A DNA stretch of 64,000 bases from NCBI GenBank assembly GCA_010093705.1, contig MU006089.1:1971561-2035560 (forward strand), read 5' to 3'. This DNA is from Patellaria atrata CBS 101060 (lineage: Eukaryota). The position numbers and the translations under genes are program-made. The notes under the pieces were generated by a model, which saw only the letters and a program-made list of their open reading frames with translations, had not been told where the DNA came from and did not search any database. This document shows positions 1 to 64,000 of the stretch, one piece after another (positions within the stretch are counted from its first letter, which is position 1; each line of letters starts with the position of its first letter).

Positions 1-2
1 GA

Positions 3-143
3 TGGGCTATCTTCGAACTTCGGGCTGATCAGCGGCTCGGACCGGGGATGGCCTGCATGCCCTTTGATGGACAAAGCGTTGAAGTCGAGAACAGCGGAGA
101 GTTGTTCATGCGAGATATTGGAGATCCGGTAATGATTGGTTAA
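3..143 (+). CDS. Possible 3' end of a gene entering from the left edge
   Basis: Open frame WAIFELRADQRLGPG...DPVMIG ends at TAA 141-143; no recognisable motif. Confidence 0.25.
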   Translation, partial: WAIFELRADQRLGPGMACMPFDGQSVEVENSGELFMRDIGDPVMIG

Positions 144-865
144 CCCCACACTCTTGCTAAGGTGCTAAGGTCGGTATTTGACAAGGCTGCACTTCTTCCT
201 GCCTCATATTGCATAGCTTGCCCCGATATCAACACCACTATAATATATGAACATGGCGACATGCCCAATAATCTCTACTACAACCCCCCTCCTCAAGCAA
301 AGCTTGGTCCAGCTAGTCTTCTCTTGTTTCCCTCATGATCTGTCATACAGGATACAACCTGCACTTCTCCGTTCCCTGCGTCCCTTGGTCGTCGACTCCA
401 GTACTCTGGGTTCGGTCGAGACTTTTATTGCGCAGATGTTCGCTCTTCACTTTCCTATCCTGTCCTATATCCTCCTCAACGGTCAACTAGGGAAGTTACT
501 ACTGAGTAGTATAGTGTACCGCTTACGGTAGTTCTTTATACGTCAAGGATCATCAAGGCCGCTACTAGAGCGGAGGTGGAAGGTGAGCTGCCCAGGCACA
601 TGCCTGAACTGGGTCGATCGCACTTTCTCTCAATGACAGTGGTTGGCCAAATCTCAAAGAGAATGTCTTGACCGTTGTAGGAAGGTTCCCCCGTTGACGA
701 CAACCATGACCGGGACGTATCATTCGTATCATTCTCCCTGTCACTTCCATTCGCGTACAGGGTAAGGTGTAGAGCTCTCTTTCCCTATCCAGATAAATAG
801 ACCTTCATGCCTCATCTCATAACCCTCTTGACCTCTTCAGCAGTACCATCAAGCTCGCCGTCACC

Positions 866-2187
866 ATGAAGGTCCAATTTTTATCAACTCTCTTTGTATC
901 TCTAGCAGCCGCTGCGGCGGTTCAGAAGAGAACCAACTATGGAGGCTACAAGGTCTTCCGTGTCGCGTACGGCTCGGATTCCTCAAGTGTAGATAACATT
1001 GTTTCATCTTTGTCTCTTCAAACCTGGAAAGCCGCCGCGAAGAACACGGGCCATGTCGACGTCGTGGTCCCCCCTGAGCAACTCGAGGCGTTCGAAGAGG
1101 CTACAGCCGATCTTGAAACCAGCGTGATGCACAAGAACTTGGGAGCTTCCATTGCCCAAGAAGAAGACTTTGGCGTCTATATCGGTATGTATATAGATCA
1201 GATCCAAGGAGTCGAAAAGAAGTTAACCACGTAACTCATATAGCCGGTTCCGCAAACTCAACTTGGTTCAACTCCTACCACTCCTACGCCGACCATCTCA
1301 CATTTCTAAACGACCTCAAGGCTCTCCGGCCTTCAAACTCCGAAATCATCACCGCCGGGACGTCCGTGCAAGGCCGTCCCATCACCGGCATCCACTTCTG
1401 GGGTAGCGGCGGCAAGGGCTCCAAGCCCGCCATCGTCTTCCACTCCACCGTTCACGCGCGCGAATGGATCACAACCATGGTCAACGAATACTTCGCCTAC
1501 ACCCTCCTGAGCGGCTACACCACCGACGCGACGATCAAATCCTACGTCGACAAATACGACTTCTACATCTTCCCCGTCGTGAACCCGGATGGCTTTGTCT
1601 ACACACAAACCAACGACCGCCTCTGGCGCAAGAACCGCCAAACCGTCTCCAGCAGCTCCTGCCTCGGCCGCGACATCAACCGCAACTGGCCCTACAAGTG
1701 GGACGTCCCCGGCGGCTCCTCGACCAGCCCCTGCGCCGAGACCTACCGCGGCCAAGCCGGCGGCGACGCCCCCGAGACAAAGGGCCTCAGCGCGCACGTC
1801 AACGCCCTCGCGAACTCGGCCCAGGGTCTCAAGCTTTTCATCGACTGGCATAGCTACTCGCAGCTCTTCATGACGCCGTACGGGTACTCGTGCAGCGCGC
1901 GCCACCCCAACGACGCCGAGCTCCAGTCTCTGGCCCGCGGTGTGGCGAACGCGTTCGCGGGCCCGTATGGCACGCGCTTCCAGTATGGGCCTATCTGCTC
2001 CACTATCTACCAGGCTACCGGAAGCAGCGTCGATTACGTCGCTGATGTGAGCAAGGGGAAGTATGTCTTTACGGCCGAGTTGAGGGATACGGGGACTTAT
2101 GGGTTTGTTTTGCCGCCTTCGCAGATTAGGCCGAGTGCGCTGGAGACGTGGGAGGGGGTTAAGTATTTGCTTGCTAATATGAAGTAG
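866..2187 (+). CDS. Secreted zinc metallocarboxypeptidase, M14A (carboxypeptidase A/B-like) with prodomain
   Basis: Signal peptide MKVQFLSTLFVSLAAAAAV; intron 1185-1243 (GTATGT...TAG) joins the two ORFs; M14 motifs HAREW, NPDG, WRKNR, DINRNW, DWHSYSQ and ELRD. Confidence 0.95.
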
Positions 2188-2216
2188 GAAGTTATGGTGT
2201 ATATTTATGGGGTGCG

Positions 2217-2247
2217 GTGATGAAGTGATGAAGTGATGAAGTGATGA
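2217..2247 (+). repeat. (GTGATGAA)n microsatellite, about 4 units
   Basis: Tandem units visible in the carboxypeptidase 3' region. Confidence 0.85.
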
Positions 2248-2904
2248 GATATGAGGTTAGCGAGGCGTATGGAGTTGAGTTGGTGAGTATGGGAGGTGTA
2301 GATGTAGTGGAGTAGATCGATTGTGAATATTGTAACATAGCTATCACATTCGAAATCAGAGCTTAACACCTACCTCAACCTTCCTATTCCGTACCATACC
2401 GAAGAGGGAAGGTCCTAATAAGCTTTTTTTTTTTTTTGCCCTGTGCTATCGACCGAGCCAAACGCTCCTTCGTACCTATCTGCTGGATCTGATAACTCCG
2501 AACGAACACGCATGAACGACTTGCCCATTAGATAATGTAGGATACCTTATGCGAGTCGAAGCACCATGCACGACATCCCGAGTACCCACCTGTCACCGGA
2601 CGGGAAAGCGGAGTGGAGTAATCAAGGTCTGGTATCGAGATCCAGTGTAGGTAGATACCTTGCCTTACAGTTCACTTAACGCCCGCCTCGACTTGGGATA
2701 GGTAGCAGACCCAGGGTTGGCTCGTGAAGGGATGGATTGCGTTTTATAGAGAAAATTGGAGGGGGGAGTGGGGGAGTTTGATTATCAGGATCCGATTTCG
2801 GTACTGACGTTTGTCTGTCTGTAAGGTACAGCACGTAGGTTGGGATTGGAAAAGAGGTCGGAAATACGATAGGGTATCTTATGTGAGGTAGGTAGGGTGT
2901 GGAA

Positions 2905-2946
2905 TGGAAATGGAAATGGAAATGGAAATGGAAATGGAAATGGAAA
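2905..2946 (+). repeat. (TGGAAA)7 microsatellite
   Basis: Perfect hexamer tandem repeat. Confidence 0.95.
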
Positions 2947-3808
2947 GCCTGATGAACTAATAAGGTGGACGTACTGCTGGTGCTGGACAGTACCTTAGGG
3001 GATCTCAGAATACATACCTTACCCGTCCCGTATCGCCTCTTACAAAAGTCTTTCTCTTTTCGCTGAACTTACCTAGGTTTCATCGCCTCCCTCAGTTGGA
3101 GGCCTACGGTAATCACCTTGCACTCGACCTGTGCTTTGTACTCGTACTGGAACAGAAAGTAGCCGGGGAGGACTCTGCCTTGATGTCTTCCTTTCACCTG
3201 TAAATGTCCCGCTTGTCCCGCCATGCTGTGGGAATACGGTACTTCTATTTCAGCTCGCATCCACCGATTAGGCTTGAAGGAAGGATGAGCTGATGTCATT
3301 TATGCTAAGATAGTCGAAGGAACGGTGAGGCTGAGCTGAGCTGAAATGCTCCCGCACGAGTCAGGGGAGGAATCGTCAAGCGAGGAGAAAAACGCACAAA
3401 AAGCCGCAAAATGATAAATCGACGGAAAAGGGGAAATTCCACGCTCATGTCGTTGAAGTAAAGTGATGATAAAAGTCATAGTCACGATTTCACTAGAAAG
3501 AAAAAAGTTGGAGAGAGGGTACACATATTCATTCGATCATATCCTACATAACCGTGAGCCCTCCTCCCGAAACGCCCGTGATGCTTAAACCCGCAAATGC
3601 CTTTTGTCTTCCATGACCATCCGCCAGTCTCGTACCCACATGCGCATCAAGCGCGTGACATGATCTTTTCACCTCATCCTGCACCTCCGACAGCTCGGTC
3701 GGCGATCTTCTCCCTGGTATACCCAAGACTACATCATCGCTGAACCCGTCAACGCCGTCAACGCCTGAAACCCAATTAGCCAACAAAAGACGAAGGAGGG
3801 AATTGGTA

Positions 3809-4815
3809 TCAGAGCTCCGCTGCAATGCCAGGCTCGTCGCACACAAAGGGTGTTGCGCCTGAGTCGGCGTGCAATTCGAAGAACTTTCCACCAAACCCGT
3901 CAACGAAGTTCGCTGAAGCTGAAAAAGTGTTGCAAGACGTATTAGCGTCGAGGGAAGAGGAGAAGAAGGAGTCCTGCTGTTGTTCCAGGAGGGAAGTGTC
4001 GCTGTCCACGAGCGAAGTAAGGTCGAAGAAATCGCCGAATAAATTGTCGTTAGCGACAGCTGGATGTTGAAGAGTAAGAGAAGGGCAATCATCGAATTGC
4101 ATGCACTTCGTGTCTGGAGTACCGAAGTCGAGGCTGAGAGGTGTTTGGGCGAATCCGACTGACACTGCAGGTCGCACAACATTGCTGCAGAATGTTGTGT
4201 CCGGTCGGATTCACTCATCATCAGCTCGCCGGTCGGTGTGGATGGTTGACTGATTGTGTCGAATGGAGAGTCCATGCTGTCGAGAGTCATAGATTCCGGG
4301 CTAGGAAAAGACGTCTGACGTGGGTTCACGGTGTCGTCCGATGGGTGTGCTGATTGTAGATGTGATGGGTTGTTTAGAAAGTTTGGGATTTTAGAGAAAA
4401 GTTCTTCGACAGTGTTGAGGTCAACAGGTGTTTGACCTTCAAGTGGTGCTCCAGTTTCTCTATACGATCGGAGTTCAGCTGTCATCAACTTCACATGATC
4501 CCTAATATTTTGTAGACGCATTTCGAGTTCGTCTTTCTCTGCCTGAAGGTGTTCCACTTCTTGGCGCTTGCGCTCCCTTGAGTTATGGGCTGCAAGTCTG
4601 TTACGCTTGACACGTTCGATGCGCCGTTGTTCCTTCTCATCGGCAGTCTTGGCCCGTTTCCTTGGGGGAAGGTTGGTCTTGGGTTCTGGGAGTACTTGAC
4701 CCCATGACTTTCTCTTCTTTGCGGGCTTTGCCTCTGTGGCGGGGGGTGTGGCAGACAGAGAGTCTGGCGACTGCTGGAAATTTTCCATTTTAATGGTGGT
4801 TGGTTGTTCGGCCAT
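3809..4815 (-). CDS. hacA: UPR bZIP transcription factor HacA/Hac1, induced (spliced) form; the unspliced frame runs on to 3544
   Basis: KKRKSWGQVLPEPKTNLPPRKRAKT..EKEQRRIERVKRNRLAAHNSRERKR bZIP and QHSAAMLCDLQC intron-spanning signature. Removing 4168-4187 gives ..QHSAVSVGFAQTP..GIAAEL*. Start placed at MAEQP (4815); in-frame ATGs also occur at 4923 and 4962. Confidence 0.95.
4168..4187 (-). other. 20-nt unconventional (Ire1-cleaved) intron of hacA within a bifurcated stem-loop (4151-4212)
   Basis: Two CTG^CAG sites lie 20 nt apart. The 5' site is in a 7-nt loop closed by CACAACATT/AATGTTGTG, the 3' site in a 7-nt loop closed by GAC/GTC, and the basal stem is GAATCCGAC/GTCGGATTC. Confidence 0.95.
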
Positions 4816-7440
4816 GGTAACCGTGGGTGAGACCTTTGATGAGGACGAGGATGAGGATGGAGGTAAAGTCTTAGTGGTGGACAGATTGTTGTTCTTGTTT
4901 GTGGAGTGGATGTTATCGTTCATGAAAGCAACAAGAGAAGTTCGAAGAATGTCCGTCTCCATAAGGGTTGACTGCACAGAGAATGCATATGGATGGAGAT
5001 CGGGAGGCGGGTGATGGTGGGTTGAAGTGGTAGTTGGAACAGGGCAACAAAGGAGACAGGTGTCCTTTATGTAGCTGGGAGCCTGAACGATTACGATGGG
5101 GAAGCGAATTACGCTAATCACTCTAGCCCAAGGGGTGCCGCGCACTGACCGAAGTGACCGAAACGACCCCTGGCCCTGAAAGCGATGCACTTTAAAAATA
5201 AATTATCGCGGCTGATCACAGTACATCATTCTATAAACCTTCCAGGCCTACTTTTTGCCCTCCATATTGCCATCATTTTGCTTGAATTCTTCGACGGCCC
5301 GTACAGATAATGTGAAAATTGGATGTCCAGTACTGTAAAGGTAGGACCGAGGTCTTTCCTATTTGGCTGCTTGTCGCACCATTATCAACGATTCGCACAT
5401 TCCCAATTTAGGTGGATCGCGATGACATCTCCTTCCAGATTGGGGAGAAATACCGTAAAATAAATGAAGGAGGGTATGTTTTAAGGAGGTACCTCCACCT
5501 CCATTGTGTGAGAGGATAAGGCAAGGTACCTTATTACTACTGTAATGTACAGTGCTGTAGTAACCTAAAGATTCTGATGATTGACCTTAGGGTTACTCTA
5601 TCATTCTTCCCCCACACAGAACAGAACTCGGGCCCCTGAATGTCAACCAAACCCTCCGTAGAGGCTAGTTCTATCCAACAACCCCAAACTCTCCGCGATA
5701 TCTTTGGTAGCTTCCTTCCCTATTCTTGTATATACAGTAACATGTGAAGCGAACCTCTACCTACCTACATTATGCACCAACTCTCCAACAGGCAGCTACA
5801 TTTGTTTGTAAAACAGTACGATAAGGAAAGGTAACGTCTGTATTCGCAATGATGACGATGCAGTCGAAACACGAAGACGGCGTACAGTAGTACCCGATAC
5901 AGTCAGACCAGGTCTGCCTTCCAGATCCTCAAATTCGCCCAATAACACTTGAAGTTATCCTGCCGCCTATTTCCAGTATAGTATTATGAAGATACTTTTC
6001 ACCTTTAGGCCCACGATAGTCGAATTAGGTAGATGAATTTTCCTCCTCATCTTTTTAGTTCTGACTTCGTCGTGCTCATGCTCTCTCCACTTTTCCTTCC
6101 TACTGTAACACTTGCTGATGTGGGATATACACGAACTTAGCCAATAAACTTTTTCGTGCAGGAAATCATTTTCGATCTTTGATCCAGCTCAGATCCTCAC
6201 AGTCAGCTCCTCGACTCGTGGATTCTCAGCAGGAAAAGCCTCTCAGACACGACCTGCATATCTCGTTGACATTCGAAATCACACCGCATCACTTCAAACA
6301 CCACAAAAGTGCATTCCAACAACAACAAATCCAACTTCACAGCACGCAAAATAATCCCCTCACTTTTCATAGCCATCTTACAGTACCTTACCTTCCTCCC
6401 TCCTTCTAGAAGCCCGCACATGACACCAGAATTACCCCAGACTCCACCGCAATTAATATCTGTTTCCCGGCTGTGCCGTGCATGAACGAACCCTCAAATA
6501 CCCAGGCTTCCCGTCGATATTAAAGTTATTAACATCACGCCTCTCCCCAGATTATCGACCTTTCGAAGAAGAAAAAAAAAAACTACCCGCTGCATGTCAA
6601 ACATTTCGAGACTAACTAGACGTACTGTACCTTACTCGAACTCTTCGAAACGGGCTTTCAACCGCCTCATCATCCGGTAGCGAAAGTACAAGGTAACCTT
6701 TTCACGCTTCTATTCAATGTACTGCATCGCTTATGATATCCAGGCCCTCAAATTTCCCTCAGGTCAAAGAAGAATCAAGGCATCCTACAGTACTGTACTG
6801 CACCTCCAAAGCAGCTCGAGATTTTCGAAATCACCTCCAAACGGGAAGGGTTGCTCAAGGCTTGGAGTGACTGGAAGGCTCGCCTCACCTCACCAGGTCT
6901 AAGAAGCCCAAACTACTACACGATACTCTACCGCATACGGTAGACACGTGCTCTTCATACCAAACCCGTTCACATAGTAAAACAAACCCCACTGCCCAAT
7001 ATGCAATTGCTTTATTACTCCCACATGGCCACCATCCTCAAATTACCCCATAAAAACCCTTTCGCACCAACGTGACTTCCCTCAAACCTTCCATAATACT
7101 TCCATCCTTCTAGCTCCCCACCAGGACCCACTCCAATATATACAAAGTACCTCAACTTCCGTCCTACCTTAAAGTAGCTCCCTTTCAATGGAAGGACGCC
7201 GATCCGGGGTAAAATGAAAGATCTGGGGTACCAGATCGCCCGTGACGAACTCCAATTTGTAATTTCTTCCCTCCGCTTCTAGACTACCGCTCAATGTATG
7301 ATCAAACAGTAGCTCATCACGAGATTCCATACAGTATGGTAGACATTACGAGGAAAGGGAGCTCTATTCCTCTTCCATCCAAAAAGAAAAAAGAAAAAAT
7401 CCGGGGAAAGCTTCACATGACTTCACGAGCGACCTTGAGG

Positions 7441-7479
7441 TAAGGTAAGGTATGGTAAGGTAAGGTAAGGTAAGGTAAG
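7441..7479 (+). repeat. (TAAGG)n microsatellite with one variant unit
   Basis: taaggtaaggtatggtaaggtaaggtaaggtaaggtaag. Confidence 0.9.
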
Positions 7480-7600
7480 CTCTCACCTCATCCAATCTCA
7501 CCATCGTTTTCAACCGAGCAGACTCTATCACAGCACCTCACCCACAATTACCCTCCACCATACCCACAAACATCTCCAATTTTCTTCCTCCATCTGTCCC

Positions 7601-10600
7601 TCACAAACCCCCCAAATCCTGCCCCGCCCTCGCCAACGCCTCAAACACCCTCGGCGGGAGCTTATACCTCACCAACCCGACAAAAACCATCAAATCCCTC
7701 GCCTTGCCCAAAAGCTCATCCGCCAGCGCCCGTCTGGATGGGACATCCTCCCACCCTCCCTCGCCTAGCAACTCTTCCCTCCTGCGCCCGCAACACGCGA
7801 TGGCCCACATGAGCAAATTGCCCACATTGCGCGCGACGACGGGCTGGAGGGCGTTAAAATTCTGCGCGTGCGCCCGGATCTGCGGGATCGAGCCCCTCGC
7901 TGTCAGCGGGAGGAGCTCAAGCTTGGTGATGAGGTCGACGGCCTCGATCCACTTGTGCTGCGCCACGAGGGCGCGGGCGCGCGACATGTCGAGGAGGACG
8001 CCGCAGGCTGCGCGGTTCGCGGTCGAGATGCGGGAGAAGTATCCGGCGTCGCGGTCGTAGAAGGATATCATGTTTTTGGCGAGGATGACGGGGTCGTCGA
8101 CGGCGGTGAGGGAAAGGCTGTAGTCTGCTTGTTTTGTCTGCTGGGCTGAAGCCGTGGTGCGTGGTTTGAGGGGCTCGAGGCGGATGTGGTCTTCGCCGAG
8201 GTCGAGGGAGAGGGCGTCGGAGAGGGAGCGGTTGATGATGCTGACGACGTTGTCGTATTCGCCTGCGAGGTGGTAGAGGAGGACTGCGTCTGTAATGCGG
8301 CCGCTGTCGTCGGCTACCGAGGCCGCATTGATGGTAATGCTCTTGAGGAAGTCGTCTTGGTCGGATAGGCCGAGCAGCTTGAGCCGTTGCTCGATTGCGC
8401 CTTTGATACGTTGCCCGTTGATGCCGAGATCGCCAAGTAATAGGGCGAACTCGCGCGTTTCGAGGACTAGCTCTCGCAGAGCTGCGTGGCAGAGATCAAC
8501 TTGGAGGCGACCGGCTTCCCCTCGCAGATCGGCATTGAGACAGATGAGAGTGAGATAGTCGGTGGCAGCTTCGGCCTTGGCCGTGCGGAAGTCTCTGGTG
8601 TAGACACCTAGCATGCGGCCAAAGTTGAGTTGTGGCTGCTGCTTCGTAGTAAATGTCACTAGACGGAAAGTCAGTCGTATATTTCTGATAAGCTCCGGAG
8701 CCAACTTACGCAATTCAGACTCCGACACCGTCCAGTTAGAGACGCGCAGCAAGCCATAGAACGTCAGTCCAATGGCAAAATGCACAGCAGCAACATAATT
8801 GTGTGGATACAGATACGCAACTGCCTGTTCAAACATGCCACACAAGATCTGTAGGTAAAAGTAAACACTGTAGCCACCAGCTTCTTGGTCATTTCCAGGC
8901 GCAAAATGTCTCGCACCGATTTCTTTGATATCGGAGCGAAGATCCTCGAGACCGAAAAAATCTCCTGCCGCTTCTTCGACACGACTCACTTCTCGCGCAA
9001 GGGCGAACTGAAGCCACAACCAATCATCTAAGCCCTGGTTGATGCCTTCAAGGCTCCGTTTTCCAAGATCACATCGACCGATGATCTTGTAGCAAGCTTG
9101 ACGGTAAGGATCAATATTCTGTTCCGCGTTCTTCGCCTGCGATTGATATTCGTTCTCAATCTTACGCTGCGTGGCTGATTCTATCCGGCCATCGGTACTC
9201 TTGTAGAATGCCAAGAGGTAATTATAGAAATTCCTCGAGAGCGATTTAAATGCCCGCTCATTATCTTTCACATATTGAACGGCTTCGAGCACGAGCCCGC
9301 AGCGAAGGAGATAAAAGACAAGCACCCAACAGTAGTCATCCTCGATCTTTTGGAGTTTTTCCACGTCGCTCCCCAGCTCTTTGCGTGCTGCTCGAAGACG
9401 GACATATGCCTTAATCCTATGGGTATCTGTGGGAACGCCACCTAATTTTGCTTCTTCTCGCGATTTCAAGATTGTTTCTCTAACTCTGTTGAAGAATTGT
9501 TTCTCGAGGAACCTTCGTGATCCATTGAGAATACGTTTGCGAATGGAGATGCTCCTTGCTGAATTAGGAGATTCATCCAGATACTCATCAAAGTATTGTC
9601 GTTCCCTGATAGCCCCAGGATCGGACGGTCGTTGTATGTCAGGATTCTCGCCAGTGATTTCGATCAGAGCTCTATACGCATCATCCAATTTCGCAACGTT
9701 CTAATCACAAGTCAGTGAACTGATGGAGGAAAAATAACTGTGGTCATCACTTACATCCAAGCCCGGTTGAGATTCTGCCTCCGCAAATTGGGTCAAAAGG
9801 GGGAAAACTAAGTCCTGTAATCTATGCAGATTAAGCTCCTTGACCTTCTCAGCGTATTTTTCTTGCTTGTTTCTCTGGTGTGGATCTTCTCCAAAAGACT
9901 GGCCCTCAGAGCTCTTAGTTGACACATCTGTAAAAGATTTATTTCCGCGTGTGGACGCTCTTCCAACCGGACCTCCCAGAACAGAGCGTCCCAAAGATGC
10001 ACCAAAAGTACTCCCACTCATGCCTGAACTGCCTAGTGGGCGACCTCTACGAGATGACTTGCCGAAAGCTCCACGGTCATCCTCACCGATTCCGCTAATG
10101 CCGGCCCCAGAATAGTCCTCTGATTTGGCCAATCCGAAATGTTCGTAGATCCGTCGACGCTGGGCGTCCCATTCCATCTGAACGTTTTCCTCTAGAAACG
10201 CGTCAAAGTCCCGTTTAGATTGTTCAAGACCTTCAGCTATAAGATCTAAAGTGGATTGGGTTTGGAGGTTGGAGAGGTAGCCATCAATATCTGTGTCGAG
10301 GCCGGAAATCCCTGTAGGGACCGGAACATTTGTTTGCGCATTTAAATTGTTCAGGTCTCGAAGAGCAGCTCCTGTTTGCACACCGGATGCAGCAAGTAGA
10401 TAATGACTGTAAACTGTTAGCATCCATCATTACATCTCCATAAGAGCATACTCACGTCTTTACGTCTCCAGCACGTGCTTGTGAAGCTGAAGGACCTCCA
10501 GTGCCCAGGTTTCTGACTTTCCTGGCAATATCACCTAATCCTAACTGTAGAGTAGGAAGATCTCCCAGAAAACTTCCAGCATTCTCCTGGTTCTGTCTCT

Positions 10601-11420
10601 TCTTACTTCTCTCTAGAAGATGATCAAAGTACGAGGACGTTCCGGGAACGTTTTGTGCTTGGGTTCCGTCTTGTGCTTGTTGGGGCACTTGCTGCTGCTG
10701 CTGTTGTTGCTCCATTGGTCGTCCGATTCCACCCATACTTCCAAAGAGGGAATTGGAAGCCGCTGGTGCACTTGTGGCAGGGGCATTGTTGGTTCCTAAA
10801 CCTCCAAATAATGCTCCTGTAGATGCTGGTGTCTGTACAGTTGAAGCTCCTAGCCCACTGAATAATCCACCAGAAGCTGCTGGCTTTGGTTGACCCAAAC
10901 TTGGAAATAAATTTGAACCTTGTGCCGTCTGCTGTTGCTGAGGTTGCGATGTCCCTAGACCGCCAAAAAGGCTTCCACCTAGAGCGGGTTTCTGTTCCTG
11001 AGCTGGCGTCTGCGAAGTTCCCAGATTACTGAACGCGCCTCCACCCGTCGTTCCAGAATGTTGTTGTGGTTGAGATGTACCGAGATTACTGAATAAGCTT
11101 GATCCTGAACTGGCGCCTGTATTCTGCTGTGCTGCGCCGCCTAAATTGGAGAATAAGGTAGACGTTCCAGTCGATGGCTGCTGAGGTGCGGAGGAAGTCG
11201 CATTTCCCAGGTTCCCAAACGATCCCCCAAAACCCGATTGTTGCTGCTGTTGCCCACCTCCAAGACCCCCAAAACCAGAGTTTTGCTGCTGTGTACCGGT
11301 ATTTGCGGCCCCGAAAAGACCTCCTGTCGACTGTGCTGTGGTTGCTGGCGTACTCAGATTTCCGAACAGATTACCACCTGGCTTACTGGTACCGCCGCCA
11401 AGATTTCCAAACAGAGACAT
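7601..11420 (-). CDS. NIC96: Nucleoporin Nic96/Nup93 with FG-rich N-terminal extension
   Basis: Start MSLFGNLGGG at 11420; introns 10407-10455, 9701-9754 and 8659-8709 join three track ORFs. Motifs LPTLQLGLGDI, HYLLAASG, W..VFYLLRCG, DPY...CYKIIGRCD and DWLWLQ. Confidence 0.92.
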
Positions 11421-12158
11421 TGCGGGCGGCAGAAGAACAGAACTAGTAGTAACAAATGTTACGGAGCGACGGGCAGGCGGAGGTGTAAAAGATCCGTAGC
11501 TGGTGATGCTCGCGAACGCGCTGTTATGAATTTCTTTGGAGCTATTTCCCTTGTTCGTACAGTGAGCCGGGAAAACCTCGGCGTTGTCCTTCACAGGGCC
11601 GACCACAAACCTGCCGTCTGATACCAGATAACTTCAGAATGCCATAGTTACACTTTTCTCTGAGATCAAGTGTCATTAATGTGATACCGATGTCTAATTC
11701 AGTTTCTTTCCTGGACTAGACATCAACGTCAAGGGAGAATCTTCATCCCATGAACTCCTAATGCCCTTCTCATTCACTAATCTTTTAGCTCCTATTCATT
11801 TCCTCCCAGCTTCAATTACAATCAATCTCCTTTTAATTTAAAAATAGAGTCTGATAATAACTTCCATCGGTAAATTGTTACTTGACTTCATGTGAGCGTG
11901 GGTATACCACCTTGAAGATAGTCTAAACGTGGAAGAATACCAAACCTACGTAGTTAAGATAGTAGTAATAGTCTTCTATATAGATAGCTGGAACGATAGC
12001 ATGTGCTACAAGAGTCAAGATATCACCAGTAAAGGGGCAGAGCATAAACGTGACTCCATCACAAACAAGATATTTCGTCACAAGCATACATTACCTTTCC
12101 CAAATCAGTCACCTAGCCAGTTACTTTATTTATGAGCTCCGCAGAAGACATCTCTAAT

Positions 12159-12262
12159 TCCGCCGTGGTGTAGTTGGTTATTCCCTTTGTCAATTTCCTT
12201 CAGTCAATTTCGTATTTCCTTTAATCCACTGTTCGAGTCCCACCAACTACACTTCGGCGGAC
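12159..12262 (+). ncRNA. Putative Pol III-transcribed, tRNA-derived hairpin RNA (non-cloverleaf)
   Basis: tRNA-like 5' end TCCGCCG-TG-GTGTAGTTGGTTA (A box) and B box GTTCGAGTCC at 12231-12240. 12159-12178 pairs with 12242-12261. T-tracts follow at 12284-12342. Confidence 0.55.
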
Positions 12263-13400
12263 AAAGATAAATCCCCAGGGGGGTTTTCTTATCACTTATT
12301 CCTAATCGAGATAAGGGTTTTCTTTTGCCATTTTTCCTTTTTAATTATTGTTATTCTTGCTGAGGTTATAGAAAGGTGTAGGTAGTTACTTTTTTTTTTT
12401 TTTTAACTATCTATCTAACTTTGCTACTCGTAGACTTCAAATCTGATTATAAGGAACTTGGGACAACGTCATGTTGAAAAGGTACGTTATCAGAACAGCG
12501 TAAGCTGTCAAATTGTCAGAGGTTACATGGTTGACACTGCTGACGTTAATTGTCTTCTATACCAACAGTCACAATGTCCAATGTCCGATATCCAATCTCA
12601 ATGATCCTATCAATCAAAGGAAATCAGTTTCCCCAAAATCAAACTCAGTAAACATCAATCAGTCCCCCGCAAACTATGACACCCACAATTCTCTCAATCG
12701 ACCCCAGTATCTTTCCCCCAAGAAACACACTTGAGTCCGCTATATCCCCTTGCTCTGTCTACTCCAGTAACACCGTAATCAGCCATGCCAAAAAAGAAAC
12801 TCCCACACTTCAGCATCATTGGAATTCCGAGATCTTCACCCCCGAACGCAAGCTCCAAGACAAAGACAGGGTGCAGCAACGACAATGCTATGTCGATGAG
12901 ACCATACAGTCAACCCGGCGAATCTCTTCCCACAACCCATATCGAAGTCTCACCTGTATGGCGGAAGATGTCGCCATCCGAGAAATAGGTTCGCAGTTGT
13001 GGAAGAACTCAGCCTTCTGCAGCCAAACGTCTTGATCAGTTTTGAAAAGATAGAGGGTGCAGTGATGGGTTAGGTGAGATGATTTTTCATTCAGGTTCCT
13101 TTGAATTGTGATTCATCGAGTGTGGTGGAACTTCAGATGGATGTTAAGGAGGTAACATGTTCTCTCATCGAGGACAGGGTCATTACTTAAGGAAACCCTA
13201 AAAGGGAGACGAAGTCCAGAAAAGAATAGATTAATTGCTGCTTTAATAGAGCTCGTTGTCATTAAAACTCCATCATATTGAGCCTGTGGGTATCAATTTC
13301 ATTTACCTCCAATCCTCTCCTCCCACACCAATCCACCACCCCCAACCGACCCTATACCTCCTGCACCACTCCCGTTTCCCCAATATCCCTCTCCCGCGAT

Positions 13401-15160
13401 TTACCCTTCTTCTCTACAAGAAACAACCACTACAAAACCCGTTAGCCTCAACTTCATTCCGCACCAAGGAACCCAACTCACCATAACCCCAGCACTAAAC
13501 CCCGACACAACACCCAACGCCCACCCCATAGTCCCCCACCCCGCATGATCCCTAATCAACCCCGCAAAGACCGGTCCCACCGTCGTCCCCAGCGCAAAAC
13601 TCATCGAGAAGAACCCGTACGCCTGTGCATACGCGCCCTTTTCCCCCAACACGCCCGGCTCCTCCTCCTCCACGCTCTCGAGGAAGCGCGTTATGCCGAC
13701 CATGAGCGGCGGCACGACCGAAGAGATGGAGCCGCCGATGAGGAAGAGTAGCACGCAGAGGATCACGATTTGGGAGGGGGAGTTGTGAGTTACGAAGCGC
13801 AGGAGGATGAGGAAGGGGGCGCCGAGGGCGAAGCCGGCGGTGGCGAGGTAGCGCGGGCCGTGGCGATCGGTTAGGGCGCCTAAAGGGGGTGAGTCAAGGT
13901 TCAGGGTTAGAGTTGAGGGATTTGACTGGGAGAGGTTATCTGAGGGGAATGAGAAGAAACGGGGAAGAATACCGATATAGGGTTCCGCGATACCGGGGAT
14001 GACGATGGGGAGGAAGATTAGACCGGCGAGGGTGGGGCCCCAGTTGAAGGTTTCTTCGACGTGGAGGGGGAGGACGCCGTCGAGACTTGTTAGTAGGGAA
14101 CCTTGGATTAGGATGCCCCAGAGCGCGGCGAGAAGTCGAGTCGATCGGAGGAGTCGGAATGTTCGTTTTGCGAAGACCTTGATGTGCCCGACGGGTTTGG
14201 GTTTGGGTTCGTTGTTTGGACGTAGCTTGGGGATAGAGGTTCCTCGCTCTGTGGGATCTGGGATCTCCTTTTCCGATTCAAGGAAAATGGGTTGACTGGT
14301 CTGGTTAAGATGTCTCGCATCCCTCTTCTCGATAATCGACAGCCGCAAAGCAATATCGAGTGCTAGAAGCCCAAAGGCCATCCCAAACACAGCATAGTAA
14401 CCTTTCTGTGCATATACGATACCTCCCAGCAACGGCGCAATGAAAATACCGCCACTGATTCCGAGGGTAACGTAACCAGTCGCAAGTCCAATCCGTTCAG
14501 GACCTACGGTATCAACCAGTAGAGCGAGGCCGGATGACCATACAACAGCTGCAGCGATACCTTGGAAGACTCTGCCTAGTACGAGTAACCATATGGTTCG
14601 TGCTAGACAGAGCATCAGGGTAGAACCTATGAAAATCCCGAGGCCGACAAGCATGGTGATTTGTCGTGTCTTTAACACGTCGGCCAAGTAGCCGAAGATA
14701 GCTACAGAATTAGAGGGTTTCTGGCCATGGTTTGGAGATCAGAGTGGGCCACGTACGTGAAAAGAGAAACCATGATGCACCATAAACGGCTAGAAGAATG
14801 GATGACCATGTTTGAACTATCCGGTATGAGTAGGTCTCCATTCAGGGTAATATCGGACTACATACTATCGCTCTCATCGATACCTGCTCGATTGACGAGG
14901 GCAAAGGGCATTACGGGCACAAGCTTTCATTCTGAGCAAATGACTGGCACTAGCTGATATTTTAAAACATACCATGCCATATAAAAAAGTATCCTAAGCG
15001 TGTTACTTCCATATCCATATATCTTTTCGAACATAGAAAGGGTTCAATAGCATACAGTGAACAGCGCAACGCTGACGGTAGTGATGATATACCAATCTGC
15101 CGACCTGACATTGAGGAACACATGTTTCTGCTTCTTTTTCCATTCCGCTAGAATAGTCAT
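13401..15160 (-). CDS. MFS transporter (vesicular amine transporter/DHA1-like)
   Basis: Start MTILAEWKKK..RSADWYIITTVSVALFT; several short introns, including in-frame 13880-13972. Multiple TM helices with GRVFQG, LLVDTVG, DRHGPR and AYAQAYG motifs. Confidence 0.9.
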
Positions 15161-15639
15161 AACGTCAAGGGGTAGGCGCGGTTAACGACAGTGTTTATGG
15201 TGTCCGGAAGGATGGAGAGAAATCAATAAGGTGGGATGGAGGAAAAAGGACAAAGAGATCACGGCGGAAAATAAAGAACGGAATGCATCGTTGCCGGTTC
15301 ATATGACTCTAATCTCCCACACAGTTTGATGGAAAGATAGTCCGTCAGATTCGCGGCGTGATGGCTTCAGCGGTTAAGGTAGTACAGGTAGGTTGGTGGT
15401 TCCCGCTCGGACAGGGCGGAGCGGACCAACTCTTAGTCATCGGGCCGATCAAACATAAGGGCTCAAAATAGGGGCGGGAACTCATATGTGCACAGTCTTA
15501 CACATTGGTTTTAGGTTGTTATTGTGTATATGCAGTCAGATCAATATTACAGAACTAAGGTATACTATTTACATGAAACGCTGAATTCTTTTATTTTACT
15601 TATGCCGAAAGTTCGAACAACTCTTTCTATTCAGGGAAA

Positions 15640-17654
15640 TCACAACCTAGCTTCTATCTGCCGTTTCTTTCTCCGTTCTTGGTCTATCAGAACCCGCCTT
15701 AAGATCTTCCCGCTGGGGCTCTTCGGGATCGCATCGATGAACTCAACACCGCCTCTGAGCCACTTATAATTGGCTTTCCCTTGCTTAGCATGTCGTAATA
15801 TGCTCTGTTTCACAAGAGCATCGCACTCGGCCATGCAAACTGACGATGATTTTGTGACGAAAGCTTTCGGGACCTCCCCGTAATACTCATCAGGGACGGG
15901 GATAACTGCGCAGTCTCCGACTGCTGGATGAGTGAGGAGATGAGTCTCTAACTCTGCAGGAGCAACTTGATGACCCTGGTGGCAGTTGTGTTAGCACCTT
16001 GTGTATATTCAAGCAATTGGGAACCATACCTTGACTTTTACGAGCTCTTTCATTCTGTCGATGATGAATAGATGTTGATTCCCGCTTGGTGCTTTCCTGA
16101 ACATGGCTTTATCACCAGTACACAGCCAGCCGTTTTTGAAGGTTTCATTGTTTGCTTTTGGGTTGTTGAAATAGCCAAGTGCTACAGAGGGAGAGCGGAT
16201 CAAAAGCTCCCCGGCTTGATCACAATTTTCGACTTCTTTTCCTTCTTCCGTGACAAGGCGTGCCTCACAACCTGGGATTAATGATCCACAGCTGCCCATC
16301 CAAATATCTTTGCCGCTGGTGGATGAGACCACGGTGCTGGTTTCTGTAAGTCCTGCAATATGCTAAGCCACATTTCCAAACACATATAGTGCTTTCGACA
16401 TTGGAATTCACTCACCATACCCCTGTCGAATAAGCCAACGAGGGAACATCTGCTGTAGTTGAGCGGCAGTCTCTTCACCGAGAGGTGCGGCGCCGGTGAC
16501 AGCATGTATTACAGAGCTCAGATCGTGCTGCTCAACGACGGACTTACTTTTGATTAATAAGACGAAGATAGGAGGAACCTGCGATGTCAGTTAGAAAACA
16601 TCATAGGGTCCTGAGAGTTGGTAGCTACGAACAAGGAACAAAGTTGTGATCTTGAATCGTTGAATGGCATCTAAACTTTGCGCGAAGTCGAATTTCGGCA
16701 GAACAACACTGCTATCCCCACGATATACGTTCTCGTGAAGTAGCATAATGAGACCGTAGATGTGGCTCATTGGGAGGATTCCAAGAGCGACTTCGGCAGA
16801 TTCTCTATGAAGCCGTTCGTATGCATCTACCTGCAGGATATTTGAGATGACATTCCTATGAGATATCATGACTCCTTTCTAAGATGTTATTAACACCTTG
16901 TGCGTTTTGGTAATCGCACTGAGAAACATCACTTACTGGAAAACCCGACGTACCGCTCGAATAGCAGAGAAATGCAGCCCTTCTCGCACCGTCCCCATTT
17001 CCGAGCCGTAATCTCTCAAGTGAGGGTCGTCTTCTACCGTTTCGTATCAGATCGTCCACGGTCTTCAACCCATTCACTGTGCCTTGGACTCCGGTGCCTG
17101 CCACCTGGAGTACATAGATTCGATTTTCTGGGATTCCTACCGCCTTCGCTGCTATGAGAGCAATTTCAAGCAGAGGAGAGCATGTGAAAAGGCACTTCGC
17201 CTTGGAGTCTCGAAGTTGGAATTCTAGCTCCTTAGCGGTATATGCGGCACTAACTGGGGAGACCAAGCCCCCTAAGAGATGTGTTGCCCAAGACACAGTG
17301 CCATAATCAATCTATATAATGAAAATTAGGCAAAGTTACAAGAGTGGAAATTAGATCAAGTAAAGTATTTCAACATACGCTATTCAGACTAAATACCGCA
17401 ACGACCTTCTCAAACTCTGTTCCCGCATTCGAGCTCCAATTCAATTCCGGAGCGAGCCCGCGCGCCAGCAAATCAACACGTTCTTTTACTTCTTGTACCG
17501 AAAATGATTTTCCAGTTATCCCACATACGAATGGATCCCTTGATTGTGCAAAAGGAGCGCGGCCCGTACTTTCATCGAAAATGAACTCGGGAATCGTAAC
17601 AGAGCTGGGGGGATTCGCAAGCTTTGGAACCCACGAGGGGCTATGGAATATCAT
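15640..17654 (-). CDS. Acyl/aryl-CoA ligase (4-coumarate/phenylacetyl-CoA ligase-like, ANL family) with C-terminal PTS1 (-ARL)
   Basis: MIFHSPSWVP start; YSSGTSGFP-KGV, QGYGLTE, GWLCTGD, DRMKELVKVKG, PKSPSGKILRR; ends IEARL*; multi-exon. Confidence 0.92.
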
Positions 17655-19122
17655 TTTCGGCTGTTCCTCAATTACTGTACTATTACACAGCCAGAGGTCG
17701 TCCAGGACATCAGCAGGTCTTTCAGATAGGATGTCCAGTATTAGGTTTGCTCCGCGGGAGGAGGAATATTGATACATCTTATATCCCGCTACGATCACGG
17801 ACTTGAAGATATAAAGTCAGTGCCTCGTCAACGGCGAACTACCCTGTGTTAATAAGGTGTCTCCCCTTGAAGAGGAACCACGGACCATGGTGTTAAGCTG
17901 TGTAATGTAAGAATCGACATCTGGTAAAGCATCATACCATTTCCCGAATTCTAACACTCGAGTAACGGAGTGATCTTAGCGGAATTTCGTGCACGGCTAC
18001 TCCCTGTTTGTTCTACAACCCTGGTTACAGAAATCCGACGCATATGGTGTACGATCTCTAAACAGACTCCAACCCGGAGGACCACGCCAAACTATAGGTG
18101 ACTCCAGAGCCATTGTTCTATCAGATGTTTCGAGGGCCCGATGTGCTTGTACAGTAGGTAAAGAGTAGACGGATTCTACTTGTACTGTACATTTGTCATA
18201 AGCGTTTGCTGAACAGGTCTGATGCCTGAAAAGAGCTCTATCCCCGTTCAGATACCATAAATTAGTTCGATACTATTTAGGAGATGATTTTCAGTTCGGT
18301 CGAATTTCTTAGACTGTCTGATACAGAAGTCCGTCCAGTTGGTGAAGTGATGATGGTAGAGCTATCAAGCGGAACTCCAACATCCATCTTATGAAAACGG
18401 GTATGCGGTCCACACTAGAGTTTCGGGTAAGATGACCAGGAATAGCATCCACGATACTGCAGGAGTTCATGTTGATCAATTCGTAGCCCTACGCACACCG
18501 GGAACAGCTCGCAAATCGGTGGGACTAAGACGTTCCTGGGCTTCCAGTTTTAAGGGGATCGGATCGACATACCGAGATCTGTTCAACGTGAGATTCGGAA
18601 AATCAGATCAATAGCGGGATATAACCTTCCCCATATTTGTGTCAGAGACTTGGAGTTGACTGGAGAGGATGACGCGAGGGACGGAAGAGGGACAAGACGG
18701 AAGAACCCCCTAGACCGTGCCCACCAATTGATGCGTCGGTTCTATTCCCTTTTTAGTAGTCACTCTTGAGTCTTCCACCGCCCTTCGTCCCCAGTCTTCA
18801 TGCAATGCATGTGAGCGATTAGTGAACCAGATATGTTGGGTATGCTGATGATCGACTGCATCTGGAGAGCACTGAATCTGAAAAGGTGGAAAGGAGAGGT
18901 GGAATGGGTGGAGTAGGGCTTAATAAGCTCCATACCGTGCAGCACTTCATGGGCATATTAATTCAGAAGAAAAAAAAAATCTCAAGGGAAAACAGAGAGG
19001 ATAGGGGTAATCATTAGCTAGTAAAAGATTATATTCATCGTCTGCATCGTAATACACATTAATCGCCAATTAGCAATACAGATCCCCACTACCGTAAACA
19101 CCATTGACTCTATCCGATCAGT

Positions 19123-20551
19123 CTACAATTTCTCCTTGAGAATAAGCTGCCTCTTCCAATGTGTCCGATCTTTCATGTACTCCATCTTCTCCTCCGCCCA
19201 CTGAATGATAATTTCCACCAGTCCATCAATCTCATCAATCGTATTATCCGTGTGAAACACGAGACGTACGCGGCCCTGATCCCGCGGTACAACGGGGAAG
19301 TCGATAGGCCATGCGTTGTAATCCGCATATTGCATGTTTGCAGCGAGCTGGTGATTATCTTCGTTCCGTGTCCAGACTGGCACAATCTGAGACACAAACT
19401 CTTTCCCTTCAAAATTAAGACCCGAGGGTAGGTCAAGTATACCAGCCTCTTTGGCGATAGTGAAGGATGGATGATCGAACATCTTCCTGTAGAAGTGTCT
19501 TACAAGAGTTTGAAGGCGTAGCCGGCGCTCCTCACAAAAATCGCTCCTTATAAGAGTATACGCCGCTCTAATTGCAGCAAGTGTTGGAAAGGAGGGTGCG
19601 GTGGTGTATATGAGGCCATGAGCGTAGTTGATGAGCATAGTTCTAATGGTCTCATTCCCAACTACAGTGGCTATATCGACTTGGATTAGCAAAAGTTCGA
19701 TGAGTACAGCGTTTAGGGTTTGGGGACAAACCTCCGTTGCAACCTAGACCTTTACCACATGTATGTAACCTAATAGCAATACGATCCTCAAGACCAAGCG
19801 CGCAAACAAGGCCTCTCCCATTCTTTCCCAGCATTCCAGTACTGTGTGCTTCATCAACGATAAACTCCACATTTCTCGTGGGAAAAACTTCATCAGCGAC
19901 GCGAACCATCTCAGTAAGCGGGGCAATGGTCCCATCCATACTGTAGATCGATTCCGTGGAGACAATCACTGTGCGCTCCCCGGACCGGAATACTTCTTCT
20001 GAGTCATGAAGCTCCTGAAGAACGGCCCGGAAAGAGTCGACATTGTTGTGCGAGAATGATCTCCTGATAGTAGCTTTAGTGTTGCGCATACCATCGTGGA
20101 TGCTAGCGTGTACCAGCTCGTCATATACAATAGCATCCTTAGGCCCAGGGAAAACTTCGAAGAGGGAGACATTGGCGTCATAACCAGACGAGAAGATTAC
20201 ACCGTCAGTGGCATTGTGAAATTGAGCGATCTCCTTCTCGAGGTTATTGATATATGTGTTATTGCCGTCGAGCAGTCGAGAGCCACAGCTACCAACAACA
20301 AACTTGGGATACTTTGCAAGCTCTTCGTAGAAAGCCATCCTCAAGAGACCAGAGGTAGAAAGTGAGAGGACATCATTCGATGAAAAATCAACCACATTGC
20401 GTGGTGTTTTCAGGACGTATAATCTATCTTTCTTGCGGCGATTGTCGAGACGTCGTTCCAGATTCCTGTAGAATGTTGGTCCGTTTTTCAAGGTACGTGC
20501 CTTTGGCTTCTGGGCCACGATCATATCGTGAAACATTTCGAATGCCGACAT
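19123..20551 (-). CDS. PLP-dependent alpha-oxoamine synthase (class II aminotransferase, BioF/AONS-like paralogue)
   Basis: SSNDVLSL, GSRLLDG, SGYDAN, DELVHASIHDG, ESIYSMDG, DEAHSTG and HTCGK (PLP lysine); intron 19671-19731. Confidence 0.92.
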
Positions 20552-21116
20552 CTTGATATGAATGCCGACTGTTGATTATTATGTGTGAGGAGTGGAATGA
20601 GAAGGGTAGACTGTCGAGGGATGTTGAAGAATACTGTTATGGGCACACAAGAGAAAACAGAAGAAATTTTAGAAATTGGAGGGAAAGTTTTATAGTCTGA
20701 CAACGAAGAGTGATTGAAAGTATCTCCACCAATAAAAGTATCAATCGGATGAGGAGGTTTAGTGTGTTACCCTCTACGAGAAGGGCTTTAGAATTCCATA
20801 TATCTATTGATATCACCATGATACCCGCGGAGGACTGAGGGGTCTTATGTTGATCATGAGGTAGTCACAGAAAACGGACGAAAGACATCATAGTCCATGT
20901 TGGGGATAAACTAAATAGAGGTTAGTAAGTAACGAACTAGCCGATGTATAAAATAGTAAGAAAGATGAGGAGTGGTATTAAAGGTTGAGATGGCCTACAA
21001 CAGATAACATATTGATGAAAAGCATTATCATTGACTTAGAACCATGGAAACTCACGTCTACAAAAGCGATCCCAATATCCTCTTATGCTTTCTTTACTTT
21101 ATTTTCACAGTCTACC

Positions 21117-22002
21117 ATGCCGGAAATAAGGGTAAATCGTATAGAGCAACGAATAAAGGTGAGTAGATGTTACATGTCAAATTTACATTGCTAATGCTAG
21201 AATTCAGCTCTTTCGTATCACACTGTGGCCGGAATTGTAGAGCTTCTGCTATACTATGGTGGATATCAGATATCTGTAATCTCGTTAGCAGCTTGCCTCG
21301 TACATTCGATCAGTGGGATGATGTTGGTCAAAAATTTACGGAAGGGATATCCGACTCTCACACGTACGTACCACATGAATGGAACTAACCGACGAGCACT
21401 AAAGAAATAGGGCCTATGTACCAGGGTGGATCCGTGTTGCGGGCCATAGCAATGATACGTGCGTACTATAGCAAATCGCCCATAGAATACCATGACGCCA
21501 TTGTTCCTATTCACTCGTTCGTATATGCACGAAGCCTATTTTTCATACTGGGAACCATTGGCCCGACACCGAATTTCCTGAAGAACGCCAATTCAAAATA
21601 CGTATATGCTGCTGCCATATACGGTGCAGCTTTGGTTGCTGTGGGCCATTGTGTAAATCAATGGGCAATTTTACAATACATGTTTTGCGTTCACGCAATC
21701 GGAAAATTGAACTTTTGGACCCGGAGATCGGTCGATCAGTGCAAGTATGATGCTCCAATGGGAGGAGAGATGAGCCGGTGGCTTGATATGACTGACTGCC
21801 GCACAGAGAACGGAAGGAGGAAATCCCAAAGATGTTGAAGATACTGCAAAAAGCAGGTCTGTGTTCATTTCCGCAGCCGTCAGATATTGATATGCAAATA
21901 ACACTGAATGACGGCCCGCGAATCGGGTTTCTGCGTATGGATAGCCTTGGCCACATATGGGCGAAATCGCTGGCGGTGCCGGGTAGAGTTCCATCTTGCT
22001 AA
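21117..22002 (+). CDS. Uncharacterised polytopic membrane protein with several His residues
   Basis: Reconstructed with introns 21159-21200, 21364-21410 and 21745-21806: ..YHTVAGIVELLLYY..LVHS..GYPTLTRPMYQGG..YHDAIVPIHSFVYAR..VGH..VHAIG..PRIGFLRMDSLGHIW..; hydrophobic segments. The first exon is the least certain. Confidence 0.7.
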
Positions 22003-23565
22003 TACTAACGTAAGAGATATGCTGACATCTACAAGTAGATGAAACACTCAATGTGGACAACTTCCGCCGTGAAAAGGGTTCCGAAGTGCTCTTTCCTCAT
22101 TCGTCTAGCTTAGTGAATCCTAGCGGGAGATCTACAATTGGTATGCAATGTTTCATACTGTACGTCTGTATATTGCCGAAAATAGTATTTTAACAGACAA
22201 CTGCGTATTTAGGACGAGAAATGAACCTACCTTCATCGAAAACGAGTAATACTAGTAAGGCCTATCCTCGTGCACATATTCTGAACAATACTGTTCCTTC
22301 TACAACCGAAAGTTTGATTCCAACAGCTGGAGATCCTGCGAACGTACGGATTGAGATTCTCGTAAGCACCGGAGAGAACTCCCCGTTAAAAGAAAACCAA
22401 TCAACTCGGGAATCAAAAAGGATCGGAAGCCTACGATCACCAGCGGGCCGCACCCGGGCGATCGAGTTTGCAGCGCCGCGTACCAAAAATTTATATGTGT
22501 ACAAGGAAGAGATGATTGATTTCATGAGGAGTGAGGTAGGCTGGGTGGTCGATAGTCTGCAGCTCGGCTTATCCTCTCTCTAGTATTGCATTTGAGCGAA
22601 GGTAGAGCTTGTGGTGGAGAGTAAAATGTACTGTACAACTGATGAAAGTAAGAAAGGTCGCGATTTGAAGATATTAATGAGCATCGATTACAATATGATT
22701 CCGGTAATAGAAAATATAGAGTGATGCATCTTAAAAGTGACTTCTGCCCTTTGAGGAAATTTGGTCTGCCTCGAGCCTTGGCCAGAGACAATACAGACAC
22801 AGCACCCTGCTACTCCCTACTGTAAGAGAAACGAATATCAATCTGGATGTCGCTCTTCCCCTGAATAGTCACACTTCGCATATTCCTAGAGATTATACAG
22901 CTTGTGCCTGATGTTGTAATCTTGAGAAAGGATCTGAAGTGAGGTTCGGACAAGAGATGCATGATGTAACATTCGGTTATCTCGTACAACTTCTCACCAA
23001 TGCCTTATTTAGGTTCGAGAGAAGGTTTCATATGTGTCGTACGATGAGGCGTGCTCTATGTACTTTGGTTGACAACCCGATTGCACAAGATCAAATAACT
23101 GATATTGCTGGACATGGCTGAAGATACGGACAACCACCAAAGACCGATATCTCCAAGTATTTTGTTCGGAAAAGGCTGTTTGTATCGTATGTTAGTGAGA
23201 GTGCAAGAGAAATGTACCATCTACAGCACAGTAAACAGTGTCGTTTGCGCTATTGTTATAATTGCTATGGAATCAACGTCGTGTTTGCCCTATTCAGTGA
23301 GATTGTAGAAATCTAATATGTCAATATTCACCGTACAGCCGTAACCAGTTTGATCAAACTGACGCACTAATGAAGTAGCAAATGTTTGTATGTCTCATAA
23401 AGCGCAACAACTTCGACTTCTTAAACATCTCATAGAGTCCGTTACATCCCCTTGGACAGTAGCAGTAAGGTATATGCGCAGACATCGAACCCCTCAGTCG
23501 CTTCGGCGCAATTCATTCCCTTTTCAACTCAACCAACTGTGAATTCAGTATATCTCATAGAGATC

Positions 23566-24075
23566 ATGCCTCCATGGCATCCCGTTGACCTCCCATGGGA
23601 ACCCCCAGAAGTTGAGCATATGCCGGGTATTGGATGGGTACAGAATGGCCGGATTCTGCGAGGCCTTAAACCAAAGAAGGCATTCTACTGGCCTAAGGAC
23701 GGAAAAAGAGGTACAACATGGGGTCGATGGAAAGACCTTCTCAGCGGACAAGGACCAGACATCCATATAAGGATAAGCGGTGAGAAAAGGACTCGACCAT
23801 GGGACGGTCCAAGCAGGGCGAGGTGGTCGAGGTGGACAGAGGACGCGTTCGTGGCTCCATGGGAAACGGAACAACCCCTTCCATCACCGTTTTGGGCTCG
23901 TAGAAAGGCCCATGAAAAGTACGATTTCAGGACTCGGAAATTCACTAAGCGGAATCCAGATCCGTCATGTTGGACAGATGTTCGGTGGCAGTATCCTCCG
24001 AATGATCATTTCAGAGATCCATATGCATTTAGAGATCTAGATGGTCGGTGGTGGCAGGATACACCAATCGGTTAA
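23566..24075 (+). CDS. Small Trp/Pro/Arg-rich hypothetical protein
   Basis: Uninterrupted ORF from MPPWHPVDLPW with protein-like composition (FYWPKDGKRG..WGRWKD, YDFRTRKF). Confidence 0.65.
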   Translation: MPPWHPVDLPWEPPEVEHMPGIGWVQNGRILRGLKPKKAFYWPKDGKRGTTWGRWKDLLSGQGPDIHIRISGEKRTRPWDGPSRARWSRWTEDAFVAPWETEQPLPSPFWARRKAHEKYDFRTRKFTKRNPDPSCWTDVRWQYPPNDHFRDPYAFRDLDGRWWQDTPIG

Positions 24076-24090
24076 CCAAGAAGAACATCT

Positions 24091-25065
24091 TTAGACGCAT
24101 ACTTCATGAAAAGCATGCCATTGAAGTTCAGTTTTGCCATTGCTTGTATCCACAAGTTGTCTCTTTCTTCCCACGGGTGTCATGGCTTTGTTATCTAGAA
24201 GTTTGCCACATCTTGAACATTTAGCTTTCCAAAGATCGGCATAGGAGGATATCATATTCTAAGACGTCAGTAATTGTTAACATATCTTGATGGGGAACCT
24301 ACAAGAACATCTTCCAGGTTATTGAAATGTGGTCTCGTGGAAAGAAATCTATTTATAGCCCTATGTGTTTCAGAAGACCCAACACATTCAACCCCATACG
24401 TACCCTTGTTCCCTTGCAATTCCTTTCTGGTGATTATAAAATTCATGAGCATCGTTGGTACTCTGAATCGAACCTCTATGACGCTATTCTGCTTGCTCCC
24501 GTCGGTCGTGGTTACGGTGAATTTAGGATAGCCGACCTTAAAGGCGTCAATGAGGCTACTAATATCTTCATCGCGGCGACAGCTTGATTGTTCAGCCTCG
24601 ATGTCTCCTTTATTCTCCAACTCATCTTCGGATTGAAGCCAGCCGTATTTCGGGATATTGAGACCACCACTTAGGTTCTTACTCCTCTGCTCACTCTCCT
24701 TTGCCGCCCGGAAAATATCCTGGGTTTGCTGGTCCGCCCAAGTAGCTTTGAAATCGCTGATATCTTTGGTTCTTTGAATCCCTGCTTGACTGAAATCATG
24801 GAAAAGCTGTTCTGGTGTTGCTGGGCTGGATATGAGAGGCTGGATAAGGCTTGCAATTGCGAAACGAAGATCCTGTATCTTGGGAGAATGTTAGATAGAC
24901 TGTAGCTAGAAAATTTAAAGAAAATCTATGCAATACTTCACGTACTTGGTTCTCTAAACGTTCTAGATGGGCGAGAGCTGTCCTACAACGATCCTCGTCC
25001 CAATCTCTGGGCTGCACTTGAGGATCTTGTGAAGTATCAACGGTGTGCGAAATCGCTGACGGCAT
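24091..25065 (-). CDS. MED27: Mediator complex subunit Med27 (fungal)
   Basis: N-terminal WDEDRCRTALAHLERLENQ; the spliced C-terminus RPHFNNLEDVL-NMISSYADLWKAKCSRCGKLLD..WHAFHEVCV carries a CxxC..HxxC zinc motif. Confidence 0.8.
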
Positions 25066-25692
25066 CGCAGAGTTGAGGGATTTGGCAAATGTTCAGGGAA
25101 TCGGATTGTTTCTTTGATGATAATACTCTAAGGTAAGGTGCTAAATGTGGTGAGTGAGCGTGTGAGCAATCATGATGTTTTCCCCACACTTTCATGGTCA
25201 GGGACCGAATTGTTTGCTTGTCTGCGAGGCAATGATGCTATGGTCTCAATTCACATTGTACACATTCCCACATGTTCTATTCATAGGTAATGAGAAACCG
25301 AATCACTTTATATTTTGCTAGTTGGGAATTAGGGATATTGGATACGGGATGAGGCATGGAGTCATCAATTTTCTTCGTTATTTTGGTCTACGGAGCTGGA
25401 ATACTGAGGATGCCACAGCTAGTGTACAAGTCCTATAATCTTCGACACGCTATATCGCGGCAGGATGCTTGAATACTTTGGCTTACCCGGAGCTATGCTA
25501 TGCATACTCCCTTGGTCTAAGGTCCACCGGTGCGCTATAGATTTGAGCCCAGGGTGCATTGCTCCCTCTCTCTTTAGCATTTTTCTGCGGCTACCGATCC
25601 GATTGTGAGTATTAATCCAACATAAGATTCTCGATTTCAACACCTGGAATTTCGTCGTTAGTAGACAAGCCTATTAGTAGTGTATAGAGAAC

Positions 25693-27028
<1,336 letters not shown>

Positions 27029-27335
27029 ATTGTCCGCACTCTATAAATATGCGCAAGTGACTGCGCGGCAGAAATGGTCCCTGATATAACAGTTGAGAAC
27101 CTTTAGTTGCAAATTATTTTTCCAAAATCTAAATGCAACCTGCGGAAGATCTGCGGCTAGTGACCCATGAGTTCGGGAAAAGTTCGGTAGAGCTTTGAAG
27201 AGAGCTAAGGTTCTTTGCGGAGCTCAAGCTCGTACAAGGCTTCTTTCATTTTACAACAACAAAGCCTCGTTATCGATTGAACCTTAATGAGCTCTTACAT
27301 CTTCCTGAAGGAGCTACGAAGTTCAAAGTTTGGTC

Positions 27336-28451
27336 ATGCCCTCTCGTTCACCTACTCCCAGAGACCGAAGTCTCTCGCGCGGCCGTTCGTGTACTAGGTC
27401 TCGATCGCGATCGCGAACACCTTTGTCGGATGCTCGATCACGCTCCCCTCGCCGTTCAATCTCCCCTCGGTCGTTGTCTCACTCTAGAAGCCCAAGCCGC
27501 GCATCGAGCCCTCGGGGAAGCCGGTATGGGAGACGCAATGGGGACCGGATGAGCAGAAGTCCAGTTAGAAATAGGAGCAGAAGTAGGAGTAGGAGCCGAA
27601 CGCCTGATCGTCGTGCAAGGAGAGAACCAAGTCGAAGCTACTCTAGGAGTCCAAGTCGCAGTCCACCTCCAAGGAGCTCCAAGGTTAGTACTGTCTATGC
27701 AATTGATCTATGTCCAAGAACTGACGTCTTCGCAGATCGTCGTCGAAAGGCTTACAAAGAACGTGAACGAAAGTCATCTTCGCGAGATCTTTGGGACCTA
27801 CGGCATTATCCAGGATGTCGATCTCCCCATGAATCGACAATGTAAGCGCATCACCTTCCACTACTTCTCCAAAACACTAGCTAAACACGAACAGTTATGA
27901 CCAACCGCGGAACCGCCTATATAATGTACCACACGACCGCATCCGCAGAATCCGCAATTGCGCACATGCACGAAGCTCAGATAGACGGCGCAGTCATCAG
28001 CGTCTCCATCGTCCTCCCTCGCCGGCGCTTTTCTCGCTCACCACCTCCCCGCGTTCATGGTGGCGCCTTCGACCGCTTCGAGCAGCGCAACGGCCCATCA
28101 GGAGGATACCGCGGGCCACCTCCCGGCGCCGGAGGTGGGCGTTACAGGTCTCCGCCACGGCGACGCTCCCCACCTCCGCGGGGCTACGGTGGTGGACGAG
28201 GTGGCAGGGGCTGGGGAGACAATTCTTACAGGCCACGGTCGTTCTCGAGGTCACGCAGCCCGAGGAGAAGTAGATCGAGGAGTTTTTCCTCGAGAAGCCC
28301 CTCAAGGAGCCCTCTACCGAGGAGGAGGGGAGGTGGGAGAGGCTATGGGCGAAGGAGCAGCCCACCGAGGTCTGGAAGAGGCGGGAGGAGAAGCCCGAGC
28401 TATAGTAGCTACAGCGATCGTAGCCGCAGCAGGAGCCGGCGAAGACGATAG
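27336..28451 (+). CDS. RNPS1-like RS-rich RRM splicing factor
   Basis: RS-rich termini; RRM IVVERLTKNVNESHLREIFGTYG..NRGTAYI..AIAHMHEAQIDG; two introns (about 27684-27736 and about 27842-27893). Confidence 0.88.
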
Positions 28452-28643
28452 AGGGTAAGTCAAATGAAGCAGTGTACGAATAGCTTGGAATCACGATGAA
28501 TAAGTAGGGGATCCGATTTCCTTAACGTCATGGCTCTAATTCTAAGCGTCGCTTCCAGCACCAAAAGACCAAAATCAACCATACGGAGTGGTATGGCGGC
28601 AAAATCCTTCTATGTACAACAATAAATAAGAGATTCCCCTAAT

Positions 28644-30198
28644 TTACCCTACCACACCATTAGCCCTAAGACTCTGAATCTCCTCATCACCCAGCCCAAC
28701 AAGCTCCTTCAACACCTCATCGGTATGCTGACCCAGCGTCGGCGGCGCCGTCCTGACCCCAGGCGTCGAAACCGAATACTTGACCGGCGTATTCACCAGC
28801 TCAATCTTCCCACACGCCTCATGCTCGACCTCGACGACCATGTTGCGCGCTCTGACATGCTCGTGATTGAGCGTGGTCTGCACATCGTTGATGGCGGCAT
28901 AGGGCATCCCGCTGCCATCGAAAACCCGCAACCACTCTTCCGTCGTCTTCTTGCGTGTTTCGGTCTCGATCATAGCTTCTAGCGTGTCTCTGTTCTGAAC
29001 CCGCACGTTGTTCGTCGCGAACCGTGGGTCGCGGCTCCACTCTAGCTTTCCCAGTCTCTCGCACAGCACGCCAAATAACCTGTCATTCCCGCCGCCGATC
29101 AATATATCGCCATCCTTTGTCGCGAAGGCGCGATAGGGCACGATAGACGGGTGTGCGGTGCCCCATCTACCGGAGTCTTTTTGCTTACTGATGAGGCAGG
29201 AACTCGCGATGTTAGCTAGAGTTGCAACCTGGCAGTCGCTCAGGGCCACGTCAATATGCTGACCAGCACCTGACTTCGCACGGCCGAGAAGCGCAGCCAT
29301 CACCGCATTGGACGTATAGAGACCGGTTGTGAGATCGGTCACCGCGACTCCGACTTTGACGGGAGGGCCGTCGCGTTGGCCGGTGATGTGCATGAGGCCC
29401 ATTTCACTAGTTAGAGAAGTTAGTGATAAAGGATAGGAGGGTGTCTAGGGGAAGAATTACGCCTCGACCATGACATCGTACCCTGCGCGATTGCTGTAAG
29501 GACCTGTTTGGCCGTATCCTGTTATGCTTGCATAGATTATATTCGGGTTCACCTTGGCCACGCTCTCATAGTCCATGCCATACTTTTTCAGCGCGCCAGG
29601 TAAGTAGTTCTCTACTAGGACGTCGCAGTCCTTTGCCAACTTGTGTAGGATATCGACTCCAGCGGGATGAGCGAAAGAGAGTCCGATGGACTTCTTGTTA
29701 CGGTTGACGGAAAGAAAATATGCGCTCTCTCCTGAACCTTTATGAGGGAGATCATCTTTCAGATGTTTTGCGTAAGGCGGGCCCCAAGCTCGTGTGTCGT
29801 CGCCCCTGGTTGGGTGTTCGATCTTGATGATTTCGGCGCTATTGAGCGGGCCCATTGTCAGTGATGAATGTACGTAAGGTGCCAACTATAGAGGAGTTGG
29901 TTCATACTGGGTATCTTGAACCGTACCCGAGATCGCCTAGAATTTGCGTACAGTATGGCTATCGTTTTGTGAGCAAATGGGTATGAGATAGGGGGTGGAG
30001 GAAGGTCATACTCCAGCAAGCACACGAGTCATATCAAGAACACGCAGTCCAGCTTGATCAATCAGCTCGGAATAGCAGAAGTTATTGAATTCAAACACAC
30101 ATACCCAGTGGGAGCGATTGTGTGCTAGGAGAACTGGCATATTGTCTCCGCCGTACTGTTGCAGAGCAATTGGTGTGGGAAAGAGCTCTACGCAACAT
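28644..30198 (-). CDS. CoA-transferase family III (CaiB/BaiF; SUGCT-like), probably mitochondrial
   Basis: MLRRALSH presequence; [51 protein letters not shown]..RAGYD and PTLGQHTDEVL. Confidence 0.93.
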
Positions 30199-30655
30199 CC
30201 TCGAGGTCAATGGCACTAGAGACGAAGATATCTTTTCAAATCTCACGCTATCTTCTCCTACAACATTCAATTAGTCTCTCCCCAGTGCTTGGACCTTTTC
30301 TTGAAGCTCCGAGAAACATACAATGCCTCGGTTCGCTCTCTTAGGTTTGCAAGGGAAGATGGACTTCAGATGAAAGACCAATTCAACCACGGAAGATGTG
30401 ACAAACTATATTCGGTCCGCAAGGTGTTAGTTGTATAGTACAATTGGGTCTACTCTACGGAGCTAGGTAAGGTACTCTTGTATCTTCAAGCTCCTGGTCC
30501 GCTTTTCCACCTTTAAATGTTCTAAAGGCTCCGCCGGAAGCCCCGCTATCCCGCATTTGACCGCGGAGGAGCTTTCATACAAAAGTATCATTATTTCTTT
30601 TGTGATATGTATGCGCCTCTGTTACATTCCAACTTTGATATTGTCTTAGGGAAAC

Positions 30656-31453
30656 ATGTTTACCGGAATTGTCGAAATCTTAGGCAGTAAGCCACAGGGC
30701 ATGCCGAAATATACAAAAGACTTCAGCTAAGCTAACAGGCGTCGGTTGTCTCAGTACTGGTAACGACGGCGGCACAAATTTATGGATATTGAACGCTGAA
30801 GAGATACTTGGGGACTGTCATCTAGGCGACAGTATTAGTGTCAATGGTGAGTAGAACACTACAACTGCACGTTGGCATGGCAGCTAAATCTTCCCGCAGG
30901 CACCTGTTTAACAGTCACCGAGTTCGACAAGTCAACCTTCAAAGTCGGCGTAGCCCCTGAAACCCTTCGAAGAACCAACCTTGGCTCTCTTACCCAGGGC
31001 TCGAAGGTCAATCTCGAACGTGCGGTCTCCGCCTCTACCCGGATGGGCGGCCACTTCGTGCAAGGTCACGTAGACACCGTAGCAAAGATCCTCTCGGTGA
31101 CGCCAGACGGCAATGCCCTTACTTTTCGATTACAACCGCGAGATACTTCTGTCCTAAGATATGTGGTCGAAAAAGGCTATGTCACCTTGGACGGTGCCAG
31201 TCTTACAGTCACCCAAGTGAAAGATGGTGACGACGGTTGGTGGGAAGTTATGTTGATCGCATATACACAGGAACGAGTTGTCATGGCAGCTAAGGAGCCA
31301 GGAGACCTTGTTAATGTCGAGGTAGATATGGTAGGGAAGTACGTCGAAAAGAGCGTGGAAGGTTATTTCGACGGGAAGGGGGCAGGCGACATTGCCATAC
31401 TGGAAAAGATGGTTCAGAGATTGGTAGATGAACGACTGTCAAACCGGACTTAA
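30656..31453 (+). CDS. RIB5: Riboflavin synthase (alpha chain)
   Basis: MFTGIVE N-terminus, GDSISVNGTCLTV, VNLERA, GGHFVQGHVD, KGYVTLDGASLTV and VNVEVD; introns 30687-30738 and 30847-30899. Confidence 0.96.
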
Positions 31454-32645
31454 GCATTCGGTCTGTCTTCCGACACTGATAGGTGAGCATTAGGGATCTG
31501 TGGCAATCCCCTAGATTCGCTGCGATTGTTGGGCGAAATTCGAAGTGGAGGGTTTGAAAGGGACATCAACGTTTGCCCAAGTCGAATCAATCGTCTGAAA
31601 CAATGAGGCGACTTGAATGTCTGACGTCGTTCACCCGATTTGTGTATCTTGACGCGTCTATCCAATGTGAGGCTGAGTGAGGCGAAGCAGCCCAAGCGGA
31701 CAATCGCATCAGGTATCAAACCAGGCGGCCTCCGATATATAAAGTCCAATAGATGCCTATCGCCTGTTCACGCCTTTCATCAGACTTCATTCTCCAACCT
31801 CTACCTAAGTACCAGTTGCTTTGCTTGGTGGGAGAAAACCCACTGTTGTTTATGGCTAAAGCACAAGTCCTACCATGAGACCTCAGGTGATGCCCAGGGA
31901 GTCCACGCACGAACTCCCTGGAAAAAGACGACCTCTTCTGCGCTTCACTTTTGCTTAGTCCTTTGATCTATGTATGAAAGACTCCATAGCGAGATACAGT
32001 CAGCAACGGGGAGATGTCGATGTCAAAGGTTGTACTGCCTCAGACACAGAGCACTCCAAGGAGATGGAGGGTGGAAGAGGCCTCACCTACGGTATGGATT
32101 ACCTCCTTGAAGAGCGGACCGACCGTGCGAAAATCCAACCTAATCTGAACTCAAAACCGAAGACTATAAATTCAGAAATGCATGCATGGACCTACGTTCT
32201 CTGTGAAAGGACGAGAATCCGTTATTCCATGACATGCATATTGGGGAGAATGACAAGAAAGAATTGATGTAAAGCCGCTATTTGGGGGCCAAAATGTAAG
32301 AAAGAAAAGGTTGATTTAGTCAATATGAAGAATTACACAACTTTCCGGTGGGCACGCTAGGGATTATCTACTGATTCTACTCGCTTTTCGTGCAGCTGAG
32401 GGCTCAAGGGCTGCATATCCCAAACTTCATCATTGGTCTCTTTCTCTTTGTTCGCCTAGTTACACGTCGACACTGAGGCTCCAAAGGATTCTCTGATTCT
32501 CTCTGATCGCCCCAGTCGGCAGACTCAAAGTCACACTTGACGTACTTCACTCATTCTACTTTTTTCACCTACTTTCGTTCAGCATGTCATAGCGTCGTCT
32601 CGTTATGATATATTCACTATATCTTTTGTTCTGTGACTCTCCGCT

Positions 32646-34644
32646 ATGGATTCGCTGTTGGACCACGCACGGAAGGCCGAGGACACAGCCGCAGGCCTGT
32701 GCAAGTTCTTAGATGAAGTCCCACAGTCAGCAACAGATATCACTGCCATAATGAGCGAGTTGTTTGCAATCAGTTCGGGACTTCGTACTCTACATAATGG
32801 CCTCGACTATTCTCGTTATGGCCGTTACTCCACTAGGATCGTGGAAGACCTTAATCTTGTTCTTTTAAGCATTCAATATACGCTGGCTTCGGTCAAAAAG
32901 TCGTTTGGCCAGACCAGGTTCAAAGATTCTAAAGGCGTTCCTCCGTACAAGACGATATTGGAAGACCTCCAAGCATCGTGTTTAGACGAGGGCTCCTCCC
33001 TATGCGAGCGATTGGAAATATACCGTGTCTTCATCATAGGATTATTCGACGTCTTGAGGGGGTAAGTACAAACAGCGACGGACGGATTTGGAGAGCTGTA
33101 GTCTAACCATTAACAGTGAACTTCCCAGTAATGATATGAACTTACTTGGAAAGGAACTTGCAAGACTACTTGAAAATCAGGAGCGAATTGAACCGGGAAC
33201 TCTTCGCAGAGGTATGATGCGATCAATAGTTCTATACTCTCGTTATAAAGTTTGCTCTAAGACCGTCCTTTCTAGCTCATTATAATGATAAAAACTAACA
33301 TAATGCACCAAGAGCCTAGAAAGCCTTCAAGACCGCAAATGCATCAATATCCAACCTACCCGACTTTTCCCATCAATCCTATGCACTCTCCATTAGCACC
33401 ATCCTATGATCCTTGGGATCAGTACGCTCCACCTCATGCTCCAGAAGCGCCCATCTCGCCAACTTTCTCATCATCATCAAGCCTCACTTTTTCTTCCAAC
33501 CAAACATTCTCTACTGCGAGTTCTTCCATTACCAGAGTGCCCCACTGGGCCAGAAAAGTATTTGATGGTCGACACTCCGCGACACCATTCCGAAGCGCTG
33601 GCTCAACGTACAATGAGTCCTCCAGATTGTATCTCACATAAAACATACTAACTCAGGTCTAGTACGAGGGCCCTAGGCCGCGATGAACCCGGAGCCGAGG
33701 ATCGATTGCTTGCGGACGAATTTCAGCAGGTTATCGAAATGCATGTTTGTCTCACCCCGTAGCTATATACTAGAAAACTAATAGAGATAGACCCTTCTAC
33801 GGAGTGGAAATAATGGTACGCTTGTACTGGAGACCTAAGGACCATCGGGCTCGCATCTTGATCCTAGACAAGGACCACTTCCGCCGGAAATTACAGTTCT
33901 GCATTCCTTTGACGGCACTGAAAGTGCAAAGGGAGGGCGCATGCCTAAAGCTCTGCCGAGTCAATCGAGATAGTGGCAAACTGGATTTGTGGGCGAATTT
34001 GAAATTCCCCCTGTACGAAAGTAAGCCGATATACTCAATCGTATTCAAATGAGACTCGACGCTTAACAGTCCTCTAGGAATGGTACTATTCTATTCCGCC
34101 TTCATCGCGATGAAGCATCAAGACTTGGCACCGGTTGCAACCGGCTTGGAGGATTGGTTCCAACAAGGCGAGCGAGAAATGGAACAAGAGGAGTTTGGCG
34201 GGTGAGTATCTCCAGTCAACAATGTCAAATATATGCAGAACAGCTAACCCAACCCAGCAAAATCGAGGACGACGACCTTCTGCTCGCTTTCCGCATTTGG
34301 CGGGACCGCGACTCGGGATGTGTCAGATTCGAGACGACGCCGTTCCGAGGTCGAATGAAGAAAATACCGATCTGGACAGCATTTGTGACGCAGTATATTG
34401 GAATCAGGTCGTGGATTGAACGCGTGGATTCGAAAAGGGTACAGTTAAGAGAACTGCATCCGTATATTTTCTGTGATAACTATAAGCCTCCGAGGAACAT
34501 TTCGGGCTTCTTCGAACTAAATTTTAAGACTAGAGACGGTAAGTCACCTTTACTCCACTCCCTTTCTCTTTAGTGATGATGTACTAATGATATGTAGATG
34601 CTGACGGGTTCGTCGACACATTTCGCTCCTTTCGTAGGAAATGA
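32646..34644 (+). CDS. Conserved-looking fungal hypothetical protein (helical N-terminus, Pro/Ser linker, beta-rich C-terminus), multi-exon
   Basis: Successive ORF fragments join through canonical introns plus one GC-AG intron; segments VRLYWRP..RARIL, LWANLKF..YE and IPIWTAFVT. Confidence 0.72.
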
Positions 34645-35204
34645 GACGGTGAGGAGCGATTTAAGTATGTTTAACGGCCAGGCTTTGACGACGTTTACGA
34701 GCGACGAGGATATTTTATGAGGTATCAATATAGTTTATGTCAGTAATGATATGATTTGATGGCTTTTCGATGACGGATCGGTGGTTGTTCCTATCTACAC
34801 CTTTAGATATCTCTTGGAGTTTTTTCTATGACTAAATTCAACTCTCAATCGCCTGTTGAATTCAATCTCCACCCATAGTTTAAATCTTCATAAACAATCT
34901 TTTTTCTCTATGCAAAAGAGTGATGTGGTCTAGGATTTTTCCTACGTATAATTAACGGGTTGTAAAGAAATTCTCAAAAGAGAATAAACCTCAGATCAAA
35001 ATCTACAAGAGACAATATCTGTCACTCTAAAGGATAGACAAGCTCATCCACCACCTTGAACGTGTAGAGAATACTACCGTCTCCCATCGATCTTTCCCTT
35101 CTTGCTCTTTTTCCCTTCTTGCTCTTCTTCCAATTTAACCAGTACATCCAAGGTAACTTCATTCTTTCCAGTACCTTAGTATCACAGTTCTTCATATCAC
35201 CTCA

Positions 35205-36578
35205 ATGGGCGGAGTCACTTTCATTCCTAACCAAACAGCGGATGAGGCCATTCTATCCGGTGACCGAAGCACTCTGCAAAGCAGCGTGTCGATACTCCTC
35301 ACAGACATATGGATATTAATCAAGAATTTGCGCTATGTACCTACTACCTTTCTCCCATTGACATACTTCGAAGAACATACTGCCGTATCCCATGACCGCA
35401 CAGCCGACATAAAAGAATTGTCCATCAATCTCCTCATATTCCTAGTGGAACTCATACTACTCCTAGCCACCCCGCCAGCGCTTCTACTCCTCCCAGGCTG
35501 GGAATCCCTTCTATACCTCACAGCCGTCTACGCCATCTCACGTATCCTGACCCATCCCACCAACGGCCCTAATATGATCGTCACCTCCCTCCCACCCTCG
35601 AAACCCCACTTCCCCACCGAAAAGTGGGTTTTCATAAACGGCATGGGAACCTCCCACCGCTCTCTCCAGCTCTCCTGCGACGCCCTCAGCGCCACCTTCC
35701 AGCGTCCTATAACCGGGCTCCACGCCCGCACCCACGGCGCCATCGCCGACATGCTCCAATCCCTCCTCCAGCACAGCCTCAACCTCCCCACGAGCCCCAC
35801 CCGCATCGCATTCTCCCTCCTGAAACCACACCTCCTCGACCCCGGCGTCACCAAAGTCGCGGTCCTCGCCCACGGCCACGGCGCCCTCGTCCTCGCCCTC
35901 ACCCTCGACAAACTCCTTCTCCACGTCCCTTGGCGTGCGCTCGGGAAACTCGAACTCTACACCTTCGGCTCCGGCGCCGCTTGGTTCAACAACCCCGTCA
36001 CCGCCGCCTTATCCCCCGACCCCGATACCAACAACGATGAAACATCCACCCGCCCCCCCACCACCGTCATCCCGGTAATCGAACACTACGCCAACGAATC
36101 CGACGCCATAGCCCGCAGCGGCGTGCTCCACGGCACCCGCACATGCGCCGGACAGCGGTACGCGGGCCGGGTGTTCGTGCGCAAAAACGCCGCCGGCCAC
36201 GCGTTCCGGACGGCGTATCTGGGTGATATGTTTCCGGCCTCTTCCGCGACGGAGGCGAGGCCGAAGCTGAGTCGGTTTCTGGATCAGATGGTCGACGTGG
36301 ATTTGGGGACTGCTGGGCGGAGGGCGGAGAGCGTGCAGGATATAGGGGGAATGGGGTCTGCAGGGGAGGGGGAGAGACCGCTGTTGTTGAGACGGTGGAC
36401 GAGGAGGACGAGTGTGAGGCGGGAGATGGAGGGCGCGGTGGAGGAGGGAAGTGGGAGGACGGTTAGGCAGTTGAGTCGGTTGTGGGCTTATGTGGGTGGG
36501 GGCGGGGGGAAGGGGGATGTGGTTTGGGCTGGGGAGAGATGGGGAGGGGAGGGTATTTGGGGGGAGACGAGGTGGTAA
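35205..36578 (+). CDS. Membrane-anchored alpha/beta-hydrolase-like hypothetical protein (degenerate nucleophile motif)
   Basis: N-terminal TM segments; EKWVFINGM, VLAHGHG, KLELYTFGSGA..FNNP, IEHYAN..D and GH motifs. Confidence 0.75.
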   Translation: MGGVTFIPNQTADEAILSGDRSTLQSSVSILLTDIWILIKNLRYVPTTFLPLTYFEEHTAVSHDRTADIKELSINLLIFLVELILLLATPPALLLLPGWESLLYLTAVYAISRILTHPTNGPNMIVTSLPPSKPHFPTEKWVFINGMGTSHRSLQLSCDALSATFQRPITGLHARTHGAIADMLQSLLQHSLNLPTSPTRIAFSLLKPHLLDPGVTKVAVLAHGHGALVLALTLDKLLLHVPWRALGKLELYTFGSGAAWFNNPVTAALSPDPDTNNDETSTRPPTTVIPVIEHYANESDAIARSGVLHGTRTCAGQRYAGRVFVRKNAAGHAFRTAYLGDMFPASSATEARPKLSRFLDQMVDVDLGTAGRRAESVQDIGGMGSAGEGERPLLLRRWTRRTSVRREMEGAVEEGSGRTVRQLSRLWAYVGGGGGKGDVVWAGERWGGEGIWGETRW

Positions 36579-37182
36579 GGACGGGATCCTGGGTTGCGTG
36601 AATGAATTGGTGGGTTAATTTGTTGCGGGTATGTGCAGTTTAAAGACTCTATGATGGTGAGGTGTTACCCTAGTAGATGGATTATGACCTTGCTATCGTT
36701 CAAAAATGTGTATAGGATGGTCTCGTGAGGTGCTAAGGGATGCACTTCCATCGTGGCTGGAAAAGGGGGTATGAACGTGTCCCTGTAGGACGATTATAAC
36801 TGTCGGTGGCCGATATGGTTCTATATCACCATGGTCAGGTTTGATTCGAAAACATTTGCATTCTCCTCAACTAACTTAAAGATTGAAGGGATCGACATTG
36901 AAGAAGATATGGAAAGAAAAGAGATAGAATAGTGCATCTCATCGAAGCCTTAAAAAAGAAGGTCGACGACTGTCGTATTGGGTAGTCATGGATGTCAGCG
37001 TTAAGTAAGAAACATATGTCGTTTGGGATAATATTTATGTATGCTCGTCAACAAAGCAGATCAATCATCAGAAGCGGCTTTGATTAGCCGGGATATCATT
37101 TGACCAGATCCTGCGCCAGCAATGTTTATTTCGTAGACTCAGTCCTAGAGCTTTACCTCTCACACCATTTTCAATTCCTAGT

Positions 37183-38118
37183 CTATTTCTTGGCAGCACT
37201 GGACTCCTCAGCCTTAGCCTTCGCTCTCTTCTCCCTAACACCAACAAGTCTAGCATCAGACCTAGCAAGACGAAGGGTCCTATAAACGTTGTCACTAGTT
37301 GCCTCGTAGTCTCCAATAGCACCCTCCTCGAACTCGACAGCATTGGTGATCGGGAGAGCGGCTCTAGCAGTGCGAACGATATTGTCACCACTCTTTGCCG
37401 CCTTGACATCCTCCTTACTAGCATCACCAGTCTTGGTTTGACCGCTACGACGGGGGAAGAGGATCAAGCGCTTCCTGTACTCCTGAAGACGTTCAACATT
37501 GACCTTGAGAGACTCCTCAGAAAGATTGGCCCGGCGAGGATCGACAGCGATACCGATGGTGGGCGCAAGCTTGCGAGGAATACCGGCAGCCTGAGAGTAG
37601 TTGGGTAAGTATATAAAAAGTGGAAGAAGGATTGATATAGCTTCGATGTACCTTCAACTCTGCGAGCGAGAAACCCCGACCGGGTCTCACACGGCGGTTA
37701 TACTTGATACTAAATTTCTATCAGCTACTCCACCCAATGTACGTGCTATGACAGTATACATACGTCGGACAACGGACGATTGGCCTCAGTTTGTCAACGG
37801 GACGTGGAGCAACAGCGGCAGCCTTCGCAATACGCGCATTTCTACGGCGTTGCTTGCGTCCGGGCTATATCCATCATGTCAGAACCGGTGTTTCCCAATT
37901 GTGTTTTTTTCCATTTCGATTTCGTAGGTCCGCAATGAAGATGCAGGCGCCACTACTCTCAAATGAATGAGAGGGGAATTACCTGATCAAAGTGCACGCG
38001 CACACGGCGCTGCCAGTCCTTGCGGAAATGGTTCTTCTGGATCTGCTGATTATGCTTGACTGAGTATTGTTAGCTATAACAATCATTCAGAAGAGATAAG
38101 AAGCATATTACTTGTCAT
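37183..38118 (-). CDS. RPL13: 60S ribosomal protein L13 (eL13)
   Basis: Exons encode [56 protein letters not shown] and [18 protein letters not shown]. Confidence 0.96.
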
Positions 38119-38693
38119 GTTTGCGGTTGATCAACCTCGGTGTCGTTGCAGCAGTTGTCAATGTCGTTTCGAGACTCGATTTTGTGGTGGATTGTGGAAT
38201 TTCGATGGTTTGATCTCGCTTGTCTGTGCCAAGCCTGCAGAGCCTCAACAACCCTTTTTGAAAATTAAAAACTTACAAAGGTATTATTACTGTAAGGACG
38301 GGAGTCATGTGGGTCAGAATACGTAGGAAGGTAGAGAGGTAAGGAGGCTTTTTTTTTCCTATCAACCTATCTACACAGTAGCCCTTCCTCCTATTACTGC
38401 GGGAATTCTTCTTCCGCACACACAGATGATTGCCTTCGACCATGTTTCCGAAGCCAATACGGTAAACAATCAATACGACCGCAAAACAACGTAATCAAGG
38501 GATATTCCCCATCGTAACCCTTCACATTCAGTCATGATAGCTGAACATCACAGCTGAATAGCCCATATAAGACCTCGCAATCATCGTGATGGTCCTCGCA
38601 AAACATAAGGATACTCTCATATAGTCCTCATCATCGTCATTATCATCTCGCAAAAATAGATGTTTGTCTGCATCAACAGGTACGGATATGGAT

Positions 38694-40256
38694 TTATCGA
38701 CCTGGACTACCAGCGAGTCCTCCAATTCCGAGTCCAACACCACCGGTAAATCTGCTCCGCTTGGATGGAGATTCGAGCACGGAACTGTTGGATTCATCAG
38801 CTCGTCGCTTCTGCGCATCACTGGACCTGTCGACGTTTGGCTTTTTCACTTGGCCGAAGATCTTGCTTTGGAGGACGCGACCACTTGATTGAGGTGCCTT
38901 TGCAACTTTGCTAAAGCTGGAATGCTTGGATGAAGCTGGAGTGCGACGAAGCATGCTCGTAGCAGCTTGACTAGCTTGAGACTCTGGAATCTCATCGGCA
39001 TCTGAATAGCCCTGTCCACCTTCAACACTTGATGCTGTAATCGTAGAATCACTGCTCTCGCGGCGTCCATGTAACTTTTGATAGTTGACTGCTGGCGCGG
39101 ATTGGGGAACTGTATTGTTTGATACGTAGCTCGGTGGTGTTCGAAATGCATTGCTGGGAACAACGGGTCTTGAACGGTTCGGGGTTGTTGGCATGGAAGA
39201 GAGTGAGTGGGTGGCCCTTGTATGCCCAAAGCGATGTTTTGGAGCTTCGGCACGTATAGGAGTTGTTGGAGCGGTCACAGTTTCCTGACGCAATACCTTA
39301 TCGGCTAAGAGTAAGGCTTCGAAAGGCTGTTCGCGACGAGTGTGTGCTCGTACATCATTCCTCTGTCTAGGCGTACTAATCATCGGTGTTGATCGGGAGG
39401 AGATTAGACGTCCATCGTTTTCTTGCATAGAATCGAACATTCCGTTAAGATGCTCTCTATTAACTCTAATCCGGGATCGGAGGCGGTCGCATCTCTCTAA
39501 CAAGACGACAACTTCACCCTCTCGAAACTTATACCATTCATTTGCCCGGTTTAGATCACGTTTAAGCTGATCGTTTTCGCTCTGTAACGTTTGGCATTGC
39601 TTGCTTAAATCATTGACTAGATTGGCGTTTACAGAGCTTGAAGTAGTTTCACCGAAGGCGGATGATGGCCTATTGGCCGCTATACGGCGCTTCTCTTCGA
39701 ACACATCAACTTCTCGTTGTGCCATTGCCAGCTCTACGCTCATCCGGTTAAAGGTCTCTGCGCTGTCTATGCTCAACATATTGTACTGCATCTTGTAATG
39801 GGCAGCAGACATGCGTGTTTCCCGTAGCGATTGGGTAAGTTCATTGACCATAGCCCGCAATTCTTCCGCGGATGCATTAGCGACTTGTTCCGAAGTATAG
39901 TTTGTACCGGAACTTCTCACCGCTCCAATCGGGTTGGGGTTACTCAGGGTCGGCGGGGGAGACGAGAGATGAGGTGTCGGGGGGGTAGGTGTTCTAACAG
40001 TAGATCGTACGAGTGCAGGCATTTGAGAGGAAGGAGGGGGTGTCATTGAGACGGTCTGAGGTGGTGGAGACGAGTACTTTCCACGTGCAACTCGCGAGGC
40101 TTGTACATTCGTTATAGCAGCCAAAGTTGATGGAGATGCGACAGAACTTGCTAACGAAGCATTGTGAGGTTGTGGGGTTTCGGGTTGAGATATATCCGCA
40201 GGGGGGGCTAGTTCTATGTTTGAACTTTGTTGTGATAGAGGCTGCTCCGTTGCCAT
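38694..40256 (-). CDS. Ser/Thr/Pro-rich coiled-coil hypothetical protein
   Basis: Long single-exon ORF from MATEQP; coiled coil with AAHYKMQY..L and FEALLLADKVL blocks. Confidence 0.8.
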   Translation of the reverse strand: MATEQPLSQQSSNIELAPPADISQPETPQPHNASLASSVASPSTLAAITNVQASRVARGKYSSPPPQTVSMTPPPSSQMPALVRSTVRTPTPPTPHLSSPPPTLSNPNPIGAVRSSGTNYTSEQVANASAEELRAMVNELTQSLRETRMSAAHYKMQYNMLSIDSAETFNRMSVELAMAQREVDVFEEKRRIAANRPSSAFGETTSSSVNANLVNDLSKQCQTLQSENDQLKRDLNRANEWYKFREGEVVVLLERCDRLRSRIRVNREHLNGMFDSMQENDGRLISSRSTPMISTPRQRNDVRAHTRREQPFEALLLADKVLRQETVTAPTTPIRAEAPKHRFGHTRATHSLSSMPTTPNRSRPVVPSNAFRTPPSYVSNNTVPQSAPAVNYQKLHGRRESSDSTITASSVEGGQGYSDADEIPESQASQAATSMLRRTPASSKHSSFSKVAKAPQSSGRVLQSKIFGQVKKPNVDRSSDAQKRRADESNSSVLESPSKRSRFTGGVGLGIGGLAGSPGR

Positions 40257-40978
40257 GGTGGGCCTCGGCGTTGAGGGAGATGCAATGCCACGTCTGACTT
40301 CTGAGATGGTCGTATTTGTCGCGGAGAGATTTCCAAATCTGGATCGTTCCTGTGTGCTTCGCCGAAAATTATGAGGTCGGATGGAATACCAATGAGAATG
40401 AAAGTGGTCGGTCCTAAGGTAGGTAGATGTGGTGCAGTTGATGTGCAAGAGGTCAGAAGTATTCGAGTAAATCGAAGATGGCTGCAGATGCGGCTAGATG
40501 CGTTGCGCGTCGAAGATAATCTGTCGCCTTTGTTTGCACGATGGATTTAAGGAGGACAGTAATTATATTGGTTAACACATTTTGACAGATGTCAAAGCGG
40601 GTTGTAAAAGTAGGTAATGATAAGCAGAATGAGGGTGGAAGGTTGGAGTGTTGAGATCTTTACCAGCCACCTCGACCTCGTTCGAGCTTCTCGCTTCGTC
40701 ACAACGGCGGCCACTAGCTCGCTTGGCTTGGGTTAGTGTGGTCGGGGTCGTGAAGGGCAACCGATTCAAACAATCAACTTTTTAATACTACACTATTTCT
40801 ACCTCCTAACACTTTTTATAACACGCCAAAAGGAATTCAACCCCTTTATGCAAATACATGAACGAGACTTTGTACCCTTCAGCACCACAATTTACCAACG
40901 TGTATTCTCTCTTCTTCCTCCACCGCTATGAGATGAAGACGTATCCCGCTCTACCAGTTATTCAGTAGTTGAATAAAC

Positions 40979-43900
40979 ATGGACCCTTCGTCCAGTAACA
41001 AGAGACCCTCTGGAATTCCTCGACCATCGAGGTTACCGGTATTGAAACCAATCGAAGCGAATAAGCCAGCTCCAAATCTACGCTACGCTGCATCAACAGA
41101 ACGGTTACGCCCGAAAACATCTAGAAGCTCCCTTACGAAGCCTTCGTCTTCCGTACCTAGTATTTCCCCACACGGAACTCGAAGGGTAAACTTGAATTCT
41201 GCTACTTCCAATCCTACCAAGAAGGATGATAATGTATTTAAGAAGCCGATCGGAAGGCCATCTTCCCGACAAGCCATCTCCCAGTCCAGATCCTCACAAC
41301 CAAAGCCCTCAAAAGAAGATGATGAACTTGGCGATCTGGATAGTTTCAGGGTATCTTCACGTCAGAGTATTCGGGAAGAGGATCTAGCTGAAATGGAAAA
41401 TGGTGCTGGAACGGATGGAGAGTTCAAGATTCCCCGCTCACGGAAACCCAGGCCCTCACTTTCAGACCGAACGATTGAAAGTCTCTCTCAGATTCCACCT
41501 TCCCCAGCAGGGCGCAGGAGGAAATCGAGCTTCTTTACACCAGAGAGCCTAATGGGATCCTCACGCCCAACATCTGCCATGGGTAACACCAGACGACCGG
41601 GAACAAGTGATGGAGCGATAAAGGGAAGTTCTTACCTAAGACCAGTGACTCCTTTAGGCGATGGATCGGAATTACCACCCTTCTGTCGAAGCACTATGAC
41701 TGCACCTCCGGGTAAGAGGAGTATCAGCGACGCGCTGGCTCGTAAAAACCCAAGCAGTCGGACAAGCGTAGTAGATACTCCTTCGAAAGGACCAAATATT
41801 GTTCGAGAGACACCTCGATCGCGCATCTTAGGTAGCAAATCTATGGCAGCAAGACCCTCTATGTCACGCCCTAGTATAGGATCATTATTTGATAAGCCCA
41901 CACCAGCGAAGAAGCCCACGACTACGCGCTTGTCCAGTGCGAAGAAATCTCCTCCACAAGCCAGAGATAAACTCCCTTCGACTCGTAAGGTTTCAAGTTC
42001 TTCCGCGGCTCTTAGAGAACAAATCGCACAAGCTAAAGCTGCGCGTAAGACCGCTTCTGTGAGACACAACCCAGCACCAGAAGCTGACGGTTTCGATTTC
42101 GAATTGGCCTCGGACCCCTTCAATCTCGGTTCTAATGGCGGAAAGGAGCTCTTGAACAGTAGAATCGATGCTGCGAGAAGAGAGGGACGGCTCAATATCT
42201 CCGCAATGGGGCTCATCGAGATACCAAGCGAAGTAATGACTATGTACACCTACGACCCAACTGCGAAAAACTCATCCTCGTGGGCAGAAGTTGTAGATCT
42301 AGTTCGTCTAAACGCTGCAGATAATGATATTGAAGTCATATCGGACGAAACGTTCCCGGACCAAGGTATCGGCACGTTTAATTTTGACGATGAAGTGAAA
42401 GAGAATATTTTCGGTGGTGTAGAACATATTGATTTTCATGGTAACAAGTTGAGCCAGATTCCGATGGGTATGAGACGACTGATGTTGTTGTCTTCACTAA
42501 ATCTTGTTAGCATATCGCCCTTCAAAAAGATGACAAGGCTAACCAGGTTCTAGTCTCGAAATCAACTTTCAGTAACCGCATTCGATGTCCTGACGCAGAT
42601 CGAAAACCTAAAAGAGTTACGGCTTGCTGAAAACAAGATTGACGGTCCTTTGCCAAAGTCCATAGGGGATATGAGAAAACTTGAGGTTCTCGAGCTCCAG
42701 GGTAACAGCATCACGGATTTACCTGATAGTCTGCAAGAACTGATACACTTGAGAGTCCTCGACATTGGTAAAAACAAACTCATCACATTACCCGTAGATG
42801 CGATACGTAAACTACCGCTAGTTGAGTTGAAAGCATCGAAGAATCGACTCAGTGGAGTCCTGTTTCCCCAAGATATTGAACTACCGTCATTACAGACTTT
42901 GAGCTTGTCAAATAATAACCTAGAATCCCTCTGCGGGTCTGCGGATCTGATACTACCCAAACTAACATGTTTAGACATATGCAGTAACGGGTTAAGATCA
43001 TTCCCCGACGTGTCATCTTGGGCCAGTCTCGTCATTATGATCGTCCAGGATAATGATCTCTCGGAGCTTCCGGAAGGCTTTTGTACTCTTCAGACCTTGA
43101 AAGGCGCAGACTTTACCGGGAACAATATAACTAAATTAGATGAAAGGATGGCACTGATGGATGGGCTCGAGCAGCTTCGAATCGAAGCAAATCCGCTGAG
43201 GGAGCGGAAATTCTTAACGATGTCTACCGAAGACATAAAACGAGATCTGCGGTTACGCCTAGAACGAGACAACAGCACGGTTACAAATACCGAGGACATC
43301 GCGGGTGTCACACCTCACGAATCCAACATCAACACCAACTCATGGACCCTAAAGCCATCCGGGATCCTAGACCTCTCCTCGCAATCTCTCCAAGACCTCG
43401 ACACCGAACAAGTCAACACCTTCTTCACCACCAACACCGTCCGCCAGCTCATCCTCCGCAACAACGCCTTCCCATCCATTCCACCCTCCCTCGTAGCAGG
43501 AACAAGCATAAGCACCCTCGACCTCTCCTCTAACGCCATCACCACAGCCCTACATGCCCCCCTCACCCTCCCTAATCTCCGCGACCTCAATCTTCAGAAC
43601 AATCACCTCGTATCCCTCTCCCGGCTCACCACATATCTCTCCGCCCCCTCCCTCACCCACCTAAATATTTCAAATAACCGCATTACCGGCCCCCTCCCTA
43701 TCCTTCCCCCAGTTTTCCCCAACCTCTGCACCCTCATCGCCGCGGACAACAATATCACGGAAGCCCCGGCGGAGGCGCTAGAAGGTCTCGCGAGCGCGGA
43801 TCTCTCGAATAACGATATCGCAAGATTGGATCCGAGGATTGGGTTGTTAGAGGGCAGGTTAACGAGTTTAGGCCTCGAGGGGAATTTGTTCCGTGTCCCG

Positions 43901-44026
43901 GGAAGGAGTGTGCTGGGGAAGGGCACTGAGGCGGTTTTGAGATGGTGTCGGGATAAGATTCCGGAGGGAGGGGGTGTGATGGAGGGAGGGAGTATGGATG
44001 GGTTTGGGGGCTTGAAGTTAGAATAG
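40979..44026 (+). CDS. Leucine-rich repeat protein (LRRC40-like) with disordered basic N-terminus
   Basis: Intron 42506-42553 joins the two ORFs; many LxxLxLxxNxL repeats; GRLNISAMGL and GTEAVLRWCRDKI. Confidence 0.9.
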
Positions 44027-44652
44027 GGGGGGCGTTCGGTTTGATTTGGTTTTTCTTGGGTGGGAGAAGGGGTTGGTTTGGTATATTTGTTATAAGTATA
44101 GATAGCTATTAGCGTTGGTTTATTTTTGTCGTGTTGTGTACGTGATATCTTCTGGTGTGAGGTTTGCAGACTACTCTCCCTTGTTTCTACACGAATCGAG
44201 TGAGTCACACGCGGTTCTAACGTAACTGGTACCGTTGTTTGGCCCTGTCACATCGCCATAGACCTCGAATACTACTGCTAGTTCTATCGTATCTCCTTTC
44301 GCATTGAAAGAGTCACTTTAAGCTTCCCCCATCACTACCTCTGTTCCGCTGTTTCCGTATAAAATTCCCTCATACAGAGGACCGGGTTGAAGGTAGGTCA
44401 GAAAGAACATCGACGGCGCATACAATATTCCACAGCGCGTATATCACGAAACGGAACACCTCTTCGCGTAAAGAAGTATGTTTGAGTTCTCCATAATAGC
44501 GCGTTACAAACACAGATAGATGCCCGCCCTTATCCTTGACGCTTGGTACCGTACCTGTCCGTATACGCCAATAAACCAGCCGACCATTCCAGACCGAAAG
44601 ACTCCTCGCTGATGCAGAAACACGAGAGAGGAAAAGATACCAAGGTCAAAAA

Positions 44653-45925
44653 TCACTCTTCGACCTCTCCCTCTTCACTGCCGTCTTCCTCCACCGCGGT
44701 GGCAGTAGTGATGTTAGTGCCGTTCATCTCAGCCTCAGTCCTATGGCGCCTAGCAGCGCCCCCATCTTGACTCGGATTCGTCTCCTCCTCCGTGCCATCC
44801 ATCTTCGCCTCCGGGCCAGACGAAACATACCCAGCATCCATCATATGTTCGTCCTCGCGCGGGCGCTTACTCTGCTCGCTACCGCTCCTCTCCATCATCT
44901 CAGCGGAAGCCAAAGCAACGGCTGCGGGGGTCTGCGGCGTCTGCGATCCTCTTAGCCTAGTCTTCTCGAACCGGGGGTCGTCGTCCTCGGGGGTCCGTAA
45001 ACCTACGTAGATGCTCTCCCCCCCGTCCTTCGGCAGCACGTCTTCATAGATCTGCGCCATGTAGTTGCACGCCCTGCGTATGTCCCTGAGTGCGACGCCT
45101 TGCACCTCCCACCAGGGCCTGCCGTGCTCGTCGGCGAAGACGACGCCGCAGAGCCGCGCGCCGCAGTACACGGCTGCGGCGGCGATGGTGCGCGAGGTGA
45201 AGAGGAGGCAGAGCTGCGTCATGCTTGAGTCGTTGATGAAGCTCCATGCGGCGTTGCGGAGGCGCTTGTCGTGCTCGACTCTGTAGTATTTGAGGATGTC
45301 GAAGAGGAGCTTGTGGGGTGCCTCGACGGTGAGATCGAAGCAGATGGATTCGAGGAGCACGTCTTCGCTGTAGAGGATCGTGTCTCGCCATCGCCAGAAA
45401 TCCTTCGTCTGCTCGTCTACTATGAGACCGGGGTTCTTTTGCGCGACTCTGCAGCATGCCACGATGAGCTCCTTCATCTTGCGGCAGTTTTCTTCGACTT
45501 TGGAGGCGAGGAATAAAGATGTAGCTCCGATTTGCTTTTTTTCGATCAGCGACGAGGATTTATGTGCTAGTAGGAGGGAGTGGACTTACATAATGATGTA
45601 GAGGCTTGCTCCCATTTACCACGACTAATGAGTTTCGCATGAGGAATCTATTAAAGAACACGGCTGCGGTGGACAGCGTTATCTGGGGTAATTTGAGCAT
45701 AACGCCAACCTGGGATATAAAATTGATCCCCTTGTTACGACGCTCGCGCTCCTCTTGCGGTGACATGCCGTCGACGATGGAAGGCGTCTGTAACAGTTCG
45801 TCCTCGGTAAAGATCCATTGCTGCTCTGCCTCTGCTAAAACAGCAGTGGGGGGCTTTGGTCGTTGCTTTGAGGCAGGCTGCACCGCCGATATATAAGACG
45901 ATGATATACTCGTAGTGGGACCCAT
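44653..45925 (-). CDS. Transcriptional cyclin (cyclin K/T-like, Pch1 family)
   Basis: QWIFTEDELLQTPS, KGINFISQVGVMLKLPQ, LFLASKVEENCRKMKE and FWRWRDTILYSEDVLLE; intron 45535-45589. Confidence 0.92.
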
Positions 45926-46854
45926 TTGAGGCGGCAGATGATATGGTGGATTTCTCGTGTGCTGTTTGAAAAGATGATGGAGCTGCCTTGTTACCTGTGA
46001 TCAGAGTGATAATTGAGCGGGTTGGGAGGAAAATATACGAAAAATGATGAGAGACGACTGGGTTTGGTGTGGTGATAGACAGTCATAACTGTTGTCCAAC
46101 AATAGCAAGACAACAATAGGAAGAATGTGAATAGAAATAGAAGTGAATTGAAGTTGAGGTGCGTAACTGCCCGCACAAGCTCTATTTAGCAGCTAGCTCG
46201 GTCTCGCTCACCGCCTACCCTTTCAGGACGGCGAAGCCACTTTTCGCAGCTTGTTCTCGGTATGGGGGGTTGGTGGGGGGTAGTGGGGGCTTTTAGGGTG
46301 CTGGAGAACGACACTTGGACCCAACTAGCCCATAGCCGAACCCCAAATGCCAAAAGTTAGGCACTGTTGAACATCAATAGGCGCCCCCTTTCCCCTCCGG
46401 TTCTTCTGCTGGACAGTCACAACGACACCCCAACTTAAGATAGCCTGAACTCTGTTACCACCGCGCATGCAAAGTAGATAGGGCTAATTCTCAGAAATTT
46501 ATAGTCTTGTATTACAAAAATAGCCATCAGGTCCAACAGTCTACCTTGAGAACCGATATCAGAGCTGTTTTCTGCTCTCTACCAAATCAATACCGCTCTA
46601 AATCCCCTCCCTTGATCAGTCGTTACTCCGACTAGCAACAGACAAACCATTCTGGACACGATCCTCTCTCGCCACAACGGTTCATGGCTCAGGCTTCTAG
46701 CACGGGGGTCCCCCAAGGTGATAGGTCTGAGTATTCACCTCCCCTTTACCAACCCACACTTCCATAAAGCTCGGTACGGTGATTTGTTTCTATATTGACG
46801 TATGCATGCCCGCACAGCAATGTAATAGCTACATTAGGCGGACCCGAAAAGCCT

Positions 46855-47742
46855 ATGACAAGCTCAAACGTCTCTAAACGCAAATGGATCAATTGGGTAA
46901 GAACCATCCCTTGATATGGGACCGCAATCCATATCAATCTTCTACCTAATCGCAGGGGTCAATCTAACAAAAGGAAACCACAGCACCCTACAACGCCAGA
47001 AACGCGGGAAGAGCTCACTTCTACATTAGTCCTGACGTCCAGAAGGGATATATTTGTCGACGTACGCCTCTACACCTCATCTAATTCTGGTGATCAAGCC
47101 CCTGAATCGGATTCAAACCTATATTCCGGAGTAGAATGGGCATTCGCCGGAACTGCTCGATCAAAGGACCTAGACGACGGGACAAGACATTGCCAATGGT
47201 CCCATTGGGTGGACTCGAAAGTCCCACTCGCCGAAGAACCTCCAGTTGATCAAGGGGTAATGACTGACTTCGAAGGAAATGAGATGCTCCAGTTAGAAAA
47301 GGGGGAGATGGCCAATCCGGCAACTGGGGTCGTCTCGCCCTATGAAGAACTTTGGGAAGATGTTGCCATAGAGCCTGTTGAAGCTGAACCTTACCTTCGC
47401 TGTGTGGTGCTGGTTACGGAGTCCACAGAATCAGCGACAAGGGGAGTGGTAATCCGCCTAGGACGCTTCTGCCAAGGGATCCTGAAAATAGGAGAGGATA
47501 CTACAGTAGAGAGGTGGGAATGGAATCTGTACGGCCGGGAACCTAACCCCAATGAAAATAAAGCCGGCAATGGGGTATGGAGACAGGTGCGATATGGACA
47601 GCATTCTCTTCCTTGCGCTGTAGCTACCTCCGATGACGTGAAATTGGGTCAATCGGTCAAGTTTGGTGCTCCACGAGAGCTCCGTTGGGTTGTCCACGAT
47701 GTGTACGATTGGAGTGAATTGAAGAATCTTGATAATTTCTAA
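46855..47742 (+). CDS. HRI1: HRI1 family protein
   Basis: SKRKWINW-(intron 46897-46983)-..TSTLVLTS..FVDVR..EWAFAG..WSHWVDS..LEKGEMANPATG...YEELWED..RLGRFCQG. Confidence 0.82.
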
Positions 47743-50387
47743 CAGCACGTGGATGGTGCAGCAAATCTTGATTCAAGTCCATGAAAGTAGAAACTGTATT
47801 TATCATGCACGCTTACCATGTTACTTTGATCACCTACCCTATCGTGATGAGGCGCCGTTCGTCCATGTTTGACTTTCCCGTAGTGGGAATGTAGACATCA
47901 CCCCAAGAGACTACATGTAGTAGGGAAGGATGCCACGATAATGGAAGCGCTAGTGGCTCGACATCGCTTTCCACGCCATTCTATTCCTCGAATACTGTAT
48001 GTCCGCTCTTAAAGGAGCCTCCACTTCTACGGCACGGGCGAGGAGGAAAATGTATGGAGAGCATCCTCAAAAAATAAACGTATTTCTTGTATATAGCCTA
48101 TGGATGTATTGATGTTTATGATTTGACGGTTCCTCCACGGGTTGGAAGGCGTAATAGGGTGGGAAGAGGTCAAACTCTATCGTAAGGTAAGAGATTGTAG
48201 ACAGAGTGCGAGGATAGATACGCAAGTGACCCAGTATGGCATTCGAGTATGCGGGCCCTGGAGATCTGAGCCAGTTCTCTATGGGTGAAGTGTGAAGAAG
48301 TATCGCGGTTCAAAATCGAAGATAGAAATACTCAAGTGTCAGATAATGGAGGTGTTATGAGGCCAATTGGTGAGTCAAAGTGGCAGTAAAACGTCGTATA
48401 TCAACTTGAGGTTTTTGAGTTGTCGAAGACTTCGAAGATTTCGAAAGAAGATATTGACCGCGATATCGGTTTGAGAAATCATAAATAAAAAGTGGTTCGT
48501 CTCACCAACAACGAAAAAGTTTTATGTGGAGGGGGAATGACTCAACTTTATAGCGAGGATAGGTGGATTAGGTACGCTGGGGCGTTATGCGGTGGTATAC
48601 TATTTCACTTATAGCCATGGGAGTTTGACTGTTAGGCTTCTGTATGGAAGAAGTAGAGAGGTAACACTTTGAAAAAAAAAGTATCAACCATGGATCCATC
48701 GCCGATAGACTGCTGGAACTTTTCCTACTTCGAATATAAAACCGAGCTGAATCCTTATAAATACTTCCTTCGCCTTCTTGAACTCTCCCTAAGAAAGCCG
48801 ACTGTTACAATTCGGCCACAACGGTGAAATGATCAACGATACGGCTTTGAACTCAGTCTAAAATTCATATTGCAGGACTGGGAAAGAGGGAAGAGATGTA
48901 GCTTCTGACTCTTATTAGAAAATGCGGGTACTGCGGTGAGTTCGCAACACAGAAGATCAAAAGAGAAGAACATCGAATAGACAAGAAACAGATGGAAAAA
49001 GATATGAATAACATCGCGACCAGACAAGGGACATATATCGGTTACTATACACATTTCCAACAAACAGAACGACGTACTCATATGACAGATCCATATATGA
49101 AGTCACTTGGTAATAAAACGCTCCGAGGATAGTAGAAAGAAATTAATCTACTTCCGAGCTCTTGACATGAATGCTCTCAAAGGTATCTTCTTTCCCCTAA
49201 TATGAAGCGCTCTCATGAGCGTATTCACTATAGGGTGGCTAACGACTGTTAGCCTATCGAGGCGGGAGCGTAAGGTTCGTCGCATGGATAACCAGTAACA
49301 CTGACAGGAGATATCTGCACTCGCCCTGACCAATTATGACGATTGAATATGGGGCGTAACCATAGGAACGGGTGAATTGTACCAATAGGGACCTGTTACC
49401 TAAATACATCAGCATACCGTACCTGCACACCGTCTGGAGACCATGTTTCTCTGTCTGTACCGGTACATACGCTAGTGTAGGGAATACCCACACAGCGTAG
49501 CTGGTAATTTCAATATGACGCGGGTGAATGATACAATGATATGACCTTTATAGCGGGGGATTAAGTTTCTAAAACAAAAATATTACACCCGCTGAAGTCA
49601 CCTGGAGCACGTGTTTACATTAGATGTGAGTGCGAACCGAAGGAACGCGTCCATTGTGAGGCTAGTATAAGCTCTTCTCATCAACGACAAAGTTCTTCCT
49701 AGTAGGCTGCAAGCCGTTCGAGATCCCCCGTAGGGACTGTGTATGAGGCTCAAAGTGTGGGGTACGGGTAGAAAATGCAGGCAAACATTGCCGTTCTCTT
49801 ATTTAATGGACAGTTCCTCTCACTGTTGCTACGTCGAGTTGGGAGTTCAACTCCAATGGGTCAGGGGCTAATCTTTACGCAGACCCCGAGTAGAATTTGA
49901 AAGAAAATGTGAAATCATGAACATTCATACTGTCGCACTTGAATGCGGCAACAATGGTACCATGGGAACATTGAAGTAGGAAGACTGGATCGGTGGGCGG
50001 TAATTCATTCGAGATAAGGGACCTGCGGTATCCTTTACTGCCACTCGACCCACTGGAGAGGCAGATGCGCTAAAAGTCGAGCGCTATATAGAGTACGGTA
50101 CGCCTCATATCACTTGTTTTCTAAACTTCACTTATTCTACTCCGATATCAGTCAATCTGTATCTCAGCGGAAATTGAGATGATGAAGCAGTCGGAGGATT
50201 AAGGGCCAACAGATCACTTACCTGCTTACCTTGGATTTAAAGATCTTCCGTGAAAGTTTGGGAAAATGCAAAGTGTGTAAGCACCCTTCCCCGGAGAGAG
50301 ACTGCTAAGAGCCACATTTGTGCATTATTGTAACTCCATTTTCCATAAAGCAGTTTAGGTATCGCGTTAACAAAATTTGAAGACAAT

Positions 50388-51639
50388 ATGTCTTCTGTTT
50401 TTCTTTCCGAACATCTCACTAACTGTTTTGTTGCACCGTTAGACTCTCCCCCCGATGTGGCCCCCGGGAAACATGACCCTAGAGGAACGGCGTACGGAGA
50501 CAATGGGAATTTGTTCTGTGCAATCCAGTCTCAACCGGTACCTCTAAGACCACTGTCGAACTACCGAAAGGAACAAAAGACGTTGGGACCAATTTCGATG
50601 GAAGCAAAACTCGAACCTAAAAGAGGAAATATTACCCTTGTTGCATGCGTAGGATGTCAGAAAAAGAAAGTCAAGGTTAGTAAACATGCTCTTCTAATTG
50701 TAAATCCCACTGACCCGAGCCTTACTCTAGTGCAATGGAGGAAGACCTCAGTGTTACACCTGTGAGCTCAGAGGTGACAAATGCATCTACGACCCGGGAC
50801 GGGTCCCTCAAAAGCAACATGGCTGGAAACAGATAGCGAAAAAACTAGAGCAAGAGCTCCAGAGTCTCAAGGATCTCCTACGAGAACGAGAGACAGAGAT
50901 TGAAGGTCTCAAGTCTGTCTTACCCTCGTTCGCTACAGCGCCGCAAACAGACTCAGTTATTGAATTAGCTCAGTATGTTCAAAGATTAGGATTCGGCTCT
51001 TACTCACCTGAAAACATAAGAAAACAGCTGCGAGAAATACAAAAAAGGGACTCGAGCGTCACGCACCTGGGATATGGGTATGACGGACTTCGGAGCAATC
51101 CATCTGTCCCGCGGTTGAGCCACTCGAATGGCCAACAATGGAGTGATCCGAACGTTTCGAGAACAACTAATTGTGATAGCTTTGGGAATGGCTTTATCCC
51201 TCCTCAGGAGCTACCACCTCAGATCCCGCATCAGATACCGCATCAGGTTCGGCCGCCATTAGGTGACCCATATGGCATAGATACTGCCTCAACTGAGCGA
51301 TCCATTCGGCCACAGCCGAATTCCACAAATCCGTCGACGAATTCAGTAGTACATGCCGAGGACTCAACTCGGAGGATAAGAACCGGTATTAACGAGGAAA
51401 ATCCCGGCCTCCTAGCTCAATCCATGCCGATAGGTGGTATACCGTCTTGGAGCGCATCAGAACGATCAGTTGGGCCCTTAATTGGAGCCACAATTGGGCG
51501 ATTCCCGATAACCAGTCCCAATCCACGGACGAGTGGCGGAACTATCCTTACACCTTTAGCTACATCGAATGACCCTTACGAGTTTTGGGATTCTGTACCG
51601 GGTCTCCGATGTCCTCAAGCTTTTTTTCCCCCGTCATAA
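50388..51639 (+). CDS. Zn(II)2Cys6 zinc-cluster protein (short, no obvious middle-homology region)
   Basis: ACVGCQKKKVK-(intron 50676-50730)-CNGGRPQCYTCELRGDKCIY followed by a coiled coil; the frame is continuous with ORF 51115-51639. The start is uncertain. Confidence 0.78.
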
Positions 51640-52887
51640 CACATGGCTTTGATGACGAAGGACATCTGAACGTGCCGAAATGTGAAGTAATCCTTGTGGG
51701 TTGTAGGACCCTTAGAAGGACTATTGACCCCCAAGTGCTTCGCACGGAGCCGAGTCGTTTTTCCAACATACGTAACTGAAGCTATGGTTAAAACGGTAAT
51801 GGTGATCGCACAATCTTCATCCGTTGGCAAAAATCTAAAAGTTGCGCATCAATTCTCAATATTCTTTTTTCTGTACGCTGGCTCACTGCAGTCGACAACT
51901 GGCATTCCTTTCTGATATCGAGAGTGTGATATGCGAGTAACGATAGGTCCCTTCAAGAAGAGAAAGACAAGCTTACTCCGATTTGGAAAATAATGGATAG
52001 GTATAAGGTTTCTCATATTCCGGCTCTTTCACGTCCTTTCTCAGAAAAATATTCCTGATACATCTTTATAGTCGGACTTCATTAGACAAAGTCAAGACTT
52101 GAGCGAATACCAATCCGCTAGAGACCGACTGGTGAGTACGAAATTCTCATGACGTCTCGTTCGACTATATCCAACGGTAAGAGTTTTTTATAGAACTGTT
52201 TCTTTTTTGGTTCACCATCCAAGGACCCTGGCAAAGATCATTCGAAGGTCAGTCCTAGCTCTATGTAACGGTCCCTTGGTATGAAAAGATATTGATCAGT
52301 GCTTCGCAAAGCAGCGCTCTATCATCTATGAACAATCGCATGGTACGAGGAATTGCTCCGCTGATCCTGCGAGTAAGATACTGGTTCTTAAACGGAGGGA
52401 CACGGGTCGGTTGCAGAATGTGTTGTATGTTGGACCATGCGTTTCTTCCCTGATTAAAGAACAAGTAGTATATGAAAATTCTTGATACAGACCCGTAGTT
52501 TTAGCTCTTTGGTTTTAGTCGAAGGTTAGATTATTGACCATCGAGTATCGTCTATAGGGGGGATAGATAGTTTTCAGTGGAGAGGACGAGAGGATCGATC
52601 GGTAGGTTGAAGAAATTGTTCGAGATCCACGTTTTTAGTCCTCTTTTACTGATGATTCCGCCCATCTGTATTGTTTGGAGGATGATGATGATTATGATGA
52701 AGAAACATGACTTTATAGAGAGTCGGATGGTAACAAGCTGCTGGAACAGCTCTAGCTCCATTAAGGATAGATCTAAGGTAGTTCTGGTGCAGATAGACCA
52801 CCCACTAAGGTACACTACACTATTTATCTCTATCCTTAACCCTAACCTCGTGTGCAAAAAAAGACCTCAGACCTCACAACCGCAACT

Positions 52888-53378
52888 ATGCCGTCTGGAC
52901 AAGGAGGTAAGTTCACTCACTGGTTCTCAAACCATCTCCACCATACCGAAAGAATTTCCCTTTGCCTCTCATACCCCGCCGCTGACACATTTCCTCCCAG
53001 CTGGAACGAATCCGATCCACAACAAGAAGCCGAAGAAGGTGCAGAAAGAGGAGGATGAGGACGATAAGGCTTTCAAGGCCAAGCAAGCAGCTGGTGAGTC
53101 GCGACGGGCATATCTCTCAGATTACATACCTTTTCTACACATCGCCATCTTATCTTTTGTTCGGAGTAATATGGTTTTCATACTATAACTCCAAGATAAG
53201 AAGACATACCTCTTCTCGTTCTCTTTCCCATTTCTCAACCCATCATGACCTACCGTACCCCAACAACTAACCCCTACCCCTAGACAAGAAAGCCCGGGAC
53301 GAAATGGCCAAGAAAGCCAGCGGCAAAGGCCCCATGAACACCGGCCAACAAGGCATCAAGAAGTCCGGGAAGAAATGA
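52888..53378 (+). CDS. TMA7: Translation machinery-associated protein 7
   Basis: Three exons: MPSGQG..KPKK..EEDEDDKAFKAKQAADKKARDEMAKKA.GKGPMNTGQQGIKKSGKK*. Confidence 0.92.
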
Positions 53379-54027
53379 GCATTGTCCTCATCCCCTCATC
53401 CCCTCTCCTCACAAATTTCCCTGACAACTATCCACCATCACCATCTACCAACCTCCACCCACCAAGACTACGGACTTCCACATCTCAGACGATTCCACGC
53501 CACGGGAGCAGCTGGGGGTTGGCATTTGGTAGAAACCTCGGGTTTGGTAGATACGAATGAGAATGACATGAAATGATTGATGATCTGTTGCGCATTTCTG
53601 TATTAGTATATTTATCCATAGGTGAAAACCGCACAGCCCCGGAGCCTACCCCTCCCCTTCCCATTATCCTACCACCACGCATCATCACTACCCATGGAAT
53701 CTTACAAATCATCCAAAGAGTCAAAGAGCAACCGTTTCCATATAGGTATCTCAGCACATTAACGCTATCCAAAGCCGCTTCTCTACCCTATCATACAGAA
53801 CCCCCTACCCCTTCGCTCACCCGTAAGCAATATATCCCGCTTCCCCACTACTCACCAGAATCCCGCCCAAGACCAAATTTTCAGATATCCACCCCACAGC
53901 CCTGCCAGGCCATCCGTATGCAGCACGTACCGTACAAATGAAACTCGTGGGTATAATCATACAAGAACACCAACTGACGTAACAGGCTAGCCCAGCAGCC
54001 CTCAAACGTCAAATCGCCAGGCCTCCT

Positions 54028-56098
54028 CTACCCCGTGACTCGCCTAACCCAAAATGCACTCGGTTCCGCACCCTCGCACTCCTCCTTCCTCTTCCACGCC
54101 CTATGCAGCCTCAATCCCACCTCATGTTCCATCTGCCTGACATCCGCAAGATCCTCCTCCAGCTGCTTGAGCTTCGTGCCCGTTTCCCTCATGACCTTAA
54201 ACCCGACCACGACGGGGCTTTGCGCCCGCAGGTTCTGTATGTCGCGCATGACCTTCTGCAGGTTGCGGCGCTGGAGGGCCAGATCCTCGAGCTGCGCTTC
54301 GAGAGAGGAGACGAGGTCCGTGGAGCTGAGGGTCGGAGGGGACATGGGGAGGGCTTTTTCGCCTGGATTGGTGGAGGTGCGGCGGGAGGTTGTGCTGATT
54401 TGAGACATGTGGTGCGGTTTGGGGAGTGATTTGGGCGTGGGTATGGATTCTTCAGGAGAAGGAACGGGTTTACGGGTGGCGGGTGTTGGAGTTGAGGTTG
54501 CGGCTGCAGTGTTGGTGGCGAGGGGCCGACGGCGGTTGAGGAGCGGAGAGGGCGGTTTGACGGGTGTTTGCGTGGCGATCATAATTGGCATAGGGGGAGG
54601 AGGACTTGGAGGTGGGGAGTGGTGATATTCGGACGTGGTATACGTAGTCCAGCTAAAGCGGCTGCTCGGTTCTCTATGCTCTGGTCTATTAATGCTAGCG
54701 ACGGTATCGATGGACTTGCGCTGCACGGCGTGACGAGGAGCTTCACTCTCAAGTCTCGACACGAGCTTCGTCGGGTGCGATCTTAAAGGTGCCGGCGCTG
54801 CTGACGTGGGCGTGCTCTGTCCGTAATGCACATGAGTGCTTGGAGTTATCGGACTGGGATACGGATTACCAGCAATGCCATTGTGCGTCGGAGAGGACAA
54901 AGGTGAGGACATATAACGAGGAGGACTATTGCGACCAACTTTAAGGGGTACGATGGGCTTGATTGGTTCGTCGTCTAGATGCGTGAGGTCCATGTGTGAT
55001 GCGACTTGAGGTGTTTCAGCCTCCGGGGATTTGGCTCTTCTAGCCGAGGAAGGGGTGTTGCTACTAGAGCGATCTGATTCAGGTGGGCTCGGTCGTTTTG
55101 AACTCCGGCGGGGAATCGGAACTGGTGATTGATAAGGTAAAGGTTTATCAGCAACTGGTTCTACAATTGTTTCTCGTCCTGAAGCTCCTTTCCAAGGTGG
55201 CCGAGTATCGACGGACAAAAGCGCTTTGTTACCGAATTTCTGGGCCTTTTCGACTAACGGTTTCTTTTGCTTTGTATTACCAGCACTTACAGAAACATCA
55301 TAACCCATCTTTAATCCATGAGGTGTCAGAGTATTTGGATAAGCATAGAATATGTCTCCCCCAGGCTTCACTTGTGGTGGTTTGCCAGTTGCGCTAGGTT
55401 CACCGGAAAAATCATCCCAGCGTGTCGTGCGATCACCAGGATTGACTTGCTTGGGTAAAAGAGATTGATTATAGATGGGAGATGTTGCGTTTGTTTGGCG
55501 TGGGTGTTCAGCTCCAGGGTGCGGTTTTCGAGGGATTGGGATATGACTCGAATATCGATTCGACCTTGAGCCCGTATGTAAATTTAACTCCTCCTCTACA
55601 GGTGAGACGCTTCGACTCCTAACATATCCTCCCTCTTGTGGGCGTGGTGATTCTGGAGAGCTTGGCGGGGAGACCTCATAATGCGTATGCTTCGGCGCTG
55701 CATTTTGCTGTCCGTCCCACTCATTCGGTTGTGTCGGTGGCGATGGTTGCGAATATACAGATGAAACTACTCCAGTCCTCTCGAAGTTCTCATAATATTG
55801 GTGTGGTAAGGGTTCTGTTCGTTTACTATATGCTGGTTAGTAAATCGACTAGGCTGAGTCTCGTGTAAACATACAATGGGAGAGAGGGTATTCGTGGAGA
55901 GGGGTCTTGTGAAGATGAGCGCTTGTGATATAATGCTTCTGGAGATGTTGGTCCTGGGCCTTTAACGCTTGTTGGGCTATTGAGCGTAGATATATCTTGG
56001 AGGCTTCGTAGAGCCCTTTCGTCGTACGTAGTCTCCAATAATACCGGATTGCCGATCATCCTGTCCTTCCGTTTATAGCTTGCAATGTTCTTAAACAT
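54028..56098 (-). CDS. Pro/Ser-rich hypothetical protein with C-terminal coiled coil
   Basis: N-terminal exon MFKNIASYK..IGNPVLLETTYD, a probable intron near 55810-55866, and the C-terminus EHEVGLRLHRAWKR..FWVRRVTG. Confidence 0.75.
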
Positions 56099-57167
56099 GA
56101 TGAATATGGATGATCATAAACCTAAAGCTGTTTCGCTAGAACTGAGGCTGACACCGTCTTGTCGCAAGCTGAGAGGGGTAAAACAGAGAGAAACAGAATC
56201 GAATCTTAAAACCGGTGATTCGACTAAACGGAGAAGGATAGACTTTTGGATGACTGAAGGTATAAGGAGTGAATATAGAATACTTATGTCGAATCTCCAG
56301 GAACCGGCATCCAATGTTGATGGGTAACAAGGAAGTATTAGAGGGTTTGAGAAGAATCGCAAGGGCGGTTCGGGTCTAGAGACGAAGAGAGCAGCTGTTT
56401 AGACCTTTCAAAGCGTGTCAAGAATGGAATTCATGCAGGAACGAAAAGGGAGAAACAGAAGTCCAATCAACTTCCTTTACGAGCGATTTACCAGATAGAT
56501 CTGGCGTTGTGTTTCATGCAAACACTCGTGGTTTCAGGATGAGCAGAGCCGAGGCGCGTGCAAAGAACGACTGGACGCGACTCAGGAGATGTAGAAAATA
56601 AATATTCAGTCTCAAGAGCGCGGTTCTCTATAGTCGCTGAGGGTGAGCGACTCGCCGGTACATGAATATGGCCTGAAGAAGATCTTGTATAGGAATTATC
56701 AGATGCAACGCGGTGTCACTGTTGGCGATGTTGGATTGAATGCTTAATCCACCATGTGGCCCCTTTTTGCAGCTTTTACGCTTTGTTCTCCAAGTGGCTT
56801 GTTGATGCACAGCAGCGCAAAAAGTTCCTAGAATATCTCCGTGCTTGTTCGACAGAAGTAAAATCAATATGTTTGTTCACGATATGAGTGCTTCCAGGGT
56901 TCGAATGTACTAAAGGAGAGAATATTCAATATTGAAAATTGTCTGTCGGATGAGGCATTGTGGGACAAGCAGAAAGTCGTTGACCGGGGGGCACCAAAGT
57001 GACTTCTCCCCTGGCAACCCCCCCCCCACCCCCCACTACGGTACAGTAGGTAATAAAACGTTCCACTTTCGTCATCCCATAGAGCTCCAACACCAAACTC
57101 GCCATCAACTTTCTCGCCCATAATGAATGCCGAACACCTACGCCACGAAGTTCATCAAGAACAATCC

Positions 57168-57786
57168 ATGGCTGACAGTACGTCCCCTTCAGACTCTCAA
57201 CCAGCCCCAACACTAACGCCCCTCACAGCAACCCCCCCTCCAGCGGCAGAAGTGTAAGTAATCCACCGCAAACTCCCCGACCCCAACACGCAAACATTCG
57301 CCTAACACATGCAGCGCACCGGTCCTAACCCCCATCAACATCCTCCTCCTCTCCCTCTTCTTCCTGATGGTCTACCTCCGTCTTCGCCCACGGGTCCCTC
57401 CGACCCTCCCCCGCGCCTCCCCACCCACCGTCTTCCGCACCTTCACGCCACGCACCCTGCTCCCCTTCAACGGCCTTAACAACACCCCGGTCTACCTCGC
57501 CGTGCGCGGCCAGGTCTTCGACGTCTCCCCGGGCCGCAACTTCTACGGCCCAGGCGGCCCTTATGCCAACTTCGCGGGTCGCGATGCGTCGAGGGGTCTG
57601 GCGTGTGGGAGTTTCGACGAGGAGATGTTGACGAAGGATTTGGATGGCCCGCTTGATACGTTGGAAGGGCTGGGAGAGGAGGAGTTGGAGGCGTTGAGGG
57701 GGTGGGAGGAGAGATTTTCGGAGAAGTATTTGGTTGTCGGGAAGTTGGTGCCGGTTGGGAGTGAGGAGGCCAAGGGTGCGGAATAG
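57168..57786 (+). CDS. DAP1: Membrane-associated progesterone receptor/cytochrome b5-like heme-binding protein (Dap1/PGRMC)
   Basis: TM anchor; FTPRTL..FNG, VYLAVRGQVFDVS.GRNFYGPGGPYANFAGRDASRGLA and KYLVVGKL; two short 5' introns. Confidence 0.92.
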
Positions 57787-58339
57787 ACGGCTTTACGGGT
57801 TTGAAGAAAGTGGTTAGATGGGGATGAGATGCGGGAAAGTGTGTCGGATTTTCATACCAGGCCAGAGTATCACGGTCCCATAATCTAGGTATAGAAGGAA
57901 TAGGTTCTCTAGATTCCCGGTCTTTGCATGCAGTTGCCACGTTTTGAGTCGAAAAGTCCGAGCGTAGAGCTCCAGGGAGAATGGAATATGCAATGTCATT
58001 CACACATGGTTGCTAAGTTTCGAACTTGATCTGGACTATACATACGGTTGTATCATTCTTTGTTGGTTTTAATGCTTTGGGTGCCTTTCCCCTAATCCAC
58101 TAAATGCACGCTTTCAAATAACAGGATTATATAGCAGTATAGTATATGCTTGTATCAACATTCAGTATGAGACATGAAGATAGTCCTTGAAGGCTGACAA
58201 TGCCTGAGATGAGTACATAGCAGAAACTTATTTCAATAGCCATGATAGGAAATTCCGTATCATTCAGTTAAATATCGGTCTATCCACCATGGGAAAAGTT
58301 CGTCAGGTCGCTCCTGTATACCTGCGAATCGACTCACAA

Positions 58340-59770
58340 TTACTCCTCTGGATCTCGTCCACTACGCTTCTTCATCTCCACGAGATACTCCTCATCGGTC
58401 TCTAGGTCAAATGGTAGTGGACGAATTATGGGCGTGATAGACATACTCCTCTCTTCGAGTTGCTTAAGTCTCGCCGCCGTTGACGGATGGAAGCGGTTGA
58501 TACTGTATACCTTAATCCTATGGCACGACGAGGTGACATGCAAGTCCCAGTTCCTCCATATTGTCAGCATATTCACCGTACAAATCTCATAGTCTTTAAA
58601 CTCGCCGAACACTCCTCACAGACGTCGGTTGCGTATCCAACGCATTATCCCAAGTCCAAACACAGAACTCCAACCAGCCCTCCGCATCAACTGGGAGATC
58701 GATTTCCCAGAGCCTCCACGCATGGTAGTACTTGGTGCTAAGGTTTTCGTATGGAACCTCATATCACACGCTTCTACCATCCACACTAACCTCCGCACGT
58801 TCAGGCCAGTGTCCACTACCACGGTGCGGAGAGGATAGCCGTGGATTTTGGGGAGGGGTTGACTATTCATCTCCTAGGCTAGGGGGAGTTCATTGGCCTT
58901 GACCTTTCGCCAAGGAACGCTGACGATGTAGTTGTAGACCTGCTCTTTCTTGAAATAGGTGTCTGCGCCGTAGGATTCGAAATGTTTTGGCGCCCTCCTT
59001 GAGGCCGCCGCAGTACTTGATGACTTTCTTGAGACTGACACCGGTCCATCTCGCAGTTCCTATGGTGCCCTCGCCCGATGGTGCGTTGATCAGTTCGTCA
59101 CCGTCACCAAAGTATTCGTAGATTTGCTCGATGCGGCGAGTACCGTTGTATTGCAGGGTCACAACATTACTCTGTCTGGAAAAGAGCTCCTCGTTCATGA
59201 GATCCTTCAGTGTGAGCTTCTTGGGATCATTAATGAGGCTGGTGATGTCAAGTGTGTAGGTCTCTGCTTCGATTTCTGGAATCCCGCCGTGGTTGCGGAC
59301 GAAATGATCAGATTTTTGGGTGACCTCAGTTGTAACTAGACAGTCTCGATTCTGTTCGCCGTTGTAGGGAAACTGAAGGACATGGATCATATCCTTACTC
59401 TTCTCATGTTTGACATAGTCCCAAGAGATTGCAGGGAGGTCTTTAAGGGTTATACCGACAGCATAGTGGTACTGCTTCCAACGGACACCTTCGAGAATAG
59501 GGTTAGTATCTGGAAGAGGTACCAGCTGCAACTCGGGAGGGTTTGAAAGATAGTTAATGACTAGGTTGAAAACATGCAAACACTTGAGAAGAGCTTACAG
59601 GTGCAAATTTATATTTAAACAAGATTTCAGCAACTTCTTTCTTCTTCTCCGGGTAACGTTCCCATTCTATGTAACCTTTCCATCATTCCGTCTCTTCTGC
59701 AAAGTATGGCTCCTTATCTATTGTTTTGAAAGCTTTTTGGGGGGTCAGGGGAGGAGTTATGTGGTACAAA
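58340..59770 (-). pseudogene. Sulfite oxidase-like molybdopterin oxidoreductase pseudogene
   Basis: HFVRNHGGIP, TARWTGVSL, IHGYPLR and NWDLHVTSSCHR motifs. Lesions: frameshift at 58985-58988, stops at 58874-58876 and 58764-58766, Moco Cys replaced (LQYNG), and an internal deletion. Confidence 0.9.
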
Positions 59771-60667
59771 AGTTGATACTACACGATCGACGAGAGCCAA
59801 TTTATTGAAGCAACAAACATCAAATACAGCATGAAAATAAGAAAAATATTAGCGGAATATAAATGAATATGTATTTCTGCTAATCCCACCAAGTCTAGAC
59901 CATTACTAGATAATGCTACTGCTTGATAACAGTGACAGTAGAACGACATACTGCCCTCACTGCACGTAATTACATCCTTACCTATGATAGAACGAGTACC
60001 TATACCAAGATATCTAGGTCTATTGGCTAGAATTGCTTGTTCGGATGTCAAATCGGGTTGTAATGCTGCCATAGCATCATGCCTAATGTTCCGGGGGATA
60101 TTGGGCCACATATGATAAGGGATTAAAGTGTCGCGACCACTGCGAGATTAACATCCTTTCATTCTTTACGGCTATAACCACATTGACATATAACGCCGGT
60201 TCTACACAAGGAAATGGAAAAGACAGTGCGGGAGAGGTGGAGAAGAAGGTATCTAAGCGGAAGCATTTCAGCTTCTCGTAGAACCTCAAAAACTTTCCAG
60301 TGCTGTTGCCTGGTAGTTCTTTCCCTACTCGGAAAAGGAGACATTGACGCACTTCACTCATTAGTTCTATCTCTTCACACAAATCATCCAAAAGAGTTTA
60401 TCTTAGTATAGGTAATGGCGTTCACCTCACATTATAACCGTTTTTTATTCAGTGTGATTGAGGTTAAAGCACTTCAAAAAGAACACTACATCAAGTAGGG
60501 AAACGATTATTGTACTGTACACTCAGGAGGTTGTCACTTACTAACAATCCTCATTAGGTACGTTTTCATCAAATAGTCTTTTTGATCCTTCTACCTATTA
60601 TTCTCGACGGAGCAATATACTCAAGAGGAAAGAGGGCTCTTGATCGTCACTACCTCATGATACCACA

Positions 60668-62192
60668 ATGGATCACATTAATACCTTCCCCAACGAGCTA
60701 CTTTACGAAATTGCCCTCTTCGTTGCCACTAGCTCAGAACCAACCAGCGATCTTCTCTCAATGTGTCTAGTTTGCCACCAGTGCTATAATATCACGAAAA
60801 GAGTTCTGTATCGCAATATCAAAGTGAAATACATCGGTAGTAAGGTAATTGCAATTGCCCGCTCCATTTTGGATGACAAAGACAAAGCGCAAGCCACTCG
60901 AAGCCTTAGGTCTAGGTTGGTCGCGATAGACGGCTATCCATCCTGTGCGCCAGAGTCGGACCACCGTTCTATTGTACCAGCCCTTTTGGCTGCTTCATTC
61001 AGAAATAGAATCCCTGAAAATAACTTTGGATACGAACGTAATGATGGAGCGCCATATTTCGTGTTCCTCTTGATATTCTGCAGATGAAGAACCTCAGATC
61101 GCTTGTTACTCCTGAACTAGGCATGTGTAGATCGGATCCATTTTCCGAGAGCGTATCACTTAGGGGCTCTGCCCCATATTCAAGCTCTTCAGACGATACT
61201 TCCAGGGCTTCGCCGTCTCTACTTCAGAAGTATCCAATATACATACACTCAACGGACCCCGGGACCGTTCACGTTTCTTTTCCCCATACCAGAAGGGGTC
61301 ATAGCTCATAATACCCCCTTAACAACTCGCCGAAGTCTTAGATTTCGAAAATCCCAATTCGAACCTCATACGGTGTACAAAATTCTTGAATCCTGTCGGG
61401 CAGTTGGAAAATTTTAGTCTAAGAGGATGTTTTACAGACGGACACGATAGGACTAATCGAGCCCGTGTTTGCCCGTCTCAGTTCATGAGCGCGCTCATGC
61501 GTTTCCGAGAGTCCTTGAAAAACTTTGAAGCAATTGGTAATTACCCGATCCTGTTCTCGGACCGTTTAAAAGTGTTTACGAAGTTAACATCTGTTACCTT
61601 AGGTTGTGGTGAATTTTGTAAAGCCGTAGGAGCACCTAAAGAAATGTTGGACTATCGGCCGCCCGAGCCACCAACCAGCAGCCCAGACTTGCTACTACCG
61701 CAGTCACTACAAGAGCCGCATGTCAGGAATTATAAGGACATACAGGCTCCATCCAGCTCTGCAGTGGAGCAAGTACTGGAAGCAGCGCAGGTTCTTCCAC
61801 GCTCGAAGAAAACTGGATCCGCACCTCATCTTAAGCTTCTACGTATCGACCTATTCCGTATAAGATCAAGAGATGTAATGGCTTCTGTGTGGTCCAGATA
61901 TCCTAGCCCGAGGAACTATGAAAGTGATTTTCTTGATTCGGGGATATCTTTAGTTAGAAACTTATACGACTCGATGCTGCTCCGGAAAGCGAAACCCGGT
62001 ACACCGCTACTAAAGAGGACATATTCTCGGATTACTCCGACGAGGGAGACGATGATAGTGTACTATCTTCGCGCACTCCGTGCGATTTTCCAGAGTATGA
62101 CGACGAATTTTCGGACGCTGAAAGCGAATCTTAAAGAGCATAGCGATGAGCTTTCAGATGATGATACCGAGTATGAAGAAATACAGAGCTAG
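60668..62192 (+). pseudogene. F-box-like/LRR-like protein gene, fragmented (copy 1)
   Basis: MDHINTFPNELLYEIA..DLLSMCLVCHQ....KRVLYR F-box-like N-terminus; coding sequence split over three frames (60668, 61084, 61386). Confidence 0.6.
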
Positions 62193-62666
62193 GATTGTGA
62201 ATAAGACAGCTTCTGAAGAATAAAGAGACACAATATGACTGTGACTGATTCAGTGAACTGGAGTGGCTGGAGCACTTCAGTCTGAAAACCCTGTTCGAAG
62301 ATGTAGCCGCCATTTTCGAATACTCCCTCTTATGTTATGGCATCTTTCTCAGTTGCTGTACATTCGCTCTCAAAATAGCTTCCGGCTCTTTGTACAAGAA
62401 AAGCTTGAATGAACAAAAGATGCCCAGCATTTCGTAGGACTTGGCCATATGGACGCTGAAAACGTCTCTCAATAATTATCCCAACTGGGATAATGAATAT
62501 GATCAACGGTGAAAGAAATATGCACAGTAATAAGGCCTACGATACCAACCACGTGAGTGATACAACCTAGAAAACGCGTACCGTTTCGAAAATTCGCAAC
62601 TCCGACGGGACTCATAATCGAAAAAACAATTCGGCTCCGTGACCGAAACGACCAACGAATGCGACA

Positions 62667-63981
62667 ATGGATCACATCAACACGCTCCCGAATGAGCTGC
62701 TTCAAAAATCGCGTTCGCTGTCGTTGATGGATCCAAATCAATACCAGATCTACTGTCCATGTCACTCGTATCCCGCAGATTCCACGTTATCACAAAATGA
62801 GCTTTGTATAGAGATATTACTGTGGAGGACTCTTGCGATAAGATCGTCTGCCTTGCCCGTGCTATACTGGATTATGAAGAGGTAATAGAGGTGGCTCGGA
62901 GTATCAAGTCGATAAGAAGCAATTGTTTTGCTTTGGTAAATCGCAACCACAAGAAATCGTACACTAGAGTCGATCCAGACGAGATAAGCTGCAATATACG
63001 CCGTATATGGGGGTTCAAGGATGAGGATTCTATTCTACCTAGACTTAAGCTACTCTTACGGGAAGAGATTCCCAATGTTGAGTGGAAATCTGACCACGAT
63101 AGCAGAGATGCCCACACAGCCTTTATCTTAATCCTTCTTCAACTAAGCAAGCTAGAATCGGTTGAGATGCCTTTACCTACGTTCGGAGACGTCTCTTTGA
63201 AGTCGTTATGCTAAGAAACCAACAGTCGGGGGTGGGATTAGGTCGCCAGACATTGCGTCAGCTGCTCATCAGGGGTAATAAGCCAGCAAGTAAGAGCATA
63301 TGCACTGGCCGGTATCCGCTATACCTGGAACAAAATTAATACCACAACGACACGATGCGATTACCAGACCGTAACTCGCCTTTGGCTACCCTTCAGACCC
63401 TTCACATAGCCCGCTGCAGCACCAACGTTGACTTAGTCTGCAACCTTCTTGAGGATTGTGTAAAACTCCAATACCTCACACTATACAAGGTTCATCGTAC
63501 GCATTCAATGGACAAGTCTCGTAACCTTGACATGTCTATAAGCTCATTGGGAGATAATTTGAGGTCGTTAGCATGCGTATTGAGTACAGTCAGTATACTC
63601 CGGTCTTCCTTAAAGGGATTCAAAATGCTATTCTCAGTTACTATTGACGAATGGTAAGTATCCAAACTCGCACGCAATCACGGGGACCCGTTCGCGTCAC
63701 TACCTCTTAGTACCAGAGAAATAAATATGAAGGCCGTGAGCCAAGAGGACCTGTATTTCCTTTTCGGTCACGTATCCATGTTGCCGACGCTCAAAGTTAC
63801 CGAACTTTTGCCACAGCTTCAAATCGTGCGTCTCTACATCAAGGGTAGCATTACAGAGACTAAGTACGCACACACCGTCTGGACACTGGTTGAGGATATC
63901 AAAGAAATCTCTCAAGTCTTCCTCGATGCTGGTATAAAACTTTTGATCTGTGCTTACGAATGGAAAAAGAGCCTCAACTAG
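62667..63981 (+). pseudogene. F-box-like/LRR-like protein pseudogene (tandem copy 2)
   Basis: MDHINTLPNELL, then a frameshift at about 62705 and TGA at 62798-62800; aligns with copy 1 (DLLSM.LV, LYR.I.V, ARAILD); further breaks downstream. Confidence 0.72.
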
Positions 63982-64000
63982 ATCTTGGAGCGTAATAGCC

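Follow-up and report, generated by a model that had tools for sequence, protein, structure and literature searches.

The 64-kb window (by which we mean the whole stretch of DNA analysed) carries on its minus strand two open reading frames that belong to one nucleoporin. That at 7601-8836 encodes the Nic96 domain, and that at 10452-11420 encodes the FG-rich amino terminus of the same protein; the best named relative of the latter is a partial nuclear pore subunit of Cryomyces antarcticus (50% identity, 59% query coverage). An MFS transporter gene, likewise on the minus strand, ends near 13401. The spacer of about 2 kb that runs from the 3' end of the MFS gene to the start of NIC96 harbors a tRNA-like unit at 12159-12261 on the + strand. 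The unit lies 739 bp upstream of the NIC96 ATG and on the strand opposite to it, hence beside NIC96, as had been noted when it was first described.

An open reading frame at 12676-13035 (+) was considered as a gene and rejected, as it matches no Pfam family and has no homologue. Elsewhere in the window, positions 4147-4216 (-) match the Rfam model of the non-canonical bZIP Hac1/Xbp1 intron (RF04247) over its full length, with 50.5 bits (threshold 41) and E = 5.6e-07. Judging from this match, the region probably holds a gene for a HAC1-type unfolded-protein-response mRNA.

Anatomy of the tRNA-like unit

Read directly on the + strand from 12159, the sequence begins with TCCGCCG, T, G, GTGT and AGTTGGTTA, which correspond, in this order, to the acceptor strand of a tRNA, positions 8 and 9, the 5' side of the D stem and the D loop. 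Three tRNA segments are retained in all: positions 1-21, which include the A box; the B box; and the 3' acceptor strand. Under the usual position names for conserved tRNA bases, the hallmarks present are a 7-bp acceptor stem paired at all seven positions, T8, A14, G18, G19 and the G53-C61 of the T loop. The acceptor start TCCG recalls tRNA-Glu or tRNA-Asp. The 14-mer of the D arm, GGTGTAGTTGGTTA, is found verbatim in a 5' fragment of tRNA-Val-CAC reported from wheat (PMC8722339). The coordinates of the features are given in Table 1.

Table 1. Features of the tRNA-like unit and its immediate surroundings (positions in the window)
Feature	Position	Strand	Remarks
Possible TATA-like element, T/A-rich TTTATTTAT	12125-12133	+	26-34 nt upstream of the unit; putative role
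5' arm of the inverted repeat, tRNA positions 1-20	12159-12178	+	TCCGCCG, T8, G9, D stem GTGT, start of the D loop
A-box-like motif TGGTGTAGTTGG	12166-12177	+	Fits TRGYNNARNNGG with at most one mismatch
Stretch common to a second locus	12168-12207	+	D arm and 27 non-tRNA, pyrimidine-rich bases
Loop, 63 nt	12179-12241	+	46/63 pyrimidines (73%)
B-box-like motif TGTTCGAGTCC	12230-12240	+	10/11 against GGTTCRANNCC; no flanking T stem
11-nt tract ACCAACTACAC	12242-12252	+	Perfect complement of 12168-12178; candidate template-switch product
Acceptor-like 3' strand CGGCGGA	12255-12261	+	Pairs 7/7 with 12159-12165
Small second hairpin	12264-12290	+	First T4 run (12284-12287) in its 3' strand
Oligo-T cluster	12318-12342	+	T4 at 12318-12321 and 12323-12326, T5 at 12331-12335 and 12338-12342; candidate Pol III terminators

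Pol III genes with a type-2 promoter have an internal A box and B box of known consensus, set apart by a distance that varies within workable limits. The A-box-like and B-box-like motifs of the unit are 52 nt apart and oligo-T runs follow downstream, which amounts, at the level of pattern, to a type-2 layout. Only at 12159-12261 does the 64-kb window have an A-box-like motif upstream of a B-box-like one with both inside a tRNA-like unit; it contains no other box pair of such quality and no further copy of the unit. A string GTTCGAGTCCCACC begins at 12231, within the region of the B-box-like motif. The loop contains GTCAATTTC at 12189 and again at 12203, and a motif scan of the 64 kb did not find this string in the rest of the window. 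TRF detected no tandem array in the loop, two copies being too few. A scan for promoters and terminators of bacterial type returned nothing, although a scan of this kind does not apply to a fungus.

The original prediction had described a tRNA-like head with TCCGCCG, T8 and an A box, a B box or T-loop motif, a final CGGCGGA, a pyrimidine-rich loop with GTCAATTTC twice, and oligo-T tracts behind the unit. Each of these elements was read at the positions given above.

Search for a tRNA and for known RNA families

No tRNA gene was found by ARAGORN in the window, either with default settings or with introns allowed. When the thresholds were lowered, down to the lowest, no tRNA at the locus was among the matches listed. 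The Rfam tRNA model (RF00005) did not match 401 or 112 bases around the unit at its gathering score or at E<=10. The expectation that neither a cloverleaf nor a family would be recognized was thus borne out. Compared with a eukaryotic tRNA gene with its type-2 promoter, the unit has positions 1-21, the B box and the 3' acceptor strand in tRNA register, but is devoid of the 3' side of the D stem, the anticodon arm and the T stem. A spliceosomal intron was considered and rejected: the sole GT...AG near the D loop, at 12177-12203, is 27 nt long, and its excision leaves no cloverleaf.

A likeness to vault or Y RNAs had also been proposed. Rfam lends it no support, as neither family matched even at E<=10. 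The best Rfam match was a generic plant microRNA hairpin that scored 14.1 bits, compared with a gathering score of 101.7.

The terminal hairpin

The ends of the unit form an inverted repeat (12159-12178 and 12242-12261) of 20 nt, 90% complementary and 63 nt apart. Among the six inverted repeats of at least 16 nt that lie within 150 nt in the 64-kb window, it is the longest. Along the stem, seven Watson-Crick pairs are followed by a U-U, a G.U and eleven further Watson-Crick pairs. A repeat search and direct reading thus agree with the pairing originally given (18 Watson-Crick pairs, one G.U and one U-U), and the tract described there as an exact complement of the D arm and A box is indeed perfect. 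A stem of about 20 bp reaches the size expected of microRNA-like precursors.

When folded as RNA, the + strand (104 nt) reaches -34.4 kcal/mol with z = -6.7, a stability that 200 shuffled sequences never equalled; the hairpin is kept when 187 nt of context are folded. Folding is equally favorable for the minus strand (-38 kcal/mol, z -6.5), and therefore the folding energy does not indicate an RNA of one strand. The single G.U pair is present on the + strand only, which is the strand that carries the boxes, and may be regarded as a weak sign that constraint acts on the RNA.

Exact 11-mer inverted repeats with a loop of up to 100 nt occur three times in the window, compared with a mean of 1.4 in 30 Markov simulations. 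An 11-mer inverted repeat is not rare by itself. What goes beyond chance is its position beside a 7-bp acceptor pairing, in a unit made of three tRNA segments.

A second locus in the same organism

Evidence on copy number came from two public runs (X1 and X2), which consist of DNA contigs from one sample at a depth of about 300-430x. Both are possibly the source of the assembly, and they do not count as independent support for the sequence of the window. A further locus is present in these contigs of the same organism, an observation that is new here. Its traits can be described as follows:

(i). In each run, one contig spans the region of the unit, and one more contig matches it over 12168-12207 alone, the 255 letters to either side being unlike. 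The likeness over the shared stretch falls in the 90-95% band, with one record per run. No other copy with at least 90% likeness was found, and none lies within the 64-kb window.

(ii). The letters that precede the shared part in the second locus end in TCCGCTATA; together with the GTGTAGTTGG... that follows, they make up a tRNA-like 5' end again, which differs from that of the unit at three positions. After 12207, the two loci diverge.

(iii). Read depth in the bin 12117-12417 was 336 vs 294 in X1 and 489 vs 429 in X2. This excess is about what one additional single-copy locus would contribute over 40 nt.

Since the shared stretch includes 27 bases that do not belong to a tRNA, the two loci descend from an ancestor that had already been gutted. 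Furthermore, the different flanks of the second locus make the unit a probable member of a low-copy repeat rather than a unique gene. Many dispersed copies with target-site duplications had been named as the finding that would identify the unit as a remnant of a mobile element. Part of this picture holds, as a second locus with other flanks exists; the remainder does not, as only one extra copy was seen and no duplications were found.

In the 30 letters that follow the shared stretch of the second locus, ten C are succeeded by AACCAAC, which is complementary to the D-loop GTTGGTT of that same locus. This hints that the second copy may also pair with its own head.

Search for relatives elsewhere

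A metagenome scan for the inner arms of the stem separated by a 40-70-nt loop yielded 18 loci. The order of parts found in the unit (acceptor strand and A box, B box, 3' arm, acceptor strand) was seen in none of the 18. Half of them (9/18) are palindromes that continue for at least five bases inward past the 11-mers. Two of the 18, L006 and L015, with 73-74% G+C, have a B-box-like string, but directly after the 5' arm. We read the 18 loci as unrelated palindromes and discarded them as relatives; because the search pattern is its own reverse complement, matches to palindromes are favored. The metagenome locus L003 (1060-1133) is a palindrome of 58% G+C that combines the 11-mer arms with TCCGCCG and CGGCGGA in another order, and was taken as a coincidence.

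In the literature, no publication on such a unit was evident among the titles listed under tRNA-derived SINEs in Dothideomycetes or under tRNA-derived hairpins with internal promoters in Pezizomycotina, which does not prove that none exists.

Comparison with SINEs and MITEs

Like a SINE, the unit has a tRNA-related 5' head and a body unrelated to tRNA. A tRNA-derived SINE also has a tail that is A/T-rich or a simple repeat and a 3' end in common with a partner LINE; T-rich runs do occur downstream of the unit, of which they may or may not be part. Among described classes, AfuSINE2 of Aspergillus fumigatus comes closest. It comprises eight low-copy families related to tRNAs, 140-493 bp in length, whose A and B boxes are degenerate and which form no cloverleaf; five of the families are transcribed, and some are targets of RNA silencing (PMC5063351). 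The resemblance is considerable, as both are found in a filamentous ascomycete and in a gene-rich setting, and both combine a 5' tRNA-related head, A-box-like and B-box-like motifs, a body of other origin, low copy number and the absence of a cloverleaf (PMC5063351). Differences are also seen. AfuSINE2 elements carry target-site duplications of 4-14 bp, whereas none was found at the unit; the unit, unlike AfuSINE2, keeps the 3' acceptor strand; and closure of a hairpin by the acceptor stem and a complement of the D arm is a feature of the unit that the available part of the AfuSINE2 account does not describe (PMC5063351).

A search for target-site duplications longer than 5 nt around the unit gave none. 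The longest matches between its flanks were three 5-mers, and such matches are common by chance: of 300 random places, 79% had a 5-mer match and 36% a 6-mer match. The flanks that adjoin the ends, ...CTCTAAT and CAAAGAT..., show no duplication. As in a MITE, the ends are terminal inverted repeats (20 nt, 90%), but neither a target-site duplication nor copies with both ends in common were detected.

Origin of the stem

Altogether, we consider it somewhat probable that the unit is a degenerate tRNA-derived relic, either SINE-like or a pseudo-tRNA, whose closing hairpin arose from the acceptor stem and one templated mutation, and which may still be competent for transcription by Pol III. Under this interpretation, the unit (12159-12261, perhaps extending to the T runs that end at 12342) would belong, in this Dothideomycete-like fungus, to a low-copy set of tRNA-headed repeats of Pol III type; in the unit, the 3' side of the D stem, the anticodon arm, the variable loop and the T stem would have been replaced by a pyrimidine-rich stretch. 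The 20-bp stem would then be made of the inherited 7-bp acceptor stem and a perfect, inverted 11-nt copy of the D arm. Such a copy might have been produced in a single step, by a template switch within one strand that enlarged an inverted repeat already present, rather than by base-by-base selection.

The edges of the 11-nt tract are unpaired or mismatched, with U-U at 12166/12254, G.U at 12167/12253 and, at the other end, T/C at 12179/12241. If one tract was copied, a perfect stretch flanked by mismatches at either end is what one would expect. Template switching during replication has been put forward as a way for perfect RNA stems to arise in one step (PMC8794818) and as a force behind the expansion of inverted repeats in yeast, including those of promoters (PMC13100816; PMC8604942). 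The hairpins described in these reports and that of the unit have in common a perfect complementary tract, bounded by mismatches, beside a short inverted repeat that existed before; the published cases, however, made use of reconstructed ancestors, whereas the event proposed here is inferred from a single sequence (PMC8794818, PMC13100816, PMC8604942).

A consequence concerns the argument that had been made for selection, namely that decay of a tRNA cannot create complementarity to its own A box. Since a single template switch next to the acceptor pairing would suffice to make the tract, selection is not required to explain the complementarity to the A box, and the minus strand folds too. The original observation is confirmed, while its interpretation is supported only in part.

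Certain facts do count against reading the unit as a relic. Replacement has affected all that lies in between, whereas both boxes and the acceptor pairing are intact, as would be expected had purifying selection acted on a Pol III transcription unit whose ends pair. That no target-site duplication was found, that only one extra copy was seen, and that this copy departs after 12207, ahead of the B box and the 3' arm, also argue against it.

Alternative explanations

The unit might be a selected small-RNA gene, in which a former tRNA gene provides an internal Pol III promoter for a 103-nt hairpin RNA with a pyrimidine-rich loop. Such an RNA would act by itself, or would be a Dicer substrate that gives rise to small RNAs both identical and antisense to the tRNA 5' end. 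Intact box motifs at 52 nt from each other with T runs downstream would be expected of a gene of this kind, and so would a stem that begins exactly at tRNA position 1 and closes at position 72; the strength of the + strand fold, its stability in longer context and the strand-specific G.U pair point in the same direction. We nevertheless regard a selected gene as unlikely. A partial copy is present at a second locus, the fold of the minus strand is no worse, and the best that Rfam offers is the low-scoring generic hairpin. Moreover, the first T5 lies 70 nt past the stem, so that the hairpin would become terminal only after trimming.

Another view is that the DNA itself matters and that any RNA is a by-product: the unit would be a TFIIIC-binding relic similar to the ETC sites of budding yeast, which are bound by TFIIIC without the polymerase and have a boundary function (PMC3395662), and would serve as a chromatin boundary or positioning element upstream of NIC96. 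The B-box-like motif, which agrees with the consensus at 10 of 11 positions, and the location in the spacer between the 3' end of the MFS gene and the start of NIC96 are compatible with such a role, but the 11-nt inverted tract and the shared pyrimidine-rich stretch both go unexplained, and we deem this view very unlikely. Highly improbable, in turn, is that the unit is a MITE whose 20-nt terminal inverted repeats resemble a tRNA 5' end by chance. The inverted ends, a size of 103 nt and the existence of at least one further related locus would suit a MITE. The second locus, however, has only the inner 5' part and departs after 12207, which is not the pattern of a MITE copy; no target-site duplication flanks the ends; and neither the B box nor the exact tRNA register of both ends is accounted for.

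Possible transcription and precedents among small RNAs

Even as a degenerate relic, the unit may be transcribed. If the boxes are still recognized by TFIIIC, transcription by Pol III would begin near 12159 and terminate at the T4 of 12284-12287 or at the T5 runs within 12331-12342. The predicted RNA would measure about 125-185 nt, and its first 103 nt would fold into the hairpin. Because the two ends of the stem coincide with tRNA positions 1 and 72, trimming by RNase P and RNase Z is conceivable, as if the RNA were a minihelix, and the trimmed 20-bp stem might then enter the Dicer pathway.

Cleavage of mammalian pre-tRNA-Ile by Dicer takes place by way of a hairpin fold of the precursor. The product of Dicer cleavage of this pre-tRNA is miR-1983 (PMC6912820). 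In Neurospora, milR-4 derives from a Pol III transcript that also contains tRNA-Ala, and is freed by RNase Z (PMC3547838). As far as these reports go, the unit would share with both systems a Pol III promoter of tRNA type and a long-stem RNA able to feed Dicer, the latter being a prediction in the case of the unit (PMC3547838; PMC6912820). There are differences, however: the milR-4 hairpin adjoins intact tRNA-Ala genes, whereas the unit itself cannot form a tRNA (PMC3547838), and pre-tRNA-Ile comes from a real tRNA gene, whereas the unit is no tRNA and only a putative precursor (PMC6912820).

A bolder speculation is that dead tRNA genes have been turned into a lineage-specific class of structured Pol III RNAs, and that here one template switch made a hairpin gene with Dicer products identical and antisense to the tRNA 5' end. 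We consider this distinctly unlikely; if it were true, a fungal equivalent of the tRNA-derived microRNA precursors would have been caught here as it came into being.

Whether the locus is expressed or silent changes what can be learned from it. Expression would reveal how a tRNA gene can become the source of a Pol III hairpin RNA in few evolutionary steps: boxes and acceptor pairing persist, the middle disappears and a single templated mutation makes the stem; this would bear on the origin of the microRNA-like RNAs that fungi produce with Pol III. If the locus is silent, the tRNA-headed units of this genome would be more plausibly seen as SINE-like debris of low copy number, perhaps still able to bind TFIIIC, and the locus would call for caution: in a tRNA relic, a long, near-perfect stem is not by itself proof of selection.

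Sequences downstream of the unit

Two minor observations concern the DNA that follows the unit. The string GGGTTTTCTT is found at 12281-12290 and again at 12315-12324, and each copy follows a small hairpin (12264-12290 and about 12295-12315, respectively). Further downstream, GGTGTAGGTAGTTA at 12375-12388 matches the 14-mer of the A box and D arm at 12 of 14 positions, and is followed by a C at 12389 and by a T15 run at 12390-12404. This match may be due to chance or may represent another fragment of the same tRNA-type head.

Follow-up and report, generated by a model that had tools for sequence, protein, structure and literature searches.

We put at roughly one in two the probability that the core of the locus is a two-gene unit, formed by an alpha-oxoamine synthase (AOS) of the PTS1-less, BioF-derived clade that includes the sphingofungin enzyme SphA and by a divergently transcribed orphan membrane protein, and that the AOS makes an aminoketone from an acyl thioester. 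The adjoining genes for a CoA ligase and an MFS transporter are plausible candidates for membership of this unit. The window referred to below is the whole stretch of DNA that was analyzed, with a length of 64 kb; protein matches at 100% assign it to Patellaria atrata CBS 101060.

The four genes reported by the first-pass annotation, for the MFS transporter, the CoA ligase, the AOS, and the small membrane protein, were recovered at about the coordinates it had given (Table 1), and its figure of about 565 bp for the region between the divergent synthase and membrane-protein genes was exact. The MFS, ligase, and AOS genes followed one another on the same strand, separated by 479 bp and 1,468 bp. 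The neighbors had been described as housekeeping genes, which was correct in so far as Nic96 (7601-10426) flanked the four genes on one side and an arginine methyltransferase (25693-26654) on the other, although three ORFs without assignment (10452-11633, 23425-24075, and 24267-24890) intervened. The domain scan of the window covered 30 ORFs of at least 130 aa, with shorter exons outside the scan. No PKS, NRPS, or SDR domain was matched in any of these 30 ORFs, in agreement with the earlier description of the locus as free of PKS and NRPS. The same ORFs contained no bioDA- or bioB-like domain, and near the AOS gene they included neither a ketoreductase nor a ceramide synthase gene. The 565-bp region shared one 8-mer with the upstream regions of the ligase and MFS genes; shuffled sequences shared 0.24 on average, with a maximum of 3.

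Table 1. Coordinates of the genes and the divergent intergenic region in the window.
Feature	Positions	Strand	Basis and remarks
MFS transporter gene (DHA1-like)	13401-15160	-	Main exon 13401-14738; 5' exons modeled by eye
4CL/luciferase-type acyl/aryl-CoA ligase, P0121, 572 aa	15640-17654	-	AMP-binding and AMP-binding_C; exon mapping
AOS, P0001, 455 aa	19123-20551	-	Two exons (20551-~19731 and 19671-19123; intron ~19672-19730); Aminotran_1_2
Intergenic region, 565 bp, divergent, separating the AOS and membrane-protein genes	20552-21116	.	ATG-to-ATG coordinates
Orphan multi-pass membrane protein, ~210 aa	21117-21838	+	Exons 21117-21158, 21201-21363, and 21411-21838; splice sites, hydropathy, one relative

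Judged by its sequence, the synthase is an alpha-oxoamine synthase, as the first-pass annotation had proposed, and it is intact. The product of its two exons equaled the annotated protein and matched Aminotran_1_2 (PF00155) with an E-value of 1e-32 over residues 52-420. All 42 of the 42 near-invariant columns (at least 93% conserved in 54 family members) were retained, including the PLP lysine K267 as well as H148, D233, and H236. The best NCBIfam model was bioF (E 3.5e-53), but the score of 180.6 bits compares with a cut-off of 426, and the source annotations call the family "8-amino-7-oxononanoate synthase." Among the matches listed, the closest homologue was P0002 (64% identity), whose alignment was interrupted at the position of the AOS intron. 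The C-terminal tripeptide of the AOS, EKL, is non-canonical as a PTS1, for which [SAC][KRH][LM] was taken as canonical, and none of its 42 full-length close homologues ended in a canonical PTS1.

A careful tree of 59 rows, in which BioF-type rows were recognized by their PTS1 endings and not by name, placed the AOS in a 24-row clade with support of 100/99, and a canonical PTS1 occurred in 0 of the 23 other rows of that clade. The sister group was a 5-row clade with a PTS1 in two of the five, and outside these two clades a PTS1 ended 22 of the 24 remaining eukaryote-type rows; the PTS1-less clade was nested among PTS1-bearing eukaryotic sequences. The nearest relatives of the AOS in its clade were P0002 and P0003, followed by a group of A. 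terreus and A. wentii proteins. SphA belonged to the same large PTS1-less clade but to a different subclade, that of the SphA-like protein P0046. Full-length matches of the AOS to SphA structures reached E-values of 4e-119 and 2e-113 (9DRI is a SphA structure according to the description in PMC13351049), and the scores against these structures were 712 bits for P0046, 401 for the AOS, and 335 for the PTS1-bearing P0147. These comparisons indicate that the AOS is not a typical fungal BioF and groups with a secondary-metabolism type that includes SphA. The AOS did not group with the PTS1-bearing, BioF-like rows; the first-pass annotation had named grouping with, and complementation of, true BioF as evidence against its proposal.

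The membrane-protein gene was modeled from the ATG at 21117 to the stop at 21838 and encodes 210 aa, with canonical introns at 21159-21200 (GTGAGT..AG) and 21364-21410 (GTACGT..AG), and hydropathy predicted four to five hydrophobic segments. The end of the region at 22002, given previously, was not reproduced for this gene; the stop at 21838 was preferred because reaching 22002 would require an additional intron, and none could be made in-frame. The sole detectable relative among 5.8 billion proteins was P0142, which was 61% identical over 119 aa and confirmed the coding frame. Pfam returned no family at E<=10 for the window exons or for P0142. Hemolysin III/PAQR, the name given to P0142 by its source, was rejected because it had no Pfam profile match at E<=10, and Tim17/Tim22/Tim23/Pmp24, a lead from the Atlas, was set aside with a score of 0.89, below the 0.9 lead line, and no Pfam match. 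The structure model had a pLDDT of 43, too poor for fold comparison, and the Atlas gave the protein a low "recognition." With no family, no usable structure model, and low "recognition," any role for this protein is a guess, and the earlier claim that it tailors the product had no basis, as the protein matches no family.

P0142 and P0002, the closest listed homologue of the AOS, each lie on a 5,511-bp JGI contig. Since the two share contig size and source, the pair of AOS and membrane protein looks conserved, in a single case in which the common contig is deduced from size and source. Relatives of the membrane protein were not found for the other close AOS homologues P0003 and P0004; short split exons could escape such a search.

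The exons of the ligase gene mapped onto P0121, annotated as "phenylacetyl-CoA ligase," and matched AMP-binding (E 9e-69) and AMP-binding_C (E 8e-14). The best PDB matches were 4-coumarate-CoA ligases (E 3e-72), followed by a fatty-acyl-CoA synthetase. The protein ends in ARL, a canonical PTS1 tripeptide, and its 12 full-length homologues ended in SKL, AKL, or GKL (canonical PTS1 in 10, GKL in two); the ligase belongs to a conserved, PTS1-ending group and is predicted to be peroxisomal. The homologues came from Pleosporales, Myriangium, and Fusarium, with full-length identities of 50-60% in Alternaria, Stemphylium, Plenodomus, Decorospora, Neocucurbitaria, Myriangium, Pyrenophora, Cosmosporella, and Fusarium langsethiae. 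No species was named both among the 20 ligase homologues and among the best 119 AOS homologues, and none of the 20 ligase homologues had a contig size in common with the 119 listed for the AOS. The first-pass annotation had treated the four genes as one unit; of these, the divergent pair of AOS and membrane-protein genes appears to recur on one other contig, and the ligase homologues shared neither contig sizes nor named species with the listed AOS homologues. The main ORF of the MFS gene matched MFS_1 (E 4e-43) and TIGR00880 (E 1e-18), and its likely start codon is the ATG at 15160; several short exons at the 5' end were drawn from reading frames and splice sites. Its matches to solved structures, all over the same ~120 residues, were VAChT (1e-8), VMAT2 (2e-7), a YajR-type transporter (1e-6), and NorA (2e-6). 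The amine-type character proposed for the MFS in the first-pass annotation would draw on such values, ~1e-8 for vesicular amine/acetylcholine transporters and ~2e-6 for NorA.

In the preferred reading, the AOS would use PLP (Lys267) for the decarboxylative condensation of a small amino acid, likely alanine, serine, or aminomalonate, with an acyl thioester, which would yield a 2-amino-3-keto lipid, i.e., a sphingoid-base-like aminoketone. The donor is probably an acyl-CoA, because a PKS was not found nearby and SphA takes acyl-CoAs in vitro. An acyl-CoA had already been considered as a possible donor, and it is biochemically accepted for the clade, as SphA was assayed in vitro with palmitoyl-CoA made by FadD (PMC10936153). 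The membrane protein may handle the lipophilic amine product in a membrane, and the adjoining PTS1-bearing ligase and DHA1-type MFS would be candidate genes for donor supply and export, respectively.

It is possible, though doubtful, that all four genes form one PKS-free cluster, in which the ligase would supply an acyl- or aryl-CoA, the AOS would join it to an amino acid, the membrane protein would tailor or handle the product, and the MFS would export it. The tandem arrangement with the membrane gene divergent across the 565 bp, the complementary chemistries of the enzymes, and the lack of a PKS among the scanned ORFs of the window favor such a cluster, as do parallels in described systems: a CoA ligase supplied the acyl-CoA in the SphA assay and the sphingofungin cluster encodes an MFS (PMC10936153), and the CoA ligase Fum16 lies beside the AOS in the fumonisin cluster (PMC11796371). 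However, the species and contig sizes of the ligase homologues were absent from those of the best 119 AOS homologues, the endings ARL (PTS1) and EKL allow different compartments for the ligase and the AOS, and the number of shared promoter words did not exceed that of shuffles. The independent distribution of the ligase would fit with its being, like the MFS, an unrelated neighbor of an AOS whose chain is supplied by a PKS or FAS with genes at another locus, as in a split or remnant sphinganine-analogue cluster. SphA-type aminotransferases of such clusters are described as working with a PKS and a ketoreductase, members on the SphA side of the clade use PKS products, and the Fusarium clusters SAM1-SAM5 are defined by a PKS, by an aminotransferase, and by a dehydrogenase (PMC7376913); SphA itself "collects" the polyketide from SphB (PMC10936153). 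We nevertheless regard this origin of the chain as unlikely, as neither PKS nor SDR, and hence not the three-gene SAM signature, was present in the 30 ORFs scanned across the window. Furthermore, the AOS falls in a subclade separate from that of SphA and scores lower against it (401 vs. 712 bits), so that the habits of SAM clusters need not apply to it, and the fully intact AOS gene argues against a decaying remnant.

A further reading is that the locus could be a module for supplementing sphingolipids or for self-protection rather than for production. Its AOS, SPT-like, soluble, and homodimeric, would receive acyl-CoA from a fatty-acyl-CoA ligase and thereby circumvent the inhibition of serine palmitoyltransferase (SPT) by toxins of competitors, and the MFS would efflux the toxin. 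This draws by analogy on SphA, which is reported to have SPT activity with serine and palmitoyl-CoA and to lessen self-poisoning (PMC10936153), and on Fum16, described as a palmitoyl-CoA ligase in a self-protection subcluster with a transporter; yet Fum16 is localized at the ER (PMC11796371), whereas the ligase of the window carries a PTS1. Together with the higher rank of 4-coumarate-CoA ligases over a fatty-acyl-CoA synthetase among the solved-structure matches and with no ketoreductase or ceramide synthase gene seen nearby in the scanned ORFs, this makes the reading very unlikely. The assignment of the AOS as the BioF (KAPA synthase) of the organism, with the ligase making pimeloyl-CoA and the locus representing an early biotin pathway, would agree with the family name in the sources, with bioF as the best NCBIfam model even at a score far under its cut-off, and with the predicted peroxisomal ligase, since fungal KAPA synthesis is peroxisomal (PMC3713238). 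It is extremely improbable, because the conserved PTS1 of fungal BioF is required for function according to PMC3713238 and the AOS ends in EKL and sits in a clade lacking the signal apart from the PTS1-bearing clades, and because bioDA- and bioB-like domains were absent from the 30 scanned ORFs.

The two-gene core could also be part of a fungal, PKS-independent route to sphingoid-base-like aminoketones, in which acyl-CoA from the neighboring ligase or from primary metabolism would feed a SphA-related AOS sublineage acting together with a small membrane protein of its own; this extension is tentative and, in our view, unlikely. If it is true, the membrane protein would represent a family not described so far, and backbone-centered cluster predictors would overlook such loci.

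The pairing of a CoA ligase with an AOS and no PKS is found in the bacterial BioW-BioF pair and in the C5N cassette (ALAS-type AOS plus acyl-CoA ligase), although these cassettes are bacterial and their ligase families and products differ from those of the present locus. The PTS1-bearing 4CL-like fungal ligases annotated as "phenylacetyl-CoA ligase" resemble the ligase of the window in both Pfam domains and in the PTS1-type end, but only the latter was seen next to an AOS. Fungal BioF, the peroxisomal KAPA synthase, belongs to the same wider family as the AOS, which differs from it in having no canonical PTS1, in its position outside the PTS1-bearing clades (100/99), and in that no bioDA or bioB neighbors were found among the scanned ORFs. 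The class II aminotransferases SphA, MyrA, and those of Fusarium SAM1-SAM5, each a single protein from a sphinganine-analogue cluster, share with the AOS the PTS1-less, BioF-derived clade, and SphA and the AOS have the same context of the catalytic lysine and a serine before the invariant Arg92. On the other hand, the C-terminus of the AOS is ~30-45 residues shorter than in the 465-517-aa members of the SphA type, and it is paired with an orphan membrane protein, whereas the PKS and ketoreductase genes that define the SphA, MyrA, and SAM clusters (PMC7376913) were not found nearby in the scanned ORFs. The fumonisin cluster, like the window, has genes for an AOS (Fum8), an ANL-type CoA ligase (Fum16), and a transporter at a single locus (PMC11796371). 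In contrast to the AOS of the window, Fum8 is described as a fused Lcb1/Lcb2-like AOS (PMC7376913), with an identity of <20% to the MyrA/SphA type (PMC13612406); the fumonisin cluster also includes a PKS, and its ligase is described as serving self-protection at the ER rather than donor supply.

The window was read as fungal nuclear DNA with introns under the standard code; genes were located by stop-to-stop ORFs combined with Pfam, and exons were mapped by tblastn of annotated proteins onto the window. The exon of the alpha-oxoamine synthase (AOS) was 100% identical to an annotated P. atrata protein of 455 aa (P0001), and the ligase exon matched a P. atrata protein of 572 aa (P0121) annotated as "phenylacetyl-CoA ligase"; the contigs of both proteins measure 3,585,016 bp. 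The first-pass annotation had described these genes, together with those for a membrane protein and an MFS transporter, as one PKS/NRPS-free cluster. A Pfam scan across the whole 64 kb, covering 30 ORFs with a minimum length of 130 aa, found no PKS, NRPS, or SDR domain, which bears out the PKS/NRPS-free description, and the 565 bp separating the start codons of the AOS and membrane-protein genes agrees with the earlier figure. Toward the MFS end, the neighbors of the four-gene stretch are genes for a carboxypeptidase, a bZIP protein, and Nic96; toward the membrane-protein end, they encode an arginine methyltransferase, a family III CoA-transferase, and riboflavin synthase. Several ORFs without a family match lie in between. 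The proposed housekeeping neighbors are thus present as Nic96 and the arginine methyltransferase, but a 393-aa ORF separates Nic96 from the MFS gene. No transcription factor gene was found within the four-gene stretch; the bZIP ORF and the MFS gene are separated by about 8 kb, with Nic96 in between. The CoA-transferase, another CoA-thioester enzyme near the locus, is encoded about 6.8 kb past the membrane-protein gene, and its ORF ends in VVG, without a C-terminal peroxisomal signal (PTS1).

Features of the locus and neighboring ORFs, in window coordinates
Feature	Position	Strand	Basis
MFS transporter	13401-14738	-	MFS_1 match, Pfam on ORF
CoA ligase	17654 down to 15640	-	tblastn of P0121; AMP-binding and AMP-binding_C on five ORFs within 15640-17311
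AOS	exons 20551-~19731 and 19671-19123	-	tblastn; Aminotran_1_2 on ORF 19652-20575
Membrane protein, 210 aa	ATG 21117 to 21838; introns 21159-21200 and 21364-21410	+	
bZIP transcription factor ORF	3544-5202	-	
ORF, 393 aa	10452-11633	-	sole family match weak, DUF5850, E 0.04
Antisense ORF, 151 aa	21543-21998	-	no Pfam match
Antisense ORF, 141 aa	21671-22096	-	no Pfam match
ORF, 216 aa, between membrane-protein and methyltransferase genes	23425-24075	+	no Pfam match at E<=0.1
ORF, 207 aa, same interval	24267-24890	-	no Pfam match at E<=0.1
Family III CoA-transferase	28644-29885	-	two ORFs, E 5e-60 and 7e-42

The AOS is a member of a known family. Residues 11-438 aligned with the solved structures 9dos, 9dri, and 9ds0 (E 4e-119) and with 9pep, "Aminoacyl transferase sphA" (E 2e-113); 9DRI is described as SphA, the sphingofungin AOS, in a review (PMC13351049). 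Bacterial KBL, SPT, and BioF structures matched exon 1 at E 5e-33 at best, and the best NCBIfam model, bioF, scored 180.6 bits, far under its cut-off of 426. In an alignment of 54 members, 42 columns are at least 93% conserved, and the AOS retained every one of them, Lys267 among them. A serine precedes the invariant Arg92, as in SphA, and this residue (S91) is presumably the "ALAS-83" position, placed by its motif. Serine at "ALAS-83" has been tied to AONS-like use of small amino acids (accessible text of PMC7376913).

Fungal BioF carries a conserved C-terminal PTS1 that is required for peroxisomal targeting and biotin synthesis, according to the portion available of PMC3713238, and an ending of the form [SAC][KRH][LM] was taken as a BioF marker. 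The AOS ends in the non-canonical EKL. None of its 119 best non-self matches (best 120 of 5,221) had a canonical PTS1, including 0/42 with a length of 450-520 aa; the signal was found in 42 of 146 new representatives from an exhaustive HMMER search, and in 35 of the 98 with a length of 365-520 aa. The placement of the AOS was concordant between a quick 121-row tree and a careful one of 59 rows, built under LG+G4 with ultrafast bootstrap/SH-aLRT support; the latter was rooted on six rows of ~380 aa that lack PTS1 and were presumed bacterial. The AOS did not group with the PTS1-bearing, BioF-like rows but fell in a 24-row clade (100/99) in which 0/23 other members had a canonical PTS1. The sister clade of five rows (100/98) contained two with PTS1, which was present in 22 of the 24 remaining eukaryote-type rows. 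The nearest kin were P0002 and P0003 (source JGI), forming a three-row clade with the window AOS (100/98). The group that joined these next (98/86) consists of P0029 and P0035 (A. wentii, A. terreus), which measure 497-502 aa and have SLL as their C-terminal tripeptide. The SphA type belonged to the same big clade but to a different subclade, and the scores against SphA structures were 712 bits for the SphA-like P0046, 401 for the window AOS, and 335 for P0147, a PTS1-bearing family member. The biotin enzyme, the least likely identity for the AOS, was dismissed because of its tree placement outside the PTS1-bearing clades and the absence of a canonical PTS1; the record name "8-amino-7-oxononanoate synthase" is probably misleading.

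The gene of the 210-aa membrane protein has two introns with canonical splice sites. The protein contains four to five hydrophobic segments and remained without a Pfam match when the threshold was relaxed to E<=10. The earlier 3' end at 22002 was not reproduced: the open frame stops at 21838, and a trial splice at 21745-21808, made to add a fourth exon up to 22002, broke the reading frame. Exon 3, used as query against 5.8 billion proteins, returned seven candidates and one match, P0142, with 61% identity over 119 aa, from a 5,511-bp contig (source JGI). The plus-strand frame of the gene is the one backed by this relative; two antisense ORFs overlap the gene. P0002, the closest AOS homolog among the matches listed (64% identity), likewise comes from a 5,511-bp JGI contig, and its alignment to the window is interrupted at the position of the AOS intron. 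With P0002 and P0142 taken to lie on one contig, the AOS/membrane-protein pair would therefore be conserved in one further fungus, a fairly distant relative, as a single case. The source name of P0142, "hemolysin III family," had no Pfam backing at E<=10. In the ESM Atlas, P0142 scored at best 0.89 to Tim17-type clusters, under the threshold for more than a lead, and the window membrane ORF gave no usable match. An AlphaFold2 model of the exon from a two-row alignment (mean pLDDT 43, pTM 0.22) was too poor for a fold search.

P0121 contains both ANL domains and ends in ARL, and its closest solved structures are 4-coumarate-CoA ligases (E 3e-72); a PDB search with the ligase exon 16856-17311 alone gave 0 matches. 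A one-exon query recovered 20 non-self homologs, of which those named came from Exserohilum, Stemphylium, Alternaria, Plenodomus, Decorospora, Neocucurbitaria, Myriangium, Pyrenophora, Cosmosporella, and two Fusarium species. Thirteen of the 20 aligned to P0121 end-to-end or nearly so at 50-60% identity, and the 12 of at least 550 aa end in SKL, AKL, or GKL, with a canonical PTS1 in 10. Neither a species (among the named ligase homologs) nor a contig size (among all 20) was shared with the 119 best AOS homologs (best 120 of 5,221). Since a Pleosporales AOS ortholog should rank in the best 120, which extend down to about 49% identity, the ligase family is read as existing without the AOS. A limit on this reading is that the 5.5-kb contig ends short of where a ligase exon would fall.

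The MFS gene encodes a 12-TM-type MFS_1 protein whose closest solved relatives are vesicular acetylcholine/monoamine transporters (E 1e-8 to 2e-7) and NorA (2e-6). These matches are consistent with a DHA1-type exporter; the amine specificity proposed in the first-pass annotation goes beyond what they establish. A proline/serine-rich stretch at ~13700-13800 on the minus strand splits the MFS_1 match in two and looks like a read-through in-frame intron.

The best reading of the locus is a two-gene core of AOS and orphan membrane protein, with the ligase and MFS as candidates only. An acyl-CoA is the probable donor from which the AOS would build a sphingoid-base-like aminoketone, and the membrane protein may handle this product. 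In vitro, SphA condenses serine with palmitoyl-CoA that the CoA ligase FadD generates in situ, and it is mainly cytosolic in the cell (available text of PMC10936153), and Fum16 is the palmitoyl-CoA ligase of the fumonisin cluster, acting in self-protection at the ER (PMC11796371, as far as accessible). An AOS fed by a ligase is therefore chemically sound for the SphA-containing clade, which keeps alive the first-pass model of a single cluster of all four genes. However, the ligase is distributed independently of the AOS, and it is predicted to be peroxisomal, whereas the AOS has the non-canonical EKL and PTS1-less relatives. Furthermore, the three upstream regions share no promoter words beyond chance (one 8-mer against a shuffle mean of 0.24 and maximum of 3; no 9-mers). 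Two rivals to the two-gene core would have the AOS acyl chain come from a distant PKS or FAS partner, or the locus serve as a sphingolipid-supplement (resistance) module.

If the genes are mere neighbors, the result is narrower: an "8-amino-7-oxononanoate synthase" that is probably not the biotin enzyme, and a ligase typical of a conserved group that appears to be peroxisomal. If an intact AOS of this clade does work without a PKS, alongside a conserved orphan membrane protein, it would represent a class of small amino-lipid loci missed by current mining, as cluster finders rely on a PKS backbone gene, and the products may act on sphingolipid metabolism. In the literature seen in part, with most subscription journals outside the search, neither a published PKS-free fungal locus of AOS and CoA ligase nor a description of this Patellaria locus was found, and no fungal oxoamine synthase was found linked to a pyrazine; the P. 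atrata papers among the matches listed were taxonomic or unrelated by title. What appears new is the context of the AOS, with no PKS or SDR in the scanned ORFs and an apparently conserved orphan membrane partner (single recurrence). The known fungal AOS pathways of the same clade, those of the sphingofungin, myriocin, and Fusarium SAM clusters, are started by a PKS, whereas the scanned ORFs of the window contain none.
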